Assembly (NCBI GenBank): GCA_000091205.1
Contig: AP006494.2
DNA from: Cyanidioschyzon merolae
Taxonomy: Eukaryota
Length of the DNA: 64,000 nucleotides
Direction: 5' to 3' (one strand)
The notes below the pieces were generated by a model that worked only from the letters and a program-made list of their open reading frames with translations, was not told the origin of the DNA and made no database searches. This document shows, in pieces, positions 1 to 64,000 of the stretch. The position numbers and the translations under genes were made by a program. Positions within the stretch are counted from its first letter, which is position 1; every line of letters begins with the position of its first letter.

Positions 1-2099
1 CCCCCCATTAACGCGATGATCCCAGCGCGAATGCGTCTCTGATTTTGACGTCTATCAATCCATACTCGTTAGGGATATTCCTTCGGCGGTACGGGCTGGC
101 CTCCTATGCATATGTCATGTTTTTCATCTAGCGTACCAGAGCCATTAGGGAATTACCTCCGGCGCTATGCTTTTTTTGGTCTGGCGGACTTGCCCGTTAG
201 TAAGATCGGCGAAATTGCTGGATCGATACTGGTTTCGGGAAATCGTCCATCCCGCTGACCAGTTTCTTTCCCTTCCTCGCATTTACTTTATCTCGGCTGT
301 GCTGATAGTTTCAGATATTGAACCCTGCGTCGCGTACCTGCCATCTGCATTCGCAGTGGCGTATCCGTCGCTGCTGCGGATGCAGTTTGGAAAGAGAGCA
401 GCTCTGACATACTACGGATCGCGTTGGAAAACGTTTGCTTCATGCAACGTAGGATTAAGTACATTTATTTTCTAGGCAGCCTTCAAGCTGTTCTTGCAGA
501 CCTTTTGCCTGCGATAGCGTAAAGCGCTATACCATTCCTCTACCGCAATCTAGGTGACTCTTTAGCGTAATATACCCGCTCCTGGTTCAGGATCTCTTCT
601 TTTGCCGAGGAGATGCTAAGGTGCGTTTTATCACTCGCTACTGTATTGTCTCTCTTATCAGAGGTTGGTAGAGTCTCGCTGCTTGCCGACCCTCCGCCTA
701 AATGTCACTGCTTGATTATACGCAAAGACTTCTTCCTTTTACTGTCTACAGTAGGTGGCATTAGTACTTGCTATCCCGTTTGTGTATATTATTTTTTTGT
801 ACTTTCTATATCGTGCGCCCTGCTTACGCATTGCGAACTCTGTCCGCTACTTCACTCTACGTTCGTGTTGCCGATCATGAGAAACGCGGTATTGACCTGT
901 TCTGGAGCGACTGCTCTTTCGGGGCCGCCTGCATTTGCGATCGAATTTTATCAAAGTATTGCTTTGGATTCAATGGCGTTTCTAACTTCCAGTATGTGTA
1001 TTGTACTGATGTTTGCGTTCAAGGCAGAAGCGTCCGATATGTTGTTCACTTAAAAAATGTCAGAGTTTTGTAATTTGAGGTTGTGGGTTGTGGATGTCCT
1101 GGGTTGCCTAGTTTAGGAACAAACGAGACATAGTAGCTATTGCTGAGGACTAGGAAAAGAAGAGGAAGCAAAATGGGGAGGCGCTACGACGAAGGCTGCA
1201 ATAGTGACATCTGTACGACTATATGGTTTTGTGATCCTGTTGTCTCCAACTTATCAATGATCCGTACAACTGAATGTTCCGAGATGCTTTCAGAAACCGC
1301 GTGGATTCGCACTCCAGGAATGTTTGTAGCTCTTGTTTAGGAGTGACGCATTTGCAGATCGAGCAGCATCGCGACGTAACGCACATCGCAAAAGTGGTAT
1401 TTCCGGAATAGTTTTTCAAAGAGAATTCTATCAACCACATGATTTCTCCGAAAAGGTAAGCATCAATGAGAAGAGAGCGGGCGGATGCCTACCTCAAAAT
1501 TTACGAGAAATTCCGCGACAACGGTGCTGGACACAGGGGTGACGCAGATATGTACGAATACAGGGCAATGGGTTTCCTCACGAACGCGAGGAACCAAAAA
1601 ATCTTAACCGTCGTCTTTTCCATGAATGGCGCCCCCTTTGCCCTCTACGCGGGCCTTCTTCGCGAAGGGATGCGGGCAATCATCGATGTTATCAGGAACG
1701 ATCGCAAGCATGAACAGGAGACCATATCCGTCGACAAGGTCACATCATGCTGGTTAACAAATGACGCTTCTGTTATCCGCGCCACTAGTCTAAAGCATCG
1801 TTCGGTCTTGGGGCTTGTCAACGCATGAGAAATATTCTCAGATATGAGTAAAGACGAAGAGATATATTACCCTATCCTCATGTCCTACTCCATGCTTTTG
1901 GACCGAGAACTCGAACGCAAGGCCGAAATGGAGCTGAGTATGGATATAATGAATTGCTGGAGAAATGGCACTGAAGACCTTCTCCCGTTGCGGTTTATTT
2001 TTCGTCCGGTTATGCGAGTTCAAGTCACATTTTGTGAATATCGACTCTAGATTTCTTTAGGCCTTCAAGAAAGAGATTTATCCAGTGCTCGATAGAGGC

Positions 2100-3345
2100 A
2101 CCAAAGAGGTCACTGGCGAAGACCGGGACACCTACTGGAAGAATATCTTCGATTGCAAGCGTCCGATACCGGCCAAAAGAAGGTATTCACGGGGGCCATC
2201 GATGACGATGGGGTATACATATTGGTTCACTTTCAGCGGTTGCAGGCACTTCGTCCTATCCCGTCTCCGTTACCGCCCTTGCCGAAGCACGAAAACAAGA
2301 CGAAAGGCCACGGGACGTATCATCTACACGAGAACGACTTCGTCGTCGGCCTTTACTCCTGGAATACTGACGTCATTACCATCGCTGTACCCAAGCGTTC
2401 CTAAGATTTTACTGAATGTTGCTTACGTCAGAAAGGCATGCGTCTTTTTCAGGTTCTCGAGATCGAGGTACTACCGAGAAGCGGGAATCATGAATCCGGG
2501 GAAGAAAATTGAGACCCTAAATGCAGGAGTGAAAGAGTATCTGAAAGTAATTAGCGAGGTGACGAGCCGACGAGCGGACTCTCAGGCCTGTCGAGAATTC
2601 ATGGAGGTTCGTTTTGTCCATTGGGATTCGCTGTAGAAGAAGTATAAAAGGCCCCGGTGGGTAGTCTACCTATGAGTCCTTACTGTGGTAGGCAGCGTTC
2701 ATTCGCGAAGTTTTTCAATGCGTTGAACGCCTCCAGGAGAATGAGAGTCAGTGGCTCATAGTGGCCTATGGAGCAGGGAGCAGGGCTCCGAAAAATGGGG
2801 ACTACGCCAGCTTCGTCGACGAGGACATACAATGTGTGTGCACGGCGTTTTCTTACAATCCCTGTAGATGGGTTCCGAACATTGTGTACACACCATGCGC
2901 TGGGCTGTATACTTCAGAGAGTGGAGATGGAAAAGTGTCATCGCAGCCCTGGGGAATTAGCAAAGTACGGACCGCTGACGGAACTGCTAATGGAAAGAAG
3001 GGCGAAAGTTCCTGGACTACTTGCAATAGCAAGTATAACGAATGAGGGCAAGAAACGGATGGGGTTTGTAAATCGTGCCTTTGATGCCGCATTCAATTTC
3101 AGAAGAAGTGCGGTGCTGGAGAAAATACCTCCAGAGTCGACATGAGAGAACTTTGTTTGACAACCTCTCAAAGTCGAACTATATGAGACAAGATTGGACG
3201 CAGGAGTAGGTGGCCGGTCCAAAAAGACGGGGGGCGTCTGCATAGCAATGGGAGACTTCTTGCTAGGGCGGGCTTCTCGCCAATACTGTACACCGCTGGC
3301 GCCGTTCGAGTGTAAAAGGCGGTGGTGGCCTGGACGCTCGGACTC
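2100..3345 (+). mobile_element. Decayed TnpB/Fanzor-like (IS605 OrfB-type RuvC nuclease) repeat copy 1. Frameshifted RuvC-I-like 'DFVVGLYSWNTDVITIAVP' lies near 2330-2400, degenerate RuvC-III 'FVNRAFDAAFNF' at 3065-3100, and a conserved roughly 200-bp 3' tail runs to about 3345. Frameshifted ORFs from about 1333 to 2100 may be its decayed N-terminal half.
   Basis: Conceptual translations match the other three copies (31273-31656 minus strand, 31700-32460, 45814-46100). Stops and frameshifts interrupt every frame, and RuvC-I D and RuvC-III D are mutated in this copy. Confidence 0.55.
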
Positions 3346-3369
3346 GTCGTCGGTGAGCACCAGACGTTT

Positions 3370-3410
3370 CCGAACAGTAGCCGAACAGTAGCCGAACAGT
3401 AGCCGAGCGG
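3370..3410. repeat. 11-bp minisatellite (ccgaacagtag) x about 3.7, about 430 bp upstream of the PMT-like gene start
   Basis: Direct reading of the tandem units. Confidence 0.9.
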
Positions 3411-3840
3411 TTCCAAAGCACTGCACCAGTTGCCACAGGAGCGACGCCCAGGCACACGACCGGGTCTCGGGAAACGCTGCAGTTGCTGGTGTACGAGCCG
3501 GTGCGTACCCGCCGAGAACGAGCTGGTCATCTTCGTCCGTGATCCCGGCACTCAAAGTGCACTCAGGCCCAGGCAGCTATTACCTCCTGTCCCTGGACGC
3601 GCAGGATCGCCGTCGGAGCGTACGCACTGTAAAGCACGTCAAACGTTCAAAGAGCTAGCTACTCGGCGAGTAGTTTACGTTCTTCAATCAAGCGCGGAGC
3701 AGCAGCAGCAGCGTCGAGCGCCTGCCTTTGACAGCGGCCTGTCCGCAGACGACTGCACACGCCTAACCGCTGCCCCTGGTGACCCCCGAGGCGGGACACT
3801 TTGGTGATTCCTGCGCCGGCCGTACTCCCACGGACCTAAA

Positions 3841-5538
3841 ATGGCGCCTGCTGTCAAGCGAAGAGCCGCGGACGCCACCGCCGCTTCGCTACCCGCCTCG
3901 TCGCCGTCAGCTGAGCGTGTGCAGGCGGCAGACTTGGACGTCATGCATCAGGGCCGCACCAAAGAGGACACACCACAGCATGAGCACCCGGGCGCTGACC
4001 CGCAGAAACAACAGGCATCACCACTCGAACGACTAGTGCTGCGCTCGACTGCGCACGTACGCGCGAACCCGGACGCCTGGCTCACGGGTGCGCTCGTGCT
4101 GCTTGGACTGTGGACGCGCCTCTACCGGATCCGCTGGCCACCCGAATGCGTCTTCGATGAGGTTCACTTTGCGTCGTTCGCACACCACTACCTCAATCGC
4201 ACCTACTTCTTTGATATCCACCCGCCTCTGGCGAAGCTCACGCTGGCCGCAGTCGCGAAACTCGCTGGTGACGTCCCGAATCGCGACTGGTACGTCGACA
4301 AGGTCTACCCACCAGACAGCCGGTACTATGCAATGCGCGCGTGCGCTGGCGTCTTCGGGGCGCTCCTGCCTCCGCTAGGCTTCCGCATCGCCCGCGGGAT
4401 GGGTATGTCGCGGATCGCAGCCACTAGTGTGGGCGTGTTTCTGCTCTTCGACATGCTGAACCTGATCGAGGCGCGCCATATCCTCACGGACTCGCAGCTC
4501 ATCTTCTACGCTGCGCTATGCATCGATGCGTTCGTGCGGCTGTGGCGCACGCCTCCAGCGAGCCGCGCTCGACGCTGGGCTGCTGTGCGCGCCGGCCTCG
4601 CGAGCGGTGCAGCGCTCTCAGTGAAGTGGACCACGCTCGTGGTGCCCGGCCTCTTCGGCCTCGAGTCGGTTGCCGGCGCTGCGCTCGCCGCCGAGCCGCT
4701 CGAGTGGAGCACCTGCGCGATCGTCGCCGCAACAGCCCTGCTCTTGTACGTGGCGCTCTGGTACCCGCACTTTCGGATTCTGATCTATAATGGACCAGGC
4801 GGTGACTTTATGAGCGCCGAGTTCCAGCGGACCCTCATTGGTCGCGACGGCTACGACCCGCAGGCCCGAAAGCCGCCTTTCCTCAAGCTCGTCTGGCAGC
4901 TCAACAAGGAGATGCTGCTGGCGAACGCGCGCATCCTCGATGAGCACCAGTGGCAAGCGCGCTGGCACACATGGCCATACGTAGGCCGTGGCCTCCTTTA
5001 CTGGAATCGCTGGCAGGAGGGTACGTTGGATGCTGACGGGCGACCGCTGCGCCCGCATCACGCCATGCAGATCTATCTGATCGGGAATCCGCTGCTGTTC
5101 TGGATGTGCTTGGCAGCGGTGCTTGGTACAGTGGCGGCAATGCCGTTCTTGCTGCGCCTGATTCGCCAGCGGAAAAAGCGTGGAACGAGCACGGACGCAT
5201 GGGAGCGCTACCTGCGGCTGGCAACATTCCTTCTGCTTGGCTATGCGCTCGGCATTCTCCCGTACATGCCGATCCAGCGAAGTACGTTTATCTACCACTA
5301 CCTGCCGTCGCTGTTGTTCGCGGAGCTGCTTTTTGCGCACGCGGTCCTCGATCTGCCGGCGCTACCGTCGGTGCTGCAGCTGCCGCTCGCCGGTATCGTC
5401 TGGATCGTTGTCTTCTGGTGCTTCTGGTACTTCCGCGCCTGGGTCTATGGACACATCGCGCTCACCGCCGACGACCATGAGGCCATGCGCTGGATCAAGT
5501 ACACGTCCAGCGTAGGCGACAACAAGGGATGGCACTGA
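3841..5538 (+). CDS. GT39-family dolichyl-phosphate-mannose protein O-mannosyltransferase-like (PMT-like) multi-pass membrane protein, 565 aa, apparently lacking the MIR domain
   Basis: Loop-1 signature 'VFDEVHFASFAHHYLNRTYFFDIHPPLAKL' matches the PMT/POMT catalytic DE motif region. Multiple hydrophobic segments follow, in one uninterrupted ORF. Confidence 0.75.
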   Translation: MAPAVKRRAADATAASLPASSPSAERVQAADLDVMHQGRTKEDTPQHEHPGADPQKQQASPLERLVLRSTAHVRANPDAWLTGALVLLGLWTRLYRIRWPPECVFDEVHFASFAHHYLNRTYFFDIHPPLAKLTLAAVAKLAGDVPNRDWYVDKVYPPDSRYYAMRACAGVFGALLPPLGFRIARGMGMSRIAATSVGVFLLFDMLNLIEARHILTDSQLIFYAALCIDAFVRLWRTPPASRARRWAAVRAGLASGAALSVKWTTLVVPGLFGLESVAGAALAAEPLEWSTCAIVAATALLLYVALWYPHFRILIYNGPGGDFMSAEFQRTLIGRDGYDPQARKPPFLKLVWQLNKEMLLANARILDEHQWQARWHTWPYVGRGLLYWNRWQEGTLDADGRPLRPHHAMQIYLIGNPLLFWMCLAAVLGTVAAMPFLLRLIRQRKKRGTSTDAWERYLRLATFLLLGYALGILPYMPIQRSTFIYHYLPSLLFAELLFAHAVLDLPALPSVLQLPLAGIVWIVVFWCFWYFRAWVYGHIALTADDHEAMRWIKYTSSVGDNKGWH

Positions 5539-7567
5539 AAACGACGTTATGGGAATATGCAGGCGACACAGCTCAGCAGCGTGCCCTCGAAGGAGCGCCT
5601 CGAGTGCGCAGCGGCGTTGCCAGCGGGAAATTAACCGAGGCGCACGCATCGCGCGCGCCCATGCGTGTCACGGGCACGCACCTCGATGCGTGCATCGATA
5701 CCCTTGACGCCTCCATGTGATCGAATCCGCTGGGGATGCGCATGTGTGCATGCTCCAAGTGTATTTGTGACATGCGTGCCTCGAACGATCCTTGTTTGTG
5801 ACGCCTGCTTGTGCGTGTAACCGCTGGGAACGCATACCTGTTGTTCTTCCAAAGACACGCACTAGACGCAGGCCTGGAAAACGCATCCTCTAGGACTTGT
5901 AGGCAGCAAAGTGGCGCACTGTCGAGCACGTCGGCACTGGGAGCGTGCTCAGCGCACGCAATAGAGCGCACAGTCTCGACTGAGGTGAAGAGGCTTGCGT
6001 CATAGATTAGTTTGTGAACTCGAATCTCTCGGCGACTGGATGCGTGGACTTTACTGACTGGCAGCTGTCGCCCGTATGGGGGGCCACAGCAGGGTGCAAG
6101 CGTGACGCTACAGTCGCTCTCTGAGAATGGACGCTACTGTGTGCTCATCAGCAGGGCTCAGTGCGCCACGACTGGTGTGCAACGCCACCGAACGCGTTTT
6201 TCGTCATAAAGGGGCGGTGTCCGTGCATTGGTGTCTCGGATATAGCACCATCCGCAAGATGCATCGCGCGCGCTCCTCCGCATTCGGATGAGCAATCGCT
6301 TCTAGCCATGCTGCAGCAGCTGATGCGCTCGGTGAATGCACGGGAGTGCCGTCCATGCCAGCGCCATCTAGGTGTCCGCGCACGTCGGGGCCGATTCGCA
6401 CTGCGATACCAGGTGGCTCCGTGGCTTCGCGTCCATCGGCCCGCCATCCAAACCACTGCACCTATAGACGACTCGGCATCGCCCCGCTTCTAGCACACCG
6501 CCACCTGCTCGTGCACCCACGTTCTTGGCTGATTCGATATGACCGCGCCACCTCCGGCTATGCTGTCCAGTACGCGCAATCTGATTCCGTTACAGCGCCG
6601 TGCGCTCAAGGGTAACGCACATAGACTCCGCCCGGACCCGGCATTGACATCGACGATGCCCTCACTCCGGAGCTGGATGGCGTCTGCGGCCAGGGCCGAC
6701 ACGCCATGGGTGCCGGCACCTGGAGGCGGCAGCCGTGTTCCCCGTTGAGCGTCACCTGCAATGCGTGCGGCCGTGCGGCATACGTATTCGAATGATGCAA
6801 CAATCCCGCAGTCGGCAATTCCCGTCTAGTGGAAAGCATTCTAAATCCTATCAATTCCAGAGATGCGCAGGCGCCGAGTGCGCCCAGAATCCATACGCAA
6901 ACGCATACAAAGCGTGATGCACGGCAATAGACGCCAAACGAATGTTCTAAGCCCTCTGCCGTTCAAACGTATGCTGCGCGGATCGCACAGACCGCAGCGG
7001 GCAGCGCCAGCAGTGCAGCCGCAGTGCAGCGACATCACTGCCGAGAGATAATGAACGCGATCAAGAGTCCTACGAGAACACCGCCAACCGTCGCTACACC
7101 CGTCAGCAACATAGTGACGTCAACCTGGTGCAGTGGGCCCACGTCCAGGAGGACCGGCTCACGTGCGCCTATCACGAGGAAGCCCGCTTGAGCCAAGGAC
7201 ATACCTGCCAGTGCGCTGCGGTCAAGCGACGCTCGCAGCTGCACAATCGCAGCCTGCGGGCGCCCAACACGGGACCCTTGCAGAGCACTCGAGCTCCGGT
7301 GTCTCTGCAGGACTTGCCCGAGCACCCACGCTTGTTTGCGATCTTGCAGGCTCGCCGGGTGCAGCGGTGTCCAGCGCCGAGGCAGCACCTGCGACAGCGG
7401 CGTTCGTTCGGCACCCGAAGCGAGCCTCTCGCCAACTACAGAGAAAGCATGCAGTTGCACAAAGGCCACGTCCACGGGCAGTACCTCGAGGCAACAGGAC
7501 GCACTCGCTTCCCGACCCTTGCCGGCCGAGCAGCTCGTTGGCGCTGCCATAGCAGAGGCCTCAGCAC

Positions 7568-7623
7568 GGTATCGGTATCGGTATCGGTATCGGCACTGGC
7601 ACTGGCACCGGCACCGGCACCGC
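7568..7623. repeat. Compound microsatellite (GTATCG)n followed by (CACTGG/CACCGG)n
   Basis: Direct reading. Confidence 0.9.
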
Positions 7624-7713
7624 TGCACACGCTTCACGGCAGTGTCCTATTCTGTGCCTGTTGTCGATCTGCGGGCGTAGCGCAGCACGCGTTGGCGACG
7701 CGCTGCACGCAGC

Positions 7714-7757
7714 GCATGCATGCACGCACGCACGCACGCATGCATGCATGCATGCAT
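7714..7757. repeat. Compound microsatellite (ATGC)n/(ACGC)n
   Basis: Direct reading. Confidence 0.9.
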
Positions 7758-8913
7758 ACAGCGATCCATGCACTTGGGTGATGTTTCCAAGTTCAGCGCC
7801 CGTACCCGTAGTCTACGGGGTGTATCCATAGATAGATGCATGCGCAGGCATAGGCGCGTGCGTGTTCGTATGCGGATGGGCAACGGCTGTGTAAAGCACA
7901 GATCAGTGTCTAGCGCTGATTCGCATCTGTTCGCATGTGCGGAACGCAATCGTTGGTGCCGCAGTCAACATCAACGCCGTCGCCGTGGATGCTTCGGTTA
8001 CAGGTGCGTCGATCGCAGCGAGCCTTTATAAGGGCTGCCTTGCATCTCCGCGAAACGCAATTCACATGCCGCAGTAGTGTCATGGGAGCACGCATCGCGC
8101 GTGTGTGTGGATACAGTGACGTGTGGCGCTGCTAGAGGCTGCCTAGCCAACTGCCGCCAAATCCAATGGAATGCTGCATCATTGGGCAATGTCGCGTACA
8201 CCATTCTGTCATTCCAGCAACAAGGTGCCTCATAGAATCTGCGGAACGTTCTGCCTTCTGAATCCTGCTGCGCACACAGATGCACCGGTAGATACCCTGC
8301 ACACTGCACACGCATCGTGCATGCACTTCTACCAGCGGATACGAGCAGCGTCGGCATTCACCGCCGAACCGGAGCATATTCTATGTGAATAAAGCGCCCA
8401 CACCCTGATCACGAATCAGAGGCTGCAGCGCCACCCAGGTCGGCCGGGTCCAGCGTGACGCATTCGCTAGCCGATACGCGACTCGTGCTGCTCAGTTGCA
8501 GCTGCTCGTTGTGCAGCCCGCCTGCGCAAGTGCAAGTGCTGCACACTGTTGCGCTCACCGCCAGCACAGAGCGTCGCATCCGAGGGCGTCCGCGCAAGGC
8601 ACACGACCCGTAGCGGCCGCCTGTCCCGACAAGGACAGTCGCAAACCGCACGCTCGCCGATACTGATCTGTGAGCAATCACACAAGTGCAGGCTGTACAG
8701 TCTCGCAACGATCAGTCGATTGATGCGTGCCTCCACGAGTCAGCGCAGAAGATTCTATCCACTTTCAGCAGTTTTATAGAGGATAGCACGATGCTCCAGA
8801 TGCGAGTCTATGGGATATCCGCATTATTATAGGCAATGGCACGTATCTATACAGTTTACTCTGCATAAAACTTGAGTTTCTATTCCAGGTAACCCGAGCT
8901 CGCCCACTCGAGT

Positions 8914-9903
8914 TTATCTACCACCACCATGCCGTGATTCTGGCGCTGGGCCCTCAGAACGACTGCGCGCAGACTCCTCAGCGCGAAGGCGCAGCGCCTC
9001 TAGCAGCGCCTCCAGATCGTGCCGCCAGTCGCCCGCTGGTGGTGGCTCGATGCCAAACGCTGCGAACAGGGGACCAGCATCGCCGCGGCTGCGTCTCAGC
9101 GCAGTCGAAAGCGCCTCCAGCTGCTGCCGAAACGCGGCAGATTGCAGCACGCTCTCCAGGTCGATGCTGGATGGCAGGTACTCGCGGCACAGGGCAGCGG
9201 ATGCAGGTCCGAGGCCCGGCTCGCGGAGAAGCCGCTCCAGCGCGGGGCCCCAGCGCAGAAGCGCCCCGAGGTCAGGCGTATCATCGGCGCGCGCCTGCGG
9301 CTGTCGACTTGCGTCATCCGCAGCATGCACAGCATCGGAAGCAGCGCTGGCCCCCAGACGCTGCAGCGCGTCTACGAGCGACTGCCCAAGCGCGGCGGAC
9401 GACGGACGCGTCGCGCCGTCAGGTACCTGCGAGCTGAGGCCTGGCCCAGGTCGGGACTCTGCGTCGCTGAGCCGCACCTCATCTGCGTGATCCAAGCCAG
9501 CAGGGTCGTCCAGGGGACGACACTCGAGCGCGTTGCGCAGCCGCTGTGCCAGCCGCACGTCCGCGTCGCAGCGAGGCTCTTGCAGCCAAAAGAACAGCTG
9601 TAGATCCGACGACGCAAAGCCCAAGACGAACATTCTACCAGTCCGGCAGGCGTGCACGCGCCGCCAGTTCGCGTCGCCGGGGAACACGATCAGGTCCTCC
9701 TCGATTGCACGGGTTGCGCGGTCGAGCCACTGGAAGTGCACGAGGCCGTCCGCGGCTCGCACGACACGGACGCAGCCCTTGCGGCCGTCCGAGTGCACCA
9801 AACCACTGTCCAGGTACGCGCGACCTGCGCGGAACTCCACCAGTACCTGCTCTGGAAGTTCGTCCATCTGGCGTTCCAAGCTTGAAACACGGCCGTCCCG
9901 CAC
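8914..9903 (-). CDS. RPN13: Proteasomal ubiquitin receptor Rpn13/ADRM1-like (N-terminal Pru domain, C-terminal DEUBAD-like region)
   Basis: 'LVEFRAGRAYL...RKGCVRVV...LVHFQWLDRATRAIEEDLIVFPGDANWRRV...TGRMFVLGF...LFFWLQEP' aligns with the Pru domain consensus (LVEFRAGKM...KGLVYI...LIHFCWKDRT...EDDLIIFPDD...GRVYVLKF...LFFWMQEP). Confidence 0.7.
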   Translation of the reverse strand: MRDGRVSSLERQMDELPEQVLVEFRAGRAYLDSGLVHSDGRKGCVRVVRAADGLVHFQWLDRATRAIEEDLIVFPGDANWRRVHACRTGRMFVLGFASSDLQLFFWLQEPRCDADVRLAQRLRNALECRPLDDPAGLDHADEVRLSDAESRPGPGLSSQVPDGATRPSSAALGQSLVDALQRLGASAASDAVHAADDASRQPQARADDTPDLGALLRWGPALERLLREPGLGPASAALCREYLPSSIDLESVLQSAAFRQQLEALSTALRRSRGDAGPLFAAFGIEPPPAGDWRHDLEALLEALRLRAEESARSRSEGPAPESRHGGGR

Positions 9904-10973
9904 ACCAAAGTCACACTCGCTCCGAGCAGCAAGGCTCGACAGTCAGCCACGCGAAAGCCGGTGTAGCGCTCACGGGCTGTCCGGTCATGGACGCCGCACT
10001 AAAACGGCGGCAGTGGCACCAAGACCGAAACTGATAATAAAAGCTACTCCACCGACAATGCAGTACACGCTAGACGGTGCAGCAGCTTGCACCGATACGA
10101 AACGTTCAGAAGTACTACGAGAGGCGACACACGCCGCGCACGAACGAGGTCAGGCGCTCTGAATGCCGCTCCGGGCATCGAGCTGGGAGGCGCCGGCGCG
10201 GCGCCGCCTCTGGTGACTGCAACCCACGAAGGGCGCAGCTCACTCATGGGGCGCGTCTCGGGCCCTCCTGTGTGCCGTTACACTGATGCCCGCACGTTGC
10301 AGCGCATGACTTGGCGAAGATGTATGACGAGCCGTGCATGACACCTGACGGCGAGCATAGCGCAGCGGTCAAGCGACTGCAGATTCCCGATACCAGAGCG
10401 CTCCGTCCAAGTCCCTGGTGTGTATCACAGCGACATGCTGCCCCCGAGGCTCTCGTAGACGCAGCGTGTGCGTGTCCGGTGCCTCTCGCATCCATGCGCA
10501 TCACAGAGAAGCGCGAGTGATTGCCAGCGCACGCACATAGTACACGTGTCCAGTGCGTTGCTTCCGTATGCACGCATCCCGAAAGCACCCCGAAAGGAAA
10601 TCCAATTGCACCACGTGAACCGGTCTCGTTCACCGTTACGCTCTGTTCGATACGAGAATGTATGAGCAGTACAGCGAGCAACCACGAAATCAATGTGCTG
10701 TTACCAGCGATGTGGCATAAAAGCATCAGCGAGCACATTGACCCCTGTGGAATCGCTCCGTGGGAATATTGCCCTGCACGGCTTGGCAGGATCGTCCATC
10801 ACAGGAATCGCACCGTGCATGACGCTGGCGTTCCGTCGCCATCGAACGCACCTGGTGTACTACGAAACCACCTGCCCGGCATGTCTCTGTCGTATCAAGC
10901 AGCGCATCCATCAATGAGTGCGCAGCTATTCATCTGAAACTCGCTGCCAGCAGGCCGGCATTCACGCCGCGTA

Positions 10974-11044
10974 CCGATCCCGTGCCGATCCCGTGCCGAT
11001 CCCGTGCCGATCCCGTGCCGATCCCGTGCCGATCCCGTGCCGAT
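10974..11044. repeat. 11-bp minisatellite (ccgtgccgatc) x about 6.5, about 200-260 bp upstream of the FTR1-like gene
   Basis: Direct reading. Confidence 0.9.
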
Positions 11045-11237
11045 TGGCGGCTGGCGTGCAGCATGCGCGTGCGCCATCAATATCGGAGGAAGCAGCACGA
11101 GCAGCAGCAGCAGTAGCGGTAGTCGTAGCGTCGTGGGAATCCGCCAACTTGTTCTCCCGCTCATTCTTGCCCCGTTGCAGAGGCACGTAGGCGTAGAGAC
11201 TCACTTTTAGGTCGTTTTCTGCAAAAGAACGCACTCG

Positions 11238-12884
11238 GTGTTCTTAAAGTACTCTCACGGGCTTTTGCATACCATCCCCGACCGTGCTAGTCCTTGCTTT
11301 ATCATGGTACAGCTCTTCTCACTGGCAGGCTTTATCATTACGTTTCGCGAGATCCTCGAGGCCTGCATCGTGGTTTCGATCTGTCTGGCATACCTGCGGC
11401 GCACCAAGAATGAGCGCTACCTCAGAGACGTCTGGCTGGGCGTTGCAGCCGGCGTCGGTGTGCTCATCGTCATTGGAATCGCATTCGGCATCGTTTTCTG
11501 GACGCGCGGCCAGAAGCTGTATACGGGTCTCACTGAGCTGCTCTTCGAGGCCATTGTCCGACTGGTGGCGGTAGTGCTCATCACGTGGATGATCTTCTGG
11601 ATGCTCAGCACGGCCGCGCACATGCGCCGCGACCTCGAGGGCGGGATAGCGCGGGCGCTGTCGAGGCGCGGCCGATGGGGCGTTGCGCTGCTCGTCTTCA
11701 CGTCCGTGCTGCGTGAGGGCGTCGAGCTCATCGTATTCCTGTTCGGAATCACGGGCGGTGTCTCGTGGAGCTCGATTCCCATCGCCGCAGCCGTCGGCGT
11801 GGCCGTTGCGCTGGTCGTTGCCTGGGCAATCTACCGCGGGGCGCTCGCCTTCGATCTGCGCCTCTTCTTCGCGCTGTCGTCGCTGCTGCTGATCGCATTC
11901 GCTGCGGGCTTCCTGTCGACGGCCTTCCTGGACCTCCAGAAAGCGAACCTGTTCGGGGCATTCACGCGCAACGGCAACGAGGACGAGTCGATTCCATCCA
12001 CGGAGCGGCCGTGGTGGAATGCCGCGCTCTGGTCCACCGAGGCCTGCTGCGCGGACGACGGGAACGAGTTCTTCAACCTGCTGCACGAGCTCTTCGGATA
12101 CGTGGATGCGCCGACCTTCGTCTCCACTGTCGTCTACTTCGGTTACTGGACCCTGGCTGGCGTGCTCTGGATCATCGTTGAGCGACGAACCCTGGAGCGC
12201 AAACTCTGCCAAATGCACACCGGGTACCTCGTATCGACTGCGTTCCTGGCGGTAGCTGCCATGGTGGGGCTCGTCGTCGCCGCTCGCAGCCCGACATGGA
12301 ACGGCATCCTGGTGACGTGCCTGACTCAGGTGCTGGCGATCATCGGTGTAGGTGCCGCCAGCGCGCCCCATGCAGCGCTACCGCCGCGTGCGCGTTTCGC
12401 CCTCCAGGGCTCCTGCTGGATAGGCCTCGTGCTGGTAGCGTGCCTGGCGCTGGCGCTGCAGGTTGCACAGGCGATCTGCTCGCCGCAGATTGGCGCGTCT
12501 CAGTACTGCTCTATCCCCGATTTCTACTATTGGTTCGTCATCTTCTCCCCGGACTGGATCGCAAAGACACGGGACGATAACAGCTTCCACGCGCTCGCGG
12601 TGCTTACCGTGTCGATATGCTTCACGATGCTGTTCTGCCTCGGACAGGGCCTGGTCGGCTTCTACGAGTGGAAGCGTTCGGCGCTGGCGATGCAGCGTGC
12701 TGGACAAGCGCCAGCGGCTCTCGCCAAAGAGGCGAATACATCGTCGGATCTGGAAGGCGGGAAATCCACGCCGCTCGATGACTCCTCGATCGATGAGCTT
12801 ACCTGGGAAGCGCTCGATTCGACGCAGCCTCCGCAGCACGCGTCGCAGATCGAGATCTCGGCGAGACGGATGCTGGCGGATTGA
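11238..12884 (+). CDS. FTR1: FTR1-family high-affinity iron permease. The true start is probably the Met at 11304 (MVQLFSLAGF...).
   Basis: Two RExxE iron-binding motifs ('REILEA' in TM1 and 'REGVEL' in TM4) in a multi-TM protein, forming one long ORF. Confidence 0.75.
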   Translation: MFLKYSHGLLHTIPDRASPCFIMVQLFSLAGFIITFREILEACIVVSICLAYLRRTKNERYLRDVWLGVAAGVGVLIVIGIAFGIVFWTRGQKLYTGLTELLFEAIVRLVAVVLITWMIFWMLSTAAHMRRDLEGGIARALSRRGRWGVALLVFTSVLREGVELIVFLFGITGGVSWSSIPIAAAVGVAVALVVAWAIYRGALAFDLRLFFALSSLLLIAFAAGFLSTAFLDLQKANLFGAFTRNGNEDESIPSTERPWWNAALWSTEACCADDGNEFFNLLHELFGYVDAPTFVSTVVYFGYWTLAGVLWIIVERRTLERKLCQMHTGYLVSTAFLAVAAMVGLVVAARSPTWNGILVTCLTQVLAIIGVGAASAPHAALPPRARFALQGSCWIGLVLVACLALALQVAQAICSPQIGASQYCSIPDFYYWFVIFSPDWIAKTRDDNSFHALAVLTVSICFTMLFCLGQGLVGFYEWKRSALAMQRAGQAPAALAKEANTSSDLEGGKSTPLDDSSIDELTWEALDSTQPPQHASQIEISARRMLAD

Positions 12885-13549
12885 ATCAGGGCGCAGCGCG
12901 GCACCAGGTCACCGCCGACGACTAGGCGGTACTCATAACAGCGAGCGCAATCCATGTGCAACGCGACGTATCGCACTTGCCGATTCAAAGAGAATGACAG
13001 CGCCTGTGGTTACCCGTCGCGGAGCCGTTCGCATGGTGATAGCGTCGGCATCACCTGACACCCACTCCGTGGCGCTATGGTGCTTTGCCAAGAACGCGCC
13101 CCTGGTTGCCACAGCGTTGCGTACCAGCGAATGGATCATGCGTCGAGCGCTGCTCTGGTGCGATCATAGACAAGTTCACGTCGAATACTTTGCGCACCGC
13201 TGTACCGCATACCGATGACTCGTCTAGCATGCACTGCTACCGTACAGTAAAGAACGCTCGTGCAATGCGTATCCCGTTTCTCGCTATCCTGAAAGACAAC
13301 GGCTCCTCGAGCACACAATATCTCAGCATGCAGGAGTCGAGACGCTCTCATCAAGCAGCGCAGCGGCTCCAGCGCCCTGCACGATTGCCCGACGAAACGC
13401 CTGGGGCGCGCCCCGATCAAATACCCGAGACACGCCATGCGCGGGAAACCTGGGGCAGTACTGTTTCGCCTGCAAGTAGGAGGGTGCACTCAAGTGATAT
13501 CCAGAACTTCCCGCAGCCTGGACACGAGTGCCAACAGGTCGCTTCAAGT

Positions 13550-14464
13550 ATGCCAGACGAGAGCGCTCAAGTTCGTTTTCTGATAGTCGGACGCACCGGT
13601 TGGATCGCCAACATGGTTGCAGAGCTACTTGAGCAGCGCGGTGAGCGGTACGCGTTTGCGAGCTTCCGTCTCGAGCAGCGCGAGGCCTGTGAGCGCGAAC
13701 TGGACGCGCTGTGCCCACAGCGGGTCCTGAACTGTGCTGGGGTCACTGGGCGTCCGAACGTCGACTGGTGCGAGGACCACCGGCGCGAGACCGTCCGCAG
13801 TAACGTACTGGGCGTGCTGAACCTGGCGGACTGCTGCGCGTCGCGCGGGATCCACCTCACCAACTTTGCTACCGGCTGTCTATACCACTACGACGACGGC
13901 GAGCACCGGCCGACGGCTGAGGGCGGCAGGCCCTTCACGGAGGACGATCCGCCGAACTTTTTCGGTAGCTACTACAGTCGCACCAAGGCCATGGTGGAGG
14001 AGCTGCTGCGCAGCGCTTTTGACAATGTGCTCATCCTGCGACTGCGCATGCCCGTGAGCGACGACCTGTCGCCGCGCAGCTTTGTCACGAAAATCGCACG
14101 CTACGAAAAGGTTGTGAATATCCCCAACAGCATGACGGTTTTGACGGAGCTGCTGCCAGTGGCACTGGATATGAGCGAGCGCGGCCTTACGGGCGTGTAC
14201 AACTTTACCAATCCGGGTAGCATCTCGCATAACGAGGTCCTGGAGCTTTACAGAAAATATATCGATCCAAAGTTCCAATGGAAGAACTTTACGCTCGAGG
14301 AGCAGGCAAAAATCCTCAAGGCCGGCCGCTCCAACTGCGAGCTCGACGTCCGCAAACTGCTGCGGGACAATCCCGGTGCCCAGATCCGCGAGGTCCACGC
14401 CGCCATGGAGGAGGTCTTTCGGCGCATGCAGGCGAAGGGTGTCAAGCCGCTGGTGGCGCCCTAG
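13550..14464 (+). CDS. UDP-4-keto-6-deoxy-D-glucose 3,5-epimerase/4-reductase (NRS/ER-type, second step of UDP-L-rhamnose synthesis), 305 aa
   Basis: Near-colinear match to plant NRS/ER: 'FLIVGRTGWIANMV', 'NCAGVTGRPNVDWCEDH', 'YSRTKAMVEELL', 'FVTKIARYEKVVNIPNSMTVLTELLP', 'KNFTLEEQAKIL'. The ORF extends 5' to 13085, but the homology starts at Met 13550. Confidence 0.85.
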   Translation: MPDESAQVRFLIVGRTGWIANMVAELLEQRGERYAFASFRLEQREACERELDALCPQRVLNCAGVTGRPNVDWCEDHRRETVRSNVLGVLNLADCCASRGIHLTNFATGCLYHYDDGEHRPTAEGGRPFTEDDPPNFFGSYYSRTKAMVEELLRSAFDNVLILRLRMPVSDDLSPRSFVTKIARYEKVVNIPNSMTVLTELLPVALDMSERGLTGVYNFTNPGSISHNEVLELYRKYIDPKFQWKNFTLEEQAKILKAGRSNCELDVRKLLRDNPGAQIREVHAAMEEVFRRMQAKGVKPLVAP

Positions 14465-15675
14465 TATAGCACCGCAGGTGGCGTACTTTGCGGCAAAACG
14501 GTTACGCACCGAGTGACGGGTCGATGGCGTGCGCTCCCAGGGACGACTCGCTTTGCGTGCAGGGAAGCGACTGCGACTGCAGGCGCGCTAGCACAATCCT
14601 GTACTGGGCGAAAGGAACGGAAGCGTCATTGGCACCAGGGCACTTACTGCCGTGTAAGGCACCTTTCGACGCGGACCTCAAGGCTGACTGCGAGGCGTTC
14701 TGGAAAGACTTGCTCCGATAGGCTAGCTCCGCTGTGGCATCCGCTACAGGCGAAATCGGATACCGGGATGATCCAACTGCAGCGCCCTTCTAATAGTGAT
14801 CCGTGTAAATGACGCAAGCCTCTGAAGAGAGTGCATCAAAGTGGCGCAGGCATTTGTTCCTGGCGTTCATGTGTGCCTTCGAATGCAGCATCCAGGGGCC
14901 TGCAGGCATTGGCTGGACGACTGCCTGCTAGCAGCGGTCAGGATTACAGGGATCCAAGGGACTCGATACGTGCATACGTGCATTACTGCATTCGTGCATG
15001 CTTCCATACGTAAAAACGTGTGAATGCTGGTGAGCACTGCGCGAATATGTGCACGCGCGCACGCTGCAGCATGGGAACACAGCGTTCTCGCCACGCTCTG
15101 GCTGGGATGTCTGAGCGACGGGAACGTGCTGTCGATGCTGCCACATAAGCAGAGTCCGTCAAGGCCGACACGCTCGAGACAGCGCTCATGAATTGCATAG
15201 TGGAGCGGATTCACGTGCGCGAACACAGGAACGAACACACAAACAAGTCCTAGTGGCAAGGCGAGTTTCAACAGATCCCCGAAAGCGCCCACACTCCGTA
15301 CCTGCCAGCAACATCACTGTCGGTCGCTATCGCGCTGCTGCCCACAGCGCGAATGATGCACACATATCTCCTTGGATTCATGCCGCCAGCCTCTGTGTTG
15401 ATCCTTCTGCCCTACACCATGATGGAAGCGCGCGATCCACAGAGTGCGCGCGCAATCGCCGCCCGTCGCATCAGCGATGCGTGCGCGGTGGCGACGCTGC
15501 TGCCGCCATCATCGGTCGCATACCTGGGACACGTGTCTCGCTAGAGATGGATCCTGTTGAAACAGAAACGCGCGCTACGATCGTGGCGTTTACCGTCTGT
15601 GCAGGCAGAGCTCGGAAGTAGCCGGTGCGTGTGGTTGTGTGCGTCCGAGTCGAAAGGCGCACGTTGGCAAGATAA

Positions 15676-16806
15676 ATGTCCTCGCAGAGCACGGCGCTTT
15701 CGAACGGTGCCAAGTCGGTAACCGGTGGACAGCCCGACGGGAACTCGGACGCGCGGGTCGTCTACGGCGACCGTCTGCGCTTCGTGCCGCGGAATATCCT
15801 TGTGACTGGCGGTGCCGGCTTTATTGCCTCGCACGTTGTCGAACGGCTCGTGAGTCGATATCCCCATTACCGCGTGACGGTACTGGACAAGCTCGACTAC
15901 TGCTCGTCGCTGAGCAACCTCGCGCAGGTGGCAAACCGACCAAACTTCAAGTTTATTCGCGGCGATATCCGCTCGCATGACCTGGTGCTCTACGTGCTCC
16001 AGGAGGAGTGCATCGATACAGTGCTCCACTTTGCGGCGTGCACGCACGTCGATAACTCGTTCACGTCCTCGATCCTGTTTACGGAGAACAACGTGCTGGG
16101 AACGCACGTTCTCCTGGAGTGCGCACGCCAGTACGGCAAAGTGCGGCGCTTCATTCACGTCAGCACCGATGAGGTGTACGGCGGCGAGAGCAACATGGAG
16201 ACAGAGTCATCGATCCTGGCACCCACGAACCCGTACGCATGTAGCAAGGCCGCCGCCGAATTCATTTGCCGCGGCTACGTCAAGTCGTTCGGATTGCCGG
16301 TGATCATCACACGCGGCAACAACGTGTACGGGCCGCACCAGTTCCCCGACAAGCTCATTCCCAAGAGTATCTGTCTGCTGGCGCAACGCCGGCCCTGCTT
16401 TGTACACGGCTCTGGTGAGCATGCACGCAACTTTTTGTACGTCGAGGACGCGGCGAGCGCCTTTGACACCATCCTGCATTGTGGCGAGACCGATGAGGTC
16501 TACAATGTAGGCTCTGAGATCGAGAAACGCAACATTGACGTTGTGCACGACATTATCGATCTCTTCGGCCTGTCTGCCGAGGCGAACCGCCACATCGAGT
16601 TTGTCAAAGATCGCACCCTCAACGATATGCGCTACAGGATCGACTCGTCGAAGCTGCATGCGCTTGGCTGGAGGCCGCAGGTGTCCTGGGAAGAGGGCCT
16701 GCGCCGAACCAAGACCTGGTACTGCGATCCGAATAACCTGAAGCGCTGGCCGAATTATCTCAGTGGCCTCGTACCGCATCCGAGTCTCACCGAGGAGAAG
16801 CACTAG
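15676..16806 (+). CDS. UDP-glucose 4,6-dehydratase (RHM N-terminal-domain type, first step of UDP-L-rhamnose synthesis), 376 aa
   Basis: 'NILVTGGAGFIASHV...VLDKLDYCSSLSNL...NFKFIRGDI...HFAACTHVDNSF...NNVLGTHVLLE...RFIHVSTDEVYG' and the YxxxK segment 'YACSKAAAEF'. Very close to plant RHM/UG4,6-Dh. Confidence 0.85.
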   Translation: MSSQSTALSNGAKSVTGGQPDGNSDARVVYGDRLRFVPRNILVTGGAGFIASHVVERLVSRYPHYRVTVLDKLDYCSSLSNLAQVANRPNFKFIRGDIRSHDLVLYVLQEECIDTVLHFAACTHVDNSFTSSILFTENNVLGTHVLLECARQYGKVRRFIHVSTDEVYGGESNMETESSILAPTNPYACSKAAAEFICRGYVKSFGLPVIITRGNNVYGPHQFPDKLIPKSICLLAQRRPCFVHGSGEHARNFLYVEDAASAFDTILHCGETDEVYNVGSEIEKRNIDVVHDIIDLFGLSAEANRHIEFVKDRTLNDMRYRIDSSKLHALGWRPQVSWEEGLRRTKTWYCDPNNLKRWPNYLSGLVPHPSLTEEKH

Positions 16807-18281
16807 GACGGCATTCATCGCGTACGCACTGTGCATGCGGCAGGCGAGATTTCGAGCGACACTGCCGCTGGTCTGTGCATCACAGACGGCGATCCGCAGA
16901 GCAGCGTGGCATAGGATCGCCAGCGGATGCGCCTTTTGTACATGTATGACGGTTACAAGCGTGTCTCAGGTGCGCCTTTCTCGACAAGTCTGTAATACGA
17001 GGCGCTTTCGTGTCGCCTGCAACACAGGACGCATCTGAAGCGATGCGCACCGACGAAAGCGCGCATACTCTATCGACCGAGGGTCGTGGGCTTGCGACCT
17101 CATGATCTTGTGCCGGTTGCAGAGCGTATGTTACAACACACGACAGCAGCAGGGCAGTTGACGCAGCACAGGTTCGCGCGCGGCAGGTACAGCGAGCTCT
17201 GGGCGGCCTCGGTTGCACCGATACGCTCTGCGCTTGACGCGCTTCTGTTGCATAAACGTGTACTGAGGCTGTGCTCCAATAACCTGCAAGACGCCTATGT
17301 CCCATGCCACGCGGTTTGCAGAGGTATGCTTTCGTCGAGTTTGCGTCTGGAAGCGCGTTGTTACGGGTGCGGCGGGTGAAGCGTTCCGCGTCAAGAACTA
17401 GCCGCACACCGGCACGCTGTGCTGTGTCAGAGCCGTCACCAGCGTCACCGTCCAGTGGCGACCAGCCGACCCAGACAGTGCGTGTACGACCTGATGAGCG
17501 GCCGCTGCGGCTGAATGCGCTACAGCGCTGGATGCTCGGCCGACTGAGGCGAAGCCTCGAGCGTCTCTCCCCCGGCAACGTGCCCAACCTGCTTAGGAGC
17601 GCCGTCGCGCGGGCGCGTGGTGCCCCCGCGGATCCACCGCCCTTGGACGATGACTACCTCGCTCGGACCATGAGATTTTATTTGAACGCTCAGTCACGTT
17701 GCTTGCCCTTCAACGCTGAGAACGAAAGGCAGGAATTCCGAGTTTCAGCTCCGTTCTCGTCTTTTGCATGACCCGCTAATTATCACACCAAGAAATCGAC
17801 TCCCTCGCGAAAAGAATGCGGCTAAACTGCGACTTCACAACCGCCATGACACCGGCAAAAAGAGCATTCATGGGTTTGGCATACTACCACATCTTCATGC
17901 ATTATACACGACGGAAATGAAGAATTCAGAAATAAAGCCTTCGAGGCAGCATTTTATGAATCGTTTACAAATCTCGAGATACTGAACGTGCATCAAGCAT
18001 TCTCTGCAAAACACGTCACTCCTCTGAGTGGCTATTTTCCCAAGTGCATTCTCTGTTCATAAGTATACCACAAGCTTTGAAAACATGTGCATCTGATAGT
18101 GATGCCGCTCACCTATTTCAGAGAAAAATTACACACAACCATATTACCAACAATACCCCTTATCAGAACATGCAGTTCGCTTTCGATCCTTCACGAAGCA
18201 TGTGCACTTGATGCACCTTTCAGCTCGTCGACGACAAATATCAAAGTCTGCTGCATTCGAAAACCTCTCTGAAAGGATTTT

Positions 18282-20591
18282 TCATAACCCATTCGAGGGC
18301 TGCGGTGGCTTGGGGTCCTCAGATGCGTTTGTGGCTGCTGCGGCGGCAGCGGTCAGGTCGTCGAGAAACGCCTCGGGCGAGAGCATCTCGGTTGTTCCGT
18401 AGATAATCTGGCGATCGTCGTGGATGCGAGTGGTGAGATTCTCCCACTCAATAAAATTGCCACCTCCGACCATAAAAACGATCGCTTCGGTAAACGATCC
18501 ACGCGGCAGGGATGAGGCTTTGTTTGTGCAGTGCCCGTCTCGTGCAGCAAGTGGATCCAGCAGTAATGAGGCTGCACGTTCTGCAGCTGCACCTGGGTGC
18601 TCATGTTCCGCGCCCCGCGAGGCCGAATCCAAGTCATCGTCGGGCGAGGCGTTCCGCATCCACGAGTCGACAATACTGGCAACGATTCCGCTCCGCGTCG
18701 TGGGAATCAGGCCCTTCACGGTGCTCGCCAGCTGCGTCAGGCCTTTGTGGCCGTGCTCATAGATTCGAGTGACCAGCGACTCGAAGATTTCCCTGCCTCC
18801 ACCTGTCGCTGTCGTGAGGCGATCGATCATGCGGCTGCTGCTTTTGCGTGCCGGCGACGGACTGTTGCCGTCCCTGTGCGTTGCAGCGGGGTCGAGCTGG
18901 CGCGGTGTCGCTGCGCGCTGGCGCATCACGTAGCTCAGAGCGCTCGTCTGACAGCCACAGATATCGAGTACATGACGGTATTCTGCGAGCTTGGTCTGCG
19001 GAATTCCTGACGGCGAGAGGATCTGGTACATAAGCAGCAGCCGCAGGCAGTCGCGGGCTCGCTGACTCAACGACGAGGCGTCCGCGGAGGCCGTACTGGA
19101 ATGCGGTTTCGCTAGAAGATCGGCTTCCCCAATGAATCGGTCTAGCGAGTTCGATTGCACACTCGAAGGCCTTTCCAGCAGTGAATCCTCGAGCTGAAAC
19201 AACAGGTCCAACTTCCGTGCCTTGATCTGCTCCAACAGTGCGGATGCGATGTTCGTATGCATATCGAGCTGCCGCTTCCATCGAGTTAGTCGCGGAAGCT
19301 CGGCGACGGCGTCAGCAATCTCCCGAGTGCTTGTGCCGGTTGCCTGCATATAGGCCTCGAGCTGCGTCTCGTCTGCCGTCTCCGCGAGCAGCTTCTGGAC
19401 ATTGCTGCCTCCGCCAGTCCGTGCATTGATCTCCTGAACCTGCGCACGGTACGCTGTCAACGCTGTTTCGATATGCTCCGCCACTTGCGGGAACGGCAAC
19501 GAAGCATTTTCGGCCCAGAACGGATCGGCCTCGTCATCGAGGTCGTACTGCGTCCGCTCTGTGCCGGGCTTGGTTGCCGGCATGCTGACTCGGCTCAGCT
19601 CGAATGGCAAGAGCTCGTGGATTAGCGCCTCATAGGTCCATCCGTGGTGCAGCATGATGGCCAGGTCGACGTCACGGTCGAGCAGCGCCAGCAGCGGCCT
19701 TCGCAGTGGCGGCAGGCCGGCTTCACTGTGTTCGCGGAACAACGCCGCCCCGCCTGGCGTATGCATATACTCCCAGATTTTGGCGCACAGTTGCAGTGCG
19801 ACTCGCTCCGATGCGCCGCGTCGCAGGCAACGTATATACGGCACACATCTTAGGGTCACGCAAACAGCAAATAAACTATCCACAATAGTCGCGATCGTTT
19901 CCTGAATCGCCTGCTCATCGGCCTGTGCACTGAACAGACGCTGGAAAGAGCGCCGCGCTATGCTTGGCGGCATGCTGAAGAGGTTGCGCTTCAGACAAAC
20001 AAAGCCGCAGTACAGGTCCACGACGCGAGTAACGGACTCGATGCGCCGAGCTCGAGCCAGCGCCTCGGCCAGACGCTCAAGCTCGTCGCGGCTGATAGCC
20101 GAAAGAAAATATATACTGCAGTGTGCGTATCGATCCGCAGCACAGTCTCGGACAATCGTCTGAATATTCTCGTGATTCGGCTGGATCAGGTAGACAGCTG
20201 GGACCTCGGGTATGACTTGGCGCGAGCTCTCTAAGTTCAGGTGTAACGTAACGCCGCACGTTCGTAGTGTTGGCACCTTCAGCACAGGAGCAAGCACCTC
20301 GCGCGCCGTTTGGTCGATGACGAGCACCTTCCAAAAGTCTCTGTACACGTCTTCCGCGTCCAAGTCGTCTACGGTCGCCGCGGCAGCATCGTAACCGGGG
20401 TTCAGTTGTCCATGCAGTGCACCGTTGGCAGCGCTGTGTCCGGTAGCGGCCTCAGCGCCGCGGAGCGGGTTACTGAGCGCCTCGCAGAGAACAGCTTTCT
20501 GCCGATCCCGCAACGAGAACCACGTTTTCGCCAATGATTTGAGCTGCGTGGCGAGGTCCGAGTGACGACTCGGCTCTGCTCGCGTTAGCAT
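18282..20591 (-). CDS. Sec1/Munc18-family vesicle-fusion regulator, SLY1/SCFD1-like. The ORF extends to 20921, but homology begins near Met 20591.
   Basis: 'WKVLVIDQTAREVLAPVLKVPTLRTCGVTLHLNLES...VPAVYLIQP' Sec1-family N-terminal domain signature, plus 'DPFWAENASLPFPQVAEHIE' downstream. Confidence 0.6.
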   Translation of the reverse strand: MLTRAEPSRHSDLATQLKSLAKTWFSLRDRQKAVLCEALSNPLRGAEAATGHSAANGALHGQLNPGYDAAAATVDDLDAEDVYRDFWKVLVIDQTAREVLAPVLKVPTLRTCGVTLHLNLESSRQVIPEVPAVYLIQPNHENIQTIVRDCAADRYAHCSIYFLSAISRDELERLAEALARARRIESVTRVVDLYCGFVCLKRNLFSMPPSIARRSFQRLFSAQADEQAIQETIATIVDSLFAVCVTLRCVPYIRCLRRGASERVALQLCAKIWEYMHTPGGAALFREHSEAGLPPLRRPLLALLDRDVDLAIMLHHGWTYEALIHELLPFELSRVSMPATKPGTERTQYDLDDEADPFWAENASLPFPQVAEHIETALTAYRAQVQEINARTGGGSNVQKLLAETADETQLEAYMQATGTSTREIADAVAELPRLTRWKRQLDMHTNIASALLEQIKARKLDLLFQLEDSLLERPSSVQSNSLDRFIGEADLLAKPHSSTASADASSLSQRARDCLRLLLMYQILSPSGIPQTKLAEYRHVLDICGCQTSALSYVMRQRAATPRQLDPAATHRDGNSPSPARKSSSRMIDRLTTATGGGREIFESLVTRIYEHGHKGLTQLASTVKGLIPTTRSGIVASIVDSWMRNASPDDDLDSASRGAEHEHPGAAAERAASLLLDPLAARDGHCTNKASSLPRGSFTEAIVFMVGGGNFIEWENLTTRIHDDRQIIYGTTEMLSPEAFLDDLTAAAAAATNASEDPKPPQPSNGL

Positions 20592-21178
20592 CGTGGCCTT
20601 TTGAGGTTGACTACCAGCAGGTAGCAGGCAAGGAGGCAGCCGCCTGCCGTCAACGCCTCCATGAGTCTGTGCGTACGCTGGGATTGCTGCGGCGGCGATC
20701 CCGCCACAGTCGAGAGCACCTGCTGCTCTCGGGAGCGACTCGACGTTCACGAGCAACAGGAAAGAAGCAGTCATCAGCGATATGATATATAGGACCTTGA
20801 CAGCAGAGGAGCAATAAATATGAGCAGGCTTCTCGGTCTGTCTGGTCCCTGTCATCCATATATGGTGCTCCCGTAATGAATGAAGAGCGAGCAATCTGAA
20901 CCGACTTTTTAGCATGTTCAATCTCTTTCAATCATATAATGTGCTCCTATGGCGGATAGAGACCGTCCAATCTCATGAAACTTCTTTCGACGATCCGCTC
21001 CTGTCTGCAATGCAACGTGCTTGCCAAGGATCCGTTCTCGGGTGGTGCTTGTCGATCATTTGCACCGTATCGCGTACGAGACTCCATCCATCGAGGCCTG
21101 GACTTGCAGCACAGCTACATGAGCACATAGATACACGTCCATTGTCGAGGCTCAACTGCGGTTCGGTTCCGTCTCTGA

Positions 21179-22687
21179 GTGCGAAGTGCGTCGCCCGCAC
21201 CGCAGCATCCGCCATGCTGCATCCATGACACGCATGTGTGCTCGGATGCGTGCTGCACGGGACACGTGTCGCTCTTGACACACGTCTCTGGGATTCAGCA
21301 CGGCAAACATACTCTTCTGGGCTGGAATACGCTCAAGTCGAGGTATATGCGAACTGGACCGCAGATTAGCGCGGCAGCAGTCACGAAGTGGACCTGCTGG
21401 CAACGCCAGCGCCAGCTGGAGCGCATGGCCGTGTGGATTGTAGCGAGTCTTGCCGCACCTGGAGCGAAACAGGTACGTGAGGCTCGGTATGAGCACCGGC
21501 TGCGCTTCTCGACCGAAGCGGTGCCGCTTTGGAAACTCACCATGTTGTTGGTGCGCCTTTATCACAGCAGCTGGCACGCGGGATCGCGTGAAAGCACTTA
21601 CTTGCGAGAGCTCTTCTATCGGCTCGTTCCTGTTTTCGATAGCCAGCAGGAATTGACGCAATACCTGGATCGTTTACTTGCCGCTGCACGAATCTCTCGT
21701 TTCTCATTGGGTATCATTGCCGAGTCACGCGGATGGGTGTTTTTCGGTAGCGGGATCCAGCTGCAAAAACGGTCTATCGAAAACGAGCGACCTCGATATG
21801 TTCAATCAGAAGCCGCCAATGCAAGGCTGTGCACGCCCCATCGCGGTCTCATGCCGATTCCAGATGACATCGTGCTGGACCCTGGGGCGTATCAGCTGGT
21901 GGTGGAGCCCCGCCAAGATCTAGTTGTCGTCATCCTCATCGTGGAAAAGTTCGGCGTATTCCGCTGTCTCGTGGATGAAGGATTTGCCTCGATCCTGCCG
22001 GTACTCACGATCCTTGTCACTGGCGGGGGCCAGCCGTCGCTGGCAACGCGTGCACTGGTGGCCCAGATAGCGCGATGCTTGGAAGCGCACCATGCTGCTT
22101 TTAGGAGCACGAACGCCCCGCATACGTATCCCCGGTTCGACATCTACGTCATCACAGACTACGATCCATACGGCCTCTGCATTGCTCGCCAGTATCGCCG
22201 ATCTCTGGCTGCAGCGCTGCCGCAGTTCACTGCTGATTCGAAGTTCACCCGTCTGCCACGCTGGATAGGCCCACGCGCCTGCCACCTATTCCGAGCCCGA
22301 TCAAGTCGTGCGAACTGCGAGTTACTCCGCGCCAAGTCCGAGGCAGACCAATCTCCACTCATGCGCGGTCCGATGCCATCCCAGCGGGCACTGGTACTCG
22401 CACGAAACATCTTTGCCGAGGCAGTCCTTCAGGGCGATTCGCTCGTTGCCGAGGAGCTGCACAACATGATTGGCTCGCAGCTGTATACCGATCCATCGAT
22501 GCTGAAACTGGCCAGGAACCTGCCCTGGATTGACGGTTGCCCCGGTGCCGCTGGGGATGGTATCGGTACCCATGACTTGCATACCCTGGTGCTGCTCCTG
22601 GGACCAGGGGGTTTCGCGCGTGATTTTTTGCCGCGCTTGATCCTGGAAACGAGGCAGGAAGAGCTTAGAAAATCACTTGGGCTATGA
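21179..22687 (+). CDS. SPO11: Spo11/DNA topoisomerase VI subunit A family protein (start codon uncertain; several in-frame Met in the first 90 codons)
   Basis: Candidate catalytic tyrosine in 'STYLRELFYRL' and the Toprim acidic motif 'YVITDYDPYGLCIA'. Confidence 0.65.
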   Translation: MRSASPAPQHPPCCIHDTHVCSDACCTGHVSLLTHVSGIQHGKHTLLGWNTLKSRYMRTGPQISAAAVTKWTCWQRQRQLERMAVWIVASLAAPGAKQVREARYEHRLRFSTEAVPLWKLTMLLVRLYHSSWHAGSRESTYLRELFYRLVPVFDSQQELTQYLDRLLAAARISRFSLGIIAESRGWVFFGSGIQLQKRSIENERPRYVQSEAANARLCTPHRGLMPIPDDIVLDPGAYQLVVEPRQDLVVVILIVEKFGVFRCLVDEGFASILPVLTILVTGGGQPSLATRALVAQIARCLEAHHAAFRSTNAPHTYPRFDIYVITDYDPYGLCIARQYRRSLAAALPQFTADSKFTRLPRWIGPRACHLFRARSSRANCELLRAKSEADQSPLMRGPMPSQRALVLARNIFAEAVLQGDSLVAEELHNMIGSQLYTDPSMLKLARNLPWIDGCPGAAGDGIGTHDLHTLVLLLGPGGFARDFLPRLILETRQEELRKSLGL

Positions 22688-22737
22688 TGTGTGCGCTGCG
22701 CGTACCGCTGCGACTACTCCTTTCAGTACGAGCGCCT

Positions 22738-23052
22738 CTATTTCGAAGCCAAGAGGTCCGAGGCTTCCGCTGGTGTCCTCGTTTCCAGTTGTAGTGCGTG
22801 CACCGATTCAGCAAGCTCCTGGTCCAAAATCTGGTAGACACGTCGGTGACGCTCGCGCAGAGAGAGGCCCACAAACTGTGCGGAAACAATAGCAACGCGA
22901 AAGTGCGTCTCCCCGTGCGCCGGCTTGCTGGCGTGGCCCTCGTGCAGGTCCGACTCGTCGACCACCCGAAGTACCTGGGGCTGCAGGGCACTCCGAAGCT
23001 TCGATTCAATTCGTTCACGAACAGGTGCCAGTGTTCGCATGACGGCCCGCAT
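22738..23052 (-). CDS. BolA-like protein
   Basis: 'GETHFRVAIVSAQFVGLSLRERHRRVY...ESVHALQLETRTPAE' matches the BolA helix-turn-helix signature. Confidence 0.65.
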   Translation of the reverse strand: MRAVMRTLAPVRERIESKLRSALQPQVLRVVDESDLHEGHASKPAHGETHFRVAIVSAQFVGLSLRERHRRVYQILDQELAESVHALQLETRTPAEASDLLASK

Positions 23053-23829
23053 TCGCTAACGCTGTGCGTCTCGAAGGGTGAGTGCTCTGCTTACGCATCC
23101 ACCTGCCCAGTTGGACGCTGCCGCACCGGTTTTTTTTTGCATTCCCCAGGCGCCTACAAGAACGTGCCCGACGGGACCCAGCAATGCGTCCGGTGCGATC
23201 ACAATCGGATAGCGTCAGGACTAGCCGAGGCCATCAATACTTGATCAACGCGAACACTGAGCGCTAGGCGCTGCCCTGCCGAGCCTTCGGTCGGGTTGTG
23301 CAGAGACTGACCGGATTTCAACAGATATCAGCGGCTCTTGATCATTGCATGTCGATGGACATTGCAGGGCGCGACGTCGACAAGACGCCTACGGCAAGAC
23401 CTTTCAGGTTCAGGTACGCACGATGCAGCGGCATACGAGCACATATGAAGAGCTGTTGAACTGGATTCGCCGCTATTAGTACGGAAGTCTGCGCACTTAC
23501 GAGTAGTCATGCACATGCATCAGCTTAGAATGCACAGACAAGCGACATGCGGAACGAGACGCGCATGCGTTCCTGGGAACCTATCCCTTGACACTCGTAT
23601 GCCATACGAACATCCAAGCGTATTCACTACATTGCATACGTGCAGCCACATGCATAGATATCTATATATGCAAGATTACACACAGACTTATATCCAGAAA
23701 GATGAATGCCTCGATAGCTCCACATACGGAAGCAACGCTTTGCTCGATCCTAATCTAAAATTCGAGTGCAATCAGAAAAACACAGGAGCTTTTCGTGCGG
23801 TCAAGGAACCAGTGGCGCTGCGATATTTC

Positions 23830-24147
23830 ATGGACACGAAAGCGCAGCAACTCGATTCGGATCAGGAACCTGAACTCACAAAGCTTGCTGAACTTCAAGT
23901 ACACGAGCAAGTCCGAAAGGCAGCGTTTGCCAAGTGTGACGATCAAGTCCGGGCATACGTTGCCTGCAGCCGTGAACGCACGGTTTCCGTTGTTTGGGCG
24001 TGCCGAACACTGCTGAAGTCGTTGAACGAGTGCGTCCAACAATACACGGGTGCAGAACAATATCGATTGCAAAGAATCGAGTACGCCAAAGCACACCCGA
24101 ACGCGGTCAAATCGTGGAACCGTTCGAGTAAAGTCGAGACACCCTAG
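23830..24147 (+). CDS. Twin Cx9C (CHCH) mitochondrial intermembrane-space protein, CMC1/COX-assembly-like. The ORF opens at 23509, but the conserved part starts at Met 23830.
   Basis: Two Cx9C pairs: 'CDDQVRAYVAC' and 'CRTLLKSLNEC'. Confidence 0.5.
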   Translation: MDTKAQQLDSDQEPELTKLAELQVHEQVRKAAFAKCDDQVRAYVACSRERTVSVVWACRTLLKSLNECVQQYTGAEQYRLQRIEYAKAHPNAVKSWNRSSKVETP

Positions 24148-24400
24148 ACAAGCACGCGGATACTGGGCACAACGAGTAGGACGCTGTGACATGACGGGCC
24201 TAGAAGACGTTCGCGTAGCGACCGGAGCGTCGCTTCGGTAGCGTTCACTGGTGACGTGGTCGTTTTATGCGTCTCTATCGTCTGGTGGCGGGGGAGGTCT
24301 GCGCTGCTCCACATGAGCAGCACGGAGCGCATGGTATCAGTCCAGGCAAGTGCCGCTCAGGAGCCGCTTACACACATTTCGAGGCATTCGTGGGCGATGT

Positions 24401-25660
24401 TCAGTAGACAATGAGCCAGCGACCGTGGTAGCGACGACGCCTACCGAAACGTCGCCTCCAACGAAGGCGCCACGGAGCATACGCGCTAGCACGGAACTGG
24501 TGGTGTAGCACCAACGTGATCGAAGTTCCAGGAGACTTGCCACATGCGAAAGCGCTCTCTTGGCGGAGGCCGTTCATTTTCCGCACACGCTTCGATCGAG
24601 AACGCTGTGTACTGTCCGCGATGCCGGACTTGAGTGGCGATACAGACGGCGGGCAGACATGCGTAAACTCGCTAACGTTTGGAGAATTACAGGCACCACC
24701 GTTAACGGAAATCCGCCCCGCGCTTATTTTGGTCTTATTCTGTTGTGGTGATCCCTGGCGCTGGTGGCGAGCATCGGGCTCTCTTGCCTCAGATCTTGAG
24801 GGTTCGTTTTCCTGAGCAGGCCTCGCAAGAGCCGCATCATCTTCGAAGGCGTCGTGCGAAGATACGCTGCGAGCCGGCTGCACTGAATGCGTCTCCTCGG
24901 TCGCCTCGTGACTTTCTTGCGCATTCATCGCAACTACCACGCTCGATGCACCGATTCGAGGCTTTTCCAGCTTCTCGATATCGTCAGATGGGCACCCTGC
25001 ATACCGAGTACACAGCGGAGAGCGTTGTTCGTCGTTCCGTTTCGCTGCTTGCCAAAGTTTCCTTTCCAGTTCCGTGATTCTCTCTGATGCAGCCCCAGTA
25101 CACGCCGCACTTGTACCTGCGTTCTCCGAACTTCGCTCTGCGCAAAGCGAGCGAGCGCTGTCAGGTGTGTCCAAGGTAACAGCCGGCATCGCGGTGGCTA
25201 TCGGCTTCTGGAGTGAAGCCGGTGTCAGCTCCGAGTCCATGTGGCACGCCTTCGTTGCACGAACATGTGGCGTGCCTTTTGATGTTCGAGACGGAAGCGG
25301 GCTCGGCACATCAAATCCTAGTCGACGGAGCTCGCGTGCCGCCCGCGCCGTCAAGGGCACCGACTCAACGCCGCCGGCACAGGTCGGACCCGAATGAACA
25401 CCCAGTCCGAACTCTACAGACGGGAGTCCAGGCGATTCCAGCGCAAGAACTTTTATTGTTTGCTGCGGAGTGACACAAGCGGACGACGTTCCTGTAGGGT
25501 CGCCCCGGCTGTGTGCTCCACGCCGTTCACGCTGGCCTCTCCCGGGTGTTTGTATTTCCACGGTTAGTCTGTCAGCTGACCCCAACTCCAGGGTATCCTG
25601 GCTCGATACTGGACACCCGTCCTCGGTCTGGTATCTTTTGCTCCTGGAGCGTGTGATCAT
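24401..25660 (-). CDS. Hypothetical low-complexity (Ser/Ala/Arg-rich) protein, 419 aa
   Basis: A long ORF only, with no recognisable motif. It may be spurious in this GC-rich context. Confidence 0.25.
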   Translation of the reverse strand: MITRSRSKRYQTEDGCPVSSQDTLELGSADRLTVEIQTPGRGQRERRGAHSRGDPTGTSSACVTPQQTIKVLALESPGLPSVEFGLGVHSGPTCAGGVESVPLTARAARELRRLGFDVPSPLPSRTSKGTPHVRATKACHMDSELTPASLQKPIATAMPAVTLDTPDSARSLCAERSSENAGTSAACTGAASERITELERKLWQAAKRNDEQRSPLCTRYAGCPSDDIEKLEKPRIGASSVVVAMNAQESHEATEETHSVQPARSVSSHDAFEDDAALARPAQENEPSRSEAREPDARHQRQGSPQQNKTKISAGRISVNGGACNSPNVSEFTHVCPPSVSPLKSGIADSTQRSRSKRVRKMNGLRQESAFACGKSPGTSITLVLHHQFRASAYAPWRLRWRRRFGRRRRYHGRWLIVY

Positions 25661-26715
25661 CTTCTACACTGAAGGGAAACGAAGCACTGCTGGCCCCTGC
25701 TACACTCGCGAGGCACCCAAGGCATCCCGGTTCTGCAGGTAGCCGGCGGCTCGGATGCCTCTGTTGGCCGCGCTGGATCGCTAACCGCCAGAGCGGAAAT
25801 GTAACGGCGCGAGGTTCGATTTGTCTCTGGGCGCTTTGAAAGCGCCTTTCGCACAGCGGCGCTCCCTCCGCAGGTCACAACACGCCAGACCTAAGCGGTG
25901 ACTTAGTCTATGGAACATTGTGCGATTTGGCCTGCAGGTATGCTTCCGACTGAAGACTCGGAGGAAGCGAAGTGTACAGATCCGTCAGCGGAGGAATAAG
26001 GTATTTCAAGGTGCAGCTTCGAAGCATCTGGAATGCCGTGCTCGTATCTATGGGCATTGGGAGGCACGTGGCGGATAGGTTTTGTACCGGTAGACGGCAG
26101 CAAGGCCACATATTTTTATACGGGGACAAGATATTCCGGGATCGGCACGAACATGCTCATGTATTAGCGCTGGCGCATGCTTTGCACCAATGGAAAGTCC
26201 AAGGATAGTGCTTTCGCCTTGATCCGCTCTTCCGATATTCGAGGCCCTGATACGGGTACCACAGAGCGAGAATCCCTACCCGTAGAAAGTTATGTTTCCA
26301 ATGCTGTGAAGATAAACTATTGAAAGGAGAACCTTGCCGCGCCGACGGTTACCAGAAGTTCCTCTGGTCTGGCGCACTTGGCGTCGAGATTGGATTCTCT
26401 CTATCGTCGGTTGTCGCAAGCGCACAGTCGGGATACTTTCATGAGATTCACCGCTCGTACACCATGAGAAAATGCAACCTGAACAGTTAGTATGCACGCC
26501 GGGATCTCCCACTATACTCGACTGATGCGTGCAACGCTTGCTCTCCGTTGGTCTAGGGCGTGCACGCTGCGCCCTAGCATACGAACCGCTACAATTTCCG
26601 ATTCAGGACTTGTCTCTTGGTACGAGCCTTCGGCTATGCCATACCGAACTTAGCAGCCTCGCGTAAGCTTTCCACAAAACCGTCCTTGTCTTACTCCTGA
26701 GTAAATTTCGTTACA

Positions 26716-27654
26716 TTGACACAGCGGAAACGTGGCGCACCTACCCAAACCTCGCCTGCATATCTGCGAAAACGCCTCGTAGCCGTTCGTGCGCCATTGT
26801 CCTCGAACTTATTCGCCAACCTGGTACTTGCCGGCTTGCGATGCCGTTTGCGTGTTATGCGCAGCAAATGCATCCTACGAACACTACAGGCGGCGACAGT
26901 GCAGGCAGTACCAAAGTATGGGCTGCGGGAGTGCTGGTTCTATGACTTTGGCGATCGACTCCTTCCGTACGAGCCGGTGCACCGGTGGCAACAGCAGCTG
27001 CGTGCGATCCGACTGGGGCGGAGCGGCGAAGCACCGGCAACGACGTTGCGGTTTCCGGACGCTTTCATGTTGCTCACGCACACGCCAGTGTACACGCTAG
27101 GGACGGCTGCAAGCCCGGGTGACCTCGGTTCTGCGCTGCAGGAAGCAAGCTGCGCAGTTGTTCGTACGGAGCGCGGCGGCAAAGTTACTTACCACGGACC
27201 GGGTCAGGTCACTGGTTACGCTATTATGAACCTGAGACGATATCGCTGTGACCTGCGGTGGTACGTTTCCTTGCTCGAGGAGGTTGTGATTCGGTGTCTG
27301 CGCGACTTTGGAATACCCGGCGAGCGACGCAGTGATCATCATGGGGTCTGGGTTGCCGGGGGAACCCGCAAAATTGCCTTTATTGGCGTGAGCGTTAGCC
27401 GTTGGGTCACCTGCCATGGGTTTGCCCTGAATGTCAACCGGGAGGTGCTCCCACCGTTCCGACGTATCGTTGCATGCGGTCTCGATGGCAACACCGTGAC
27501 TTGCATGCAGGATCTGCTGCCGCATCCGAACACCTGTTCCACAGAGCAGGTGCGCAACTCACTTGCCACGCACTTTAGTGAACTGTTCGATGTTGCACTG
27601 AAACCTTACGCACCTTCGGCGGCGTCGGGAACAGATTCGCGATCAGGGACTTGA
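26716..27654 (+). CDS. LIPB: Lipoyl(octanoyl) transferase LipB/LIP2, with an N-terminal extension that is probably organelle targeting
   Basis: LipB signature 'RGGKVTYHGPGQ', followed by the conserved 'GVWV...KIAFIGV' region with the catalytic Lys context. Confidence 0.8.
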   Translation: MTQRKRGAPTQTSPAYLRKRLVAVRAPLSSNLFANLVLAGLRCRLRVMRSKCILRTLQAATVQAVPKYGLRECWFYDFGDRLLPYEPVHRWQQQLRAIRLGRSGEAPATTLRFPDAFMLLTHTPVYTLGTAASPGDLGSALQEASCAVVRTERGGKVTYHGPGQVTGYAIMNLRRYRCDLRWYVSLLEEVVIRCLRDFGIPGERRSDHHGVWVAGGTRKIAFIGVSVSRWVTCHGFALNVNREVLPPFRRIVACGLDGNTVTCMQDLLPHPNTCSTEQVRNSLATHFSELFDVALKPYAPSAASGTDSRSGT

Positions 27655-28520
27655 TAACAGCGATGAACGCTATCCTGTTTCGAACGCTGCCGCCATCTTA
27701 GGAACTCGACTGTCGATAGCGATGCCCAGTCGCTTGTTCTGTAGATGCAAAAACACGACACGATTTGGGTTCATGCCAGGTGCAATTGCGGCAGAGAAGA
27801 CGATGACGCGAGTACACCTGCGCCAGCGTTAGGAAGCTAATCAGGCACTTGTCTGGCAATCTCGTTGTCGCTGGAGCGTGGCACCCCGAAGAAACGTGGT
27901 TTATGTGCTGCAAAAAAAAGCCCGGCTTTGCAACGCTGCTGATTTGTTGGCGCTTATGGCCGCAGTAAGCGCCAGGCCTCTGGGTAGACTTGGCAGATCA
28001 AGTCGTAGGGTCGGATCGATGCATCCAGAACCATTTGTGACATGCATCCGGCTTTGGCGCTACAGCGTTGACAGCGACGTCGGATCACATCTACAGCGCT
28101 AGCCACCGAAAGCATTCACAGAATTCCGAGCTTTTCTGAACCAACATACGCATGGGCGCCTGCGCAGCTGAAACATGTTGGCATCGATGGAGGTACGCCA
28201 GCCGGTGATCCGCCGGGCGTACGCGAGTGATCTGCAGCTGTGATCCTTCATATGTACATGAAAGAGACTAAATGTTCAACTATGTACTGTTGGCTCTCTA
28301 GCGTAAGAACTAGAGCGCGAGGCCTTCTTTGCAACAAAACCGTTTACCTGGGAATCCGCCTAACGAAACACCAAGGTATTTCGAGCTGTGTTCTGGGCAC
28401 TCTTTTGCTGGACAGGTCCCCGCCCGCTGGTACAAGCACCAATATCAACAACTTCGTCGTTCCCAATAGGTCAGTGAGTGGCGTAACCACGGCGGACTCG
28501 GCACAACTTGTTCTGCCAGG

Positions 28521-29096
28521 ATGAAACGAACTGCGTTCGCACCTGGTTTGCCGCTGAACCGAAGAAGACTTGTGAGGACAGCGCCGCGTGCAACGGGAGC
28601 TGGTACGGCGCGTAAACCTGCACAGCGACCACTCGTGGCAGGCACTACTGCGTCCAACGGCGCGGCACCAGTCAGGGGTATCGCAACGCGCAAGAGACGT
28701 GGAGGTGCGCTGCCCGGTGACCCCGCTGCACCCAAACACAACGTCACGATTCTAAACTACCGCGATGATGAGTCTCTGACGCTCGCTGTTCCCGAGGACC
28801 GCTACATATGGTGGTATTTCCGGGAAAATGGTTATGAGCTGCCGTCATCGTGCCTGAACGGGTGCTGCACCACGTGCGCCGCCAAGATCGTTCGCGGCAG
28901 TCTAGAGCAGCCCGAGGCGCTCGGACTCACACGAGAGTTCCGTGACAAGGGCTATTGTCTACTGTGTGTAAGCTATCCGCGTTCCGCACTCGTGCTGGTC
29001 CTTCAGAGCGAGGACGAGGTCTACGAGCAGCAGTGGGCAACAACTTTCGAGAGCGGCGGCAAACGCTGGGGCGGCCTCATCCCAGAGGAAGACTAG
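28521..29096 (+). CDS. Plant-type [2Fe-2S] ferredoxin with an Arg/Ala/Thr-rich N-terminal presequence of about 80 aa
   Basis: Cys cluster 'SSCLNGCCTTCAAKI' and the distal ligand in 'YCLLCVSYP'. The presequence is basic, hydroxylated and lacks acidic residues. Confidence 0.7.
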   Translation: MKRTAFAPGLPLNRRRLVRTAPRATGAGTARKPAQRPLVAGTTASNGAAPVRGIATRKRRGGALPGDPAAPKHNVTILNYRDDESLTLAVPEDRYIWWYFRENGYELPSSCLNGCCTTCAAKIVRGSLEQPEALGLTREFRDKGYCLLCVSYPRSALVLVLQSEDEVYEQQWATTFESGGKRWGGLIPEED

Positions 29097-29338
29097 GCGC
29101 TGCGAAAATCGCTGGTGAATGCGGCAAGGGTTCCACGGGAGCTCGCTTTGTTCTCTGACGCACCACGTGTGTGAAATAGATATCGAGGAAACACGAGAAG
29201 CCGCATTTGTTTCGGACGTATCACCGAAAATACGCCACGGTCTGCAGAGCGCCAGCGCCGCGTTCCAAGGAACCGGCCCCCTTCTTCTTTACCAAAAGGT
29301 TGCAGGAGCTTCTGTAGCCTACCGCGAACGGCTGCCAT

Positions 29339-30406
29339 TCAGACCGTGCGAAAAAGCAGTACGACTGGACAATGATCTGACAGTCGCCGCACCTCTTCGC
29401 GCTTTACTTGCGTTTGCTGAAACGCTGCGCCGTAGATCTCTATATCAAAGCGAATATAGCTGTCGACGATGTGTGCGGCAGCACTGGCGCTACAACAGAA
29501 GTAGTCTAAGCGCCATCCTCGATTCTGGAAGTAGTTCTGGACATGCCGATACCCGATGTAGGAGTAGGCGCGGACAGATGGATGCAGCCAGCGGAACGTG
29601 TCCAGGAGTGCGCATTCCTGCAGGGTTTGCGAAAAACTCGCCCGCTCCTCATCAGTAAAGCCCGCGCTGCGACGATTGCCCTCCGGGTTCCAGATATCGA
29701 TTTCCTGGTGGGCGCAGTTCAGGTCACCGCACCAGATGATGGGTTTCCCAGTGCCTTGTCCAAGGCGTTTCAGCTGTGCCCGAACTGCTTCGTCCCATAC
29801 GCGAATGCGATAATCAAGGCGCTTGAGGCCCTCGCCGCTATTCGGTACGTACATGCTACACACCACACAGCTTGAAAACTCGACAATGATGACCCGCCCC
29901 TCAGAATCTTCTACGCCGAGCTCGGGATCGAACCCGTATTGGACTCGAACGGGCTCGCCAAGGCAAGAGCCTTTTCGCAGAAAGAGTGCCGTCCCAGAGT
30001 ACCCACGCTTGCTTCGACACGGATGGAAAAGGCAAGTCTCATAGTGCTCTTGGAGCGCGGACTTGATCGCTTCAGGAATAGGTTCTGACACTTTTATCTC
30101 CTGAACAGTGAGCAGGTCCGGGCACTCGTGCACAATGAACGCGTCGAAAAGGTGTTTCGATCTTGAGAGCGCACTTCGCAGTGAAGCAATGTTGTAGGAG
30201 GCGAGCTTTGCGACTTTCGGGTCTTGCGGCGCACCCCAGGGGCGTCCGCTCGAACTGATCGGTACATCTGCAGGACTTTCCTTCCCGGTGTCTCTCAATT
30301 CGCCGCGACCAGCGTTTTGAACAGCGTTTCCTTTTTCAGCTTTTTTTTCATCTTTCGGAGAGCGCTGCACTGTTTTGCGTCGTTTCCTTTCACCCTCGCC
30401 AGCCAT
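29339..30406 (-). CDS. APE1: AP endonuclease 1 / exonuclease III family (APE1-like), 356 aa from Met 30406. The ORF continues to 30667, but that extension is repeat-derived.
   Basis: Lys-rich N-terminus 'MAGEGERKRRK...', 'SYNIASLRS', 'LTVQEIK', 'WCGDLNCAHQEIDIWNP', and C-terminal 'LSDHCPVVLLF' (the ExoIII SDHxP motif). Confidence 0.8.
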   Translation of the reverse strand: MAGEGERKRRKTVQRSPKDEKKAEKGNAVQNAGRGELRDTGKESPADVPISSSGRPWGAPQDPKVAKLASYNIASLRSALSRSKHLFDAFIVHECPDLLTVQEIKVSEPIPEAIKSALQEHYETCLFHPCRSKRGYSGTALFLRKGSCLGEPVRVQYGFDPELGVEDSEGRVIIVEFSSCVVCSMYVPNSGEGLKRLDYRIRVWDEAVRAQLKRLGQGTGKPIIWCGDLNCAHQEIDIWNPEGNRRSAGFTDEERASFSQTLQECALLDTFRWLHPSVRAYSYIGYRHVQNYFQNRGWRLDYFCCSASAAAHIVDSYIRFDIEIYGAAFQQTQVKREEVRRLSDHCPVVLLFRTV

Positions 30407-30454
30407 CGCTAGTGGTACAAGTGGAAACGAAGCTTGCTTCTGTCTGCGCGCGCT

Positions 30455-31660
30455 CACCAGGAGGCGTGCGGTATCCGGGTTGACTGCCGCTCGGGTACTA
30501 GAGGCCATGCCTCGTATGAGTGGCTCGATACCCACCGCCGTTCTAAGTCGAACGACAGCGGTGTACAATAGTGGCGGCAAACGCGCCCTAGACATAGCGT
30601 CTCCAGCCGAGGGGCAGACGCCTCCCAGTTTTTTTTCGACAGGCCACCTACTGCTGCTTCCAATCATGTCTCAAATAGCTCGACTTTGAGAGATTGTCCA
30701 ATAAAGTTCATTCTTGTCAGCTCTGGAGGTCTCGTCTCCAGCGCTGCACATCTCCTAATATTGATCGCGGCATTAAAGTCACGATTCACGAATTCCATGC
30801 GTTTCGTGTCATCATTGGTTGTACTTACCAATGCAAGGGGTCTACGAACTTTCGCCCTCCTCTCCATTTGCTCCTCCGTCAGTGGTCCGTACTTTTTTAT
30901 ATCTTCAGGGCTCCGCTGACACTTTTCCATCTCCACTGTCTGAAGTGTACATCCCAACTCGTGGTGTGTATAGGACGTTCGGAACTCATCTATCGGTATC
31001 GTAACGAAACGCCGTGCACACTCTTTGTACGTTCTTGTCGTTGGAGCTGGTGTACACCCTTTTTGGGTCTTCCATCGCCCTGCTCCGTACGCGACTACGA
31101 GCCTTTGATTTCATTCTCCTTCAGGGCACTCAACCCAATGAAAAAGTTGGCAAACGCCCGCTACCTCCCACCGTATAGATTCATACGCAAACGAGCCCAC
31201 CGGGGCTTGGTATACTCCTCCCATAGCGCCTCCCAGTGAGCAACACGAACTTCTATGAATTTCCGAAAAGCTTTAAAGTCCGCTCCTCGGCTCGTCACCT
31301 CGCTCGAAGCTTCCAGGGGATCTTTCATTCCTGAATTCCACGTACAAATTTTCTACCTCGCATTCATTATACCGGATCCTCGATAGTATCTTGCTCTCGA
31401 GAACCTCAAAAAGACGCATATCTTTCTGACGTAAGTTACCATCAGTCCCATCTTCCGCACACTTTGGTACAGCGATGGTTATGATGTTCGTATTCCCAGG
31501 GTCCACGCCAACGACAAAGTCGTGATCCTGCATCTCCTGCATCGCAAGATCCGCACCCTTCTCATCTACATGCTTCGCCACGTCAACGACAAGGTCGTCA
31601 TCCTCCACTTCCTTCGTCGCAGGATCCGCATCCTTCTCATCTATATTCTTCGCCACGGGC
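30455..31660 (-). mobile_element. TnpB/Fanzor-like RuvC-domain repeat copy 2, minus strand. RuvC-I 'DFVVGVDPGNTNIITIAVP' lies near 31461-31527, RuvC-II-like 'VAHWEALW' near 31200, a C/H-rich Zn-finger-like stretch follows, and RuvC-III 'FVNRDFNAAINIRRC' is near 30750. It is N-terminally truncated, with a conserved 3' tail reaching to about 50 bp from the APE1 ATG.
   Basis: Motif order D..E..(Zn)..D matches TnpB. The open frame is broken at least twice, and it is homologous to copies 1, 3 and 4 in both coding and 3'-flank segments. Confidence 0.6.
31507..31656. repeat. Tandem duplication of a 75-bp unit (2 copies, about 85% identical) at the 5' end of Fanzor-like copy 2, at the junction of the inverted pair
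   Basis: Units 31507-31581 and 31582-31656 align base-for-base with scattered substitutions. Confidence 0.85.
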
Positions 31661-32810
31661 GAAGCCGAGGACGGACCAGGAGGCGAGCCCGACGGCGCTG
31701 GAGGTGCAGAAGAACGAGGTTGTCGTTGGCGTGGACTCTGCGAACACGAACATCGTTACCATCGCAGCACCCAAGCGTGAGGAAGATGGCTCTGACGGCA
31801 ACTTACGTCAGAAAGACATAAGTCTATTGAAGCTCTCATGAGCGAGATATTACCAAGAATCCGGTATAATGAATGCGACGAAGAAAAGTGAGACATCGAA
31901 CTCAAGAGTGAAGGGAATTTGGAAGCGATCAGCCGGGTGACGAGCCGCGGAGCCGATATTGAAGCGTTTCGAGAGGCTATGAGCATTCACGCAGCTCATG
32001 ACGAAAGCCTTTGGAAAGAATGCACAAAGTTCAGGTGGGCTCGTTTGCGTATGAACCTGTACTGTTGGAAGCAGCGAGCATACGCCGGCTTTTTCAATCA
32101 GTTGAGCGCCCTCAAGGAGGACGGGAGCCAAAGGCTCGTAGTAGCATACGGGGCAGGTCGATGGATGACCCACAAAGGGTGTATACCAGCTCCAACGACA
32201 AGAACGTACAAGGAGTGCGCACACCGTTATGTAAAAATACCTTTAGATGAGTTTCGAACATCTTCTACACACCACGAGCTGTGTTGTACACTTCAGAGGG
32301 TCGCGATGGAGAAAAGCCAGCGGCTCGCTGACGGAAATGCAAATGGCAAGGAGGGCGAACCTTCGAGGACTACTCGCTTTGGTTAGTAAAACTAATGATG
32401 GCAAGAAACGAATAGAGTTCGTGAATTGAGATTTTAACGCCGCCATCAGTGTAAGGAGGTGTGCAGTACTGGAAAGAAGACCCTCGGAGTTGGCGAGAGC
32501 CAACTTTGCGGGGCAACCTCCCAAAATGGAGTTATACGAGATGAAGTTGAAACCAGTAGCAGGTGGCCAGTTGCGGAACGCCGGCACAGGCGTCTGCACA
32601 TCGATGGGTAGACAATCGGTCTACGGCAGACGGTGTGCCAAGTGCCACCATTGTACACTGGCTTTCCAGCGTTTCTCTTTTGCAAGGCGTTTGGTGGTGT
32701 TTCCAGAGACGAATTGTTTACCAAAAACGTCTTCTATCGATCTTCGAAACCAACGTGCTGCTTCCTCTGTGCGGCACGGGGCGTACGCTATGCGCTTTTC
32801 TGCTGATTGA
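31661..32810 (+). mobile_element. TnpB/Fanzor-like RuvC-domain repeat copy 3, plus strand, head-to-head with copy 2. It carries RuvC-I 'VVGVDSANTNIVTIAAP', the RuvC-II region 'AAHDESLW...GFFNQLSALKEDGSQRLVVAYGAGRW', Zn-finger-like 'KECAHRY...THHELCC', and RuvC-III 'FVN*DFNAAISV' with an in-frame stop. The 3' tail frame stays open to 32810.
   Basis: 'GFFNQLSALKEDGSQRLVV' aligns with the canonical TnpB segment 'GEFRRQLEYKAEWYGRTLVVV' that precedes the Zn finger. There are multiple frameshifts. Confidence 0.6.
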
Positions 32811-34888
32811 CAGCGGAAGCGACGAGTCCGGTTACTGCCTTGAAGACTTAGACGCTTTAGAGAGACCATCATATCGATGGTTTCAGTTTTCTGACCTCCT
32901 CCTAACCACCACGCTCGGATCTCTGTTGCAACGGCACGCGCAGCAGCTCTCATGGCAGCCAAAGCTGAACCCGGGCATCGAGAGAGTGGAAAGCTGCATC
33001 AAAGGTGGCGCAAAGCCAAGGGAGCCGGTCATCTGAGCAAGCTTGCATCACCTGCAGAGCTGCGAGCACTCGTCCAAGCGAAACTGACACCCGAGGAGCA
33101 AGTGCGTTTTGGGATGCAGTGTGCAGGGCTGGCAGCCAAGGCACTTGAGGTACTCGACAAGTCGCTTACATCTTTAGAGCAAGACATAGAGAACGAGTCG
33201 TGTGACTGGGAAATAAGATCGGACGCTGCTGTGGACCGTGTTGCGAGACGATTCCTTGCCGATCTCGAACAGCTAAAGCAAACTGGCAGCACGCGTCGAC
33301 TCACCCAACTCAGTATTTGGCGTCGCATCAGTCGCTATGTCTTACTGGCGGAAATGCGAGCATGAACTGCAGGCTGAAGGCAGTCCTTTTGTGAGGCAAG
33401 TCGCGAAGATCGCGGACCAGGCATCCAAGACTCCGGGATACCGCCAGGTCGTTGCCTGGGAGCATCTGGAAGAGCTTGCAGACGCGGCGACTGCAGATGG
33501 TGTATTCGGTTCGCAGTCGCGGTCGATGTCACGTATCTTGCGTCGCCCAGAAAGTCGGTTTGGACTCTTGCTCACGAAACTAGAGCTTGGTGAGGAGCTC
33601 TGCACACCCGAGGAGCGGCGTTTGATGCTAGCATTGGATACCTCTGATGCGAGACTTGAACCCGAACGCATGCGCTCGAGGAAGAGGGCACCTGGTGGAG
33701 CGCAGGATGGCGCCTCTGCAAAGCGCGACCACGGGAGGTCTGCATCCGTTTCGTCGTCGTCGTCGTCGTTAGATCCAGAGCACGGGGACGACGTGCACCC
33801 AGCGGCCAAGAACGCGTCGTCCGTGAGGAAGAAAAGACGACATCATCGGCGACGATCATCCAACAAAAACGAAACCGGGGAGAATCCTCAGTGAGCCAGC
33901 ATTTGAGCGAGAGTGCCGCCGAATCATCGCCGTGCCCTGGCCCAGTGGATATCGCATGATGCCTCGTTTACAGCGGTTCACCCATGATCCTGGGTGGTGA
34001 TTATCGCCGCCGGAATACCTCAGGACTAGATCGCGGATCGTTGGAAGCTACGCTCGCGTCCATCGCGTGTACCATGTGCTGCAAAAGTGGTGCTTGTCTG
34101 CAGCTCCACAAAGAGCACATGATCGCGTGCTGTGCTGCGAGCACCACGGCGCCGGCCTCTGTCGGCAAACGCGCTCAAAGGCGTACTCGCGACAAGCATG
34201 AATTCAGCAGGAATATTGGCGCTGGTTGAGGCACTACGACTGACTATCGAGAGACCAGTCTCAGCAACCGCAGCACTCGCCGATCACTGGGGCGCAGCTT
34301 AAACTCCAGCATCGATGCGGCCGCGTCAGAGCCAGACCTGCAGACTAGTGGACAGAGCGCAGCATGCCTCATTCTGGATCTCGCAGAAGTACCCGCCAGA
34401 GACGCTTTTCAGGGTAGCCAGTGGCGGATCGCGTCTATTTCGCTACCGGGAATTCGGACGGATTCCGCGTCCAGTCGACCGGGGACGGTTCACGCTCTCC
34501 ACTCGGACGTCAACGCGTTTCACTTTGGTGATGAAGGTGCTGCATCCATCCACCGACCAGTCTGCATGACGATTCGAAGAACATCGGGCGGAACCTTTGA
34601 TGCATACCTCTGGAGCATGATTCGCAGAGGTGTACTTTTTTGCAGGTCGTCGAGGTAGAGCGTGTGGCGAGAGCCACATATTTGAGCGACCTCGCACCGG
34701 GCGTGATCCAAGACACCATTCGGCTGATGCTCAAGCGTGCCTCGCGTACCCGACATGTCGCTGCTCACCTTCGTGATGCTGGTGTGCTTCTATGGGTAGC
34801 GCACTTGCGCCCGTTTGCGAAGCGTAGCGGACCTTGAGGACAAATGGCACGCTCCAGCAGCCATGCGCTTGCATAGGTCATGCATTCA

Positions 34889-35365
34889 TCATGTGCTGCT
34901 TTCCAAAGCAGCACCCAGGGCGTGGTCATCAAACACGTCGTGGAAATCCCAGAACTGCACATTCCAGCGGGGTTGGTAGCGCCGACACCAGCGCTCAAAC
35001 CCCTGGATATATGCGGGTCGCAGGTGCGCATCCAAAGCGTTCCGGAACGCCACCATGGACTCCTCGATGATCGAGGGATCCATGAGAATGCTCCCCGACA
35101 ACGGATCCAGCATCACCTTGACCGGAACATGCTCATAACCCCAGAAAGGCAGTTTCGTCCCGATATCGCCGACCGCTGCCCATCGGAATGAAAACGGCAC
35201 ATGTCGCTGGAACGCTGCGGCGAAAGCGCGATTCCCGACTCGAGGCGACCCAAAAGTCACACACATCACCAGATCCGATGACAGACGCAACGACTGTGAA
35301 TTCTCAAAACACGTCATATCGAGGGCAGCGATGCTTGCCAGAGCCCCGCCGAGAGAGTGACCTCA
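34889..35365 (-). pseudogene. Lipase class 3 (fungal-type triacylglycerol lipase fold) C-terminal fragment. An in-frame TGA sits immediately before the nucleophile motif 'GHSLGGALA', and there is no room for the N-terminal half.
   Basis: '...IF*GHSLGGALASIAALDM...VTFGSPRVGNRAFAAAF'. Upstream is only the (CAG)n tract and then the start of the next plus-strand gene at 35509. Confidence 0.5.
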
Positions 35366-35442
35366 AAAGATCACCGGTTTGTGGTTGCAAGATGCACTAT
35401 CCAAGGAGTTCATCGCACTACACGGTTGCGCTTCGCTCGCAT

Positions 35443-35469
35443 CTGCTGCTGCTGCTGCTGCTGCTGCTG
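35443..35469. repeat. (CTG)9 microsatellite
   Basis: Direct reading. Confidence 0.95.
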
Positions 35470-35508
35470 TTACAAAGGCCCACCTAGTTCCTCGTCGGTC
35501 CCACTGTC

Positions 35509-38457
35509 ATGAACTCTGAACTGGATCAACGGGACACCGCCTTCTCCAGAGACGAATTCTCTTTACTTTTGGCGGAACCCGCGCTGAAGAGCCTAGAGCA
35601 GCGCTGCACCGACTCTGAGCTGCGAGAGTGGCTCTCGCTTCTTGTCGCACACTACCGAACTACTGAGTACCCCGAGCCAAGGTTTCTCGATGATACGCTG
35701 GAAACGCTACGACGATGTATAGCAAATGCCGTTGAAGAGAATAGAGAGGCGCAACTGCCAGAGGGTGATATTTACGATAGCGCTGGGGAAACGGCTGGGC
35801 CGCTCGCTCTAGAGTTGCTGCTATCAAGCCTCGATCTCATTGCCAAGTCGGTTCTGAAAAATGCAGCTCTCGAAATGCCAAGAGACCACGGAACAAGCGA
35901 GGCGTCGGATCGATCAGCCGCGTCAAAAGCTGCTGGAAAACACGCTAGTGCCGTTCGTTCAACGGCATCCACTGCGCTGAGGCTCTTGAGCGGCCTCTTC
36001 TCTGCAGACGATTCCCGCGTGGGGCCTGCCACCAGTGACGCGCCCAGCGAAAGCGCGTTGCATGTCCTTCTACACAAGTTGCCGTGCTTGTTACAGCTCG
36101 TTGCCGACGGCTACCGTGCAAATCCCGCGCTCTACCGCCGCTGCAAGTCCTTTGTGAATAGTTTTCTAGCGGAACACCTCACCGCGTATAGTTGTGCTTT
36201 ATGTATCGCTAGTGCGGATATTTCGGAAGGAAATGTTCTTCCAACGTCAGCTTCGCTCGGTTTTCTCGAAAGCATCATCAAGCTGAGCACCGGATCCGAT
36301 ACTGTGCCTCCAGCTGTTCTCTGCGCTTGTATCAGTAAGCTGACGACTGCGATTGCGCTTGAGCAAGCGCAACAGGGACAAGCATCGTCCCGGAACGCTG
36401 GAGCGAGCCAGTCAATACTTACGGATCCTTCGCTATCAACGTTGCCTCGTGCTGGACTAGCGCTATCTGAGGTGGCGAGCGGGAAGGCATCGAACGCTCC
36501 CATGGCTAATTCGAAGGCGCTAGCAGCTGAGCACAGGCAAAGTGCGCTCCAGAGTCGCGAGCAGCGTCGTGTGCTCGCTGTGTTTCTCGCTGGCGTTAGC
36601 GCCGAAAATTTGAAACGCCTACAGAACCTCCATGGACATGCGCTCATCGTGCTGCAGTTGTGGATTGATCACATCAAGCCCAGTGACTTGGCCGCGGATG
36701 AAATGCTCTCAGCATTCTCCATGCTCATGGATGCTACGATTCGGTACTATCGAGAGCCAGTGTGCCCGCTGCTGCTTCTGCAAGCAGTGCAAAGTTTCGT
36801 GTATCGCTGTTCTTCAGAGAGGGCCAAGTATCCTCTAACTTTTCTTGATCGTATTCGCGCGGCAATTGAGACGGTCATCGGAATTGCCGGTGAGGACTGG
36901 CAACCGCTGGGCGCCCGCGATCCACAGCAGACGCAACATGAGCGCAGCGTGCGATTCGCGTTTTCCAGCCTCGGGTTGGAGTTCCTGACTGCGTATGCGA
37001 TTCCTCTCGTCGAGGCCGTCTTTCGCGAGGACAAGACAATGCGGAGGAAGCTCATCAGTGCAATAAGCGTAGTAGCATTGCGCATTCTCAAGGCTCCATC
37101 GCCGGAAGACCCCGAAAACACGCCGCCGGCAATCGTCAGGGAGCTGACGGCGGCATTGGACCCGAGGCTGCACAGCTTAGGTCGGGGACTTGACGCTATG
37201 GCCTACGACTGTGACATTCAAATTTATGCGGATGTAGCAGCGGGCTGGAGACCTTGTTTCGAGGGAGACCTGCAGGTCGCGTACAAAACCAGGGCCGCTC
37301 TGCTCATCTACAAACTTTTAGAACCGTCCATGTTGGATGATTTCGGAAATGAAGTCACTGAATCCAGTGAATCTGGTGGGCGCTCCCAATGGCGAGTGAA
37401 GGACTTGCAGGAGCGACTCGTTTCCGCGTTTGAAGACATCGCCTTTTTTCGCTTTAAGAATCGAATGATGCTGCTTCTGCTTGGTCAAAGCCTGGGGGCA
37501 ATTTTTCGACATAGTGACTCGCTCCAGATCGCTCTCATCGGTGAAAGCAGCACCCGCAACCAAAGCCAGTCGGTAACCACAGCGGCACTGTTCCAGGCGC
37601 GAGACGTATCCGCCGATGAAGCGCGCTCCCTGCGGCGCATCGCTTTCATGCTCTTTCATAGTCGCGTGGGTGAATTTACGTCCCAAAGCCGGTCTCTACT
37701 GCGCAGAATTGAATCCGACTGGCGCAAAAATGACGCGAAGGTGTCCGCGGCCTGTTTCCTGCTCCTTCGTGTCATGCTTCTGCGCTTTCCGCCCGAGCAT
37801 CTGCTTGGCTCGCGGGCGACACTCTTGTCAGAAACCTTACGCATATTACGTGGTGCAACGGGAGAACCCATTGCTGCTCTTGGCGCTATCAAATTCGTGG
37901 ATCAGCTCCTTTTGCTGAATATGCCCGAATTCAGCTATGTGCTACCCATGTTCTTGGCAATCGAACCTTATGCCGACGGATTCGCGCCCGAGCCTTTGCT
38001 TTCCAGGGGCATATTTGCGGAAAACGAGCCATTCAGGAAGCCTGCGCAGAGCATCGGCACGCTCTTGCCTCCGTACGCTGTTGGCCAGAGCGCGAAGCGT
38101 CAGGGAAAGCCGATTCTCGTCGAACTGGCCGCAGGCGTCGAGGACTTTGGTGATGCACTGCCCCCCGAGGCCGGTAGACCTATCCGAATAGATCCTCAGC
38201 GGTTTCTAAGATCGAGGCAAAATCACTTATCAGTCAGTGCAAAGGAGACTCCCCAGTCCTCGAGGAGTGTATCGCCCACTGAGGCGCTACGAGCTCTTCG
38301 TAGTTATGCGCTGCACCTGGAGTCTTCCAACGAGCAACGTCGTTGCGTCTATATCTTAGCCCTTTGCTATGTGCGTGCTACCAGGAACCAGAGAAGAGAA
38401 CTCGATTCTGATATGAATTCTACCGCTTTCCAGGTGCTCTTGGAGGGAATCGTCTAG
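35509..38457 (+). CDS. Hypothetical large protein, 982 aa, alpha-helical and possibly HEAT/ARM-like. No diagnostic motif was recognised.
   Basis: An uninterrupted 2.9-kb ORF with coding-like GC3 bias and no homology that could be assigned by eye. Confidence 0.45.
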   Translation: MNSELDQRDTAFSRDEFSLLLAEPALKSLEQRCTDSELREWLSLLVAHYRTTEYPEPRFLDDTLETLRRCIANAVEENREAQLPEGDIYDSAGETAGPLALELLLSSLDLIAKSVLKNAALEMPRDHGTSEASDRSAASKAAGKHASAVRSTASTALRLLSGLFSADDSRVGPATSDAPSESALHVLLHKLPCLLQLVADGYRANPALYRRCKSFVNSFLAEHLTAYSCALCIASADISEGNVLPTSASLGFLESIIKLSTGSDTVPPAVLCACISKLTTAIALEQAQQGQASSRNAGASQSILTDPSLSTLPRAGLALSEVASGKASNAPMANSKALAAEHRQSALQSREQRRVLAVFLAGVSAENLKRLQNLHGHALIVLQLWIDHIKPSDLAADEMLSAFSMLMDATIRYYREPVCPLLLLQAVQSFVYRCSSERAKYPLTFLDRIRAAIETVIGIAGEDWQPLGARDPQQTQHERSVRFAFSSLGLEFLTAYAIPLVEAVFREDKTMRRKLISAISVVALRILKAPSPEDPENTPPAIVRELTAALDPRLHSLGRGLDAMAYDCDIQIYADVAAGWRPCFEGDLQVAYKTRAALLIYKLLEPSMLDDFGNEVTESSESGGRSQWRVKDLQERLVSAFEDIAFFRFKNRMMLLLLGQSLGAIFRHSDSLQIALIGESSTRNQSQSVTTAALFQARDVSADEARSLRRIAFMLFHSRVGEFTSQSRSLLRRIESDWRKNDAKVSAACFLLLRVMLLRFPPEHLLGSRATLLSETLRILRGATGEPIAALGAIKFVDQLLLLNMPEFSYVLPMFLAIEPYADGFAPEPLLSRGIFAENEPFRKPAQSIGTLLPPYAVGQSAKRQGKPILVELAAGVEDFGDALPPEAGRPIRIDPQRFLRSRQNHLSVSAKETPQSSRSVSPTEALRALRSYALHLESSNEQRRCVYILALCYVRATRNQRRELDSDMNSTAFQVLLEGIV

Positions 38458-38592
38458 TGGAGTCGTTTGTTTTTTGGCATTACATGTGCAGTTGCACAAG
38501 TGACAACGCACATGTTACACCCGTGGCAGAATAAAGTGGAGCAGGTCGTTTCATCCAACACAAAGGAACAAGCTTGAGTTTGGAATTCCGTC

Positions 38593-39917
38593 CACGATCA
38601 TCAACTCCAGCCTATATGGGGTTTGTTCTGTAATTAGATTCTCCACCGTTCTCTTACGAGCGGATTGCAATACCTTGGACGTCTCTTGTCCTCTAAAATC
38701 GTTTACAGCAGTCAAAGGGTGATGACGGCAGCGCTCAAGTCCAGAGTTCACAGCATCCTGCAGTTTTTCACGTATTGCATGCATAGACGCAAGTCACAGT
38801 TCCCATGTCTTCTTCGTACACATCTGAGTGCGTCCTTCACACCAGTGACACTCGGCTGTGGTCAGCAGGCGATCGAATACGTGCTCGACAACGCCGCCCC
38901 CACGAGCTGTCCTGCAGCGCGTGAACGCTCGGGGCATCACTCGGTGGATGCCCTTGACGCATACTGAAAGCACCCAGCGAGGCGCTCGCTTCCGTTCCCG
39001 AGCCCCGTACCCTACACTGGGATCATCCGCTTCAGCTGAGCGATATCCTCAGCGAGTGTTGTATCGGCTGTGGGCGCAAGCGCACGCTGTTCCATTCGGC
39101 GGAGGAGTTATGGAATGCAATCTAGTCCGCCATGAAACGTGTACAGAAACGTACGTTCAAACCGGAGAACAAGCCGATAGACTCCGATCCGTCGACGCTT
39201 GTCTCGTACGTAGCGGTGGCGCATGCCCTACTGGTACCGAGTGCTGCGATGACCCCAGTCCGCTTCAGTCCACTTTTCCATGCGAGAACAGGAGAGACGA
39301 GCGCTTCTGGCAGCAGCACCAGCAGCACCATAGTGCCCTGAGAAGCATCACGCTGGTACTGAATGTCGATTCTTCACTGGTCATCACGAAAGGAGGATTT
39401 GTTTTCCGAAATGAATCGATCATTTGACGTGACAAGGCCAGTGGACGTTCAGCAAGCGCTCGTGAACAATGCGTCAGAGGACGACACGTCGGGGTTTCTC
39501 GCGTTGCGAGCCCCGCTGAACGACTCGCAGTGCGCACACGAGTTGCCTTGAGCCCCAAAAGATAAGATCGATCATGTAGAGACTTCGTGATTTGAACATA
39601 CTGCATGTCAGAAATGGAGAAGCGTCGAGATACGTGCGAATGAAGTATATCATGGTGTCACTGTATCGGTTGGTTGACGAACGCACGTACGAAAGCGTCG
39701 TGAAGCATCGTGATATCGGTGACGCCAGGAAATCCAGCAGCCGGGCGTCGAAGAGACCCCCGCGACCAGACCACCGATCATCCTAGAAGTACGAATGAAT
39801 CCGTGATCCCCCATTGCTGTACCTGGGCTCTCGATGCTGGGCATCTAGAAACGTTCGGAACTACGTCGCCAGGCATGCATGGAGCGTGCAGCTCAGCACT
39901 CCATTCTATACTGACAC
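38593..39917 (+). repeat. Dispersed direct repeat, copy A (about 1,325 bp). It is about 98-99% identical to copy B at 56877-58213 and has an internal (CAG)n tract shorter than in B.
   Basis: Identical ORF sets in the six-frame track at a constant offset of 18,284 bp (18,296 bp after the microsatellite). Boundaries were read directly: identity starts at 'cacgatcatcaactcc' and ends at 'ccattctatactgacac'. Confidence 0.9.
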
Positions 39918-41908
39918 ATCTGTAGCAGCGCTGCATGCTGTCCGTTGACGTGTACGTTTGCCCATCGCATGCACCACCACTACGGCTGCTACTTCAGTTA
40001 CCACCACCAACCCCAAAGTCTTGAATCGGAAACGCAGACAGGCGTCTTCACATCGGAGCAGCGCATATTGTAGTGGGACGCCCTCCGAATAGACGTTGTT
40101 TAGAGGCACGACGCCCTGTTCGTAGAAGCAAGGATGTATCCATTTGTCCACTTGTGATTCGTAGACTGGCACGAGTTGCAAGCTGCTGTCCTCCAGATAT
40201 CCGTACTGCCGCCGAGCGGTGTTCATCATTTCTACAAGTAGCCGCGCCTCGGTCTTAGAAGCATTGTCCAGTGGCAAGGTTGACTTTGCCTCGGAAACGA
40301 TGCAGGCTAGCAATCCCGGTTGCGTGCTGTTGTCTAGAGAACGTCACCTGGGTTCCTGGTTCCACCACGAATCTCGTGCTTTGGGACATACTGCTTTGGA
40401 GACCCTGGAACGTTATAGCATCCACGGAAGCACTGCAATCTTTTTCCGAGATATCTGTTTTGATCAGTGCCCTATCAGGGAGATGCTTGCCCGATGCATC
40501 CAACTTCGCTTAGGGACAAGCTGCTCCGAATTCCATGTACTGGAGCCGATCTTCCGAAAGACAGTATCCAGCTCGATGCATTCGTCGTGATCAGAGGAAA
40601 CTACTCCCCGCCGAACTGCAACAAGTGTGTACAAACACCTGCCCAGAGGCACGGTTGTGGAGCGTATCGGACCTCGGCACGAAAGCCGCGGAGAGCTCTA
40701 CAGCCGCACGGTGGTCTCTTGATCCGGCTTCCCACTCGTACAGAAGCACGGGTCTGTCTGAAACTTCTAGAACACAGCAGCACCTGCGGGGGAACTGTGG
40801 TCACGTCTCTGGTTACCGTTCGTATTCGTGGATTGTAGACACCACTGGTTTGACGCAGCGTTCCGTCAACAGGTACAGTAGCGCTAGTGCGGAAGCGTCA
40901 AGCGTACCGGACGTTGGTGCGCGGCACTGGCCTTTCGGGTCTGGACCTCTTTATGGGCAACTGTTTTGGAACAGAGCAGCGGACAAAGCACCGCGTGCAC
41001 CCAGAAAGCAGCTACCGGACGGAGTCCACGTCGTCAACCGTTCGACGAACGCCTCAGTCTGGCCGCGTCCTCGGTAGTGCAGCAGCGGGTGCAGACGCGC
41101 CAGCGCCCACCGAGCGACGAGAGGTGCTCGCGAAAGCCGCCGAATCGCGGACCCAGAAGTATCATAAGACAAGAGACAAGTCTGCGGGAGTTGAGCGGAA
41201 GCAGATGCGCGGACCTCGGGAACCATTGTCACCGGCCGAGCAGCGCCATCAAGAGGAGCTCGTTCGAGGTTGGCAGTCGTGAACGAGCTGGTGCCCCTCC
41301 ATAAGCTTTGCTCGCGCGTCGCCAGGCACCGACTCGACAAAACCAAGCCCCGGAACAAGTAAATGCGATCAAAGTGAGGTCAGGGCTTGTTGTCTCTGGA
41401 AGCAGCTTGCGGCCTTGCGCTAGACTCGACCGACCTGGAGCAGCGGACGTATCGCCCAGCGGGAGGAACCAGTGCACGTACTTCCACAACTTCCAAGGTC
41501 ACCAGCAAGGCATCCAAAGCAACGGACCATGGCATTGGATTGCGTCGCGTAGATGCTCGTACGGGCATCACCAAGCCGCCATTTCGGTGGACGATGTCCA
41601 CGATTCGCACCGCTTTCCGATGTGCATAGGATCTTGCCTCGAAGTCCGATGCGAACGCTGGTATAGCGCTGATGGAACACGAATGCAGCTTTCGAAGACG
41701 CCAGACCCATGCCTTGGTGATGAACGACACCATTCGTGTATCCGGACAAGTCTGGTTCAATCCACGGACGCTTGACCAGGAAACAAACATTGCATGGCGC
41801 TTGCATAGCTCCGACACGGTATGTGCAAACAGGTATGGTTTACGTCATCAGCCCTGGGTCGCATTCGCGGTACGCACACTCCGTTCCATCCACCTTCCAC
41901 GCCTTTTT

Positions 41909-44500
<2,592 letters not shown>

Positions 44501-44562
44501 TTACCGTTACAAGCGGTCGAGCGCTTCACAACGCGAATGCTGCCCGCACGCGATTCAGCAGG

Positions 44563-44600
44563 CGTGCGTGTGTGCGTGTGTGCGTGCGTGTGTGCGTGCG
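44563..44600. repeat. (GTGC/GT)n compound microsatellite just upstream (minus-strand sense) of the CDC48 start
   Basis: Direct reading. Confidence 0.9.
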
Positions 44601-45794
44601 CTTTGTATGGATACATGCATGAAGCAGGTATGCTCCGGCAACTTTGCGTGCGGCTCGAGTCGGTACTCTGTACAACGAGTGCATCACATGAATACGGAGT
44701 CCTCGTACATCGACAGGAAAAGTATATGATCGCACGCGTAGGTATAAAAAGTATATCAGTGATCAGCGCAGCTTGTCTTGCAAAAATGCCGATCAGGCTC
44801 ATTCGGCATGTCTTTCATATCAATTCTGTGACACCCCTGGTGCGGTGCATCGCAGGGGACCGAACAGACGATGGAATGTAGCACAGAGATCGTAGGCAAG
44901 TCGTCTGCAGGATACGTATTCCGTAATGAACAGTGCGACGAGGACAAAATTCATCCTCCCGGTCAGTCGTACCACAGTATTCAAGTGGTTGAGGAACTTT
45001 GAAAGAGCGACGCATATACGGACCGCACCAAAAACCGATAGTTTTAAAGATTGCTTGTGGTCAATGGTGGCGAACCACCCGTTGATCACGTTAAGGAAAG
45101 CAAAAGCGACGATCGTAGCCACCACGCACATCTCTGATCCTAACAGCTTGTTCGTATGGTCCTGAATACAATGGGACGCAGCTGCAAAAAATGTTCTAGT
45201 TCACATACGGCCATCTTCCACCGAAATCGCAACGGCAGCGTTCATGGATCGTCGCGATCAGTATGAAGCACAGTAACGTCGGTTGTTTCTTTCATCCGAT
45301 GAGACTTTCTTCGAACGAAACCGTCGGAGTGTGTATGGGCATTCGCGGAACACGGAGACCGTTGTATGTAGAATCGAACTCGAAAAGCAAGATGACATCA
45401 CCATCTATTCTTGATGTGGTGGATTCATTTGGCGGCCTCAGTTTTGCTCCCAGTGAGGGCTCGTGCAAAGGCACCAACCACTTTGTCGAATCATTGAATA
45501 CTTTTCGCTGAGGTCTGGCGACGACCTTCTATTCGACAACGTGGATTTTCTCCAATTTCCTCGAATTCGATTTTTGCCGATGGTATCGGAGGTAGAACTG
45601 CTTTTGATTCCTCCGTACGCTCCGTGGTTGAACGCCATCGAAGGTGCGTTTTGTATCGTGAAACATTATGATAGCTTCACTAGGCGAATCGCGGAAGCGT
45701 TCAGCGCACGGTGACACGGGGGAACGTATCGTCGCTCGTGAGCAAGTGCTTATGCTTGCGGGAGGCTGCTCATCTTAGAGCCTAAGGAAAACCC

Positions 45795-46230
45795 CTCAGA
45801 AATATATTATGGGATGAGCTGGGGTCTACATGTCAGAAGGTTGAAATGGAGAGAAGCCAGCGGGAGCGCTCTAGTGACCGGAAAAGACGTTGAGCTGACA
45901 CAGCACCAAATGGTACTGAGGGCACGAGGCCGCAGCATCCTTGAAATGATTAGTTCAGTCAGAGACAACGCACGCCAGGAGTTCGTGAACCGAGACTTCA
46001 ACGCCGCCATCAATATCAGACGATGTGTGGTGTTGGAGACGGGACTCGAGGAGCTGAGAAGATCCAAATTTGTGGGGCAGCCTCTTAAGTTCGAAATCTA
46101 CAGGGAGAAAATGAACCCGATCGGAGTCGGCCGGTCGAAAACGGCTGGAAGGCGTCTCTGCATCGATTCATTTATGCACGCTATGGTCGCGGGACGTGTT
46201 CTTTCCACTGAACACATAAGCATTTGCGAT
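45795..46230 (+). mobile_element. TnpB/Fanzor-like repeat copy 4. It is a 3' fragment with an intact RuvC-III-type motif 'FVNRDFNAAINIRRCVVLE' and the conserved 3' tail ('IGVGRSKTAGRRLC...'). It is embedded in a longer ORF, 45814-46680, that is otherwise unrelated.
   Basis: Homology to copies 1-3 begins near the Zn-finger-equivalent region ('SWGLHVRRLKWREAS') in a shifted frame. Nothing upstream is homologous. Confidence 0.5.
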
Positions 46231-47297
46231 CTTTCCGTAGCAACGGAAAACCATCCGAGAAAATGTTTATATATCGCATCGTTTAGTAACGATCAAGCCC
46301 GACGCTCACTCCGGACGGCTGTAGAACGCATGCCGTCCTCTGTTTCTACTGTTCTCAGCGGTGCTGTTCAGCAACGATGCAGCTGCATGGGCGACTCGTG
46401 CTCATCGCTCGCCCAGGGCGCGTCGGTTCCCAATGGATTCGCCTCAGTGAAGACCCGTCGTGAAACAATGGCACTCGGGTTAAACGCCACGAAACACACC
46501 GGGGGCTTAAGAGATGGAACTTGGCCATACGTGCATCCATCGGATTGCTGCACTTCCCAAGCGTATGGTGCATGGAAGCCTCCTGTGTCACATGGTGATC
46601 GCTTTCCTGGTTACCGACCGCGCTCGCGCACTGAGAGGCATCTGATTAGATCTACTGATTCCACAACATCAAGAGATTAGCAGGGTGCATTCAGGATCTT
46701 GCGACGGGGCGCTGTCCGGCGTCTGCCTTGCGACAAGCAGACCCGTACCTCGTGTCGCATGTCGCTGCGGACAGAACATGCCTTCGTCTCAAGGCAGGAT
46801 CGATGCGGTTCCCAGAGCCGCTCCATCGCCCACGCAATCCGCACGAGCGTGTGATTCGAGTCGACGAGTCGCTGCGGCTCATCGGGTCTTTCCTCGACGT
46901 CCAAATAAAAAATTGGCTTTAGTCTGGTGCGAATAAGGCACGTCTCGAGATGTACGCAGCTGCATCCGCAGGCCCGAGAATCACGATCGCGCATCCAAGC
47001 GATGTTGTATAGATACAGCGACTTTTTGTGCCATAATATCCATAAATGGGTCATTCCAGTCATGATGGATCAGCGCTCCTTGCGCGCTCGAGCGGACCTC
47101 GGCGCCTGACACGTTCGGGGCGGTAGGCGTTGCGCGCGACCCAGGCGACTCTGTTCATGCTGAAATAGATGTATATTTATAATCTAATATGTATATAAAG
47201 GACACATGATGCAGTGCACAAACCGGGCGCCGGCATCGCACCGTACCGTAACTGTGGATGCTAAGCTTACGCTATTACGGGGCGTCCAAGTCGGTAC

Positions 47298-50200
47298 TTG
47301 GAACCTGCACGTTGGCGTCCTACGACTGGTCACAGGAACCCGCAAATGGGCCAGCAGCAAAGTCGTACGCTGCGGAACCCGTCAGGGCACCTTCAGGATG
47401 CCAGTAGAGACGAGGAAACGGGAGCCGTTACCGACAGTCCCAAGACTAATTGTTGTCCGCGTTTGAGCCAAACGCTGGATTCCGGTGAGGCTCAAGGAGC
47501 CGAGACCTTGCGCGACGCTGCAGGACCGAGCGAAGGCTCTGGTGGAGCGACGGTGGGGAGAAGTCACCACACCACCCCGTTGCTCCGGGCTACGAGTGCT
47601 GCTGCTGCGTTGGCGACGGGGAACCCTCGCGGGGGCGCAAGCGAGCCCGGAGGCCCTGGTGAGGGTGTCCAGGGAACCATAGGGTCACCAGGGCTCACAT
47701 ATAGCCGTTTTCATTTGATGCAGATCGCAGCAGGTCGACCACTTGATGCCGTGACCATAGTGGAAACAGTCTACGGCAGAATGGTCGGGCTCGGAGCACC
47801 AGCGCCGCCCGAGCTTTCGGAAGCAAGGACTGCGTCCAGTTTAACTGTAGGTGAAGCGAACATGAACCTTTCCACTTTGCAGCCGACTTCGTATCCAAAC
47901 ACGTTCAACGCTGCGCTGCCGGCTGTGGAGCCTCCCGTACTCGTGCTCGATGAGTCGTCAGAGCCGGTCGCTGGCTTCCAGCCCTTGCACGGGAGGGTTG
48001 TTTCCAACTCGGCCACCACTGTTCATGAGTCTGTACCAGTTCAGTACGCTGAGTCAGATGCCAAGGCTGGAATAGCGCAGAGCGCGGGGGTTCAGATTGC
48101 CCGGCTACGTGCTCACGCCCGCCAGGAAGCAGCAGACGACTCGAGATCGAGCGCTTCACCAGAGTCGTCGGAAGAGGCGGGGGCACTCTCGGTTTCGCTT
48201 CCTAGCTCGCCTCAACTATCACGCATTAGTAGCTGGCGCAAATCGCAGCCGCGAGATCACCGCTTCATGAAAGACGGAGTGCGCTACTCCAGATCAATGA
48301 GGCACCAGTCATCGAGTCTGAGTCTTCGATCCCTCGGAAGGGCGGATACGATGGATGATGAAGCAGCACGGGAGCCGTCGCTTCTAGAAACCGGAACACC
48401 TAGCCAGTCACAGACTTGCTTTCAGGTCAGATCCGAGGAGGAAAGTTTCGCCGGTCCTCGGACCGTATCCGAGAAAGGTATGCGTGCGGCTCTTTCCAAT
48501 AACGCAACTGGGATGGCAACTATTTTGGAAGCGAAGACGAGCATGGATCCCAGTATCCAAGCAGAGCAAAGCGCCGCGATTTCAGCGCAGCTAGAATCTG
48601 CGCCTCCCAAAACGAGCCTAGGGTCACCGCCGCGTTCAGCGCCTTGGCGTCCAGCGGACACTGCAACGGAATCAAAAGAGCTTCGTGTTGGTGCGTCTGG
48701 TGATGGATATGCCCCCGAGGTTCACACTGCGCAAGATCACGCGCTGTTCGGGAATTATGCCGCATACGCACCTGATGCGACCTTCAGCTTCGCCACGGCA
48801 ATTCCGGTATCGGTGGCGACCTTGTATTTTGCAGACCCCGACAAGAGAGGAATTTTCTATGAAAAGAGCCTGGCATCGATTCTCCACAAGTGGCAGCGGT
48901 TCCGCGAAGAGTGCCGACGAGATTTAACGCTTCGCAGCCGAACGCGTCTACGAGCATTGAAAGCGGCCGCTCTGTTCTCAACTTCCGTCGTGAAAAGCCG
49001 TGGCATCCTCACGCTGAAGAGTGTTCGACGTTGCGTGGAACATGTCGACGTGCGCCGCATTTATCTGGGGCAAACGAACAACAGAGCACAGATCGGGCCA
49101 GAGGCGGCCACATCGCTCGATTTTGACACATGGAACGACACCGAGGGGGATCCGGACGCAGATTCTGCAAGCAGCGACAATCAGGCGAACGCCGAAGATG
49201 AAACAGCGGAGGATGATGATGAGGAGAATCCACCGCAGCAGCAACAGCAACAGCAGCAGCAGTCCAGCGAAAACGCTGCAGCGTATGCTGCTGGGCGTGT
49301 TATGCAGGATCTGCCAGGCTCAATGCAGCACGCCAGCGCATCGAGCAGCGCGGTACCTGCCGCGGATCGTGTGGGCGCCTGCGATAGTCATCAGGATGAC
49401 CAGGATACGAGAATGAGTGATGATGAAAGTGACGAGGACGAAGACTTTGACGAGAGCGATGATGAACGTAGCTCCTTCGAGGATTCGGACTCGACCTCGA
49501 ACGACTCGAGCGTTGTGCTACGGCGGACGCCCGCGAATCACGCCTCTCATGGTGTAGCAGCTCGTGATCAGCGCTCTGCGCCAGCTTCTGAGGCACCCAT
49601 CGCCCAAGCAGCGGACTCAGCGTCCGCCCCGAACAACCTGCTCGCCGAACGGACACCGCAAGCGAGCAGCAGCGAAGCGTACCGACAGATGCAGACGAGC
49701 GCGAGCGCCCAAACGAGCACCACGTCTGCCACGACGACAGCGTCGTCGACCACTGCTAGAGCGCAACGGTCCTCTGCAACCGGACGCTCGCGGGAATTAG
49801 CCCAAAGCGATTGGATACAGGCTCAAGTCAAAGAGGTCGAGCGACTCGAGCGCCGCGCAAACCGCTGGCAACTCTACACCATCCACAAGCTGCTGCCCTG
49901 GGGCGAAGATCGAATCTGTGACAAATTTGATCAATTCGATCTAGGGGCCATCCGCCGCACGCGCTCGTGGCCAACGATGGACCCGCACGACGCCTCCGCA
50001 CACGTGGATCATACGGCGTTGATGGCGGGAACCTTCATTGAACGTCAAACAGCAGCTGGATTTGAGCATTTCGACCTGACCGAGGCGGCGATCAGTCTCG
50101 AAGCAGCTGCGCGCATGCTTCGCCACGACATTGTGAAACTCGCAGAGATCATGGAGGACAACGACGAAGAGCGCAAGAACTTTAGCGTATGGCTCTTGCG

Positions 50201-52496
50201 CTTGGCGACTGGTGGTCGGATTCGGAATGAGCTCCAGACGCCTGAGACGCTTCAGGGGCTGCGATGTGCGAATCCCTCGGTATCGAGTGCGGAGCAGTGT
50301 ACGCTTCACACGCACACACAGAATGGGCGTGCGCCTACCTCGACGCCTATGGCTAGCGCTAGCCTTGTGGGTGCGAGCACGCGGCAGCTTATGCCCGCTG
50401 CCGTGCCCCCAGGTGCATGTCTCGACGAGCGTAGCACGATGCGTTCCGCAGAAGATGAAATCCAGAGCGGCAACATCGTGGACATGCACGGCATAGCGGC
50501 GGTTTTGCGAATGCTCTGGGAGGACTGCATCGACGTCTTCGAGGCAGATTTCGCGAACCGGCGCCACGATGATCTCGCTTTCCCGAACGATGAAACTACG
50601 GAAGCGTTTCGACGCCTCTTGGATAACATTGTGGACTCGTTCTCGCCGGCAGCGAGCCTGTCGGTATCGCATCGGGATAGTCGCCACTTTTTGACGACGG
50701 AGGAATTCATGAGCCTCGCTGATCTCCTAACCCGTATGTATGTTCGCCAAAAGAATCGAATGGAATGCGTTGGACGCTACGAGATTGGTCGGCTACTAGG
50801 ACGAGGCTCCGAGGGGCGCGTTCACGTCGCTCGTGATATCTACACCGGGCGCCGGTACGCCATCAAAATGATCCGTCGAGGCAAGTTTGTGGAGTTTGCG
50901 CGTATCGATCGTGAGGTGCAAGCAATGCAGGTCGTTGCCCGCCATCCCAACGTGATCCATCTGCACGAGGTACTCGAATCCCGCCGCAACGTCTACCTCG
51001 TCATGGAGCTGTGCGGAGGTGGCAGCGTGTACGAGTTCGCTTACGCCCGCCTGTGTCGTACGTCGGAGCAGCTGGATCGCAACAAACCAGAACCGCTACT
51101 AGATGAGGCGGAAGTGCGCTTCCTCGTGCGTCGACTTGTTGAAACGGTGGCATTCTGTCATGCACATGGGGTCAGTCATCGGGATCTGCGGTTGAACAAC
51201 CTCATGCTCCTGGATAGTGGTGAATTGAAAATTGCTGATTTCGGACAAGTTGGACTGTTCAGTGCCGGTTGGGATATGTTCGAGACGAACCTAGTTGGCT
51301 CGCTTTATAACCTCGCCCCAGAACTGGTACAAGGACAAGTCTATCAGAGCACCAAGGTCGACGTCTGGTCCTGTGGTGTGATCCTCTACTGGTTACTCGA
51401 GGGTCATCCGCCGTTCCCCGAGGAGGATCTCAACCGACTCATTCCGGCGATTGTGCAGTGTCGATATGCGCCGATGCGCCTGGCGTCGCCCTTGGCCCAG
51501 GACCTTATTCGCAGGATTCTGGTACCGCCAGCTGAGCGTCCTGAAGCGGCAGCGCTGCTCGCGCATCCCTTTTTCACTGGTGTCGAAGCCGACTCGCCGG
51601 CCGCTGCGGACACAACGCCCAAGCCAACGACAGCGTCTGCTGCTGCTGCTGGGGGAATGTCTGCCGCGGCTCCAGACGGTACTGTCGCCGGTACAAGTAC
51701 TGCAAATGCGGCGAATGCGCTAGGCTATTCCAGAGTCCGTGGGAGCGATCCAGCATGGGAGCGGCCTCTCCAGATGGATGTCCGCGATTTCGCCCTCTGT
51801 GACGCCTCCATTCTCCAAAGCATCGAAGCGGACGGGGGTTCGCTGGCCCTACAGACCATGTCCAGTGTGCTGAGCGATGGCGACATCCATTTTCATCCGG
51901 GTCTCTGTGTAGAACTGCATCGCCGGTATCGGTGGACGCTGCGCTGTTACTGGCCCGAACATGACATCAAGTTCAGTGTTGCACTGGTAGCGGGGCCACC
52001 ACGTGACGATGATGGCTACCTCTGTTGCTGTGGCGGCGAGTTCCAGTATCATCGACGTGCGTTTGCGAGTCGCGCACAACGACCACCGCTGGTTTATACG
52101 CTCTCTTTTCGCCGGCGCGGTGGCGGTAGCCTCCTCTTTATGCGTGCAGTTTGCAAAATCGCGGATCGTTTCTATCAGCGATACCGACGTTTGCTGCAGA
52201 CACCAAACCGCTGGAAGCTTGACACCTCGGACCAGAAAACGCTACCAGTTGGCGTGGAGGTATCGCCGGAGACCAACGAGGCACCTGCTGGTGCTGCAGT
52301 CGGTATTGCCGGTGGACGGGGCTCGCTCGAGTCCCGCTTGAATCCGTCGCGCTTCTCGCGTCCAGTTCGACGACTTTTGTATCGTTTGCATCTGTCGAGT
52401 GCCGCGAGTCGACGTGGTACCCCGAGTCAAGCGCAGTCGCCGACGACGAATAGTGGAGCGCAGCGTATTCCCTCAGAAAACGACGATGCTGTCTAA
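47298..52496 (+). CDS. Serine/threonine protein kinase, 1,732 aa in a single exon. A low-complexity N-terminal region of about 1,150 aa carries polyQ and acidic tracts; the C-terminal CAMK-like catalytic domain is near 50760-51570 and is followed by a C-terminal region of about 300 aa.
   Basis: G-loop 'GRGSEGRV', 'YAIKMI', catalytic loop 'HRDLRLNN', 'IADFGQ', 'APELV', 'DVWSCGVILY'. Confidence 0.8.
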   Translation: MEPARWRPTTGHRNPQMGQQQSRTLRNPSGHLQDASRDEETGAVTDSPKTNCCPRLSQTLDSGEAQGAETLRDAAGPSEGSGGATVGRSHHTTPLLRATSAAAALATGNPRGGASEPGGPGEGVQGTIGSPGLTYSRFHLMQIAAGRPLDAVTIVETVYGRMVGLGAPAPPELSEARTASSLTVGEANMNLSTLQPTSYPNTFNAALPAVEPPVLVLDESSEPVAGFQPLHGRVVSNSATTVHESVPVQYAESDAKAGIAQSAGVQIARLRAHARQEAADDSRSSASPESSEEAGALSVSLPSSPQLSRISSWRKSQPRDHRFMKDGVRYSRSMRHQSSSLSLRSLGRADTMDDEAAREPSLLETGTPSQSQTCFQVRSEEESFAGPRTVSEKGMRAALSNNATGMATILEAKTSMDPSIQAEQSAAISAQLESAPPKTSLGSPPRSAPWRPADTATESKELRVGASGDGYAPEVHTAQDHALFGNYAAYAPDATFSFATAIPVSVATLYFADPDKRGIFYEKSLASILHKWQRFREECRRDLTLRSRTRLRALKAAALFSTSVVKSRGILTLKSVRRCVEHVDVRRIYLGQTNNRAQIGPEAATSLDFDTWNDTEGDPDADSASSDNQANAEDETAEDDDEENPPQQQQQQQQQSSENAAAYAAGRVMQDLPGSMQHASASSSAVPAADRVGACDSHQDDQDTRMSDDESDEDEDFDESDDERSSFEDSDSTSNDSSVVLRRTPANHASHGVAARDQRSAPASEAPIAQAADSASAPNNLLAERTPQASSSEAYRQMQTSASAQTSTTSATTTASSTTARAQRSSATGRSRELAQSDWIQAQVKEVERLERRANRWQLYTIHKLLPWGEDRICDKFDQFDLGAIRRTRSWPTMDPHDASAHVDHTALMAGTFIERQTAAGFEHFDLTEAAISLEAAARMLRHDIVKLAEIMEDNDEERKNFSVWLLRLATGGRIRNELQTPETLQGLRCANPSVSSAEQCTLHTHTQNGRAPTSTPMASASLVGASTRQLMPAAVPPGACLDERSTMRSAEDEIQSGNIVDMHGIAAVLRMLWEDCIDVFEADFANRRHDDLAFPNDETTEAFRRLLDNIVDSFSPAASLSVSHRDSRHFLTTEEFMSLADLLTRMYVRQKNRMECVGRYEIGRLLGRGSEGRVHVARDIYTGRRYAIKMIRRGKFVEFARIDREVQAMQVVARHPNVIHLHEVLESRRNVYLVMELCGGGSVYEFAYARLCRTSEQLDRNKPEPLLDEAEVRFLVRRLVETVAFCHAHGVSHRDLRLNNLMLLDSGELKIADFGQVGLFSAGWDMFETNLVGSLYNLAPELVQGQVYQSTKVDVWSCGVILYWLLEGHPPFPEEDLNRLIPAIVQCRYAPMRLASPLAQDLIRRILVPPAERPEAAALLAHPFFTGVEADSPAAADTTPKPTTASAAAAGGMSAAAPDGTVAGTSTANAANALGYSRVRGSDPAWERPLQMDVRDFALCDASILQSIEADGGSLALQTMSSVLSDGDIHFHPGLCVELHRRYRWTLRCYWPEHDIKFSVALVAGPPRDDDGYLCCCGGEFQYHRRAFASRAQRPPLVYTLSFRRRGGGSLLFMRAVCKIADRFYQRYRRLLQTPNRWKLDTSDQKTLPVGVEVSPETNEAPAGAAVGIAGGRGSLESRLNPSRFSRPVRRLLYRLHLSSAASRRGTPSQAQSPTTNSGAQRIPSENDDAV

Positions 52497-52692
52497 AAGG
52501 CAGGCGAGAGGAAACGAAATTATGTCGTGGCGATGCGTTTTCATTGGTATGGAGCGTGGTACTGCAAGTACCTTTACCTGGATCGAGGGCGCGCAAACCA
52601 CGCACGCCATGAACGGAGCAGGCATCCGCGATACCCTGTACAAACAGTGGGAAACCTCAGCACATCCTTGATCGTTTGTGTGAGTGCGTGTG

Positions 52693-52726
52693 ATTCATTC
52701 GTTCGTTCGTTCGTTCATTCATTCAT
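52693..52726. repeat. (TCGT/TCAT)n microsatellite between the kinase and SMC3 3' ends
   Basis: Direct reading. Confidence 0.9.
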
Positions 52727-55700
52727 AACTGGCCTGGAGAAGCGATGTGCGTTCGCCGCCTGCAACTGGTTGCATATCTGGTGCGGTACCCGATTCCGTA
52801 TCCCCGGTAGGTGCGAGTATCGCAACTTGCTCGTTCGTGGCGTCGATGGGCAACGACGCTGGTCCAGTGACGAAAGCTAAAGCCTCCGCCACGGAGACGG
52901 GCTCAACACACGATACACGTCCACGAATCGTAACGCCGTAGCAGCGATCCGCAACACGAACGAGTTCCGGGCGAAATGTGGTGAGAATCAACTGTGGACG
53001 CGAGACGGATGAACGTGCTGCAGACGCTTCGGTTCCATGACCAGCATCAGGGCCTGGTTGTCGTTGCTGCAAAAGCGCTGCGATGCGTTCGCGCGAGGCA
53101 GCGTCGAGACTGGCGTCTATTTCATCGAAGAGATAAAAAGGGGCAGGGTCCAGACGTTGAATGGCCAGGATCAAAGCCAGGGCTACCAGGGTTTTCTGGC
53201 CACCGCTCAGCGCCGCCATCAAGCTGAAGTGATCCTCCGATGGAAAGCGCACACGAATAGCGACCCCGGCAAAGTCCACGTTCGTGTCGGTGGTATCGGA
53301 CGCAGTCGGATGCGGACCTCGTTGCATGACGAGCTGGGCCGTACCACCGGGGACCAGCTCAGCGAATACAGCAGAGAAGAGTCTGGCGATTCCTTTGAAA
53401 GTGCGTTGCAAGTCGTTGGCTCGTCGATGGTCCAGGGTATGGATGAGCGTTCGGATCGAGTCGTCGCCACGATCGAGTTCCTCAAGGCGGGTGCGCAGCT
53501 CCTCGCGTTGGTTCGCAAACACCAGATATTGTTCGAGCGCTTTCTGGTTAACCTGGCCCAACTGGCTGAGGCGGGTATTTGTCGCCTCCAGACGTTGCAT
53601 GAGCGTTGTCAGCGGCACATGGGCGAGCTCGTGATGTTGGGCGGGAGCAGGTCCGAGTTCCCGCAGTTTGCGCTCGGTCTCCGCTTTGCGTTGCTGGAGA
53701 TGCGTATGACGTGCGACGTGGATTTGTAGGCGCTGGCTTTCGGTGGCGAGGGCCTCCTTGGCTACGGGAAGTTGTGCCTCCAGTGAGTCACGCTTTCGAG
53801 CGAGGGCGTCAAGTTCGGTGGCTGTGCGCTGAAGCGCCTCAGCGATGCGATCCTGCGAGACTCGCTGGGCCTGGAGCACGCTGCCAAGCGTCTCGAGCTC
53901 TCTACGCAAGCTCGTCTGACGTGTTTGTAGCTCCGCTATAGACGGAGGCGCTTCATCCGGATCGCTCTGCAACGCGACTGGCACAGAGATGCCGGACGCT
54001 GAATCGAAGAGCTCCGGTGCATCCTCGAAAGTCTCGCGAAGAAAACGTTTCTCCAGCTCCCGCAACTGACGCTCGATGCACGTTTCCAACTCGCTTTCAA
54101 TCTCGACGAGACGCTGCTCGAGGGTAGCACGTGCTGCAGCGACTGATTCTAGCTCTTTTTCGAGTGCAGCAAGCCGGGCAACGAAGGCATCTGCAGAAAT
54201 CGCTGTCTGCGGTGTAGGTGATGACGATGAGGATGAGAGTGCTGCGGTCCGTTCCGAAAACTCATCGCGCAAGCTGCTGAGCACCAGTTCATATTCGTGA
54301 ACATGTCGCTGCAGGGTTTGCATGCGCTGCCGTTCAGTCTCGAGCGCAGCCTCAATGGAGAGCTTCTCACGATCCAGTTGGGTGAGCGCACGTTGATGGT
54401 CGCGCAACTGATTGAATAGGTTGCGCTTTTCAGCTTCGGATTTCTGGAGTTCGTTCATCGTCCGCTGAATCTGCGATTCCAGTGCGGCAAGTTGTGCTCG
54501 GATTTGCTCACGCTCGGACTCAATCTGTTGAATTTGGATGCGGATCTTGTCGTAACGCAGCAGCGAGGCAAGTCGAGACTGGCGCCGATCCGTGTATCCA
54601 CCGTGCATTGCCCCGCGTTTGTTCACAAGGTCGCCCTCTAGGGTCACGCAAGGCACATTGTACCCGCGAGCCAGTTTCGATGCGATTAATATGGAGCGAG
54701 CAATGAGCGTTCCAGCCACCACGCGCTCAAATACAGGGCTGAAGCGCTCATCGCGTAGGCGCAGCCGCGAAACCAACGGAACAGCCTCTTCGGTGGGTGG
54801 CGGGCTCATAGAGTTGCGCTTCGCGGCGTCTGATGCATCGTCTCGTACCCGGTTCAGAGGAATGAAGGTTAACCGGCCTGCATTGGCTTCGCGTAGCCTT
54901 TGAATGAGATATGCCGCGGTTTCATCGGTATCTACAACGATGTAGCAGAGCGCCGACCCCATTGCAGCCTCGACGGCGACGTAAAACTTTTCATCCGTCT
55001 CGAAGAGCGTATAGAGTGGGCCGTAGATCGTACCGCTGTACTGCAGGTTGCAGATATACTGATACGCGTTGAGAAACTTGCTTCCGACCGACATGCGTTT
55101 GCGGCGCTCGCTCTCCGTGAGTTCGGATAGCAACGTAGCACGCGAGCTCTCGAGTTCTGCTTCTCGACGCCATAGTTCCTGACGTGCTCGATGCGCTTCG
55201 TTGCGCTCACGTTTTAACTCGGCTAGACGCGCATTCAACGCGTTCAACTGTTCACGATCCGAGGCAAATTGGGTTTCATTAGTTTTGCGACGCTCGGCTA
55301 TACTCGATAGCTCAAATTCAAGACGATGAATTTCTCGTTCCGTTTCCTGCAACTGGGATCGCGTTTCATGTCGCAGCTCTTCGTTCCGTGCAATCTCGTT
55401 ATGGAACCATGCGTTACATTCATCGACTGTTCTAAATTGGACGTCTCGTGTTTCTCGTGCCTGGAGCTGCACAAGCTCCTGTTGCGTCATAGCCATCGCG
55501 GTCCGCAGATGCTGTTCCTGTTCTCGAAGACGTTCATACTCTGGAAGAATGCGATCACGTTCAGCGCGGCGCTGCTGTGCTGCTTGCCGCAGTGTCTGGA
55601 TTTTTTGCTCCACTCGATCCAGCTCGATCGTCTCATTTTCTAGCTGCTGCGTTACGAGCGCCAATTCAGTTTCCAGCGCACTGCGCTGCTCTGCCGCTTT

Positions 55701-56588
55701 GACTAACTCCAGCTTCACCGAGCTTTGGTCCACCTCGAGACGCGCTCGTTCCCTTTCTATCTCGGCTATACGCTGCTCAATTTCCTCAAGCTCTACCTCA
55801 AGACGCCGGCACTCCTGATGCATCTTACCGAGTTGAACGCCTTCATGCTGTCGCTCATGCTCCAAAGACTCCAGCTGGGTTTTCAGTTCGGTGAGCTCGC
55901 GCTCGTATATAGCTCTCTCCAGCGAGCGCCTTTCGCGGTCAACTTGCTGATAAGCAACCAATTGCTCCTTCTCATTTTCAAGTTCCTGCAGCCGTTTCTC
56001 AATATACTCCAGAATCTCGCGGATCTTTGCTCGCTTTCCGATGCTCTCTTCAAGGATGCGGAGGGATTCGGCACGCTTCTCCTCATAGGTGCGTGTGCCA
56101 GCGATTTCCTTCAGGAGCTCAAGTCGCTGATCGTCCTTCATCGTACAGAGAGCAGCGACCTTTCCCTGTTGCACGATATAGTACGGATTTGAACGAGAGA
56201 ATCCGGCACTCTCAAAGAGAGCCGTAACCTCAGCTCGGGAGACACTCCGACGATCAAGCAGATACTCGTCTTTTTGCAACCCAAACATTCGCCTGAGCAC
56301 AACCCGGGAACGTTCGATTGGCAGACGCCCGTCACTGTTATCGAAAGTGACTTCTATGAACGCAGATAGCACACGCCCAGATGGGCCTTCATGTAGAAGA
56401 GCAGACCGCTGCTCGGCGTTGAGACCGGGTCCCGCGTCCCCAAGTAGCAGACGCACGGCTTCGAGCAGGTTCGATTTTCCTGAACCATTGCGCCCGACAA
56501 CGACGTTTAACCCTTCGTGAAACGGACCGATAAACGTTTCGTCCTTATATGACTTCCATCCACAGATTCGGATCGAGTGGATGTGCAT
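52719..56588 (-). CDS. SMC3: SMC3 (cohesin ATPase subunit). The true start is probably Met 56588; the ORF is open to 56747.
   Basis: N-terminal Walker A 'NVVVGRNGSGKSN', hinge 'YGPLYTLFETDEKFYVAVEAAMGSAL...FIPLN', and C-terminal signature 'LSGGQKTLVALALILAIQRLDPAPFYLFDEIDASLDA', which is closer to SMC3 than SMC1. The centre is a long coiled coil. Confidence 0.9.
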   Translation of the reverse strand: MHIHSIRICGWKSYKDETFIGPFHEGLNVVVGRNGSGKSNLLEAVRLLLGDAGPGLNAEQRSALLHEGPSGRVLSAFIEVTFDNSDGRLPIERSRVVLRRMFGLQKDEYLLDRRSVSRAEVTALFESAGFSRSNPYYIVQQGKVAALCTMKDDQRLELLKEIAGTRTYEEKRAESLRILEESIGKRAKIREILEYIEKRLQELENEKEQLVAYQQVDRERRSLERAIYERELTELKTQLESLEHERQHEGVQLGKMHQECRRLEVELEEIEQRIAEIERERARLEVDQSSVKLELVKAAEQRSALETELALVTQQLENETIELDRVEQKIQTLRQAAQQRRAERDRILPEYERLREQEQHLRTAMAMTQQELVQLQARETRDVQFRTVDECNAWFHNEIARNEELRHETRSQLQETEREIHRLEFELSSIAERRKTNETQFASDREQLNALNARLAELKRERNEAHRARQELWRREAELESSRATLLSELTESERRKRMSVGSKFLNAYQYICNLQYSGTIYGPLYTLFETDEKFYVAVEAAMGSALCYIVVDTDETAAYLIQRLREANAGRLTFIPLNRVRDDASDAAKRNSMSPPPTEEAVPLVSRLRLRDERFSPVFERVVAGTLIARSILIASKLARGYNVPCVTLEGDLVNKRGAMHGGYTDRRQSRLASLLRYDKIRIQIQQIESEREQIRAQLAALESQIQRTMNELQKSEAEKRNLFNQLRDHQRALTQLDREKLSIEAALETERQRMQTLQRHVHEYELVLSSLRDEFSERTAALSSSSSSPTPQTAISADAFVARLAALEKELESVAAARATLEQRLVEIESELETCIERQLRELEKRFLRETFEDAPELFDSASGISVPVALQSDPDEAPPSIAELQTRQTSLRRELETLGSVLQAQRVSQDRIAEALQRTATELDALARKRDSLEAQLPVAKEALATESQRLQIHVARHTHLQQRKAETERKLRELGPAPAQHHELAHVPLTTLMQRLEATNTRLSQLGQVNQKALEQYLVFANQREELRTRLEELDRGDDSIRTLIHTLDHRRANDLQRTFKGIARLFSAVFAELVPGGTAQLVMQRGPHPTASDTTDTNVDFAGVAIRVRFPSEDHFSLMAALSGGQKTLVALALILAIQRLDPAPFYLFDEIDASLDAASRERIAALLQQRQPGPDAGHGTEASAARSSVSRPQLILTTFRPELVRVADRCYGVTIRGRVSCVEPVSVAEALAFVTGPASLPIDATNEQVAILAPTGDTESGTAPDMQPVAGGERTSLLQASYE

Positions 56589-56876
56589 GAGCCTTGTCCT
56601 CTGCCGGGCAGTTGTGAAAGGGCCCGCGATAGCGCCTCTGGAACTAACGAGGACTCGGTGCAGGGCACACCCGAGTGCTCCGCGCCAATATCGTACCCGC
56701 GCGCGCGAATGGCGCCGCGCATTTCGATTCGCCATGGAGGTCGACATGGACGCCCGTTATCAAGTTGGTACAATTGTATAAAATATGGAATATATGGATT
56801 AGGTACTTTTCAGAATGGAAATGGACGGTGCTCTGACCGTACTAGGTTGCACGCACTCGGGGTTTATGTATCTTGA

Positions 56877-58213
56877 CACGATCATCAACTCCAGCCTATA
56901 TGGGGTTTGTTCTGTAATTAGATTCTCCACCGTTCTCTTACGAGCGGATTGCAATACCTTGGACGTCTCTTGTCCTCTAAAATCGTTTACAGCAGTCAAA
57001 GGGTGATGACGGCAGCGCTCAAGTCCAGAGTTCACAGCATCCTGCAGTTTTTCACGTATTGCATGCATAGACGCAAGTCACAGTTCCCATGTCTTCTTCG
57101 TACACATCTGAGTGCGTCCTTCACACCAGTGACACTCGGCTGTGGTCAGCAGGCGATCGAATACGTCCTCGACAACGCCGCCCCCACGAGCTGTCCTGCA
57201 GCGCGTGAACGCTCGCGGCATCACTCGATGGATGCCCTTGACGCATACTGAAAGCACCCAGCGAGGCGCTCGCTTCCGTTCCCGAGCCCCGTACCCTACA
57301 CTGGGATCATCCGCTTCAGCTGAGCGATATCCTCAGCGAGTGTTGTATCGGCTGTGGGCGCAAGCGCACGCTGTTCGATTCGGCGGAGGAGTTATGGAAT
57401 GCAATCTAGTCCGCCATGAAACGTGTACAGAAACGTACGTTCAAACCGGAGAACAAGCCGATAGACTCCGATCCGTCGACGCTTGTCTCGTACGTAGCGG
57501 TGGCGCATGCCCTACTGGTACCGAGTGCTGCGATGACCCCAGTCCGCTTCAGTCCACTTTTCCATGCGAGAACAGGAGAGACGAGCGCTTCTGGCACCAG
57601 CAGCAGCAGCAGCAGCAGCAGCACCAACGCGCCCTGAGAGGCATCACGCTGGTACTGAATGTCGATTCTTCACTGGTCATCACGAAAGGAGGATTTGTTT
57701 TCCGAAATGAATCGATCATTTGACGTGACAAGGCCAGTGGACGTTCAGCAAGCGCTCGTGAACAATGCGTCAGAGGACGACACGTCGGGGTTTCTCGCGT
57801 TGCGAGCCCCGCTGAACGTCTCGCAGTGCGCACACGAGTTGCCTTGAGCCCCAAAATATAAGATCGATCATGTAGAGACTTCGTGATTTAAACATACTGC
57901 ATGTCAGAAATGGAGAAGAGTCGAGATACGTGCGAATGAAGTGTATCATGGTGTCACTGTATCGGTTGGTTGACGAACGCACGTACGAAAGCGTCGTGAA
58001 GCATCTTGATATCGGTGACGCCAGGAAATCCAGCAGCCGGGCGTCGAAGAGACCCCCGCGACCAGACCAGCGATCATCCTAGAAGTACGAATGAATCCGT
58101 GATCCCCCATTGCTGTACCTGGGCTCTCGATGCTGGGCATCTAGAAACGTTCGGAACTACATCGCCAGGCATGCATGGAGCATGCAGCTCAGCACTCCAT
58201 TCTATACTGACAC
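56877..58213 (+). repeat. Dispersed direct repeat, copy B (about 1,337 bp; (CAG)9 tract at 57598-57624)
   Basis: See copy A. Confidence 0.9.
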
Positions 58214-60153
58214 GGGTACAGGAAAGCGCATCAAGACAGCGTTCTCGATTTACATCGGCACTGAGCTTTAGGTGATTGCGAGATTGCAATCGGGGCTCCC
58301 AACGGTGATTAATATGCAAACCGTTAAGCTGATGTCCGCTTCGAATAACTCACCGCCGACAAGACATGGAACCACTCATCGTCCGGGAACCATGTTCGGT
58401 TCGGGACCCGGGAATGAATCCATACTCTTGGATCTGACGGTAACGCAAAGAGTCTCGGTTGCAGGAGTCTCGCCAACAAAGGGCATCTATGATTTTTTGT
58501 CTGAGAAAGACTTTTGTCAGTGCGAGCAATCAGATTCTCCGTATGCTACGGTATGTGCTCTGGTATTTGAAGCGAAAGGATGGGTGTCGGGAACAGAGCA
58601 GATTACCTTGGAGTAGATGCTCCCACATCTTCCGAATATTGCTCCATTGGTTCTCGATTTTCGCCTTTGCAATGCAAGATACCAATGGCGACACACCTAG
58701 TGAAGAGAATCTCGTTGTTCAGTGCACCCATGGGGGGATTGAGCCTTCTATGGAGGGAAACTGGCGCTCGACAACCCTTCTCGACGCTCAGTGGTCGATC
58801 GCTGGTCACGTATTTCCAAGAGCATCCTGAAGCGGACTGTTTCATTTACCAGCTCGTTTTGAGGAGCACCAAAGATACTCCGCCATCTTTATTCATCCTT
58901 ATATATGGACAGCCAGCACATGTAGAATCCGAGCGGAGAATCGTGCTCTGGCACGAACTATTGGGAAAGCGAACGCACCCGGCGGCACCCGGGTCGGAAA
59001 CAGCCTTCAGAAAGTCGACTAGACTGCCACGGTACAATACAACGTCCTATTGATCGATCACCTCATTGGGGTAGGTTTTGCTTCCATTTGTTGCCGTAGT
59101 CGTTCGACGAAGCGATGCTCCGAGAGACGCTTTCCCAAAAGTTCGTGAAAGCATTTCCAGGCAACGGCGCCAAGCAGGCGCGCAAGACTCGCATCTCTCG
59201 CAGCGCTAGCTCGACTTGTGTCGCGCAGCTTGCCTGCCTCGATGAACAACGAATCCTGTTACCAATTTGAGCGATCAGGGTAAATGAGTAGACGCTCAGC
59301 TTGTATCTTTTCCAGAGGAACGAACGGATCCTCGGTTAGCACTTAGTCTCTGGCGCGCACATGTTGCAAGGGTAATGGACACTCGAGAATCCACGAATTC
59401 GGTCTCTGGACAGCTCACAACGATTCAGCGTGACAGGTACTACTTCAACTCTGAAACGTTTCCTTTTGTTGAGTGAGGCGAGCACTCATCGCTCCCGTAA
59501 TAAGCCTCTGCGTTTCGATCCAAAACCAATCATGTACGATGCAATGCATGACGGTCTCGTACAGAATCGCGCTTCTTTCTGCGTCCATCCGTGGCTCTTC
59601 ATCACCGCCCATATCAACACTACGGAAAATTCATACCCAATCGCTTCTTCGGCAGTGTTTCTTAGACAGTCTACAGATTGGAGTGGATTGACAAGGAGAC
59701 AGCCGCGTAAATGGAGTCTGATAATGTCTGATATAGGTGCACATCGTTCAAGACAACGCCTACGCGATGAGTGGTTCATTAAGCTGCTGAGAGCAGAATT
59801 CTTAACTTGTAGAGACAGGTCCATTTTCTCGTAATGTCGGTGACAGCATAAAGTCATTCCGCAACCTTTCGACAACCTGCAGGAAACATTCTTTTTGTTG
59901 AACACCTGCGACAAAAAGAATCAAAAACAAAATATACATGCTGGTATGAATAGTGCAGAACTCAGCATTCCGCGTACAGCGATATCCGGCAGGCAAAACC
60001 TCTTTCGTGATCTTTTCATGCGGTTCAGCCTGCACATATCGGCGCAACGCCCGCCGTCGTGCATGAATTCAAAATACCTGTCGTTGTAGCATACTCTATT
60101 AGCCGCAAATTTGCAGCCAGATTGCATGCCGCAAGCGGTTCACGAGTACAGAC

Positions 60154-60993
60154 TCAGACGCTTGTTGGCGATTTGATAATGATGTCGCCTGGGCTCTGCC
60201 AGGTCCACGCACTTGTTACAACAGCGCTGCCGCGTTGTCCGCCATATTGCAGCTCGCGATAACGAGGCACTTCTTCTAGGCACCGCAAGACACAGCCAGG
60301 TGATCCGCCTTGATCGGAGGCATCTCGCCAGTGCGACTTGAACACGGACATGACGAGATGTTCGAGTTCTGCAGCGGTGCAGTTGCAACTCGTTATCACG
60401 AGCATCGACTTGTTTTTAATTGGGTTCAGCCATTCGAATATGCATCGACCAATGTACGCATGTACTTTCGCCATGTCGCCGCTGAGAAGGATGGCGTCCA
60501 GAGTGCCCTTGTCGTGCACGATTTCCACATGGCCGTCGCTCGTCGGCGGCGAATACGTAAGCACGTCACTAACCTGGAGGTCCAGCTGAACCTCTTTTCG
60601 GACTGACTCATCCCAGAGCTGGACAAAACTTCGTTTCGCGACCCGAACGCCGTAGATGGAAGCGTCAAAGCCATAGAGGCGTCGAAAACCGTACTTGTGC
60701 GCAAGTTCGCGTAGAAACTCACCGTTACCACAGCCGACGTCGAGCAGCCGCAACCGCTCGACGTCACACCCAGCTGTCTGTTGAAGCCAACGACCGAGAT
60801 GCGGTCGTGTCCAGCGTTGGAACCAATCCTCGAGAACCTCAGGGTTCTCTTCGAACTGCTCCAGTTCGTTCGCGTAGAACGCTTCCCAGTATTGCACATC
60901 GCCGAGTTCGCAAACACGCGTAGCTTCCTTAGTGGACGCACTTGCCTGCAACTGGGACGCTGCGCTCACATCGTGATCTCCTAACTGGTCCAT
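60154..60993 (-). CDS. Class I SAM-dependent methyltransferase, METTL10/Efm4-like (eEF1A lysine methyltransferase family). The start is either Met 60993 or Met 61038.
   Basis: 'VQYWEAFYANELEQFEE' (N-terminal YW...Y..EL..F motif of METTL10) and motif I 'LDVGCGNGEFLRELAHKYGF...GFDAS'. Confidence 0.65.
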   Translation of the reverse strand: MDQLGDHDVSAASQLQASASTKEATRVCELGDVQYWEAFYANELEQFEENPEVLEDWFQRWTRPHLGRWLQQTAGCDVERLRLLDVGCGNGEFLRELAHKYGFRRLYGFDASIYGVRVAKRSFVQLWDESVRKEVQLDLQVSDVLTYSPPTSDGHVEIVHDKGTLDAILLSGDMAKVHAYIGRCIFEWLNPIKNKSMLVITSCNCTAAELEHLVMSVFKSHWRDASDQGGSPGCVLRCLEEVPRYRELQYGGQRGSAVVTSAWTWQSPGDIIIKSPTSV

Positions 60994-63900
60994 TCGTGAA
61001 CGCAGTACCTGTGCAAGAACCCAGCGACGACTGCACACCCGTGCGGAGCCACAGCTTTCAGGGAACGTTCCAATGCCTTACAGCTCACTGACGCAGATGC
61101 ACGCCCGGCGACAAGCAAATGACGATTTGATCCATGGAACAGTGCGATGCATGCTACCGGAGAGCACGAGCAACCACGACAGAATCTACCCCGATGCAAC
61201 GCTCTCCAGGAAAAACCTCATGTCACTTTGCATGTCGACTCCCGTGCCAGCGTCGGGTAGAGCGTGATCCCGGGTCGAACGGCACGATACCGGCTGGAGC
61301 ACCTGACAGAAACCCCAGCGCCCCGATCTCAAGGAGCGTGAATCATTATGGATGGGGCTCAGCTGCTGTCGGTAACAGAGAGCGGACTGCAGATGTCATT
61401 CCCCGGATAAGTGTGCATATCTGGGACTGTTCCTGGTTGACACGTGGGAGCCGTGTGCATGCAACCAGGACGCACACCCGATCCACAGGATCGCCAGCTC
61501 GTACGCATGCATAGCCGTCTGGGCCGGTGTTACTCGACGCGGCCTGCAGAGTCGAGGCCTCTGTACTTGCAGGATTCTATATATCGACGTGCATGCATAG
61601 ACAAAGCCAGATTATCTTGTGGTATAAATTCGAACCGGTTGCGTGATGCGCAATCCAATAGAGACTTCAAGGGTGCACGAATCGGTTGGCGCTCTGCAAG
61701 CGATACACACAGCAATTGCACGATCCCATTCAGCTTGTCTTTCTTTGTCTGATCTCTGTGGATGAGAATTTTGCTCGCTTTTTGTCTCTGCGATGACAAC
61801 GCGATCGCAAAGGATCGAAAAAATCTCCAGCTGAACCTGCTTTCCTCGTGCTGTCTTTCGAGTAATGAAGGCGAGCAACCACAAAATTGACGCGTTGTTC
61901 TCCTGTTCAATTCTCTCAGAACGAGGTCCCCTGGTTATTGTTTGAGACAACCTCACGAGGACGGAAACTCTGGCTCTTGTTAAGAGACTTGAACGCCGAC
62001 GCGCGATCCTGGCTAGACGCTCGCGTCACAGTGTTATCTATGTGATCCAACGATTCTCAAAGATCCGCTCCGTCATTGAACCGCGCGAGAACGTTCGCCG
62101 CCCTTTCAAGGAAAAAATCCTTATTCGGTACGCTCGCTTAGCTAGTGACCGTATCGCGATTCTTCATACCATAACATGGGCGTGCCTGCAGCCGCCGATG
62201 CATATCCGGTTTCTACAGATGGACAGCAGTCTATGATTTTTGACCCGTACACGCGGAGTGCGAGTCGCAACAGATGAGACGCATCGTGGGCGCGCATGTG
62301 CACAACGGCCTCGAGCCTCTTCCCACGCACGTGCGTCGTTGCGCAGCCGTACAATTACTGCACCTTGAGAACGATGGCGTACGCAGCGTCAAAACAACTG
62401 GCAGCGCTGGGCACGGCGCCAGCGCGACCCCTGTTGCTGCGTCAATCTTTCCTCCGTACCTCATGGGCACATTCGCATGAGACTTGTCGAGCCTCGTGAC
62501 GTCTGGAGAGGAACACCAATCCCAGCGTCTGGTGCCGGTAGGAATCGCATAGCCGGTGTATTCTGTTTCGAACGACGCATCTGATACGGTAAAAGACAGG
62601 CATCATTTCTGCCTCGGCTGCATGCCGATGGCATGGACCGACCAAGTACGGTAGACGAGGTGCGGAACGACTGCACCCTTCTTGGATTCCAATGGAACAA
62701 TGCATTCCTTACTCTCTCCCTGCGTTGAGATTTCTTGCCCAACTTTTTTTAGATACATAGAATTGCCACTCAGAGTGAAGCAAAAAGGACTTGCGTTTTC
62801 ACAGGTAGCTTGAGCATTCTTAGTCTTTGATTTCTTCGATGCATCTTGTTCAACGCTATATTAAGGGAAATCGTTACGTTACCGAAATCAAGATGTTTCG
62901 AGACAGAATCGTACAAGGATTTATGAAAGAAGCGACCTCATAAACCAATGCAAATGTACAGGTCTAAACTCTTCTCCCTTCCCTTATGTGCACTATGCTC
63001 AAATCACGCATTCTTCAAATTATCGATCTCGCAGTTCCACGGCAGCTCGTGGGCGAAGCGAATCGCGCCCCTGGATTGACGACAAACAAGAATCGACGTC
63101 ACCCTTTGACGACTTGTTCACAAGCTCATGCCGAATGTTCACTAAACTTTTTACGTCAAACAATTCATTCCGTTAGAAAAAAGCCCTCATCTCTTTTTGG
63201 CCATCAACGACCCGATACTCAGTTCCAGCATGATGCCTTTCAGAGTCCACGCTCTCAGCGGATCCTTGCTCTTCTGTTCGCTTGGAAACGGATCTTTGAC
63301 TCGGATTTGAGCCATCGCAGCGACCGCTCCCAGTGGAGCGAGCGTCATCGCTCTGTTCCATGAAAGCGTCGACACAACGGCATGTATCGACTCGTTCTCC
63401 AGCCTGGACCCTGCTTCCGATACCTGTTTCATCATGCACAAGAATGCGTTCCCAAAATCCTCTACCAAACGGGACAGTGTGCGCTTGCGTGCGCAGCGGA
63501 CAGTTTACCCACAGACTGGGCGCCCGGAAACAAGCCCATCATCGTATTGCACGGCACTGCACAGGAATGGAGGTGCGAATCGACTTGAGCCTGCTCTACT
63601 AGTCATGGACATGTAGCGAGCGATGACGGAAGCGTTCAGGCGCCACAGGGCAGCCTGCGAAGGACGCCGTATAATGGACATACGGGAACACCTGACCAAA
63701 GCAGCGCGTCACCGCTGCGAAGCGTCCACTGAAGCTATCGACATAGACGATGAAACTGGCAAGCGAAACGTCGATGCCAAAGTCCACTTGTGCATAAAAT
63801 ACGGCGGGAACGTGCTTCGACTGCTGGAAACGAAGCTGGACGGGAGGACAGACCGGTGGATTCAAAACCGGATACAAAAAAGCGAAAAGAGGAAGCAGTC

Positions 63901-64000
63901 GACCATGAAGCCTGCCAAATCTGAGGTTGAATTTCCTTGTGAGGAGCTTTCCAATCATGAACATATACACCTGCTTTCGGTCAGTGAACCTGTCCCATTC

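Follow-up and report, generated by a model that had tools for sequence, protein, structure and literature searches.

A conserved 3' tail in red-algal Fanzor1 copies is probably a relic omega-RNA scaffold and transposon right end

In the window, a 64,000-nt stretch of Cyanidioschyzon merolae contig AP006494.2, four copies of a repeat with a TnpB-like open reading frame (ORF) keep a related stretch of DNA past the nuclease motifs, raising the question of whether this tail belongs to the protein, to a guide RNA or to the end of a mobile element. Our analysis indicates that the tail is probably both the relic of an omega-RNA scaffold and the right end of a Cyanidiales Fanzor1 transposon. Established directly are the Fanzor1 homology of the repeat, the position of the element end, the loss of codon periodicity within the tail and a strong ancestral folding potential. 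The tail is an expected feature of a red-algal Fanzor1 transposon, apparently one already described, and not a new kind of thing, because it lies where elements of this type usually carry the gene for their guide RNA; characterised Fanzor1 and TnpB loci encode omega-RNA at the same position (PMC10432273).

The preliminary description had reported four copies sharing a nucleotide-level tail past RuvC-III, and blastn within the window and MAFFT alignment confirm this, with pairwise nucleotide identities of 61–76%. Copy 1 (1152–3328, plus strand) is a degenerate, 5'-truncated Fanzor1 element spanning consensus positions 835–3147, as placed by a blastn search of the window with the element consensus. 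Its start, formerly set at 2100, is corrected here: the degraded N-terminal half reaches back to at least 1152, and the ORFs at 1466–1828, 1844–2050 and 2085–2330 match the N-terminal half of homologues of 558–593 aa (P0024/P0037). Several frameshifts and stops interrupt this copy, and the RD of its RuvC-III motif has become RA. Copy 2 (31657–30526, minus strand), 99.4% identical to the metagenome locus L014, and copy 3 (31678–32696, plus strand), in which the R codon of RuvC-III is now a stop, are both 5'-truncated and lie head-to-head. The right end of copy 2 is located 20–30 nt upstream of the likely start of an AP-endonuclease gene (Met codon at 30508). Copy 4 (45814–46249, plus strand) is the most diverged and retains only the last ~115 codons and the tail. 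Against a 26-copy consensus of the element, whose full length is ~2.65 kb, the blastn extents are 1152–3309 (+), 31657–30536 (–), 31678–32627 (+) and 45814–46157 (+) for copies 1 to 4, respectively. For the PMT gene in the window, 99% identity is reached with a protein from a hot-spring metagenome alone; identity to Cyanidiococcus is 74%.

Every copy in the window is a pseudogene, frameshifted or truncated, and the system is dead there. The frameshifts account for the conceptual peptides of the four tails appearing in different frames, as had been proposed from their indels. The ORFs of copies 1 and 2 do end early, at premature stops (3143–3145 on the plus strand and 30666–30664 on the minus strand, respectively), and copies 3 and 4 do read through the tail, but solely because they are frameshifted.

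The TnpB-like nature of the ORF was borne out by profile comparison, the relative being the eukaryotic Fanzor1. Profile A5, built from the family and its distant relatives, matches the Fanzor1 of P. parasitica (9cf0, E 1.2e-19) and of S. punctatus (8gkh, E 2.8e-11), whereas the close family alone gave no match in Pfam, PDB sequence search or PDB profile search; one relative shows a sub-threshold match to Cas12f1-like_TNB (E 0.0023). The RuvC residues D232, E404 and R472–D473 are invariant in alignment A5, and the consensus carries the motifs GADPGNTN, DEFRTSYTHHELGC and FVNRDFNAAINI, in which the D...E...RD triad is present. The C4 zinc finger appears degenerate in this family; the Fanzor1 motif of Bao and Jurka reads D-X-[TS][TS]-X-X-zinc finger-X-RD (PMC3627910). 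An AlphaFold2 model from a shallow alignment of 23 sequences reached a mean pLDDT of 33, too low to be of use. The consensus ORF is a single frame of ~784 codons with an N-terminal basic stretch, possibly a nuclear localisation signal (NLS). An intact ORF was found in none of the 80 collected loci, the longest having 778 codons, and nothing points to selection at the present day, both of which count against the omega-RNA reading. All copies seen are inactive.

With more than 430 copies at ~80% identity, a single ORF and no terminal inverted repeats, in a host placed in the Cyanidiales by homology, the family fits CMe-1A, which Bao and Jurka reported in 2013 as a family of Fanzor1 elements in Cyanidioschyzon merolae (PMC3627910), matched here by published description and not by alignment. 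Shared features are the red-algal host of the Cyanidiales, the single Fanzor1 ORF, the hundreds of mostly degraded copies ~80% identical to their consensus, the lack of terminal inverted repeats or recognisable target-site duplications, the element length, and an extended form with additional 5' sequence that behaves as a repeat of its own. By comparison, the 2013 paper predates omega-RNAs and is silent on the 3' tail (PMC3627910).

The limit of coding was mapped on 52 non-redundant copies from hot-spring metagenomes. Upstream of RuvC-III, third codon positions are less conserved than first and second positions (identity 0.81 vs 0.94, p 1e-13). This periodicity is weak at consensus positions 251–343, where the identity of third positions is slightly higher than further upstream (0.87 vs 0.81, p 0.03), and absent in the last 22 codons. 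The consensus ORF extends 53 codons beyond RuvC-III to a TAG (3264–3266 in copy 1), and the C-terminus of the homologues reads ...RRLHVSWRRFV. The tail is composed of ~95 nt that still code for protein, ~65 nt that form the last 22 codons of the 784-codon consensus ORF without codon periodicity, and a ~65-nt non-coding right end, with homology stopping ~12 nt past a terminal hairpin. Per-column identity falls from 0.76–0.86 to 0.42 at consensus ~470–478, ~65 nt past the TAG. The earlier view of the tail as a TE terminus thus holds, since homology among more than 50 copies ends there. Its description as free of ORF constraint does not hold for the whole stretch, and the notion that the tail is simply a C-terminal coding extension is half true, ~160 of its ~225 nt being coding in the intact protein.

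Homology beyond the RuvC-III codons covers ~225 nt in copies 1–3 and ~195 nt in copy 4. In copy 1 (all features on the plus strand), the RuvC-III codons at 3064–3105 read FVNRAFDAAFNFRR, against FVNRDFNAAINIRR in the consensus, and are followed by the remainder of the consensus ORF (3106–3263, 53 codons in the consensus, the last ~22 at ~3198–3263). Hairpin S1 (3116–3134, CTGGAG-loop-CTCCAG) lies within the C-terminal coding part and has a mean pair probability of ~0.65 across copies. The long-range stem S2 joins a 5' arm at 3201–3207 to a 3' arm at 3282–3288, enclosing the site of the consensus stop and a GGCG..CGCC hairpin (3267–3281). The non-coding right end (3267–3328, last conserved bases to about 3328) includes the decayed terminal hairpin at 3300–3321. 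On the minus strand, copy 2 has RuvC-III at 30793–30752, the site of the consensus stop at 30590–30588, the terminal hairpin at 30557–30536 and its end at about 30526. Copy 3 (plus strand) has RuvC-III at 32417–32458, a terminal hairpin of 'B' type at 32670–32689 and its end at about 32696. In copy 4 (plus strand), RuvC-III (45981–46022) is followed by CCACTGAACAC (46204–46215) and by the copy's own perfect 7-bp terminal hairpin, TTTCCGT-AGCA-ACGGAAA (46232–46249).

Consistent with the structured RNA-like tail proposed earlier, the last 140–280 nt are far more structured than the remaining ORF or the flanks. The majority consensus at 340–478, which covers the final 139 nt, has a folding energy of –63.8 kcal/mol (z –4.25), the segment at 200–338 has a z of –2.79 and the upstream coding sequence lies near 0; a hand-curated consensus reached z –5.27 with fold_strand. 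Individual copies at 340–478 average z –2.2, compared with ~0 in upstream coding sequence. In the window, the tails have z –2.55 in copy 2 (30526–30661), –1.49 in copy 3 and –1.55 in copy 4. Copy 1 as a whole has lost the signal (z +0.14), and 136-nt windows elsewhere in the element consensus come to z ~–4 as well, both of which speak against the omega-RNA reading. A stable terminal hairpin is kept in 87% of copies, the corresponding figures being 31% for flanks and 2% for coding sequence, and it persists while its sequence changes by subfamily (GTTCGA/TCGAAC, GTTCTA/TAGAAC, AACGTTTTT/AAAGACGTT, a 14-bp GC stem in locus L072 and TTTCCGT/ACGGAAA in copy 4). Of the distant loci L083, L084 and L085, which are not alignable to the tail and served for fold statistics only, L083 (z –3.54) and L085 (z –2.72) are structured at the ORF end and downstream, with internal coding controls at z –0.36 and +1.51, respectively.

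By comparison, support from compensatory changes is weak at best. RNAalifold on 51 tails recovered one 3-bp helix only; column-wise tests of five helices found no compensatory changes in S1–S4 and a weak covariation signal in the terminal hairpin. Under the consensus-derived structure, paired cells amount to 78.3%, versus 77.4% in shuffles. Double-sided changes affect 23 pairs, 13 of them in terminal helices, versus 16.7 in shuffles, a marginal difference (10 of 500 shuffles), and slid partners give 20–28. No Rfam family reached its gathering score across the whole window, and only chance-level matches fell in 2900–3450. Strand asymmetry was discounted as evidence for RNA and regarded as partly a matter of base composition, since the plus strand was favoured in the coding control too, and the idea that 'module #1', which has no ORF, forms a long-range stem was dropped when the upstream arm paired locally on folding.

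On the omega-RNA reading, the ancestral element would have carried one ~784-codon ORF for a TnpB-like RNA-guided nuclease, with RuvC-III followed by ~95 nt of coding sequence, ~65 nt nominally coding but evolving in a non-coding-like manner, the stop and ~65 nt of non-coding DNA. By analogy with the Fanzor1 of S. punctatus and G. theta and with ISDra2 TnpB, a stretch of 140–280 nt would have been transcribed as the omega-RNA scaffold. As in characterised relatives, the transcript may have run ~15 nt into the flanking DNA, which would serve as the guide, and the Fanzor1–RNA complex would have cut matching DNA beside a short motif. The tail at the same time forms the right border of the mobile DNA.

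Comparison with the Fanzor1 systems of Spizellomyces punctatus (SpuFz1) and Guillardia theta (GtFz1) described by Saito et al. in 2023 (PMC10432273) reveals profile-level protein homology and, as in those systems, a conserved structured segment that runs from the ORF end to the right end, where homology stops. The possible overlap of the scaffold with the last codons recalls GtFz1, in which the overlap is 17 aa, and copies of the module lacking an ORF resemble the 'ghost' loci of Spu-1 (PMC10432273). By contrast, Spu-1 has clear 30-nt inverted repeats, of which none was found in the red-algal family, and a 75-nt scaffold compared with the 140–280-nt structured zone read here from sequence (PMC10432273); all red-algal copies seen are, in addition, inactive. 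In IS200/IS605 TnpB elements such as ISDra2, the likeness lies in a scaffold that would begin within the 3'-terminal part of the nuclease ORF and extend as far as the right end, a subterminal hairpin with ~10 nt between it and the terminus, and the lack of target-site duplication. The red-algal family differs in being eukaryotic and nuclear, in its ~784-aa protein with a putative NLS, in lacking a TnpA (Y1 HUH) gene, and in a left flank with no definable target motif, only recurring (A)TCG or AGCG. The repeat family is assigned to Fanzor1, with its limit of coding constraint and its element end mapped. The ends of the red-algal family had never been defined before, and it now has a candidate 140–280-nt scaffold and right-end coordinates, which makes possible a direct test of a Fanzor1 guide RNA derived from a thermoacidophile. 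The understanding of TnpB/Fanzor systems is unchanged, the module having the position and nature predicted for it.

Across copies the 3' end of the element stays constant and the 5' end varies. That no copy lacks the tail mainly reflects this pattern of 5' truncation with anchoring at the 3' end. Amplification of the tail on its own, as proposed in the preliminary description, is barely supported: only 3 of 94 tail matches lack Fanzor coding sequence upstream, all in one subfamily, where three long-form elements carry the last ~100 nt without Fanzor coding sequence. The left end opens with a GC-rich palindrome, GCGCTCAGTGAGCGC; right ends read ..GGCGTTTGGTG or ..GGTGGTGG and not CTRR. Terminal inverted repeats and TA or other target-site duplications gave no convincing case at the main family ends, and the sole candidate for a target motif in the left flank was (A)TCG or AGCG, which recurs weakly. 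Insertion of IS605 type was likewise not borne out, given this weak left-flank motif and the lack of a TnpA-like (Y1 HUH) gene beside any of the 80 loci, the element having a single ORF.

These data are also accounted for by a role of the hairpin in DNA, which counts against the omega-RNA reading. The subterminal hairpin and its ~12 nt would then be a right-end signal on single-stranded DNA, used by a transposase acting in trans with no guide RNA, as in IS200/IS605, IS91, Helitrons and Replitrons, and copying to or from this signal would leave intact 3' and variable 5' ends. The subfamily-specific hairpin ~12 nt from the homology end, the constant 3' and variable 5' ends, the GC-rich palindrome at the left end and the lack of terminal inverted repeats and target-site duplications, as in the description of CMe-1A, all agree with this, and Helitron-borne Fanzor1 of Chlamydomonas is likewise over-represented at its 3' end (Bao and Jurka, PMC3627910). 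Indeed, CRe-1/2/3, the non-autonomous Fanzor1 elements of Helitron2 type in Chlamydomonas, are likewise often truncated at the 5' end but intact at the 3' end, where they too have a subterminal hairpin (PMC3627910), and the position of the hairpin at the red-algal right end is Helitron-like. However, the red-algal family lacks the shared Helitron ends and T-rich target of these elements (no 5' TC, no 3' CTRR, and no asymmetric terminal inverted repeats of Helitron2 type seen by eye), no Helitron is known in the red-algal genome, no HUH or RepHel gene lies beside any copy, and Replitrons are undetected in red algae (PMC10288648). Furthermore, the 140–280-nt structured zone starts inside the ORF and is longer than a terminal hairpin signal needs. 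A purely DNA-level role is unlikely, and it is compatible with the omega-RNA reading, IS605 DNA serving both roles.

We regard as rather improbable that the tail has no special function, being a weakly constrained Fanzor1 C-terminus and an ordinary 3' UTR, with a hairpin for mRNA 3'-end formation or stability for example, kept by descent and 5' truncation. The 53 codons past RuvC-III, the covariation, weak at best (the single 3-bp RNAalifold helix; 23 double changes against 20–28 for slid partners) and the pseudogene state of every copy seen would suit it, as would the conservation of the non-coding tail, whose identity to consensus of 0.76–0.86 is no better than the 0.81 of third codon positions, a further point against the omega-RNA reading. 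It is opposed by the ancestral fold, which persists in copies diverged by ~20% while the upstream ORF and flanks stay near 0, by unrelated hairpins at the same site in diverged subfamilies and two distant relatives, by the persistence of a module copy outside a coding context and by the slightly better kept third positions at 251–343. A still more doubtful reading makes the tail the right inverted repeat of a Tc1/mariner (DDE_3) transposon with Fanzor1 as cargo, the copies being deletion derivatives. A Tc1/mariner-like (DDE_3) transposase pseudogene does lie at 44917–45708, immediately preceding copy 4 and, like it, on the plus strand; it matches Pfam DDE_3 under the curated cut-off (E 3.7e-5, 24 vs 28.6 bits) and the transposase of the distant locus L085 (tblastn, E 1e-25), where an intact DDE_3 gene is followed by a 699-aa Fanzor1 in the order seen at copy 4. 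Fanzor1 is known as Mariner cargo (PMC3627910), and long-form copies begin with CACCAA, the complement of the TTGGTG that closes the right end. Of the Fanzor copies examined, however, copy 4 in the window is the only one beside a DDE_3 gene (L022 and L027 have DDE_3-like sequence ~1.9 kb downstream), the 6-nt complementarity concerns two sequences only and may be chance, no TA duplications were found, and no inverted repeat between the main left and right ends was noticed by eye.

The mode of spread of the family is of greater interest. No young copy pairs or empty sites that would fix the termini were found, all near-identical pairs sharing flanks and thus representing the same locus in different samples. 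It is conceivable, though very improbable, that the family spreads without a transposase, by copying driven by the Fanzor1 RNP, with the tail as both guide-RNA gene and priming end. The guide would then direct a break at an ectopic site of partial match, one-ended synthesis would be primed from the right-end side, and break-induced or SDSA-like repair would yield 3'-anchored, 5'-truncated copies. Such spread is suggested by the constant 3' and variable 5' ends and the lack of terminal inverted repeats and target-site duplications, and also by palindromic head-to-head pairs that have themselves been copied to several sites and by ~12 nt of semi-conserved, G/T-rich sequence immediately beyond the terminal hairpin.

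Our self-comparison of the window reveals four homologous copies, bearing out the preliminary description of four copies that share a tail beyond the RuvC-III motif. When their boundaries are set by a consensus of 26 related loci, copy 1 lies at 1152–3309 (+), copy 2 at 31657–30536 (−), copy 3 at 31678–32627 (+) and copy 4 at 45814–46157 (+). Their pairwise nucleotide identity is 61–76%, and frameshifts and stops occur throughout all four. Homology continues past the RuvC-III codons for ~225 nt in copies 1–3 and ~195 nt in copy 4, and the differing conceptual peptides of this stretch result from indels, as had been claimed. The start of copy 1, previously put at 2100, is in fact far upstream, where ORF fragments (1466–1828, 1844–2050 and 2085–2330) correspond to the N-terminal half of longer homologues.

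The four-copy consensus protein has 259 close homologues (50–84% identity), nearly all from JGI metagenomes, some being 558–593 aa long with DUF8286. By themselves these gave no Pfam or PDB match, and the AlphaFold2 model was unusable (pLDDT 33). A profile search covering 1.8 billion representatives recovered 1410 relatives, many of 600–700 aa, and the wider profile combining them with the close family matches two solved Fanzor1 structures, 9cf0 from Parasitella parasitica (E 1.2e-19) and 8gkh from Spizellomyces punctatus (E 2.8e-11). Because of these matches and the catalytic D, E and RD, which show no variation in the wider-profile alignment, we assign the repeat family, at the level of sequence profiles, to Fanzor1, the eukaryotic TnpB homologue. 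One metagenome scan yielded 431 relatives, from which 80 loci were kept; metagenome locus L014 matches copy 2 at 99.4% identity, flanks included. None of the 80 holds an intact ORF, and the Fanzor1 system seems to have died out, or almost so, in the population sampled.

The conserved unit spans ~2.65 kb, and its consensus has a single ORF, 784 codons long. We aligned 52 non-redundant 3' regions, and positions below are those of their consensus: RuvC-III occupies 208–249, the consensus stop TAG lies at 410–412, and conservation ends at ~470–478, past which identity drops to background (0.42 versus 0.76–0.90 before). The ~225-nt tail therefore consists of 53 C-terminal codons, with ...GGRSKKTGRRLHVSWRRFV as the C-terminal end in many homologues and loci, followed by ~65 nt of non-coding right end. 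The tail is thus not free of ORF constraint throughout, as initially proposed, since part of it was coding in the intact ancestor. Upstream of RuvC-III, identity to the consensus is 0.81 at third codon positions and 0.94 at the other two (p 1e-13), and therefore much of the family's divergence arose while selection acted on the protein. Codon periodicity is weak at 251–343 (p 0.02), where third positions are slightly better kept than upstream (0.87, p 0.03), and absent from the last 22 codons (344–409; p 0.29).

The unbiased majority consensus of 340–478 is predicted to fold at −63.8 kcal/mol (z −4.25 for folding energy versus shuffles), a z of about −4 being reached by other windows of the element consensus too; positions 200–338 give z −2.79, coding windows upstream ~0, and a hand-curated main-subfamily consensus z −5.27. 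Averaged over all 52 copies, z comes to −2.2 (340–478) and −1.5 (200–338), with ~0 for the upstream ORF and flanks; the window tails score +0.14, −2.55, −1.49 and −1.55 (copies 1–4). Strand asymmetry of folding is in part compositional. Four helices stand out in pair probabilities averaged over copies: a CTGGAG/CTCCAG hairpin directly after RuvC-III, a CAGTAGT/ACTACTG long-range stem that bridges the final codons of the ORF and the non-coding stretch, a short GTC/GAC helix (381–383 with 399–401) and a terminal stem of 8–11 bp. The terminal hairpin is present in 87% of copies versus 31% of flanks and 2% of coding sequence, and its sequence varies from subfamily to subfamily; copy 4 carries in this position a perfect 7-bp hairpin unrelated in sequence. 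A GGCG/CGCC hairpin directly 3' of the stop codon, spotted by eye, is the sole helix, of 3 bp, in RNAalifold. The end of the ORF is structured as well in two distant Fanzor1 relatives whose 3' ends could not be aligned, with z −3.54 and −2.72 versus −0.36 and +1.51 for their internal controls.

In its reach into the flank and its relation to the ORF end, the omega-RNA of TnpB behaves in the same way as that of Fanzor1. At characterised Fanzor1 loci the omega-RNA is encoded where this tail lies; 14–15 nt reaching into the flank serve as the guide, and the omega-RNA may overlap the last codons of the ORF (PMC10432273). Owing to position, lost coding signal, folding and Fanzor1 homology, we moderately favour the tail as a candidate relic omega-RNA scaffold with a double role as the element's right end; its partly coding nature and weak covariation count against this reading. 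Covariation, suggested as a check, is weak: the consensus-derived structure has 23 pairs with double-sided changes versus 16.7 expected (10 of 500 shuffles), and slid-partner controls give 20–28. A search of helices S1–S4 of the tail found no compensatory change, and no Rfam family matched. A less likely rival is that the tail is a C-terminus without function plus a UTR, which the weak covariation would fit and the folding speaks against.

Alternatively, the tail could be a DNA-level end signal only, a reading compatible with the family pattern of constant 3' and variable 5' ends, which explains why every copy has a tail; the structured stretch, however, exceeds what a terminal hairpin signal would require. 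A mariner inverted repeat is the remaining rival: a Tc1/mariner-like DDE_3 transposase pseudogene (44917–45708, +) sits immediately 5' of copy 4, and another DDE_3 fragment is found near 59.6 kb (59492–59749, −), but searches of the Fanzor1 family, in part by eye, for inverted repeats, duplications, a CTRR end and an adjacent HUH gene found none. Since DDE_3 adjoins copy 4 and, on a brine-metagenome contig (L085), an intact DDE_3 gene (435–1343) precedes a 699-aa Fanzor1 that is distant yet within the same DUF8286 clade, the arrangement hints at mariner-cargo ancestry for at least one Fanzor1 lineage. A (GT/CA)-rich microsatellite (..GTGTGCGTGCGTGTG..) occupies 44560–44610, upstream of the DDE_3 remnant.

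Independent amplification of the tail, also proposed earlier, finds little room in the data. An HMM covering its last ~105 nt has 94 instances, and only three (L031, L062 and L081) clearly lack Fanzor coding sequence upstream; all three belong to long-form copies, in which the solo tail precedes the left end by ~1 kb. Hits in L044, L045 and L047, at locus edges with upstream sequence out of view, are outside the three, and every tail in the window is joined to a Fanzor remnant. In long-form copies, conservation extends a further ~1.1 kb at the 5' end (L031 16–1200, L062 1–1150, L081 193–1350); this extra sequence begins CACCAAC.. and holds an ORF-less copy of the tail's last ~100 nt.

CMe-1A is one Fanzor1 family of C. 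merolae, with ~150 copies ~80% identical to the consensus, ~3 kb long, without inverted repeats and with undeterminable target-site duplications, its 5' 635 bp being a separate repeat, TE-N2_CMe (Bao and Jurka 2013, PMC3627910). The window family matches it point by point, in a comparison with the published description rather than an alignment to the Repbase consensus, and fits the CMe-1A type. The extra 5' sequence of long-form copies may be TE-N2_CMe.

Copies 2 and 3 (30526–32696), both 5'-truncated, form a palindromic head-to-head pair whose junction (element positions ~1937 and ~2134) recurs at at least four loci with different flanks (L021, L025 and L061 among the loci listed), while L078/L079 have a second junction type; the pair seems to have been copied as one unit. 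Within 30506–30536 (−), only ~20–30 nt separate the right end of copy 2 from a downstream gene for an exonuclease III-type AP endonuclease, which probably starts at the Met codon at 30508; the listed ORF 29339–30667 is artificially lengthened by reading across the transposon tail in a different frame. In the linker before RuvC-I (31503–31652), a 75-nt tandem repeat encodes an acidic unit (..KDEDEKEADPATQEVEDNDLVV..) present one to about six times in homologues (P0001, P0002 and P0020 among them). The PMT gene neighbouring copy 1 (3841–5535) shares 99% identity with a protein from a hot-spring metagenome, 74% with its counterpart in Cyanidiococcus yangmingshanensis and 65% with that in Cyanidium caldarium, which places the window in a red alga of the Cyanidiales. 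A tandem repeat of 11 nt, GAACAGTAGCC three times over (3372–3404), lies 45 nt beyond the right end of copy 1 and is absent from all 85 fetched loci; it includes CAGTAG, the 5' arm motif of the tail's long-range stem, which is present in the element's 5' UTR too. A 1.33-kb direct repeat (38593–39917 and 56877–58213; 97.9% identity, 18.3 kb apart) flanks a region that includes a 1732-codon kinase ORF.

Follow-up and report, generated by a model that had tools for sequence, protein, structure and literature searches.

Why do two genes for consecutive steps of a sugar-nucleotide pathway lie side by side near the end of a eukaryotic chromosome, and what do their products make? The window analysed here, a stretch of 64,000 nucleotides, is the left end of Cyanidioschyzon merolae 10D chromosome 12 (859,119-bp contig, CML locus tags). 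It carries, head to tail on one strand, a gene for a predicted epimerase/reductase (ER, CML005C) and one for a predicted 4,6-dehydratase (DH, CML007C; Table 1). We conclude with considerable confidence that this red alga carries an old two-gene UDP-L-rhamnose module in four near-identical subtelomeric copies, of which the pair is one. Both genes have long been annotated, and published maps have shown them at C. merolae chromosome ends from 2007 onwards, so the core finding is not new. The two proteins, which carry the labels of bacterial dTDP/Rfb enzymes, would on their sequences belong to the eukaryotic UDP-rhamnose route.

Table 1. Features at the left end of chromosome 12, with positions in the window.
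Feature	Position	Strand	Basis
Remnant of the telomere repeat, CCCCCCATT (AATGGGGGG on the opposite strand); marks chromosome 12 left end	1..9	.	Sequence read
CML001C (PMT), GT39 dolichyl-phosphate-mannose protein mannosyltransferase-like	3841..5538	+	Exact match to BAM80644.1; in published block
CML003C, RPN13-like, block member	8914..9867	-	Rpn13 Pfam matches of the gene on contig L001, which is collinear with the window
CML004C, FTR1-type iron permease, block member	11304..12884	+	Pfam FTR1 (9.9e-47); exact match to BAM80647.1
CML005C (BAM80648.1), ER, predicted NRS/ER (UER) type UDP-4-keto-6-deoxy-D-glucose 3,5-epimerase/4-reductase	13550..14464	+	ORF, Pfam, structure matches, residues
ER-DH spacer, 1211 bp	14465..15675	.	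No gene found
CML007C (BAM80649.1), DH, predicted UDP-glucose 4,6-dehydratase (annotated as dTDP-glucose 4,6-dehydratase)	15676..16806	+	ORF, Pfam, structure matches, residues
Gene X, 5' remnant, 119 codons	17304..17661	+	Comparison with environmental C. merolae, Cyanidium and L006
Inner boundary of the duplicated block in this copy	17661..17662	.	Collinearity with L001 and L002 ends
SLY1/CML009C, unique chromosome-12 sequence	18282..20921	-	Beyond the inner block boundary

Two predicted enzymes and their expression

The tandem described in the earlier note, with the ER followed by the DH about 1.2 kb downstream, is borne out: both ORFs are intact, and each has its own stop codon and its own upstream region. 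This differs from the plant RHM, a fused trifunctional UDP-rhamnose synthase with an N-terminal dehydratase, in that the ORFs are separate and the ER lies upstream of the DH. An Rfam scan of 12800-18300 returned no match, and no repeat in the spacer exceeds chance level. When the sequences upstream of the ER and of the DH were compared for cis-elements or repeats in common, only 11-21-mers at chance level emerged.

The ER ORF encodes 304 aa, beginning with MPDESAQ, and is 100% identical to BAM80648.1; the GenBank annotation begins at an upstream ATG at 13229, giving 411 aa, and the conserved start is at 13550. Beyond the Pfam RmlD_sub_bind profile (1.5e-16), its best match among solved structures is the Arabidopsis NRS/ER (4qqr; 4.7e-106, residues 5-276), and it also matches 7jid, 'UDP-L-Rhamnose Synthase' (1.6e-65). 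The similarity to the characterised NRS/ER extends over the full length of the protein, and the residues G14-R-T-G17-W-I-A, C110, Y142, K146 and K181 are all present, with the last four aligning with Arabidopsis C115, Y144, K148 and K183. In the plant enzyme C115 and K183 reportedly carry out the epimerisation, while Y144 and K148 are said to be the reductase pair. The ER is thus predicted to be a bifunctional NRS/ER-type enzyme with the chemistry of plant NRS/ER (UER1). However, the description of the two proteins as extremely plant-like does not hold. The ER is 57% identical to Arabidopsis NRS/ER as against 60-65% to chytrid, amoebozoan and stramenopile ERs, plants come no closer to it than fungi, Amoebozoa and stramenopiles do, and the nearest relatives of the DH are from red algae and euglenids.

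The DH ORF (376 aa) is 100% identical to C. merolae 10D BAM80649.1, a protein that at least three chromosomal copies share without change. This match rules against a trypanosomatid origin, which the intron-free, GC-rich layout might suggest. It matches the full GDP_Man_Dehyd profile of Pfam (1e-68) and the Epimerase profile (2.6e-58), and has the motifs of an extended SDR, namely G45-G-A-G-F-I, T164-D165-E166 and Y187-x-x-x-K191. The best solved-structure match, ahead of bacterial RmlB, is 6vlo (1.6e-87), deposited as a 'putative dTDP-D-glucose 4,6-dehydratase', which we take to be mimivirus R141. Its top named matches come from red algae, euglenids, stramenopiles and Balamuthia, with none bacterial among them, and it groups with eukaryotic dehydratases in these matches, in the ranking of 6vlo over RmlB and in a neighbour-joining (NJ) tree built without a bacterial outgroup. 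We accordingly class the DH as a predicted eukaryotic UDP-glucose 4,6-dehydratase of the RHM N-domain/UGD/TGDS type.

Taken as a pair, ER and DH almost certainly make the sugar donor UDP-rhamnose, as judged from their profiles, structural matches and catalytic residues, which agrees with the split-form pathway proposed in the earlier note. CML007C, with bound NAD+, would convert UDP-glucose to UDP-4-keto-6-deoxy-glucose, and CML005C would epimerise C3 and C5 and reduce C4 with NAD(P)H to give UDP-beta-L-rhamnose. The split pathways of fungi, protists and giant viruses (BcDH and BcER; the Trichomonas UGD; mimivirus R141 and L780) likewise rely on a pair of unfused SDR proteins that share these catalytic motifs, and outside plants and nematodes the genes are normally split (Yin 2011).

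The published RNA-seq (Plant Cell 2026 Data Set S8) gives the ER about 196 TPM in the diploid (2n) against 6.5 and 3.4 in the haploids (n) Ha3 and 10D, and the DH about 76 against 3.8 and 5.8, with these per-copy values being affected by the multi-mapping of reads among the copies. The corresponding log2 fold changes are 5.2 and 6.0 for the ER and 4.6 and 3.9 for the DH, while those of their neighbours range from -3.6 to +1.2. Alone in the block, the two genes rise 15- to 65-fold in the cell-walled diploid relative to the wall-less haploids, and they are nearly silent in haploids such as 10D. The diploid-up pattern is not followed by PMT, RPN13, FTR1 or SLY1, and CML004C (FTR1) shows the opposite expression; the ER-DH copy on chromosome 10 has a pattern like that of the chromosome-12 copy. 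The suggestion of co-regulation is thereby upheld, with a co-expression distinct from that of the neighbours. Since the copies are 99-100% identical at the protein level and reads multi-map, the phase specificity is secure for the gene family but not for the chromosome-12 copy as such. In the data set of the Plant Cell 2026 study the ER-DH pair is among the sharply diploid-specific loci, with rhamnose absent from the text of the paper. As regards H3K27me3, in the Mikulski 2017 supplement CML007C appears only within GO term lists whose meaning is not evident.

Might the DH make UDP-4-keto-6-deoxyglucose for its own sake, as animal TGDS does, with the ER mainly a shunt and rhamnose a by-product? 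We consider this improbable, even though it has several points in its favor: the TGDS product is reported to rescue UDP-xylose synthase (Nature 2025), the rhamnose pathway of Botrytis acts as a shunt while the loss of rhamnose itself is without phenotype there, and some eukaryotes have the dehydratase only. In 10D there are five DH copies but four of the ER, the fifth DH (CMM017C) being without an ER, and Galdieria partita keeps a DH with no ER orthologue; hence, the dehydratase can persist alone. However, the G. partita DH forms a separate, divergent branch in the NJ tree. Moreover, ER and DH are co-induced, with the ER at least as abundant as the DH in the chromosome-12 copy, which fits a flux through to UDP-rhamnose. 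The induction is also specific to the wall-forming phase, and rhamnose has been detected in C. merolae material.

Slimmer still is the chance that the pair is, as GenBank has it, the bacterial-type dTDP-L-rhamnose pathway (RfbB/RmlB plus RfbD/RmlD) acting on dTDP-glucose. The DH does score 346 bits against the dTDP-glucose dehydratase equivalog (TIGR01181), below but near its 365.1-bit cut-off, and Cho et al. 2023 labels the genes RfbB and RfbD. In contrast, the ER reaches only 61.3 bits against the NCBIfam rmlD equivalog (TIGR01214; cut-off 224.05) and only 2.7e-07 against the solved bacterial RmlD, far from its match to NRS/ER, and it has the Cys and Lys equivalent to those which reportedly serve epimerisation in NRS/ER; moreover, the block contains no RmlC gene of its own. 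In published phylogenies, red-algal NRS/ER falls among the UDP-type enzymes of plants and other eukaryotes. Among the annotation rows listed there is no thymidylyltransferase, a weak point as they cover part of the genome, and no rhamnosyltransferase, which for the same reason is not informative for the whole genome. Related enzymes, such as the Arabidopsis NRS/ER and the mimivirus pair, accept both UDP and dTDP nucleotides, and the preference of CML005C and CML007C between the two is not readable from sequence.

Linkage among the Cyanidiophyceae

The ER and DH are linked in every cyanidiophycean lineage sampled, namely Cyanidioschyzon, Cyanidiococcus, Cyanidium, a Galdieria sulphuraria-type assembly (locus L009) and a further relative, L006. 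In Cyanidium and in the Galdieria locus the ER precedes the DH on one strand, and in Cyanidiococcus the two have adjacent gene IDs; in L006 the ER is flipped, leaving the two genes divergent yet adjacent. The linkage is thus retained amid changing flanks, with different upstream neighbors among the relatives and a single orientation flip. The spacer is not conserved in length or orientation: Cyanidium has 290 bp, Galdieria about 770 bp, and L006, where the genes are divergent, 692 bp. Five other loci (Porphyridium, G. partita, Orbilia, Spizellomyces and Balamuthia) have no partner gene within 10 kb. The adjacency is not a matter of chance: it recurs in all the cyanidiophycean lineages sampled and in none of these five. 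The earlier note holds split adjacent genes to be known from some fungi and from giant viruses; the two fungi sampled (Orbilia and Spizellomyces) did not show the adjacency, and across the fungal and amoebozoan genomes sampled, ER and DH are not neighbors, unlike in the Cyanidiophyceae.

NJ trees of both proteins recover the species order (L006,(Cyanidium,(Cyanidiococcus,Cyanidioschyzon))). In the ER tree Galdieria is sister to the remaining Cyanidiophyceae, with a bootstrap of 69 for all Cyanidiophyceae, while the DH tree leaves the position of Galdieria open and places CML007C among red algae. As the trees were built without bacterial sequences, and that of the DH also without land plants, their agreement speaks to concordance within the group and not to deep origin. 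Related genomes keep the adjacency, and the two gene trees agree with the species tree, which is the opposite of the unrelated origins and unconserved adjacency named in the earlier note as grounds for its rejection. Together these observations show that ER and DH descend as a linked pair, by vertical inheritance, from the cyanidiophycean ancestor, which is said to be more than 1 billion years old.

That the pair entered as a unit by horizontal transfer, for instance from a bacterium or a giant virus, with the tandem layout as a remnant of the donor, is the least credible of the alternatives and was an unsupported element of the earlier note: the Cyanidiophyceae do carry about 1% of genes derived by such transfer, some amplified in subtelomeres, most other red algae lack the ER, and the best solved match of the DH is presumably a mimivirus enzyme, but the DH groups with red algae and the ER with broad eukaryotes (with no bacteria among the named top matches), within the group the branching of both trees agrees with that of the species, the GC content of the block equals that of its surroundings, and mimivirus R141 and L780 are, judging from their gene numbers, presumably not neighbors.

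What, then, might keep the vertically inherited UDP-rhamnose pair together? The keto-sugar intermediate is toxic in Botrytis, and, speculatively and by analogy with fungi, the linkage may persist because it ensures that the dehydratase is not passed on or expressed unless its partner, which clears the toxic product, is there too. The eukaryotic gene pairs discussed in this connection by McGary, Slot and Rokas 2013 are alike in comprising consecutive steps with conserved linkage, co-expression and an intermediate known to be toxic elsewhere; however, in the red algae both the toxicity and the benefit of linkage are drawn by analogy only. We tentatively entertain, as less than an even prospect, the fuller proposal that ER-DH is a selected cluster, kept since the cyanidiophycean ancestor to stop the dehydratase from acting alone, and that its multiplication in the subtelomeres of Cyanidioschyzon and Cyanidiococcus gave a higher dosage for the supply of UDP-rhamnose to a wall made only in the diploid. 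The pair would then offer a small natural test case of pathway genes linked to avoid a toxic intermediate.

The UDP-rhamnose most likely would feed cell-wall or extracellular glycoprotein glycans. The diploid wall is reportedly largely protein, and the genome reportedly has no cellulose synthase genes. One culture condition yielded C. merolae wall material that contained rhamnose, whereas most wall preparations in the same source had none. If the selected-cluster proposal is right, rhamnose would be an unrecognised building block of the diploid wall, and the locus provides a lead on the composition of this newly discovered wall of the Cyanidiophyceae.

The duplicated block and its inner boundary

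The pair lies 13.5-16.8 kb from the telomere, within a published multicopy subtelomeric element. The position near the chromosome end and the multicopy element do not figure in the earlier note's account. The telomere repeat unit of C. merolae is given in Nozaki et al. 2007 (BMC Biol 5:28), whose Fig. 3 shows homologous subtelomeric elements with the genes D, R, I and M. Cho et al. 2023 (Nat Commun 14:10) describes a PMT-RPN13-iron permease-RfbD-RfbB block, with RPN13 listed among its genes, on four chromosomes of C. merolae (10, 12, 14 and 17) and two of Cyanidiococcus (8 and 15). The window holds the same locus, with the same gene content, order and telomere adjacency: CCCCCCATT at position 1 is followed by PMT at 3841, FTR1 at 11304, ER at 13550 and DH at 15676, with CML001C as the outermost gene of the block.

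Near-identical copies on other chromosome ends are evident from protein accessions, locus tags and the literature. For instance, BAM80644.1 (CML001C) is identical to BAM81152.1 from a second chromosome, and CML004C (BAM80647.1) has the paralogues BAM80403, BAM81154 and BAM81942. Consecutive accessions for FTR1, ER and DH are found on the 839,707-bp, 859,119-bp and 1,232,258-bp contigs, while the 852,727-bp contig has them for FTR1 and ER. A residue-by-residue comparison of the four ER paralogues assigns the window to the 859,119-bp chromosome and not to the one of 1,232,258 bp. We take it that a position near a chromosome end arose in the Cyanidioschyzon/Cyanidiococcus lineage, and that the locus was then copied, with PMT, RPN13 and the iron permease, onto other chromosome ends.

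In the accessible parts of Nozaki et al. 2007 and Cho et al. 2023, the enzymes of the block have dTDP/Rfb-type names, as opposed to the UDP type proposed here, and the descriptions of the block do not take in the pathway, the wider ER-DH linkage or the phase-specific expression. According to Cho et al. 2023 the duplicated block is not seen in Cyanidium; nevertheless, a single-copy ER-DH core is found there. Reaching both Cyanidium and Galdieria, the linkage predates the published subtelomeric duplication and extends beyond it.

At its inner side the chromosome-12 copy ends at 17661. The window is 98.7-99.2% identical to contigs L001 and L002 up to 17661, where collinearity stops. We considered an intron as the cause of this break and rejected it, because the junction shows no GT and the window does not contain the sequence with which L002 continues. 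A conserved gene, here termed gene X, follows the DH in environmental C. merolae, Cyanidium and L006; its protein returned no Pfam or NCBIfam match and in these relatives has a hydrophobic C-terminal tail. The tail is absent from the window copy: the duplicated block ends at 17661 and truncates gene X downstream of the DH.

The ER-DH pair and its predicted chemistry

The earlier note described separate same-strand genes in tandem for an epimerase/reductase (ER) and then a 4,6-dehydratase (DH), and this is borne out by two ORFs with supporting Pfam and structure matches, separated by a spacer of 1211 bp. The ER matches the RmlD_sub_bind and Epimerase profiles of Pfam, while the DH covers the whole GDP_Man_Dehyd profile (1e-68). 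The nearest solved structure for the ER is the Arabidopsis NRS/ER (4qqr, 4.7e-106); it also matches 7jid 'UDP-L-Rhamnose Synthase' (1.6e-65), which we take to be mimivirus L780, and reaches only 2.7e-07 with a bacterial RmlD structure. For the DH, the nearest is 6vlo (1.6e-87), presumably mimivirus R141, with several bacterial RmlB structures ranking behind it. The DH preserves an NAD-binding G45GAGFI motif, the triad T164-D165-E166 and Y187/K191. The ER shows G14RTGWIA, Y142/K146, C110 and K181, the latter two aligning with C115 and K183 of Arabidopsis NRS/ER, which we assume to be the epimerisation pair.

Against the NCBI bacterial equivalog models both proteins score below the cut-off (ER versus rmlD, 61 bits against 224; DH, 346 against 365), and by these scores their dTDP/Rfb names reflect similarity rather than family membership. 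The most likely chemistry is the conversion of UDP-glucose via UDP-4-keto-6-deoxyglucose to UDP-L-rhamnose, with the nucleotide preference itself not being readable from homology.

Coordinates of features in the window
Feature	Coordinates	Strand	Description	Identifier
GT39 mannosyltransferase	3841..5538			BAM80644.1
FTR1	11304..12884			BAM80647.1 (CML004C)
ER ORF	13550..14464	+	304 aa, intact	CML005C = BAM80648.1
DH ORF	15676..16806	+	376 aa, intact	CML007C
Gene X remnant	17304..17661		first 119 codons only; cut at 17661/17662 (within 17304-17771)	
CML012C	24401..25660			CML012C

A subtelomeric block and its probable inner edge

The first bases of the window, CCCCCCATT, are the telomere unit of C. 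merolae, AATGGGGGG, in reverse complement; together with the accession matches this identifies the window as the left end of chromosome 12, where the pair sits 13.5-16.8 kb in from the chromosome tip. Its DH protein shows 100% identity to the 'dTDP-glucose 4,6-dehydratase' of C. merolae 10D and is identical in three copies of that strain, with a fifth DH (BAM80917.1/CMM017C) differing by one residue. The four ER paralogues of 10D differ at few residues, and the window copy matches BAM80648.1. Cho et al. (2023) report the block on chromosomes 10, 12, 14 and 17, and accession look-ups agree: FTR1, ER and DH are consecutive on three contigs, and a fourth 10D contig has consecutive FTR1 and ER accessions. 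Nozaki et al. (2007) describe eight types of telomere-adjacent homologous elements, the longest reaching 20 kb, the genes in their Figure 3 including dTDP-glucose 4,6-dehydratase (D), dTDP-4-dehydrorhamnose reductase (R), iron permease (I) and mannosyltransferase (M). Yin et al. (2011) report these enzyme families in C. merolae and the two activities as separate genes in eukaryotes other than plants and nematodes. Most of the finding had therefore been described before: the pair belongs to an already annotated and published multicopy subtelomeric element of a model red alga, and outside plants separate genes are the usual state. What this analysis adds is modest: the predicted pathway assignment, a linkage deeply conserved in the Cyanidiophyceae, diploid expression particular to the pair in existing data, and a probable block edge at 17661.

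Environmental C. merolae-like contigs are 98.7-99.2% identical to the window and collinear with it from at least 9657 to exactly 17661, past which the divergence is complete. In these contigs the DH is followed by a 214 aa gene (gene X), with an LxxLQRxLLxRL motif, a hydrophobic C-terminal tail and no match in Pfam or NCBIfam; homologous or syntenic genes follow the DH in Cyanidium and in another cyanidiophyte relative (L006). The window retains a truncated gene X, with no splice signal at the junction, and the sequence beyond the junction in one such contig (L002) was not found across the window. On chromosome 12 the duplicated block probably ends, on its inner side, at 17661. A further environmental contig (L003, 1-4013) is homologous to the window only from 15474 onward, i.e. 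the DH and 202 bp of upstream DNA. Its DH protein is identical to that of the window, with no ER and an unrelated 714 aa gene lacking a Pfam match preceding it, and thus resembles the ER-less CMM017C.

For BAM80648.1 and the chromosome-14 ER copy, GenBank uses an upstream in-frame ATG, giving 411 aa (extension 13229-13549 in the window). The other two ER copies have products of 302-304 aa, as do all orthologues, and the 107 aa extension is probably an annotation artefact. An 11-bp tandem repeat, CGTGCCGATCC, perfect-looking and in 6.8 copies (10970-11044), lies a short way 5' of the gene for the iron permease, and a 75-bp repeat is present in 2.1 copies at 31503-31657.

Linkage and ancestry in the Cyanidiophyceae

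Adjacency is retained in related genomes, contrary to the outcome that the earlier note had named as refuting. The ER precedes the DH on the same strand in Cyanidium caldarium (290 bp apart) and in a Galdieria sulphuraria-type assembly (L009; ~770 bp apart), the two have adjacent gene identifiers at two loci in Cyanidiococcus, and in L006 they are adjacent but divergent (692 bp apart). The partner gene is absent within 10 kb in Porphyridium purpureum, Orbilia, Spizellomyces and Balamuthia. Given that the flanking genes vary between the cyanidiophyte loci, the ER-DH core is older than the subtelomeric copying and has outlasted rearrangement, including a single-gene inversion.

In neighbor-joining analysis, the ER and the DH both give the branching order (L006,(Cyanidium,(Cyanidiococcus,Cyanidioschyzon))), at bootstraps of 74-100%. 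The ER tree makes Galdieria the sister group, with 69% for the Cyanidiophyceae as a whole; its placement is not resolved in the DH tree, where the cyanidiophyte proteins lie among those of other red algae. The trees and identities fit vertical co-inheritance of the pair instead of the proposed acquisition as a unit. Nor does the description "plant-like" fit: the ER shares 57% identity with its Arabidopsis counterpart but 60-65% with chytrid, Dermamoeba and brown-algal proteins, and Arabidopsis NRS/ER does not come out as sister of the ER clade.

Three ER homologues from metagenomes or metatranscriptomes (P0002, P0004, P0006; 484-525 aa, 53-55% identical to the query) form a separate branch and may have an extra or repeated domain; the bit scores of P0002 and P0004 are at least that of the 80%-identical Cyanidium ER. 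In L009, a second, weak ER/RmlD-like match occurs at 515-1197, ~9 kb before the Galdieria pair; it consists of two pieces with 26-49% identity, partly overlapping a 75-residue gene call (1-777) that runs off the locus start.

Expression and a possible reason for the linkage

The suggested co-regulation finds support in the RNA-seq values of Data Set S8, published in Plant Cell in 2026 with a study of the sexual cycle in Cyanidiophyceae, where ER and DH are high together in the walled diploid MS1.

Expression of genes at the chromosome 12 end in the diploid (2n) and the wall-less haploids Ha3 and 10D
Gene	TPM 2n MS1	TPM Ha3	TPM 10D	log2 FC 2n/Ha3	log2 FC 2n/10D
CML001C (PMT)	27-32	12-20	40-46	1.2	-0.35
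CML003C (RPN13)	76-92	97-107	95-108	0.0	-0.06
CML004C (FTR1)	~5	12-16	62-71	-1.25	-3.55
CML005C (ER)	190-205	4-8	3-4	5.2	6.0
CML007C (DH)	69-79	2-5	5-6	4.6	3.9
CML009C (SLY1)	36-40	34-41	60-66	0.27	-0.47

As the neighbors have differing profiles and the chromosome-10 ER/DH copy behaves like that on chromosome 12, the co-regulation is specific to the pair rather than a general chromosome-end effect, and follows the wall-building phase. Since reads multi-map among near-identical copies, this result holds for the gene family and not for the chromosome-12 copy alone. Given the variable spacer length and the reversed gene orientation of L006, a shared promoter is unlikely, and so is a single transcript. 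Neither an element common to the ER and DH upstream regions nor a structured RNA at the locus was found. Rhamnose appears nowhere in the main text of the Plant Cell paper; a 2026 preprint detected it in the insoluble material of C. merolae, but in no more than one culture condition.

In Botrytis, UDP-4-keto-6-deoxyglucose is toxic once the ER is lost, and the authors of that work cite the idea that metabolic gene linkage protects against toxic intermediates. By analogy, a guard against the keto-sugar would explain the retained ER-DH linkage. However, the linkage rule is not absolute, as there are DHs without an ER in 10D and in Galdieria partita, where the DH is divergent and a published orthogroup table has no ER orthologue. 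These copies leave room for the alternative that the keto-sugar may itself be a product of use, in a TGDS-like role. At the G. partita locus (L007 7686-11226), the DH is only 55% identical to that of L009, and its gene is arranged head to head with that of a glycosyltransferase of the Galactosyl_T family (PF01762). The iron permease CML004C runs opposite to the pair, with ~5 TPM in the diploid, ~67 in 10D and only ~14 in Ha3.

What the first reader, a model, noticed from the sequence alone, without database searches (positions are those of the whole stretch)
30455..32810. Head-to-head inverted pair of TnpB/Fanzor-like RuvC nuclease relics directly upstream of the APE1 gene
Two oppositely oriented copies of the same ORF remnant share a 5' junction near 31660. 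One is on the minus strand at 30455-31660, the other on the plus strand at 31661-32810. Each encodes, in order: RuvC-I 'VVGVD(P/S)xNTNI(I/V)TIA'; a RuvC-II-like 'H(D/W)E(S/A)LW'; the segment 'GFFNQLSALKEDGSQRLVVAYGAGRW', which aligns with the canonical TnpB stretch preceding the Zn finger; a Cys/His-rich Zn-finger-like stretch; and the hallmark RuvC-III motif 'FVNRDFNAAINI'. This is the diagnostic architecture of IS200/IS605 TnpB and eukaryotic Fanzor (OMEGA) RNA-guided nucleases. Both copies lack the roughly 190-aa N-terminal WED/REC half and carry frameshifts, so they are not functional nucleases. The minus-strand copy's conserved 3' tail ends about 50 bp from the APE1 start codon, and the annotated 442-aa APE1 ORF spuriously reads into it. 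In bacterial TnpB and in Fanzor, the guide RNA (omega RNA) is transcribed from exactly this 3'-end/right-end region. This raises the possibility of a repeat-derived structured RNA or promoter element at APE1.
Basis: partly seen in the sequence, partly recalled or inferred. Interest (0 to 1): 0.8.

Follow-up and report, generated by a model that had tools for sequence, protein, structure and literature searches.

The report
Dead Fanzor transposon copies, already catalogued
The inverted pair consists of two broken, 5'-truncated copies of CMe-1A, a Fanzor1-carrying transposon of the red alga Cyanidioschyzon merolae that was published in 2013.

Summary
Two roughly 1.0-1.1 kb arms, window 30536-31681 (minus) and 31678-32689 (plus), lie head to head with no spacer and are 72% identical. 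The window comes from Cyanidioschyzon merolae 10D, shown by exact protein matches to BAM80644, BAM80655 and BAM80656.

Both arms align to the published CMe-1A consensus (Bao & Jurka 2013; about 150 copies per genome). Arm A is 87% identical over consensus 2093-3169 and arm B 77% over 2140-3169. CMe-1A is one of the founding Fanzor1 families.

I confirmed Fanzor1 membership independently. A family profile hits only Fanzor1 entries in the PDB (E = 1e-19 and 1e-13). An AlphaFold model (pLDDT 86) has SpuFz, PpFz and GtFz as its best fold matches. D431, E603 and D672 are invariant across the family.

They have different 3'-end variants, so they are probably independent insertions.

The canonical RuvC-II position is Gly570, and the rearranged glutamate is probably the one in DEFRTS.

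The annotated APE gene is 418 aa, not 442 aa. It starts 59 nt inside arm A, but orthologues support a start 130 nt downstream of the element. The omega-RNA or promoter idea remains untested.

Novelty: already known. Interest: low.

The parts
30536..31681 (-). Arm A: 5'-truncated, pseudogenised CMe-1A copy covering consensus nt 2093-3169 (Fanzor1 residues ~396-734 plus the 59-nt 3' non-coding tail).
   Evidence: blastn to the published consensus gives 87% identity; the 3' boundary comes. Lesions: frameshifts at 31412 (+1), 31110 (-1) and 30637 (+1); premature stops at 31355, 31163 and 30666. Catalytic codons are kept: D431 at 31503-31501, E603 at 30987-30985, D672 at 30780-30778.
31678..32689 (+). 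Arm B: an older, more decayed 5'-truncated CMe-1A copy covering consensus nt 2140-3169.
   Evidence: blastn gives 77% identity. Lesions: stop at 31839; -1 at 31915; a 26-nt deletion at 32324-32326; the RuvC-III Arg codon changed CGA->TGA at 32427; +2 and +1 near 32585 and 32609. The D, E and D codons are still readable at 31734-31736, 32249-32251 and 32430-32432.
31678..31681 (.). Head-to-head junction where the truncated 5' ends of A and B abut without a spacer.
   Evidence: The consensus alignments of A and B end here on opposite strands.
31503..31652 (-). Two 75-nt tandem units in arm A. They encode the 25-aa acidic repeat that precedes RuvC-I. The unit number varies from 1 to about 7 among family members.
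   Evidence: the repeat finder family D1, 84% identity; variable repeat number in homologues and in metagenome copies.
30536..30557 (-). 3'-terminal hairpin of arm A (GTCGTTC-GACTTA-GAACGGC), ending on the last base of the element. It is the only one of the three window copies that keeps it.
   Evidence: RNAfold MFE of -10.3 kcal/mol. A terminal stem of >=7 bp occurs in 27 of 54 copies, against 1.0% of internal control windows.
29339..30406 (-). APE (Exo_endo_phos) coding sequence, taking the orthologue-supported start at Met88 of the long ORF. The GenBank model BAM80656.1 starts at 30595, and the longest ORF starts at 30667. Both of those starts lie inside arm A.
   Evidence: Pfam PF03372, E = 3.8e-17; exact match of the 418-aa form to BAM80656.1. 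The Cyanidiococcus (354 aa) and Cyanidium (342 aa) orthologues begin at the position of Met88.
214..3301 (+). Copy C: a near full-length but heavily decayed CMe-1A copy covering consensus 37-3145, including the N-terminal half of the Fanzor1 ORF.
   Evidence: blastn 67-74% identity; tblastn covers residues 19-723; frames shown.
45757..46164 (+). Fragment D: a divergent C-terminal Fanzor1 fragment (residues ~592-728), still reading FVNRDFNAAINI.
   Evidence: blastn 70% identity; tblastn 43% identity, E = 2e-24; ORF listed.

Best explanation
Window 30536-32689 holds two degenerate, 5'-truncated copies of CMe-1A. CMe-1A is the ~3.2-kb non-autonomous transposable element of Cyanidioschyzon merolae whose single ORF encodes the 734-aa Fanzor1 protein CMe-1, a eukaryotic TnpB-type, omega-RNA-guided RuvC endonuclease. 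Each copy keeps only the C-terminal ~45% of the ORF (RuvC-I to RuvC-III) plus the 59-nt 3' non-coding end. Each is inactivated by frameshifts and stop codons.

The two copies lie head to head in the intergenic space between the APE gene (minus strand) and the next plus-strand gene, so each 3' end faces a host gene. They most likely arose as two separate insertions from two source variants: arm A has the type-1 3' end and arm B the type-2 3' end. A single inverted duplication is less likely.

They encode no nuclease. Their only demonstrable effect is on annotation: an ATG created by mutation inside arm A's tail opens a frame into APE, so gene models begin inside the repeat.

Shown: family identity, Fanzor1 homology and fold, the lesions, and the boundaries. 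Inferred: independent insertion, and the absence of any present function.
For: Organism: exact matches to C. merolae 10D proteins BAM80644, BAM80655 and BAM80656.

Family: the published CMe-1A consensus and CMe-1 protein (PMC3627910, supplements read) align to arm A at 87% (consensus 2093-3169), arm B at 77% (2140-3169), copy C at 74% and fragment D at 70%. The paper reports ~150 copies at ~80% identity to the consensus.

Fanzor1 membership:
- The profile of CMe-1 copies matches the profile of 31 distant relatives with hhalign probability 100%, E = 3e-95.
- Profile A8 against PDB sequences hits only Parasitella Fz1 (1e-19), Spizellomyces Fz1 (1e-13) and Guillardia Fz1 (0.009).
- The AF2 model of family member P0014 has pLDDT 86 and pTM 0.81.
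- Foldseek top 7 hits are all Fanzor1 (E = 3.7e-10 to 1e-6), followed by Cas12o, ISDra2 TnpB and Cas12f.
- D155, E327 and R395-D396 of P0014 are invariant in 80 relatives.

Lesions are listed.

Independent origin: A-B identity (72%) is no higher than A-C (73%). Shared derived bases are no more frequent for A-B (26) than for A-C (39) or B-C (30). A and B differ in the diagnostic 3'-terminal block, including a 4-nt indel. A is 14% and B 22% diverged from the consensus.
Against: Pfam and NCBIfam give no TnpB hit for the window fragments or for the closest intact homologues. Only 14 of 31 distant relatives touch PF07282, and weakly.

The CCCC zinc-finger pattern typical of TnpB and SpuFz1 is not kept in CMe-1.

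Two independently truncated copies abutting with zero spacer, at breakpoints only ~47 consensus nt apart and both beside the 75-nt tandem repeat, is an unlikely coincidence. It could instead point to one rearrangement event followed by gene conversion of one arm.

Lack of function is inferred, not tested. Arm A keeps an intact terminal hairpin and lies where the APE promoter or 5' UTR must be.
Confidence: 0.93

Rival explanations
1. The pair arose in one event: an inverted (palindromic) duplication of a single 5'-truncated CMe-1A copy. The break would have been at or near the 75-nt tandem repeat, and the two arms would have diverged afterwards.
For: The truncated 5' ends abut with no spacer. 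The breakpoints are only ~47 consensus nt apart (2093 vs 2140), both next to the tandem-repeat array. Head-to-head pairs of this family occur elsewhere, in L002/L003 and L033.
Against: The arms are no more alike than unrelated copies, and there is no excess of shared derived changes. They carry different 3'-terminal variants, including a 4-nt indel. Divergence from the consensus is unequal: 138 vs 227 differences over ~1030 sites. The other head-to-head pairs join at the elements' true 5' termini, not at internal breakpoints.
Confidence: 0.25
2. Arm A has been co-opted by the host. Its 3' end would supply the promoter or 5' UTR of APE. Alternatively, through the mutation-created ATG at 30595, it would supply the first 20 codons of an Arg/Ala/Ser/Leu-rich N-terminal extension acting as an organelle-targeting peptide. 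Plant orthologues of this APE are annotated as chloroplastic.
For: GenBank BAM80656.1 starts at 30595, inside the element. The ORF stays open through the tail in environmental Cyanidioschyzon contigs. Almost the whole 2.5-kb space upstream of APE is CMe-1A sequence, apart from 130 nt. Many plant homologues are named 'chloroplastic'.
Against: The Cyanidiococcus and Cyanidium orthologues are 354 and 342 aa, begin at the position of Met88, and have no counterpart of the extension. The environmental variants are 97-100% identical, so an open frame shows no constraint. The same frame is closed by a stop in copy C. There are no transcript data.
Confidence: 0.15
3. Arm A still produces a working omega-RNA: a scaffold from the conserved 3' end plus a guide read from the flank at 30535 downwards. 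An intact CMe-1 Fanzor1 encoded elsewhere in the genome would use it in trans, so the locus would take part in RNA-guided cleavage or homing.
For: [quoted passage not shown] The CMe-1A 3' end is sharply bounded and conserved. It ends in a hairpin that arm A retains. Bao & Jurka state that some genomic copies still have intact ORFs.
Against: No RNA data are available. There is no Rfam match. The tail of arm A does not fold better than shuffles (z = -0.96). The long-range helix seen in the consensus shows no covariation. A guide copied from its own flank would target only an empty allele, and none is known in this haploid genome.
Confidence: 0.05

Closest known systems
CMe-1A / CMe-1 (Fanzor1 family of Cyanidioschyzon merolae; Bao & Jurka 2013, Mobile DNA 4:12, PMC3627910)
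   Same: Same organism and same sequence family. Arms A and B align colinearly to consensus nt 2093/2140-3169 at 87% and 77%. The conceptual translation matches the published 734-aa CMe-1 protein motif for motif. The divergence level matches the ~80% reported for the ~150 genomic copies.
   Different: These two copies are 5'-truncated and pseudogenised and sit head to head. The published description does not mention this locus, the two 3'-end variants, the terminal hairpin or the overlap with the APE gene model.
Spizellomyces punctatus Fanzor1 (SpuFz1, PDB 8GKH) and Parasitella parasitica Fanzor1 (PDB 9CF0)
   Same: Best sequence-profile and fold matches. They share the WED/REC/RuvC layout, the RuvC-I DPG motif, the DE(F/Y)xTS glutamate, the RuvC-III NRD motif, and a Gly at the canonical RuvC-II glutamate position.
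   Different: Only 12-18% identity. CMe-1 lacks the CCCC zinc finger, has a variable acidic 25-aa tandem repeat before RuvC-I, and its element has no terminal inverted repeats. RNA-guided cleavage is demonstrated for SpuFz1 and not for CMe-1.
Bacterial TnpB of IS200/IS605 (ISDra2 TnpB, PDB 8H1J)
   Same: Same superfamily fold (Foldseek E = 5.5e-3, probability 0.99). Same logic of a nuclease gene whose 3' end, together with the transposon right end, encodes the guide RNA scaffold.
   Different: TnpB is about 400 aa with a canonical RuvC-II glutamate and a zinc ribbon. Its element encodes or depends on a Y1 TnpA. No Pfam OrfB_IS605 or OrfB_Zn_ribbon hit was found for the window sequences.
Helitron2-borne Fanzor1 elements CRe-1/2/3 of Chlamydomonas (same 2013 paper)
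   Same: Non-autonomous, multi-copy Fanzor1 carriers without classical TIRs or TSDs. Both have a hairpin at the very 3' end. CMe-1A also shows a short hairpin at the start of its conserved core, and a T-rich 3' flank.
   Different: I could not recognise asymmetric terminal inverted repeats, and no RepHel partner is known. The authors of the Helitron2 definition left CMe-1A unclassified.

Membership tests
CMe-1A transposable element family (C. merolae) | Colinear nucleotide similarity to the 3169-bp consensus, at the family's typical level of ~80%. | tested here: met
   Arm A is 87% identical over consensus 2093-3145/3169, arm B 77% over 2140-3169, copy C 74% and fragment D 70%.
CMe-1A transposable element family (C. 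merolae) | Host genome is Cyanidioschyzon merolae. | tested here: met
   Window ORFs are identical to BAM80644.1, BAM80655.1 and BAM80656.1 of strain 10D.
CMe-1A transposable element family (C. merolae) | Shares the family's 3' terminus (...GAA(A/C)GGCG). | tested here: met
   Conservation across 54 copies stops at consensus 3169. Arms A and B both reach it, at 30536 and 32689.
Fanzor1 (eukaryotic TnpB homologues) | Significant sequence homology to established Fanzor1 proteins. | tested here: met
   The family profile hits only Fanzor1 chains in the PDB: 9cf0 at 1e-19, 8gkh at 1e-13 and 9cer at 0.009. The link between the CMe-1 copies and that profile has probability 100%, E = 3e-95.
Fanzor1 (eukaryotic TnpB homologues) | TnpB/Cas12-type fold (WED, REC and split RuvC). 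| tested here: met
   AF2 model with pLDDT 86.3. Foldseek ranks 1-7 are SpuFz, PpFz and GtFz at probability 1.00, followed by Cas12o, TnpB and Cas12f. The model is of an intact metagenomic family member (P0014), not of the window relics.
Fanzor1 (eukaryotic TnpB homologues) | RuvC-I Asp and RuvC-III Arg-Asp; canonical RuvC-II Glu replaced by Gly/Pro, with a relocated conserved Glu. | tested here: met
   CMe-1 has D431, G570 (LVVAYGAGRW), E603 (DEFRTS) and R671-D672. D, E and RD are invariant in 80 relatives. The codons for D, E and D are present in both arms, but the RuvC-III Arg codon of arm B is a stop. The rearrangement rule comes from PMC10530073. That E603 is the relocated catalytic residue is an inference from alignment; its geometry was not measured.
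Fanzor1 (eukaryotic TnpB homologues) | C4 zinc finger between the [TS][TS] motif and RuvC-III (Bao & Jurka motif; CCCC in SpuFz1). | tested here: not met
   The CMe-1 interval reads TSYTHHELGCTLQRVEMEKCQ...GLLALVSTT, with two His and two Cys and no CxxC pairs. In the profile alignment the FCPKC of PpFz1 faces 'ihhkd'. The family was nonetheless classified as Fanzor1 by its describers. I treat the zinc finger as a typical feature that is dispensable for membership.
Fanzor1 (eukaryotic TnpB homologues) | Omega-RNA (fRNA) encoded at the 3' end / right end, with the guide read from the flank. | not testable with these tools
   Only indirect evidence: a conserved 59-nt non-coding tail with a terminal hairpin, no Rfam family, and no covariation for the long-range helix. 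RNA sequencing is needed.
Fanzor1 (eukaryotic TnpB homologues) | Intact ORF capable of encoding the nuclease (applies to these two copies). | tested here: not met
   About 400 N-terminal residues are missing. Arm A has 3 frameshifts and 3 stops. Arm B has 4-5 frameshifting indels and 2 stops. These are relics of a Fanzor1 gene, not Fanzor1 genes.
Bacterial TnpB (Pfam OrfB_IS605 / OrfB_Zn_ribbon = Cas12f1-like_TNB) | Match to the Pfam models above the gathering score. | tested here: not met
   No hit for the window fragments or for 7 intact close homologues. Among distant relatives, 14 of 31 give weak PF07282 hits, best E = 3.1e-5.
Helitron2 (considered as the carrier class for CMe-1A) | 3'-terminal hairpin, 5'-terminal hairpin, and asymmetric terminal inverted repeats (5' ATIR pairing with a 3' ATIR just upstream of the 3' hairpin). 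| tested here: inconclusive
   A 3' hairpin is present in half of the copies, against ~1% of control windows, with a compensatory C-G/A-T difference between the two variants. A short hairpin (GCGCT-CAGTG-AGCGC, or GCGCG-GTCGATA-CGCGC) sits at the start of the conserved core. No convincing ATIR was seen by inspection, and no RepHel partner was searched for.

The most novel reading that the evidence does not exclude
The relic next to APE is not inert. Arm A's conserved 3' end, with its intact terminal hairpin and the sequence where a Fanzor omega-RNA scaffold would lie, now acts as APE's promoter or 5' leader, or is still transcribed as an omega-RNA-like small RNA whose guide portion reads into the APE upstream region. 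That would link a decayed Fanzor1 element to the regulation of a DNA-repair gene.
Probability: 0.07. Interest if true: 0.5.

Novelty: already known. Interest (0 to 1): 0.15.

Why it matters
It matters little. The locus adds two more decayed copies to a repeat family catalogued in this genome in 2013, a family that helped define Fanzor1.

There are three practical by-products:
(1) The GenBank APE model BAM80656.1, and the longer ORF calls in metagenomes, probably begin spuriously inside a transposon tail and should be checked against transcript data.
(2) CMe-1A has a sharply defined 3' end with a terminal hairpin in two compensating variants, and a modular 5' end. This could help classify this still-unclassified carrier and locate its omega-RNA.
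(3) Hot-spring metagenomes hold hundreds of CMe-1 copies. The wider family has more than 1,600 50%-identity clusters, a resource for anyone seeking thermotolerant Fanzor1 nucleases.

Tried and rejected
- Pfam and NCBIfam scans of the window fragments and of intact close homologues gave nothing for TnpB.
- A shallow PDB profile search with 15 near-identical copies gave nothing. It worked only after adding distant relatives.
- The first AlphaFold run, with a 7-sequence alignment, failed at pLDDT 32 and was discarded.
- An Rfam scan of 29000-34000 at E <= 1 gave no match.
- RNAalifold on 54 tails returned only a 3-bp helix.
- The 14-bp long-range helix seen in the consensus fold shows no covariation and pairs equally well when slid by +3, so I rejected it as evidence for structure. 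The GGGCG...CGCC hairpin has only weak support.
- I looked for diagnostic sites outside the last 25 nt separating the two 3'-end variants. There were none at >=70% frequency and only weak associations otherwise.
- I tried to see the pair in environmental contigs. Assemblies break inside arm A, and the APE variants are too similar (97-100%) to test coding constraint on the N-terminal extension.
- No terminal inverted repeats were found around the mariner-like relic next to fragment D.
- None of the relic ORFs is present as an annotated protein in the collection.
Full report
**Observation.** The region contains a long imperfect inverted repeat. The repeat finder lists six colinear inverted segments of 52-251 nt at 73-82% complementarity, running from 30639-31634 against 31678-32571. 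A self-blastn gives a single 910-nt inverted alignment at 73.5% identity, E = 1e-153. The same search finds a third, longer copy at about 2331-3325 and a short fourth match near 45979-46084, so the 'four copies' in the finding exist. Three-frame translations show the quoted motifs in both arms and in the stated order: VVGVD(P/S)xNTNI, H(W/D)E(A/S)LW, GFFNQLSALKEDGSQRLVVAYGAGRW, DEFRTS...C...C, and FVN(R/*)DFNAAI. The reading frame shifts between frames and contains in-frame stops.

**Organism and published identity.** Neighbouring ORFs are identical to Cyanidioschyzon merolae 10D proteins: the mannosyltransferase BAM80644.1 and the ferredoxin BAM80655.1. The APE gene in its 418-aa form is identical to BAM80656.1, on an 859,119-bp record.

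A full-text search for Fanzor plus Cyanidioschyzon returned Bao & Jurka 2013 (PMC3627910). That paper defined Fanzor1 and Fanzor2 and lists one Fanzor1 family for this alga, CMe-1A. It reports about 150 copies at ~80% identity to a ~3-kb consensus, no TIRs, undetermined TSDs and unknown class, with some copies still intact. I read the 3169-bp consensus and the 734-aa CMe-1 protein from the supplements and aligned them to the window:
- arm A = 31681->30553, consensus 2093-3145, 87% identity;
- arm B = 31678->32689, consensus 2140-3169, 77%;
- copy C = 214-3301, consensus 37-3145, 67-74%;
- fragment D = 45814-46157, consensus 2737-3082, 70%.

The finding is therefore a set of copies of an already described element.

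**Independent test of the Fanzor assignment.** Pfam and NCBIfam do not recognise the fragments or the nearest intact homologues. A homologue search found 307 proteins at 60-93% identity, listed with JGI, ENA and MetaClust as sources and up to 516 aa long. The JGI contigs I examined carry Cyanidioschyzon genes; L082, for example, is 99.4% identical to the window. An exhaustive HMMER search with these found 1,602 cluster representatives, many of 600-700 aa.

- The CMe-1 profile and a profile of 31 such relatives match with probability 100%, E = 3e-95.
- A combined 80-sequence profile hits only three proteins with meaningful scores in the whole PDB: Parasitella Fanzor1 (1e-19), Spizellomyces Fanzor1 (1e-13) and Guillardia Fanzor1 (0.009).
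- With that alignment, AlphaFold gives a confident model of family member P0014 (pLDDT 86, pTM 0.81).
- Its seven best Foldseek matches are all Fanzor1 structures (E = 3.7e-10 to 1e-6), followed by Cas12o, ISDra2 TnpB and Cas12f.

**Catalytic residues.** In CMe-1 numbering the RuvC-I Asp is D431 (GADPG) and the RuvC-III Asp is D672 (NRDFNAA). The canonical RuvC-II position is G570 in LVVAYGAGRW, and DEFRTS provides E603. D, E and RD are invariant in 80 relatives. Jiang et al. 2023 showed that Fanzors replace the canonical RuvC-II Glu by Gly or Pro and use another conserved Glu some 45 residues away (PMC10530073). CMe-1 fits this pattern, with a spacing of 33 residues.

The CCCC zinc finger of SpuFz1 and TnpB is not kept: the interval has two His and two Cys and no CxxC pair.

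**Anatomy of the two arms.** Both start in or beside the 75-nt tandem repeat. This repeat encodes a 25-aa acidic unit just before RuvC-I, and its copy number varies from 1 to about 7 in the family. The arms therefore lack about 400 N-terminal residues, not 190.
- Arm A has frameshifts at 31412, 31110 and 30637 and stops at 31355, 31163 and 30666.
- Arm B has a stop at 31839, a 1-nt deletion at 31915, a 26-nt deletion at 32324-32326, the RuvC-III Arg codon mutated to TGA at 32427, and further indels near 32585 and 32609.

Neither arm can encode a nuclease.

**Origin of the head-to-head arrangement.** The truncated 5' ends abut at 31678-31681 with no spacer, which at first suggests a single palindromic duplication. 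Four observations argue against that:
- A and B are 72% identical, no closer than A and C (73%).
- Bases that differ from the consensus in both copies and agree with each other number 26 for A/B, 39 for A/C and 30 for B/C.
- A differs from the consensus at 138 sites and B at 227, out of ~1030.
- The family has two variants of the last ~25 nt, including a 4-nt indel. A carries type 1 and B type 2.

I therefore favour two insertions of different age (about 0.65) over one inverted duplication (about 0.25). Head-to-head pairs of this family also occur in metagenomic loci (L002/L003, L033), but those are joined at true 5' termini.

**Relation to APE.** Alignment of 51 de-duplicated metagenomic copies plus the three window copies shows conservation stopping sharply at consensus 3169. 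Arm A therefore ends at 30536, not 30455, and arm B ends at 32689.

The GenBank APE start (30595) lies 59 nt inside the element. The ATG was created by a TTTTG->CTATG change relative to the consensus and overlaps the Fanzor stop codon. The 442-aa ORF starts 131 nt inside the element.

The orthologues in Cyanidiococcus yangmingshanensis (354 aa, 74% identity) and Cyanidium caldarium (342 aa) begin where C. merolae has Met88, at window 30406, and have no equivalent of the extension. The most likely true CDS is therefore 29339-30406, with the element ending 130 nt upstream. Environmental variants are 97-100% identical and cannot test constraint.

**The 3' tail as RNA.**
[quoted passage not shown] The CMe-1A tail is therefore the right place to look.
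- Rfam finds nothing.
- The consensus tail folds somewhat better than shuffles (z = -2.5), but arm A's tail does not (z = -0.96).
- A 14-bp long-range helix in the consensus has no covariation support.
- One feature does stand out: a hairpin that ends on the last base of the element. A stem of >=7 bp is present in 27 of 54 copies against 1.0% of internal control windows.
- The hairpin exists in two variants, a 10-bp CG(T/C)CGTTCGA/TCGAACGGCG and an 8-bp CGTTTTTC/GAAAG(A/G)CG. They differ by a compensatory C-G versus A-T pair at the fifth position from the end.
- Arm A keeps the hairpin; B and C have lost it.

Whether it acts as RNA or as a DNA signal for transposition is open.

**Verdict.** The hypothesis of an APE-linked RNA or promoter is neither supported nor excluded. 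Interest is low.

Noticed in passing
window 30536-30557 (minus); loci L001-L081, 3' ends of CMe-1A copies: CMe-1A ends in a hairpin whose 3' arm finishes on the last base of the element. There are two sequence variants, a 10-bp and an 8-bp stem, which differ by a compensatory C-G/A-T pair. The first two flanking bases are T in about 70-80% of copies. This is not mentioned in the 2013 description, which left the element unclassified.
   Followed up: partly
loci L002-L081, consensus positions ~1-700: The 5' part of CMe-1A is modular. Many copies share only the core from about consensus 650, which opens with a short hairpin (GCGCT-CAGTG-AGCGC). Upstream of it lies one of three things: the TE-N2_CMe-like 635 bp in forward orientation, the same in reverse orientation, or an unrelated conserved leader. 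Head-to-head pairs joined at 5' termini occur in L002/L003 and L033.
   Followed up: partly
window 44926-45714 (+), next to fragment D at 45757-46164: Decayed ORFs here resemble a Tc1/mariner-type DDE transposase. Pfam DDE_3 gives E = 3.7e-5 at 24 bits, below the gathering score. They lie directly upstream of, and on the same strand as, the most divergent Fanzor1 fragment. This recalls mariner-borne Fanzor1 elements, but no TIRs were found.
   Followed up: partly
window 31503-31652 and homologues P0002, P0005, P0009, P0012: A 25-aa acidic tandem repeat (consensus about KHEDEKEADPATQEVQDNDFVVD.) sits immediately before RuvC-I. It has between 1 and about 7 units in different family members. Both truncation points of the inverted pair lie at this array.
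   Followed up: no
window 29339-30667 (minus): The GenBank APE model BAM80656.1 (418 aa) and the 442-aa ORF calls in metagenomes start inside the transposon tail. The Cyanidiococcus and Cyanidium orthologues (354 and 342 aa) support a start at 30406. This is probably an annotation error.
   Followed up: yes
window 3841-5538 and 28521-29096: The mannosyltransferase and ferredoxin proteins each carry two C. merolae accessions for the identical sequence: BAM80644/BAM81152, with a third close copy BAM82295, and BAM80655/BAM82498. Parts of this window are therefore duplicated on other chromosomes.
   Followed up: no
proteins P0163-P0511 (metagenomes, Logan assemblies): The CMe-1-like Fanzor1 clade is large, with 1,602 50%-identity clusters at E <= 1e-3. 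Most members are 580-700 aa, lie on 2-6 kb contigs, and carry Pfam DUF8286 (PF26935) in precomputed annotation. As a clade it appears to lack the first CxxC of the zinc finger. Its taxonomic range was not examined.
   Followed up: no
protein P0156 (428 aa, JGI contig): One environmental APE call has an unrelated N-terminus (MEVGAPEISVNLGTI) that joins the common sequence inside the CMe-1A tail. This suggests either a chimeric assembly at the repeat or a different upstream arrangement in that population.
   Followed up: no

What the first reader, a model, noticed from the sequence alone, without database searches (positions are those of the whole stretch)
38593..58213. About 1.33-kb near-identical direct repeats bracket an 18.3-kb block carrying CDC48, a giant kinase and SMC3
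Copy A (38593-39917) and copy B (56877-58213) are in the same orientation and about 98-99% identical. They differ by a few substitutions, e.g. gtgctc/gtcctc, ctcgggg/ctcgcgg, and by the length of an internal (CAG)n tract (B is 12 bp longer). The interior is ordinary essential genes, so this is not an LTR element. It points to a recent segmental duplication or a young dispersed repeat, and it is a ready substrate for non-allelic homologous recombination that would delete or duplicate CDC48, the kinase and SMC3. The repeat itself has only short ORFs with no recognisable homology.
Basis: seen in the sequence. Interest (0 to 1): 0.55.

Follow-up and report, generated by a model that had tools for sequence, protein, structure and literature searches.

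The report
Small non-coding repeat family, red alga
The two 1.3-kb direct repeats are real, but they are the youngest two copies of a small, non-coding repeat family (at least four copies) scattered through one ancient gene neighbourhood of the red alga Cyanidioschyzon merolae, which is ordinary genome "wear and tear" and not a new kind of element.

Summary
Observation confirmed. Copy A (38593-39917) and copy B (56877-58213) are direct repeats, 98.6% identical. They differ by a 12-bp (CAG)n indel and have razor-sharp ends. The window is Cyanidioschyzon merolae 10D chromosome 12. All four repeat/flank junctions recur in independent hot-spring metagenome contigs, so this is not an assembly artefact.

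The pair is not a one-off duplication. A third copy, C (94-96% identical), lies on chromosome 20 between aconitase and a methyltransferase. An old inverted copy, D (about 60-65% identical), lies at window 62680-63842.

All four copies sit in four different intergenic spacers of one gene block. That block is collinear and repeat-free in the sister genus Cyanidiococcus.

The unit has no conserved ORF, no Pfam or Rfam match, no covariation, no terminal inverted repeats and no poly(A).

A and B share 24 bp and 12 bp beyond the 1,289-bp core defined by C, including a CTATA direct repeat. One was therefore copied from the other, flanks included. Shared private variants show gene conversion.

Best reading: a low-copy, locally spreading, non-coding duplicon. 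Whether it is a templated-repair product or a non-autonomous element relic is unresolved.

Interest is low to moderate.

The parts
38593..39917 (+). Repeat copy A (R_A), 1325 bp. It lies between the 3' end of CML020C and the 2-kb unannotated spacer downstream of CDC48.
   Evidence: junctions re-found in L004, L005, L007, L009, L012, L014
56877..58213 (+). Repeat copy B (R_B), 1337 bp. It lies 130 bp upstream of the annotated SMC3 ATG and 289 bp upstream of the conserved Met54 start.
   Evidence: left junction in L016-L019; right junction in L010 and L015
38617..39905 (+). The 1,289-bp core of copy A. This is the part shared with the chromosome-20 copy C. BLAST limits are 38618-39905 in three independent contigs.
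56901..58201 (+). Core of copy B.
38604..38616 (+). ACTCCAGCCTATA, left member of a 13-bp imperfect direct repeat. Its last 5 bp (CTATA, 38612-38616) abut the core and form a candidate target-site duplication. The same motif is at 56888-56900 in B.
   Evidence: the pattern ACTCCANNCTATA occurs only at the four repeat ends in 64 kb; 0 expected
39898..39910 (+). ACTCCATTCTATA, right member of the direct repeat. CTATA at 39906-39910 follows the core. The same motif is at 58194-58206 in B.
39310..39330 (+). Imperfect (CAG)n tract inside the repeat, variable in length between copies. B (about 57594-57626) is 12 bp longer, C in L008 is 6 bp longer, and the A copy in L004 is 15 bp longer.
62680..63842 (-). 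Copy D, an old inverted family member at about 60-65% identity to A. It lies in the spacer between the MT294 methyltransferase and ATP synthase gamma.
   Evidence: tblastx summed E = 1e-25; nhmmer E = 1.3e-87 with a profile built only from A/B/C-type copies, covering 63757-62692; alignment
39918..56876 (.). The bracketed interior: a 2-kb unannotated spacer, CDC48 (41909-44488, minus), a degenerate DDE_3 transposase remnant (about 45466-46680), the kinase (47298-52496, plus) and SMC3 (52719-56747, minus). Gene order is the same as in Cyanidiococcus.
38323..38592 (+). A 270-bp segment of unknown origin between a duplication breakpoint inside CML020C (38322) and R_A.
30533..38322 (+). A neighbouring, larger duplicated segment that ends 270 bp before R_A. 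It has a counterpart on chromosome 20 next to CCT-eta: 93% identity over the repeat-rich part and 98-99% over CML020C.

Best explanation
R is a lineage-specific, non-coding, low-copy dispersed repeat (a 'duplicon') of Cyanidioschyzon merolae.

The unit is a core of about 1.29 kb. It has been copied at least three separate times into different intergenic spacers of one ancestral block of about 40 kb: aconitase^MT479, CCT^CDC48, SMC3^MT294 and MT294^ATP-gamma. That block was later split between chromosomes 20 and 12.

A and B are the youngest pair. One is a secondary DNA-level copy of the other, and the copy carried 24 bp of left flank and 12 bp of right flank with it. Since then the copies have exchanged sequence by gene conversion.

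The fact that A and B bracket CDC48, the kinase and SMC3 is incidental. Those genes were already there.

My committed mechanism for the spread (inferred, about 45%) is short-range, templated copy-and-insert during break repair or replication, meaning template switching or ectopic repair synthesis. The region is demonstrably prone to such duplications. The close alternative (about 30-35%) is a non-autonomous, locally hopping mobile element without terminal inverted repeats, like the other unclassified C. merolae elements.

Shown: the copies, their limits, their positions relative to the outgroup, the lack of coding or RNA-structure signal, and the conversion signature. Inferred: the copying mechanism, the direction of copying, and the absence of function.
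For: - Real and reproducible: for the repeat; for the junctions.
- Organism and genes.
- Copy C: L008, L025 and L026 carry aconitase|R|MT479 with homology limits 38618-39905. The CCT and SNF5 proteins of L008 are 100% identical to 10D proteins BAM83471 and BAM83472 on the 1.62-Mb chromosome.
- Copy D.
- Outgroup: Cyanidiococcus has DnaJ-ATPgamma-MT294-SMC3-kinase-CDC48-CCT-SNF5-MT479-aconitase on one contig. No R-like sequence was found there (nhmmer, E up to 100). Its MT294-SMC3 spacer is 1.0 kb, and 0.6 kb in a second lineage, against 3.4 kb in the window.
- Low copy number: look-up of the exact 69-aa ORF found 20 contigs. The 10 places shown fall into contexts A, B and C only; the other 10 contigs are under 2 kb and were not shown. 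A 27-mer scan found 2 contigs.
- Non-coding: no Pfam match; frames are broken differently in different copies; no protein relatives.
- No Rfam match. The RNAalifold covariation term is +7.2, and many pairs are broken in D.
- A/B share flanks and the CTATA repeat.
- Gene conversion: 10D A and B share ACATCTG where every environmental A, B and C copy has ACAAG(C/T)TG. Environmental A and B differ at 5 of 1165 sites, yet each differs at 10-20 sites from its 10D orthologue.
- Duplication-prone neighbourhood: window 30533-38322 has a counterpart on chromosome 20, and that duplication ends 270 bp from R_A.
Against: - Both ends of the A/B unit lie within 24 and 12 bp of the ends of the older core. 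This is hard to get from random repair endpoints and fits a mechanism that recognises the element ends, i.e. a transposable element.
- A perfect 5-bp direct repeat (CTATA) flanks the core in A and B, like a target-site duplication.
- I could not search the complete 10D genome, so more copies, especially old ones like D, may exist outside this block. The argument that the copies cluster locally rests mainly on the three young copies.
- Environmental contigs come from metagenome assemblies in which chimeras occur. Part of the mosaicism, and of the similarity between environmental A and B, could be an assembly effect.
- Absence from Cyanidiococcus could be divergence beyond detection and not true absence, except where the spacers are too short to hold a copy.
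Confidence: 0.6

Rival explanations
1. R is a non-autonomous mobile element, or a relic of one. It would be a 1,289-bp unit (TGGGG...CTCCATT) that inserts with a 5-bp target-site duplication. It would be mobilised in trans and prefer nearby targets. Copy B would arise from copy A by imprecise end recognition that transduced short flanks.
For: - Copies of three different ages have nearly the same end points.
- A perfect CTATA repeat flanks the core in A and B, and ACTCCANNCTATA occurs only at the four ends.
- There is a weak 6-bp terminal inverted match, TGGGGT/ACTCCA.
- All copies are intergenic.
- The known C. merolae elements CMe-1A and TE-N2_CMe also lack terminal inverted repeats and have no determinable target-site duplications (PMC3627910).
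Against: - Copy C has no target-site duplication: GTATT on the left, GTGCA on the right.
- A and B share flank outside the putative duplication, which true transposition does not produce.
- There are no terminal inverted repeats, LTR structure, poly(A) or significant terminal hairpins.
- There is no similarity to the CMe-1A copies in the window.
- Only three contexts were found for the young subfamily.
- No LTR elements are reported in this genome (PMC1955436).
Confidence: 0.3
2. This is the first reader's reading taken literally: one recent segmental duplication of an intergenic stretch, with no wider family.
For: A and B are 98.6% identical, are on the same chromosome in the same orientation, and share flank sequence beyond the family core.
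Against: Copy C on chromosome 20 and copy D at 62680-63842 show repeated copying over a long time. Both A and B predate the split between 10D and the environmental strains.
Confidence: 0.05
3. R is a functional multi-copy unit kept by selection. It could be a non-coding RNA gene or a promoter/regulatory module. Three of the four copies lie on the 5' side of genes, and two lie in divergent promoter regions.
For: - Conserved blocks persist between A and D at about 60-65% overall identity.
- B lies 289 bp upstream of the conserved SMC3 start. C lies about 390 bp from both the aconitase and the MT479 start codons.
- C. merolae repeats are reported to be transcribed (PMC1955436).
Against: - No Rfam family matches.
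- The consensus fold has a positive (unfavourable) covariation term, and roughly a third of the pairs are broken in D.
- No reading frame is conserved.
- The outgroup manages the same genes without it.
- Polymorphism within R is higher than in its flanks.
Confidence: 0.08
4. The repeat is an assembly artefact: a collapsed or duplicated repeat in the 10D reference.
For: Nothing specific.
Against: The 10D sequence is a finished telomere-to-telomere assembly. A and B each carry private substitutions. All four junctions appear in independent metagenome assemblies, and one contig of 19,022 bp covers 38165-57153.
Confidence: 0.01

Closest known systems
Low-copy repeats / small segmental duplications ('duplicons') at evolutionary breakpoints
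   Same: - Copies are over 1 kb, over 90% identical and few in number.
- They are non-coding and have sharp junctions.
- They cluster next to another, larger inter-chromosomal duplication and next to a synteny breakpoint (CCT|CDC48).
- The copies undergo gene conversion and are potential substrates for unequal recombination.
   Different: - The unit is very small.
- It has been re-copied several times with nearly the same ends.
- It carries a 5-bp flanking direct repeat. These last two features are more typical of mobile elements than of random segmental duplication.
Unclassified C. merolae repeats CMe-1A (Fanzor1-bearing, about 150 copies, about 3 kb) and TE-N2_CMe (635 bp, about 70 copies), Bao & Jurka 2013 (PMC3627910). 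These are probably the '253-copy interspersed element' of Nozaki et al. 2007 (PMC1955436).
   Same: Same genome. No terminal inverted repeats, no clear target-site duplications, intergenic, class unknown.
   Different: R shows no sequence similarity to the CMe-1A-like copies in the window (30533-32571 and 2334-3325). It has no Fanzor ORF. It is much rarer (at least 4 copies seen) and its young copies are confined to one ancestral neighbourhood.
Solo LTRs of LTR retrotransposons
   Same: Size of about 1.3 kb; direct orientation of A and B; the core starts with TG; a 5-bp flanking direct repeat in A and B.
   Different: - The sequence between A and B is host genes in ancestral order.
- The flanks of the A...B pair are not duplicated (CCGTC on the left, GGGTA on the right).
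- The core ends in CATT, not CA.
- Copy C has no target-site duplication.
- No LTR retrotransposon is known in C. merolae (PMC1955436).

Membership tests
LTR retrotransposon (A and B as the two LTRs) | The internal region encodes gag/pol, or is at least element-derived and not host DNA. | tested here: not met
   The interior is CDC48, the kinase and SMC3, in the same order and orientation as in Cyanidiococcus, which has no repeats.
LTR retrotransposon (A and B as the two LTRs) | A 4-6-bp target-site duplication immediately outside the 5' LTR and the 3' LTR. | tested here: not met
   Left of A is ...CCGTC and right of B is GGGTA....
Solo LTR | TG...CA termini, with a 4-6-bp target-site duplication at every copy. 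| tested here: inconclusive
   The core begins TGGGG and ends CTCCATT. CTATA flanks the core in A and B. Copy C has GTATT on the left and GTGCA on the right.
Segmental duplication / low-copy repeat | At least 1 kb, at least 90% identity, low copy number, not a recognisable high-copy transposable element. | tested here: met
   1325 and 1337 bp at 98.6% identity. Only contexts A, B and C appear among the places shown for the exact 69-aa ORF. No similarity to other repeats in the window. Copy number across the whole genome could not be measured.
Non-LTR retroposon / SINE-like element | A 3' poly(A) or simple-repeat tail, variable-length target-site duplications, and 5' truncated copies. | tested here: not met
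   Neither strand has an A-rich or simple-repeat tail. D may lack the first 100-200 bp, but that end is too diverged to judge. Local clustering of the copies is not expected for retroposition.
Helitron | 5' TC, 3' CTRR preceded by a hairpin, insertion between A and T. | tested here: not met
   The ends are CACGATC...CTGACAC (unit) or TGGGG...CCATT (core). The terminal hairpins are no better than shuffled sequence, with z between -0.65 and +0.48.
CMe-1A / TE-N2_CMe (Fanzor1-associated C. merolae elements) | Sequence similarity to the family consensus, or a Fanzor1 (TnpB-like) ORF. | tested here: not met
   tblastx and blastn of R against the rest of the window, which holds CMe-1A-like copies at 2334-3325 and 30533-32571, find only copy D. 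No such ORF is present. The Repbase consensus itself was not available.
Structured non-coding RNA gene family | A match to a curated RNA family, or base pairs supported by compensatory change. | tested here: not met
   Rfam has no match at E up to 1. RNAalifold on A, B, C and D gives a covariation term of +7.17 kcal/mol. Only 22 of 282 pairs show double changes, and many more are broken in D. Only the plus strand and five sequences were tested, so this is a weak test.

The most novel reading that the evidence does not exclude
The R copies are active players in the evolution of chromosome arrangement in a genome famed for its simplicity. Recombination between R_C (chromosome 20) and R_A (chromosome 12) would have produced a balanced translocation, aconitase|R|CDC48, that segregates in natural hot-spring populations. 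Three contigs from three samples (L002, L003, L006) carry this junction.

In addition, or instead, R may represent an unrecognised class of mobile DNA without terminal inverted repeats. It would spread by short-range hops within one neighbourhood.
Probability: 0.2. Interest if true: 0.5.

Novelty: new member of a known kind. Interest (0 to 1): 0.25.

Why it matters
C. merolae is used as a 'minimal' eukaryote with a finished genome and routine gene targeting by homologous recombination. Three consequences follow.

- Practical: 1.3-kb repeats at 94-99% identity flank CDC48, SMC3, aconitase and other targets. This matters for construct design, for read mapping and for interpreting structural variants.
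- Evolutionary: the family shows that even this genome, which has few transposable elements, accumulates and homogenises small duplicons around an evolutionary chromosome breakpoint (CCT|CDC48). It gives a dated series of copies, from about 60% to 99% identity, for studying gene conversion in a haploid alga.
- Limits: it does not reveal a new biological system.

Tried and rejected
- Rfam and tRNA scans of the repeat found nothing.
- Pfam on eight ORFs from the repeat found nothing credible.
- A homology search with the longest ORF of a C-type copy (161 aa) returned only its own cluster.
- The metagenome 27-mer scan returned only 2 contigs, because that collection does not hold the samples rich in this alga.
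- Exact look-ups of the 10D SMC3 and CML020C proteins failed. The 10D genome itself is not in the contig index, so a direct copy census in 10D was impossible.
- A literature search for locus tags CML020-025 returned only leukaemia and osteoarthritis papers.
- The 2024 'dispersed repeats' paper (PMC11050394) deals with 108-600-bp units derived from position weight matrices and was not informative.
- LTR element, Helitron, SINE, structured RNA and organelle-DNA insertion were rejected. For organelle DNA, the repeat is 54% G+C and has no organelle-like features.
- I considered that A...B arose by integration of a circle, or by tandem duplication followed by deletion. Neither explains why the A/B ends sit 24 and 12 bp outside the older core.
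- Short direct repeats at the unit ends are too short to carry weight: CAC at A, TGACAC at B, ATT at C.
- The Fanzor assignment of the window's other repeats could not be confirmed with Pfam, because the fragments are too short. It rests on a visible ...NRDFNAAINIRRC... motif and on PMC3627910.
Full report
**1. The observation**

A self-comparison of the window finds one long direct repeat, 38593-39917 against 56877-58213. MAFFT gives 1307/1325 identical aligned bases (98.64%) plus a 12-bp length difference in an imperfect (CAG)n tract. The first 290 bp are identical. Identity falls to background within a single base at both ends. There are no inverted repeats. The interior is 16,959 bp. It holds CDC48 (41909-44488, minus), a kinase of about 1,715-1,732 aa (47298-52496, plus) and SMC3 (52719-56747, minus).

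**2. Source and reality of the repeat**

Exact protein look-ups identify the window as Cyanidioschyzon merolae 10D chromosome 12 (859,119 bp). CML020C is BAM80657, CDC48 is BAM80658 and SMC3 is BAM80660. No protein is annotated inside either repeat. The 10D genome is a finished telomere-to-telomere sequence (PMC1955436).

Environmental contigs about 99% identical to 10D reproduce every junction:
- The left and right junctions of A are in L004, L005, L007, L009, L012 and L014.
- The left junction of B is in L016-L019.
- The right junction of B is in L010 and L015.

One contig, Ga0504773_001424 (19,022 bp, held as L009 plus L016), runs from 38165 to 57153. It covers all of A, the whole interior and the first 277 bp of B. 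An assembly artefact is excluded. Both copies predate the split between 10D and these wild strains.

**3. More family members**

Contigs carrying CDC48 or a short ORF of the repeat revealed a third context, aconitase|R|methyltransferase(479 aa)-SNF5/GATA-CCT-eta (L008, L011, L025, L026). The CCT and SNF5 proteins of L008 are 100% identical to 10D proteins BAM83471 and BAM83472. MT479, aconitase and a SCY1-like kinase fall in the same 90% clusters as BAM83473-83475. All of these are consecutive on the 1,621,617-bp chromosome 20.

Copy C is 94-96% identical to A and B. In three independent contigs its homology runs exactly from 38618 to 39905. So C lacks the first 24 bp and the last 12 bp of the A/B unit.

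A translated self-search and an nhmmer profile built from the A/B/C-type copies also found an old inverted copy, D. It lies at about 62680-63842 (E = 1.3e-87, about 60-65% identity). No other copy exists in the window or in the contigs fetched up to that search.

The exact 69-aa ORF of the repeat occurs on 20 environmental contigs. The 10 places shown belong only to contexts A, B or C; the other 10 contigs are under 2 kb and were not shown.

**4. What the unit contains**

- Coding: none of the eight ORFs tested matches Pfam. The longest frames are interrupted at different places in different copies. A 1-bp indel fuses or splits the minus-strand ORFs, and the frame shifts between R and D. A database search with the 161-aa ORF of a C-type copy finds only itself.
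- RNA: Rfam gives nothing. A consensus fold of A, B, two C copies and D has an unfavourable covariation term (+7.2 kcal/mol), with many pairs broken in D.
- Ends: the terminal 80 nt fold no better than shuffled sequence. There are no terminal inverted repeats, no poly(A) and no LTR-like internal structure.
- One notable feature: the motif ACTCCANNCTATA occurs only four times in 64 kb, at the two ends of A and the two ends of B. As a result, CTATA directly flanks the 1,289-bp core on both sides, which is a candidate 5-bp target-site duplication. Copy C has no such duplication.

**5. Comparison with relatives**

In Cyanidiococcus yangmingshanensis one contig carries DnaJ - ATP synthase gamma - MT294 - SMC3 - kinase - CDC48 - CCT-eta - SNF5/GATA - MT479 - aconitase. 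A second, more distant lineage shows the same order from DnaJ to CDC48. No R-like sequence is detectable in these 45 kb.

The spacers compare as follows:

| Spacer | Cyanidiococcus | Second lineage (L024) | C. merolae |
|---|---|---|---|
| MT294-SMC3 | 1.0 kb | 0.6 kb | 3.4 kb (holds B) |
| ATP-gamma-MT294 | 1.6 kb | 2.6 kb | 3.5 kb (holds D) |

The outgroup MT294-SMC3 spacers are too short to hold a copy.

The bracketed genes are therefore old residents and the repeats are the newcomers. All four known copies occupy four different spacers of this single ancestral block: aconitase^MT479, CCT^CDC48, SMC3^MT294 and MT294^ATP-gamma. In C. merolae the block has since been broken between CCT (now chromosome 20) and CDC48 (chromosome 12). 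For the three young copies, which were found by context-blind look-ups, this clustering cannot be chance in a 16.5-Mb genome. For D there is ascertainment bias, because it was found only because it lies in the window.

**6. The neighbourhood is a patchwork of duplications**

Window 30533-34270 is 93% identical to the sequence that follows CCT on chromosome 20 (L008). Window 34392-38322 is 98-99% identical to environmental contigs L035-L038. In those contigs CML020C has a different C-terminus (976 aa) and is followed by NADH-ubiquinone oxidoreductase subunit, TRAPP and homeobox genes. In 10D those three are BAM83469, BAM83468 and BAM83467, next to CCT on chromosome 20.

The two kinds of contig both stop near position 34300, as expected at the edge of a near-identical two-copy segment. 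The chromosome-12 CML020C therefore looks like a 3'-truncated duplicate with its breakpoint at 38322, only 270 bp from R_A. This is the signature of a rearrangement junction repaired with copied DNA. That is why I favour a DNA-level copy-and-insert origin for R_A.

**7. Exchange between copies**

10D A and 10D B share a private complex variant, ACATCTG at 38821-38823. All thirteen environmental A, B and C sequences have ACAAG(C/T)TG there. Environmental A and B differ at only 5 of 1165 sites, while each differs at 10-20 sites from its 10D orthologue. Variants are distributed in blocks shared between paralogues. This is concerted evolution by gene conversion. One caveat applies: metagenome assembly can blur paralogues, and chimeric contigs do occur (L029, L030 and L032 join algal DNA to foreign sequence).

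**8. Possible recombinants**

Three contigs from three samples (L002, L003, L006) read aconitase|R|spacer-CDC48. Their R is C-like on the left and A-like on the right. L006 shows one clean switch, between 38743 and 38833; L003 is A-like again in the middle. This is what recombination between R_C and R_A would give, i.e. a balanced 12;20 translocation. It is equally what an assembler would give by stepping between paralogues. I could not find or exclude the reciprocal junction. I put the real-variant reading at about one in three.

**9. Mechanism**

Shown: the copies, their limits, their ages, their positions relative to the outgroup, their non-coding nature and the conversion signal.

Inferred: how copies are made. 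Because the A/B unit includes 24 and 12 bp of flank beyond the older core, the last step (A to B, or B to A) copied a resident insertion together with its surroundings. It was not a clean transposition. The local clustering and the adjacent larger duplication favour templated repair or replication template switching (about 45%). The near-coincidence of ends across events and the CTATA repeat favour a non-autonomous element with sloppy ends (about 30-35%). The known C. merolae elements CMe-1A and TE-N2_CMe likewise lack terminal inverted repeats and clear target-site duplications (PMC3627910). A functional RNA or regulatory module is unlikely (under 10%).

**10. Consequences**

Unequal recombination between A and B would delete or duplicate CDC48, the kinase and SMC3. 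C. merolae 10D is haploid and these genes are essential (both from established knowledge), so the deletion product should be lethal. None was seen. The repeats matter in practice for gene targeting and read mapping in this model alga.

**11. Verdict**

This is a real but ordinary feature: the two youngest members of a small, previously unremarked non-coding repeat family near an evolutionary breakpoint. Interest is 0.25. Novelty: a new member of a known kind.

Noticed in passing
window 30533-32571 and 2334-3325: These are diverged interspersed repeats, about 76% identical to each other. 30639-31540 and 31697-32571 are inverted copies of one another. Fragmentary ORFs carry a TnpB/Fanzor-like motif (...FVNRDFNAAINIRRC..., ORF 30664-30957, minus strand). 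They are probably copies of the Fanzor1 element CMe-1A, which is likely the '253-copy WSV486-like element' of the genome paper. Pfam did not confirm this on the short fragments.
   Followed up: partly
window 38322/38323 (inside CML020C, 35509-38457): Environmental contigs L035-L038 match the window up to 38322 and then diverge. They give CML020C a different 39-aa C-terminus (976 aa against 982 aa) and different downstream neighbours: NADH-ubiquinone oxidoreductase subunit, TRAPP and homeobox, which in 10D are on chromosome 20. The annotated chromosome-12 gene may be a truncated duplicate with a chimeric tail.
   Followed up: partly
window 56589-56747: The annotated SMC3 (1342 aa) probably starts 53 codons too early. 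Nucleotide similarity to Cyanidiococcus SMC3 runs only up to 56598, near Met54 (MHIHSIRICGW...). Every environmental gene call uses that start, giving 1289 aa.
   Followed up: partly
window about 45466-46680 (between CDC48 and the kinase): A degenerate DDE_3 (Tc1/mariner-type) transposase remnant. The 83-aa ORF of the orthologous contig L001 hits PF13358 at E = 1.3e-5, below the gathering score. This spacer is 2.8 kb here against 0.9 kb in Cyanidiococcus.
   Followed up: partly
L002, L003, L006 (compare L025, L026): Contigs from three samples join the aconitase flank of copy C to the CDC48 flank of copy A through a mosaic repeat. This is either a natural 12;20 translocation or an assembly chimera.
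   Followed up: partly
L029 1-941, L030 1-110, L032 1-161: These metagenome contigs switch, about 200 bp upstream of the MT479 start codon, to unrelated sequence. In L029, the only one read, that sequence is AT-rich and includes a nucleoside-diphosphate-kinase gene. They are assembly chimeras and a warning about using these contigs for structural inference.
   Followed up: yes
window 39310-39330 and 57594-57626; the same tract in L004 and L008: The internal CAG/CAC microsatellite differs in length in almost every copy and strain (0, +6, +12, +15 bp). It is the fastest-changing part of the unit.
   Followed up: partly
window 29339-30667 (minus strand): A 442-aa ORF with an Exo_endo_phos domain (E = 4e-17). 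It looks like a cellular AP endonuclease and not a LINE endonuclease. Its first 45 codons overlap the start of the CMe-1A-like repeat at 30533, where similarity to chromosome 20 begins.
   Followed up: no
window 10970-11044: A short 31-bp near-perfect direct repeat, 10970-11000 against 11014-11044, seen in the self-BLAST.
   Followed up: no
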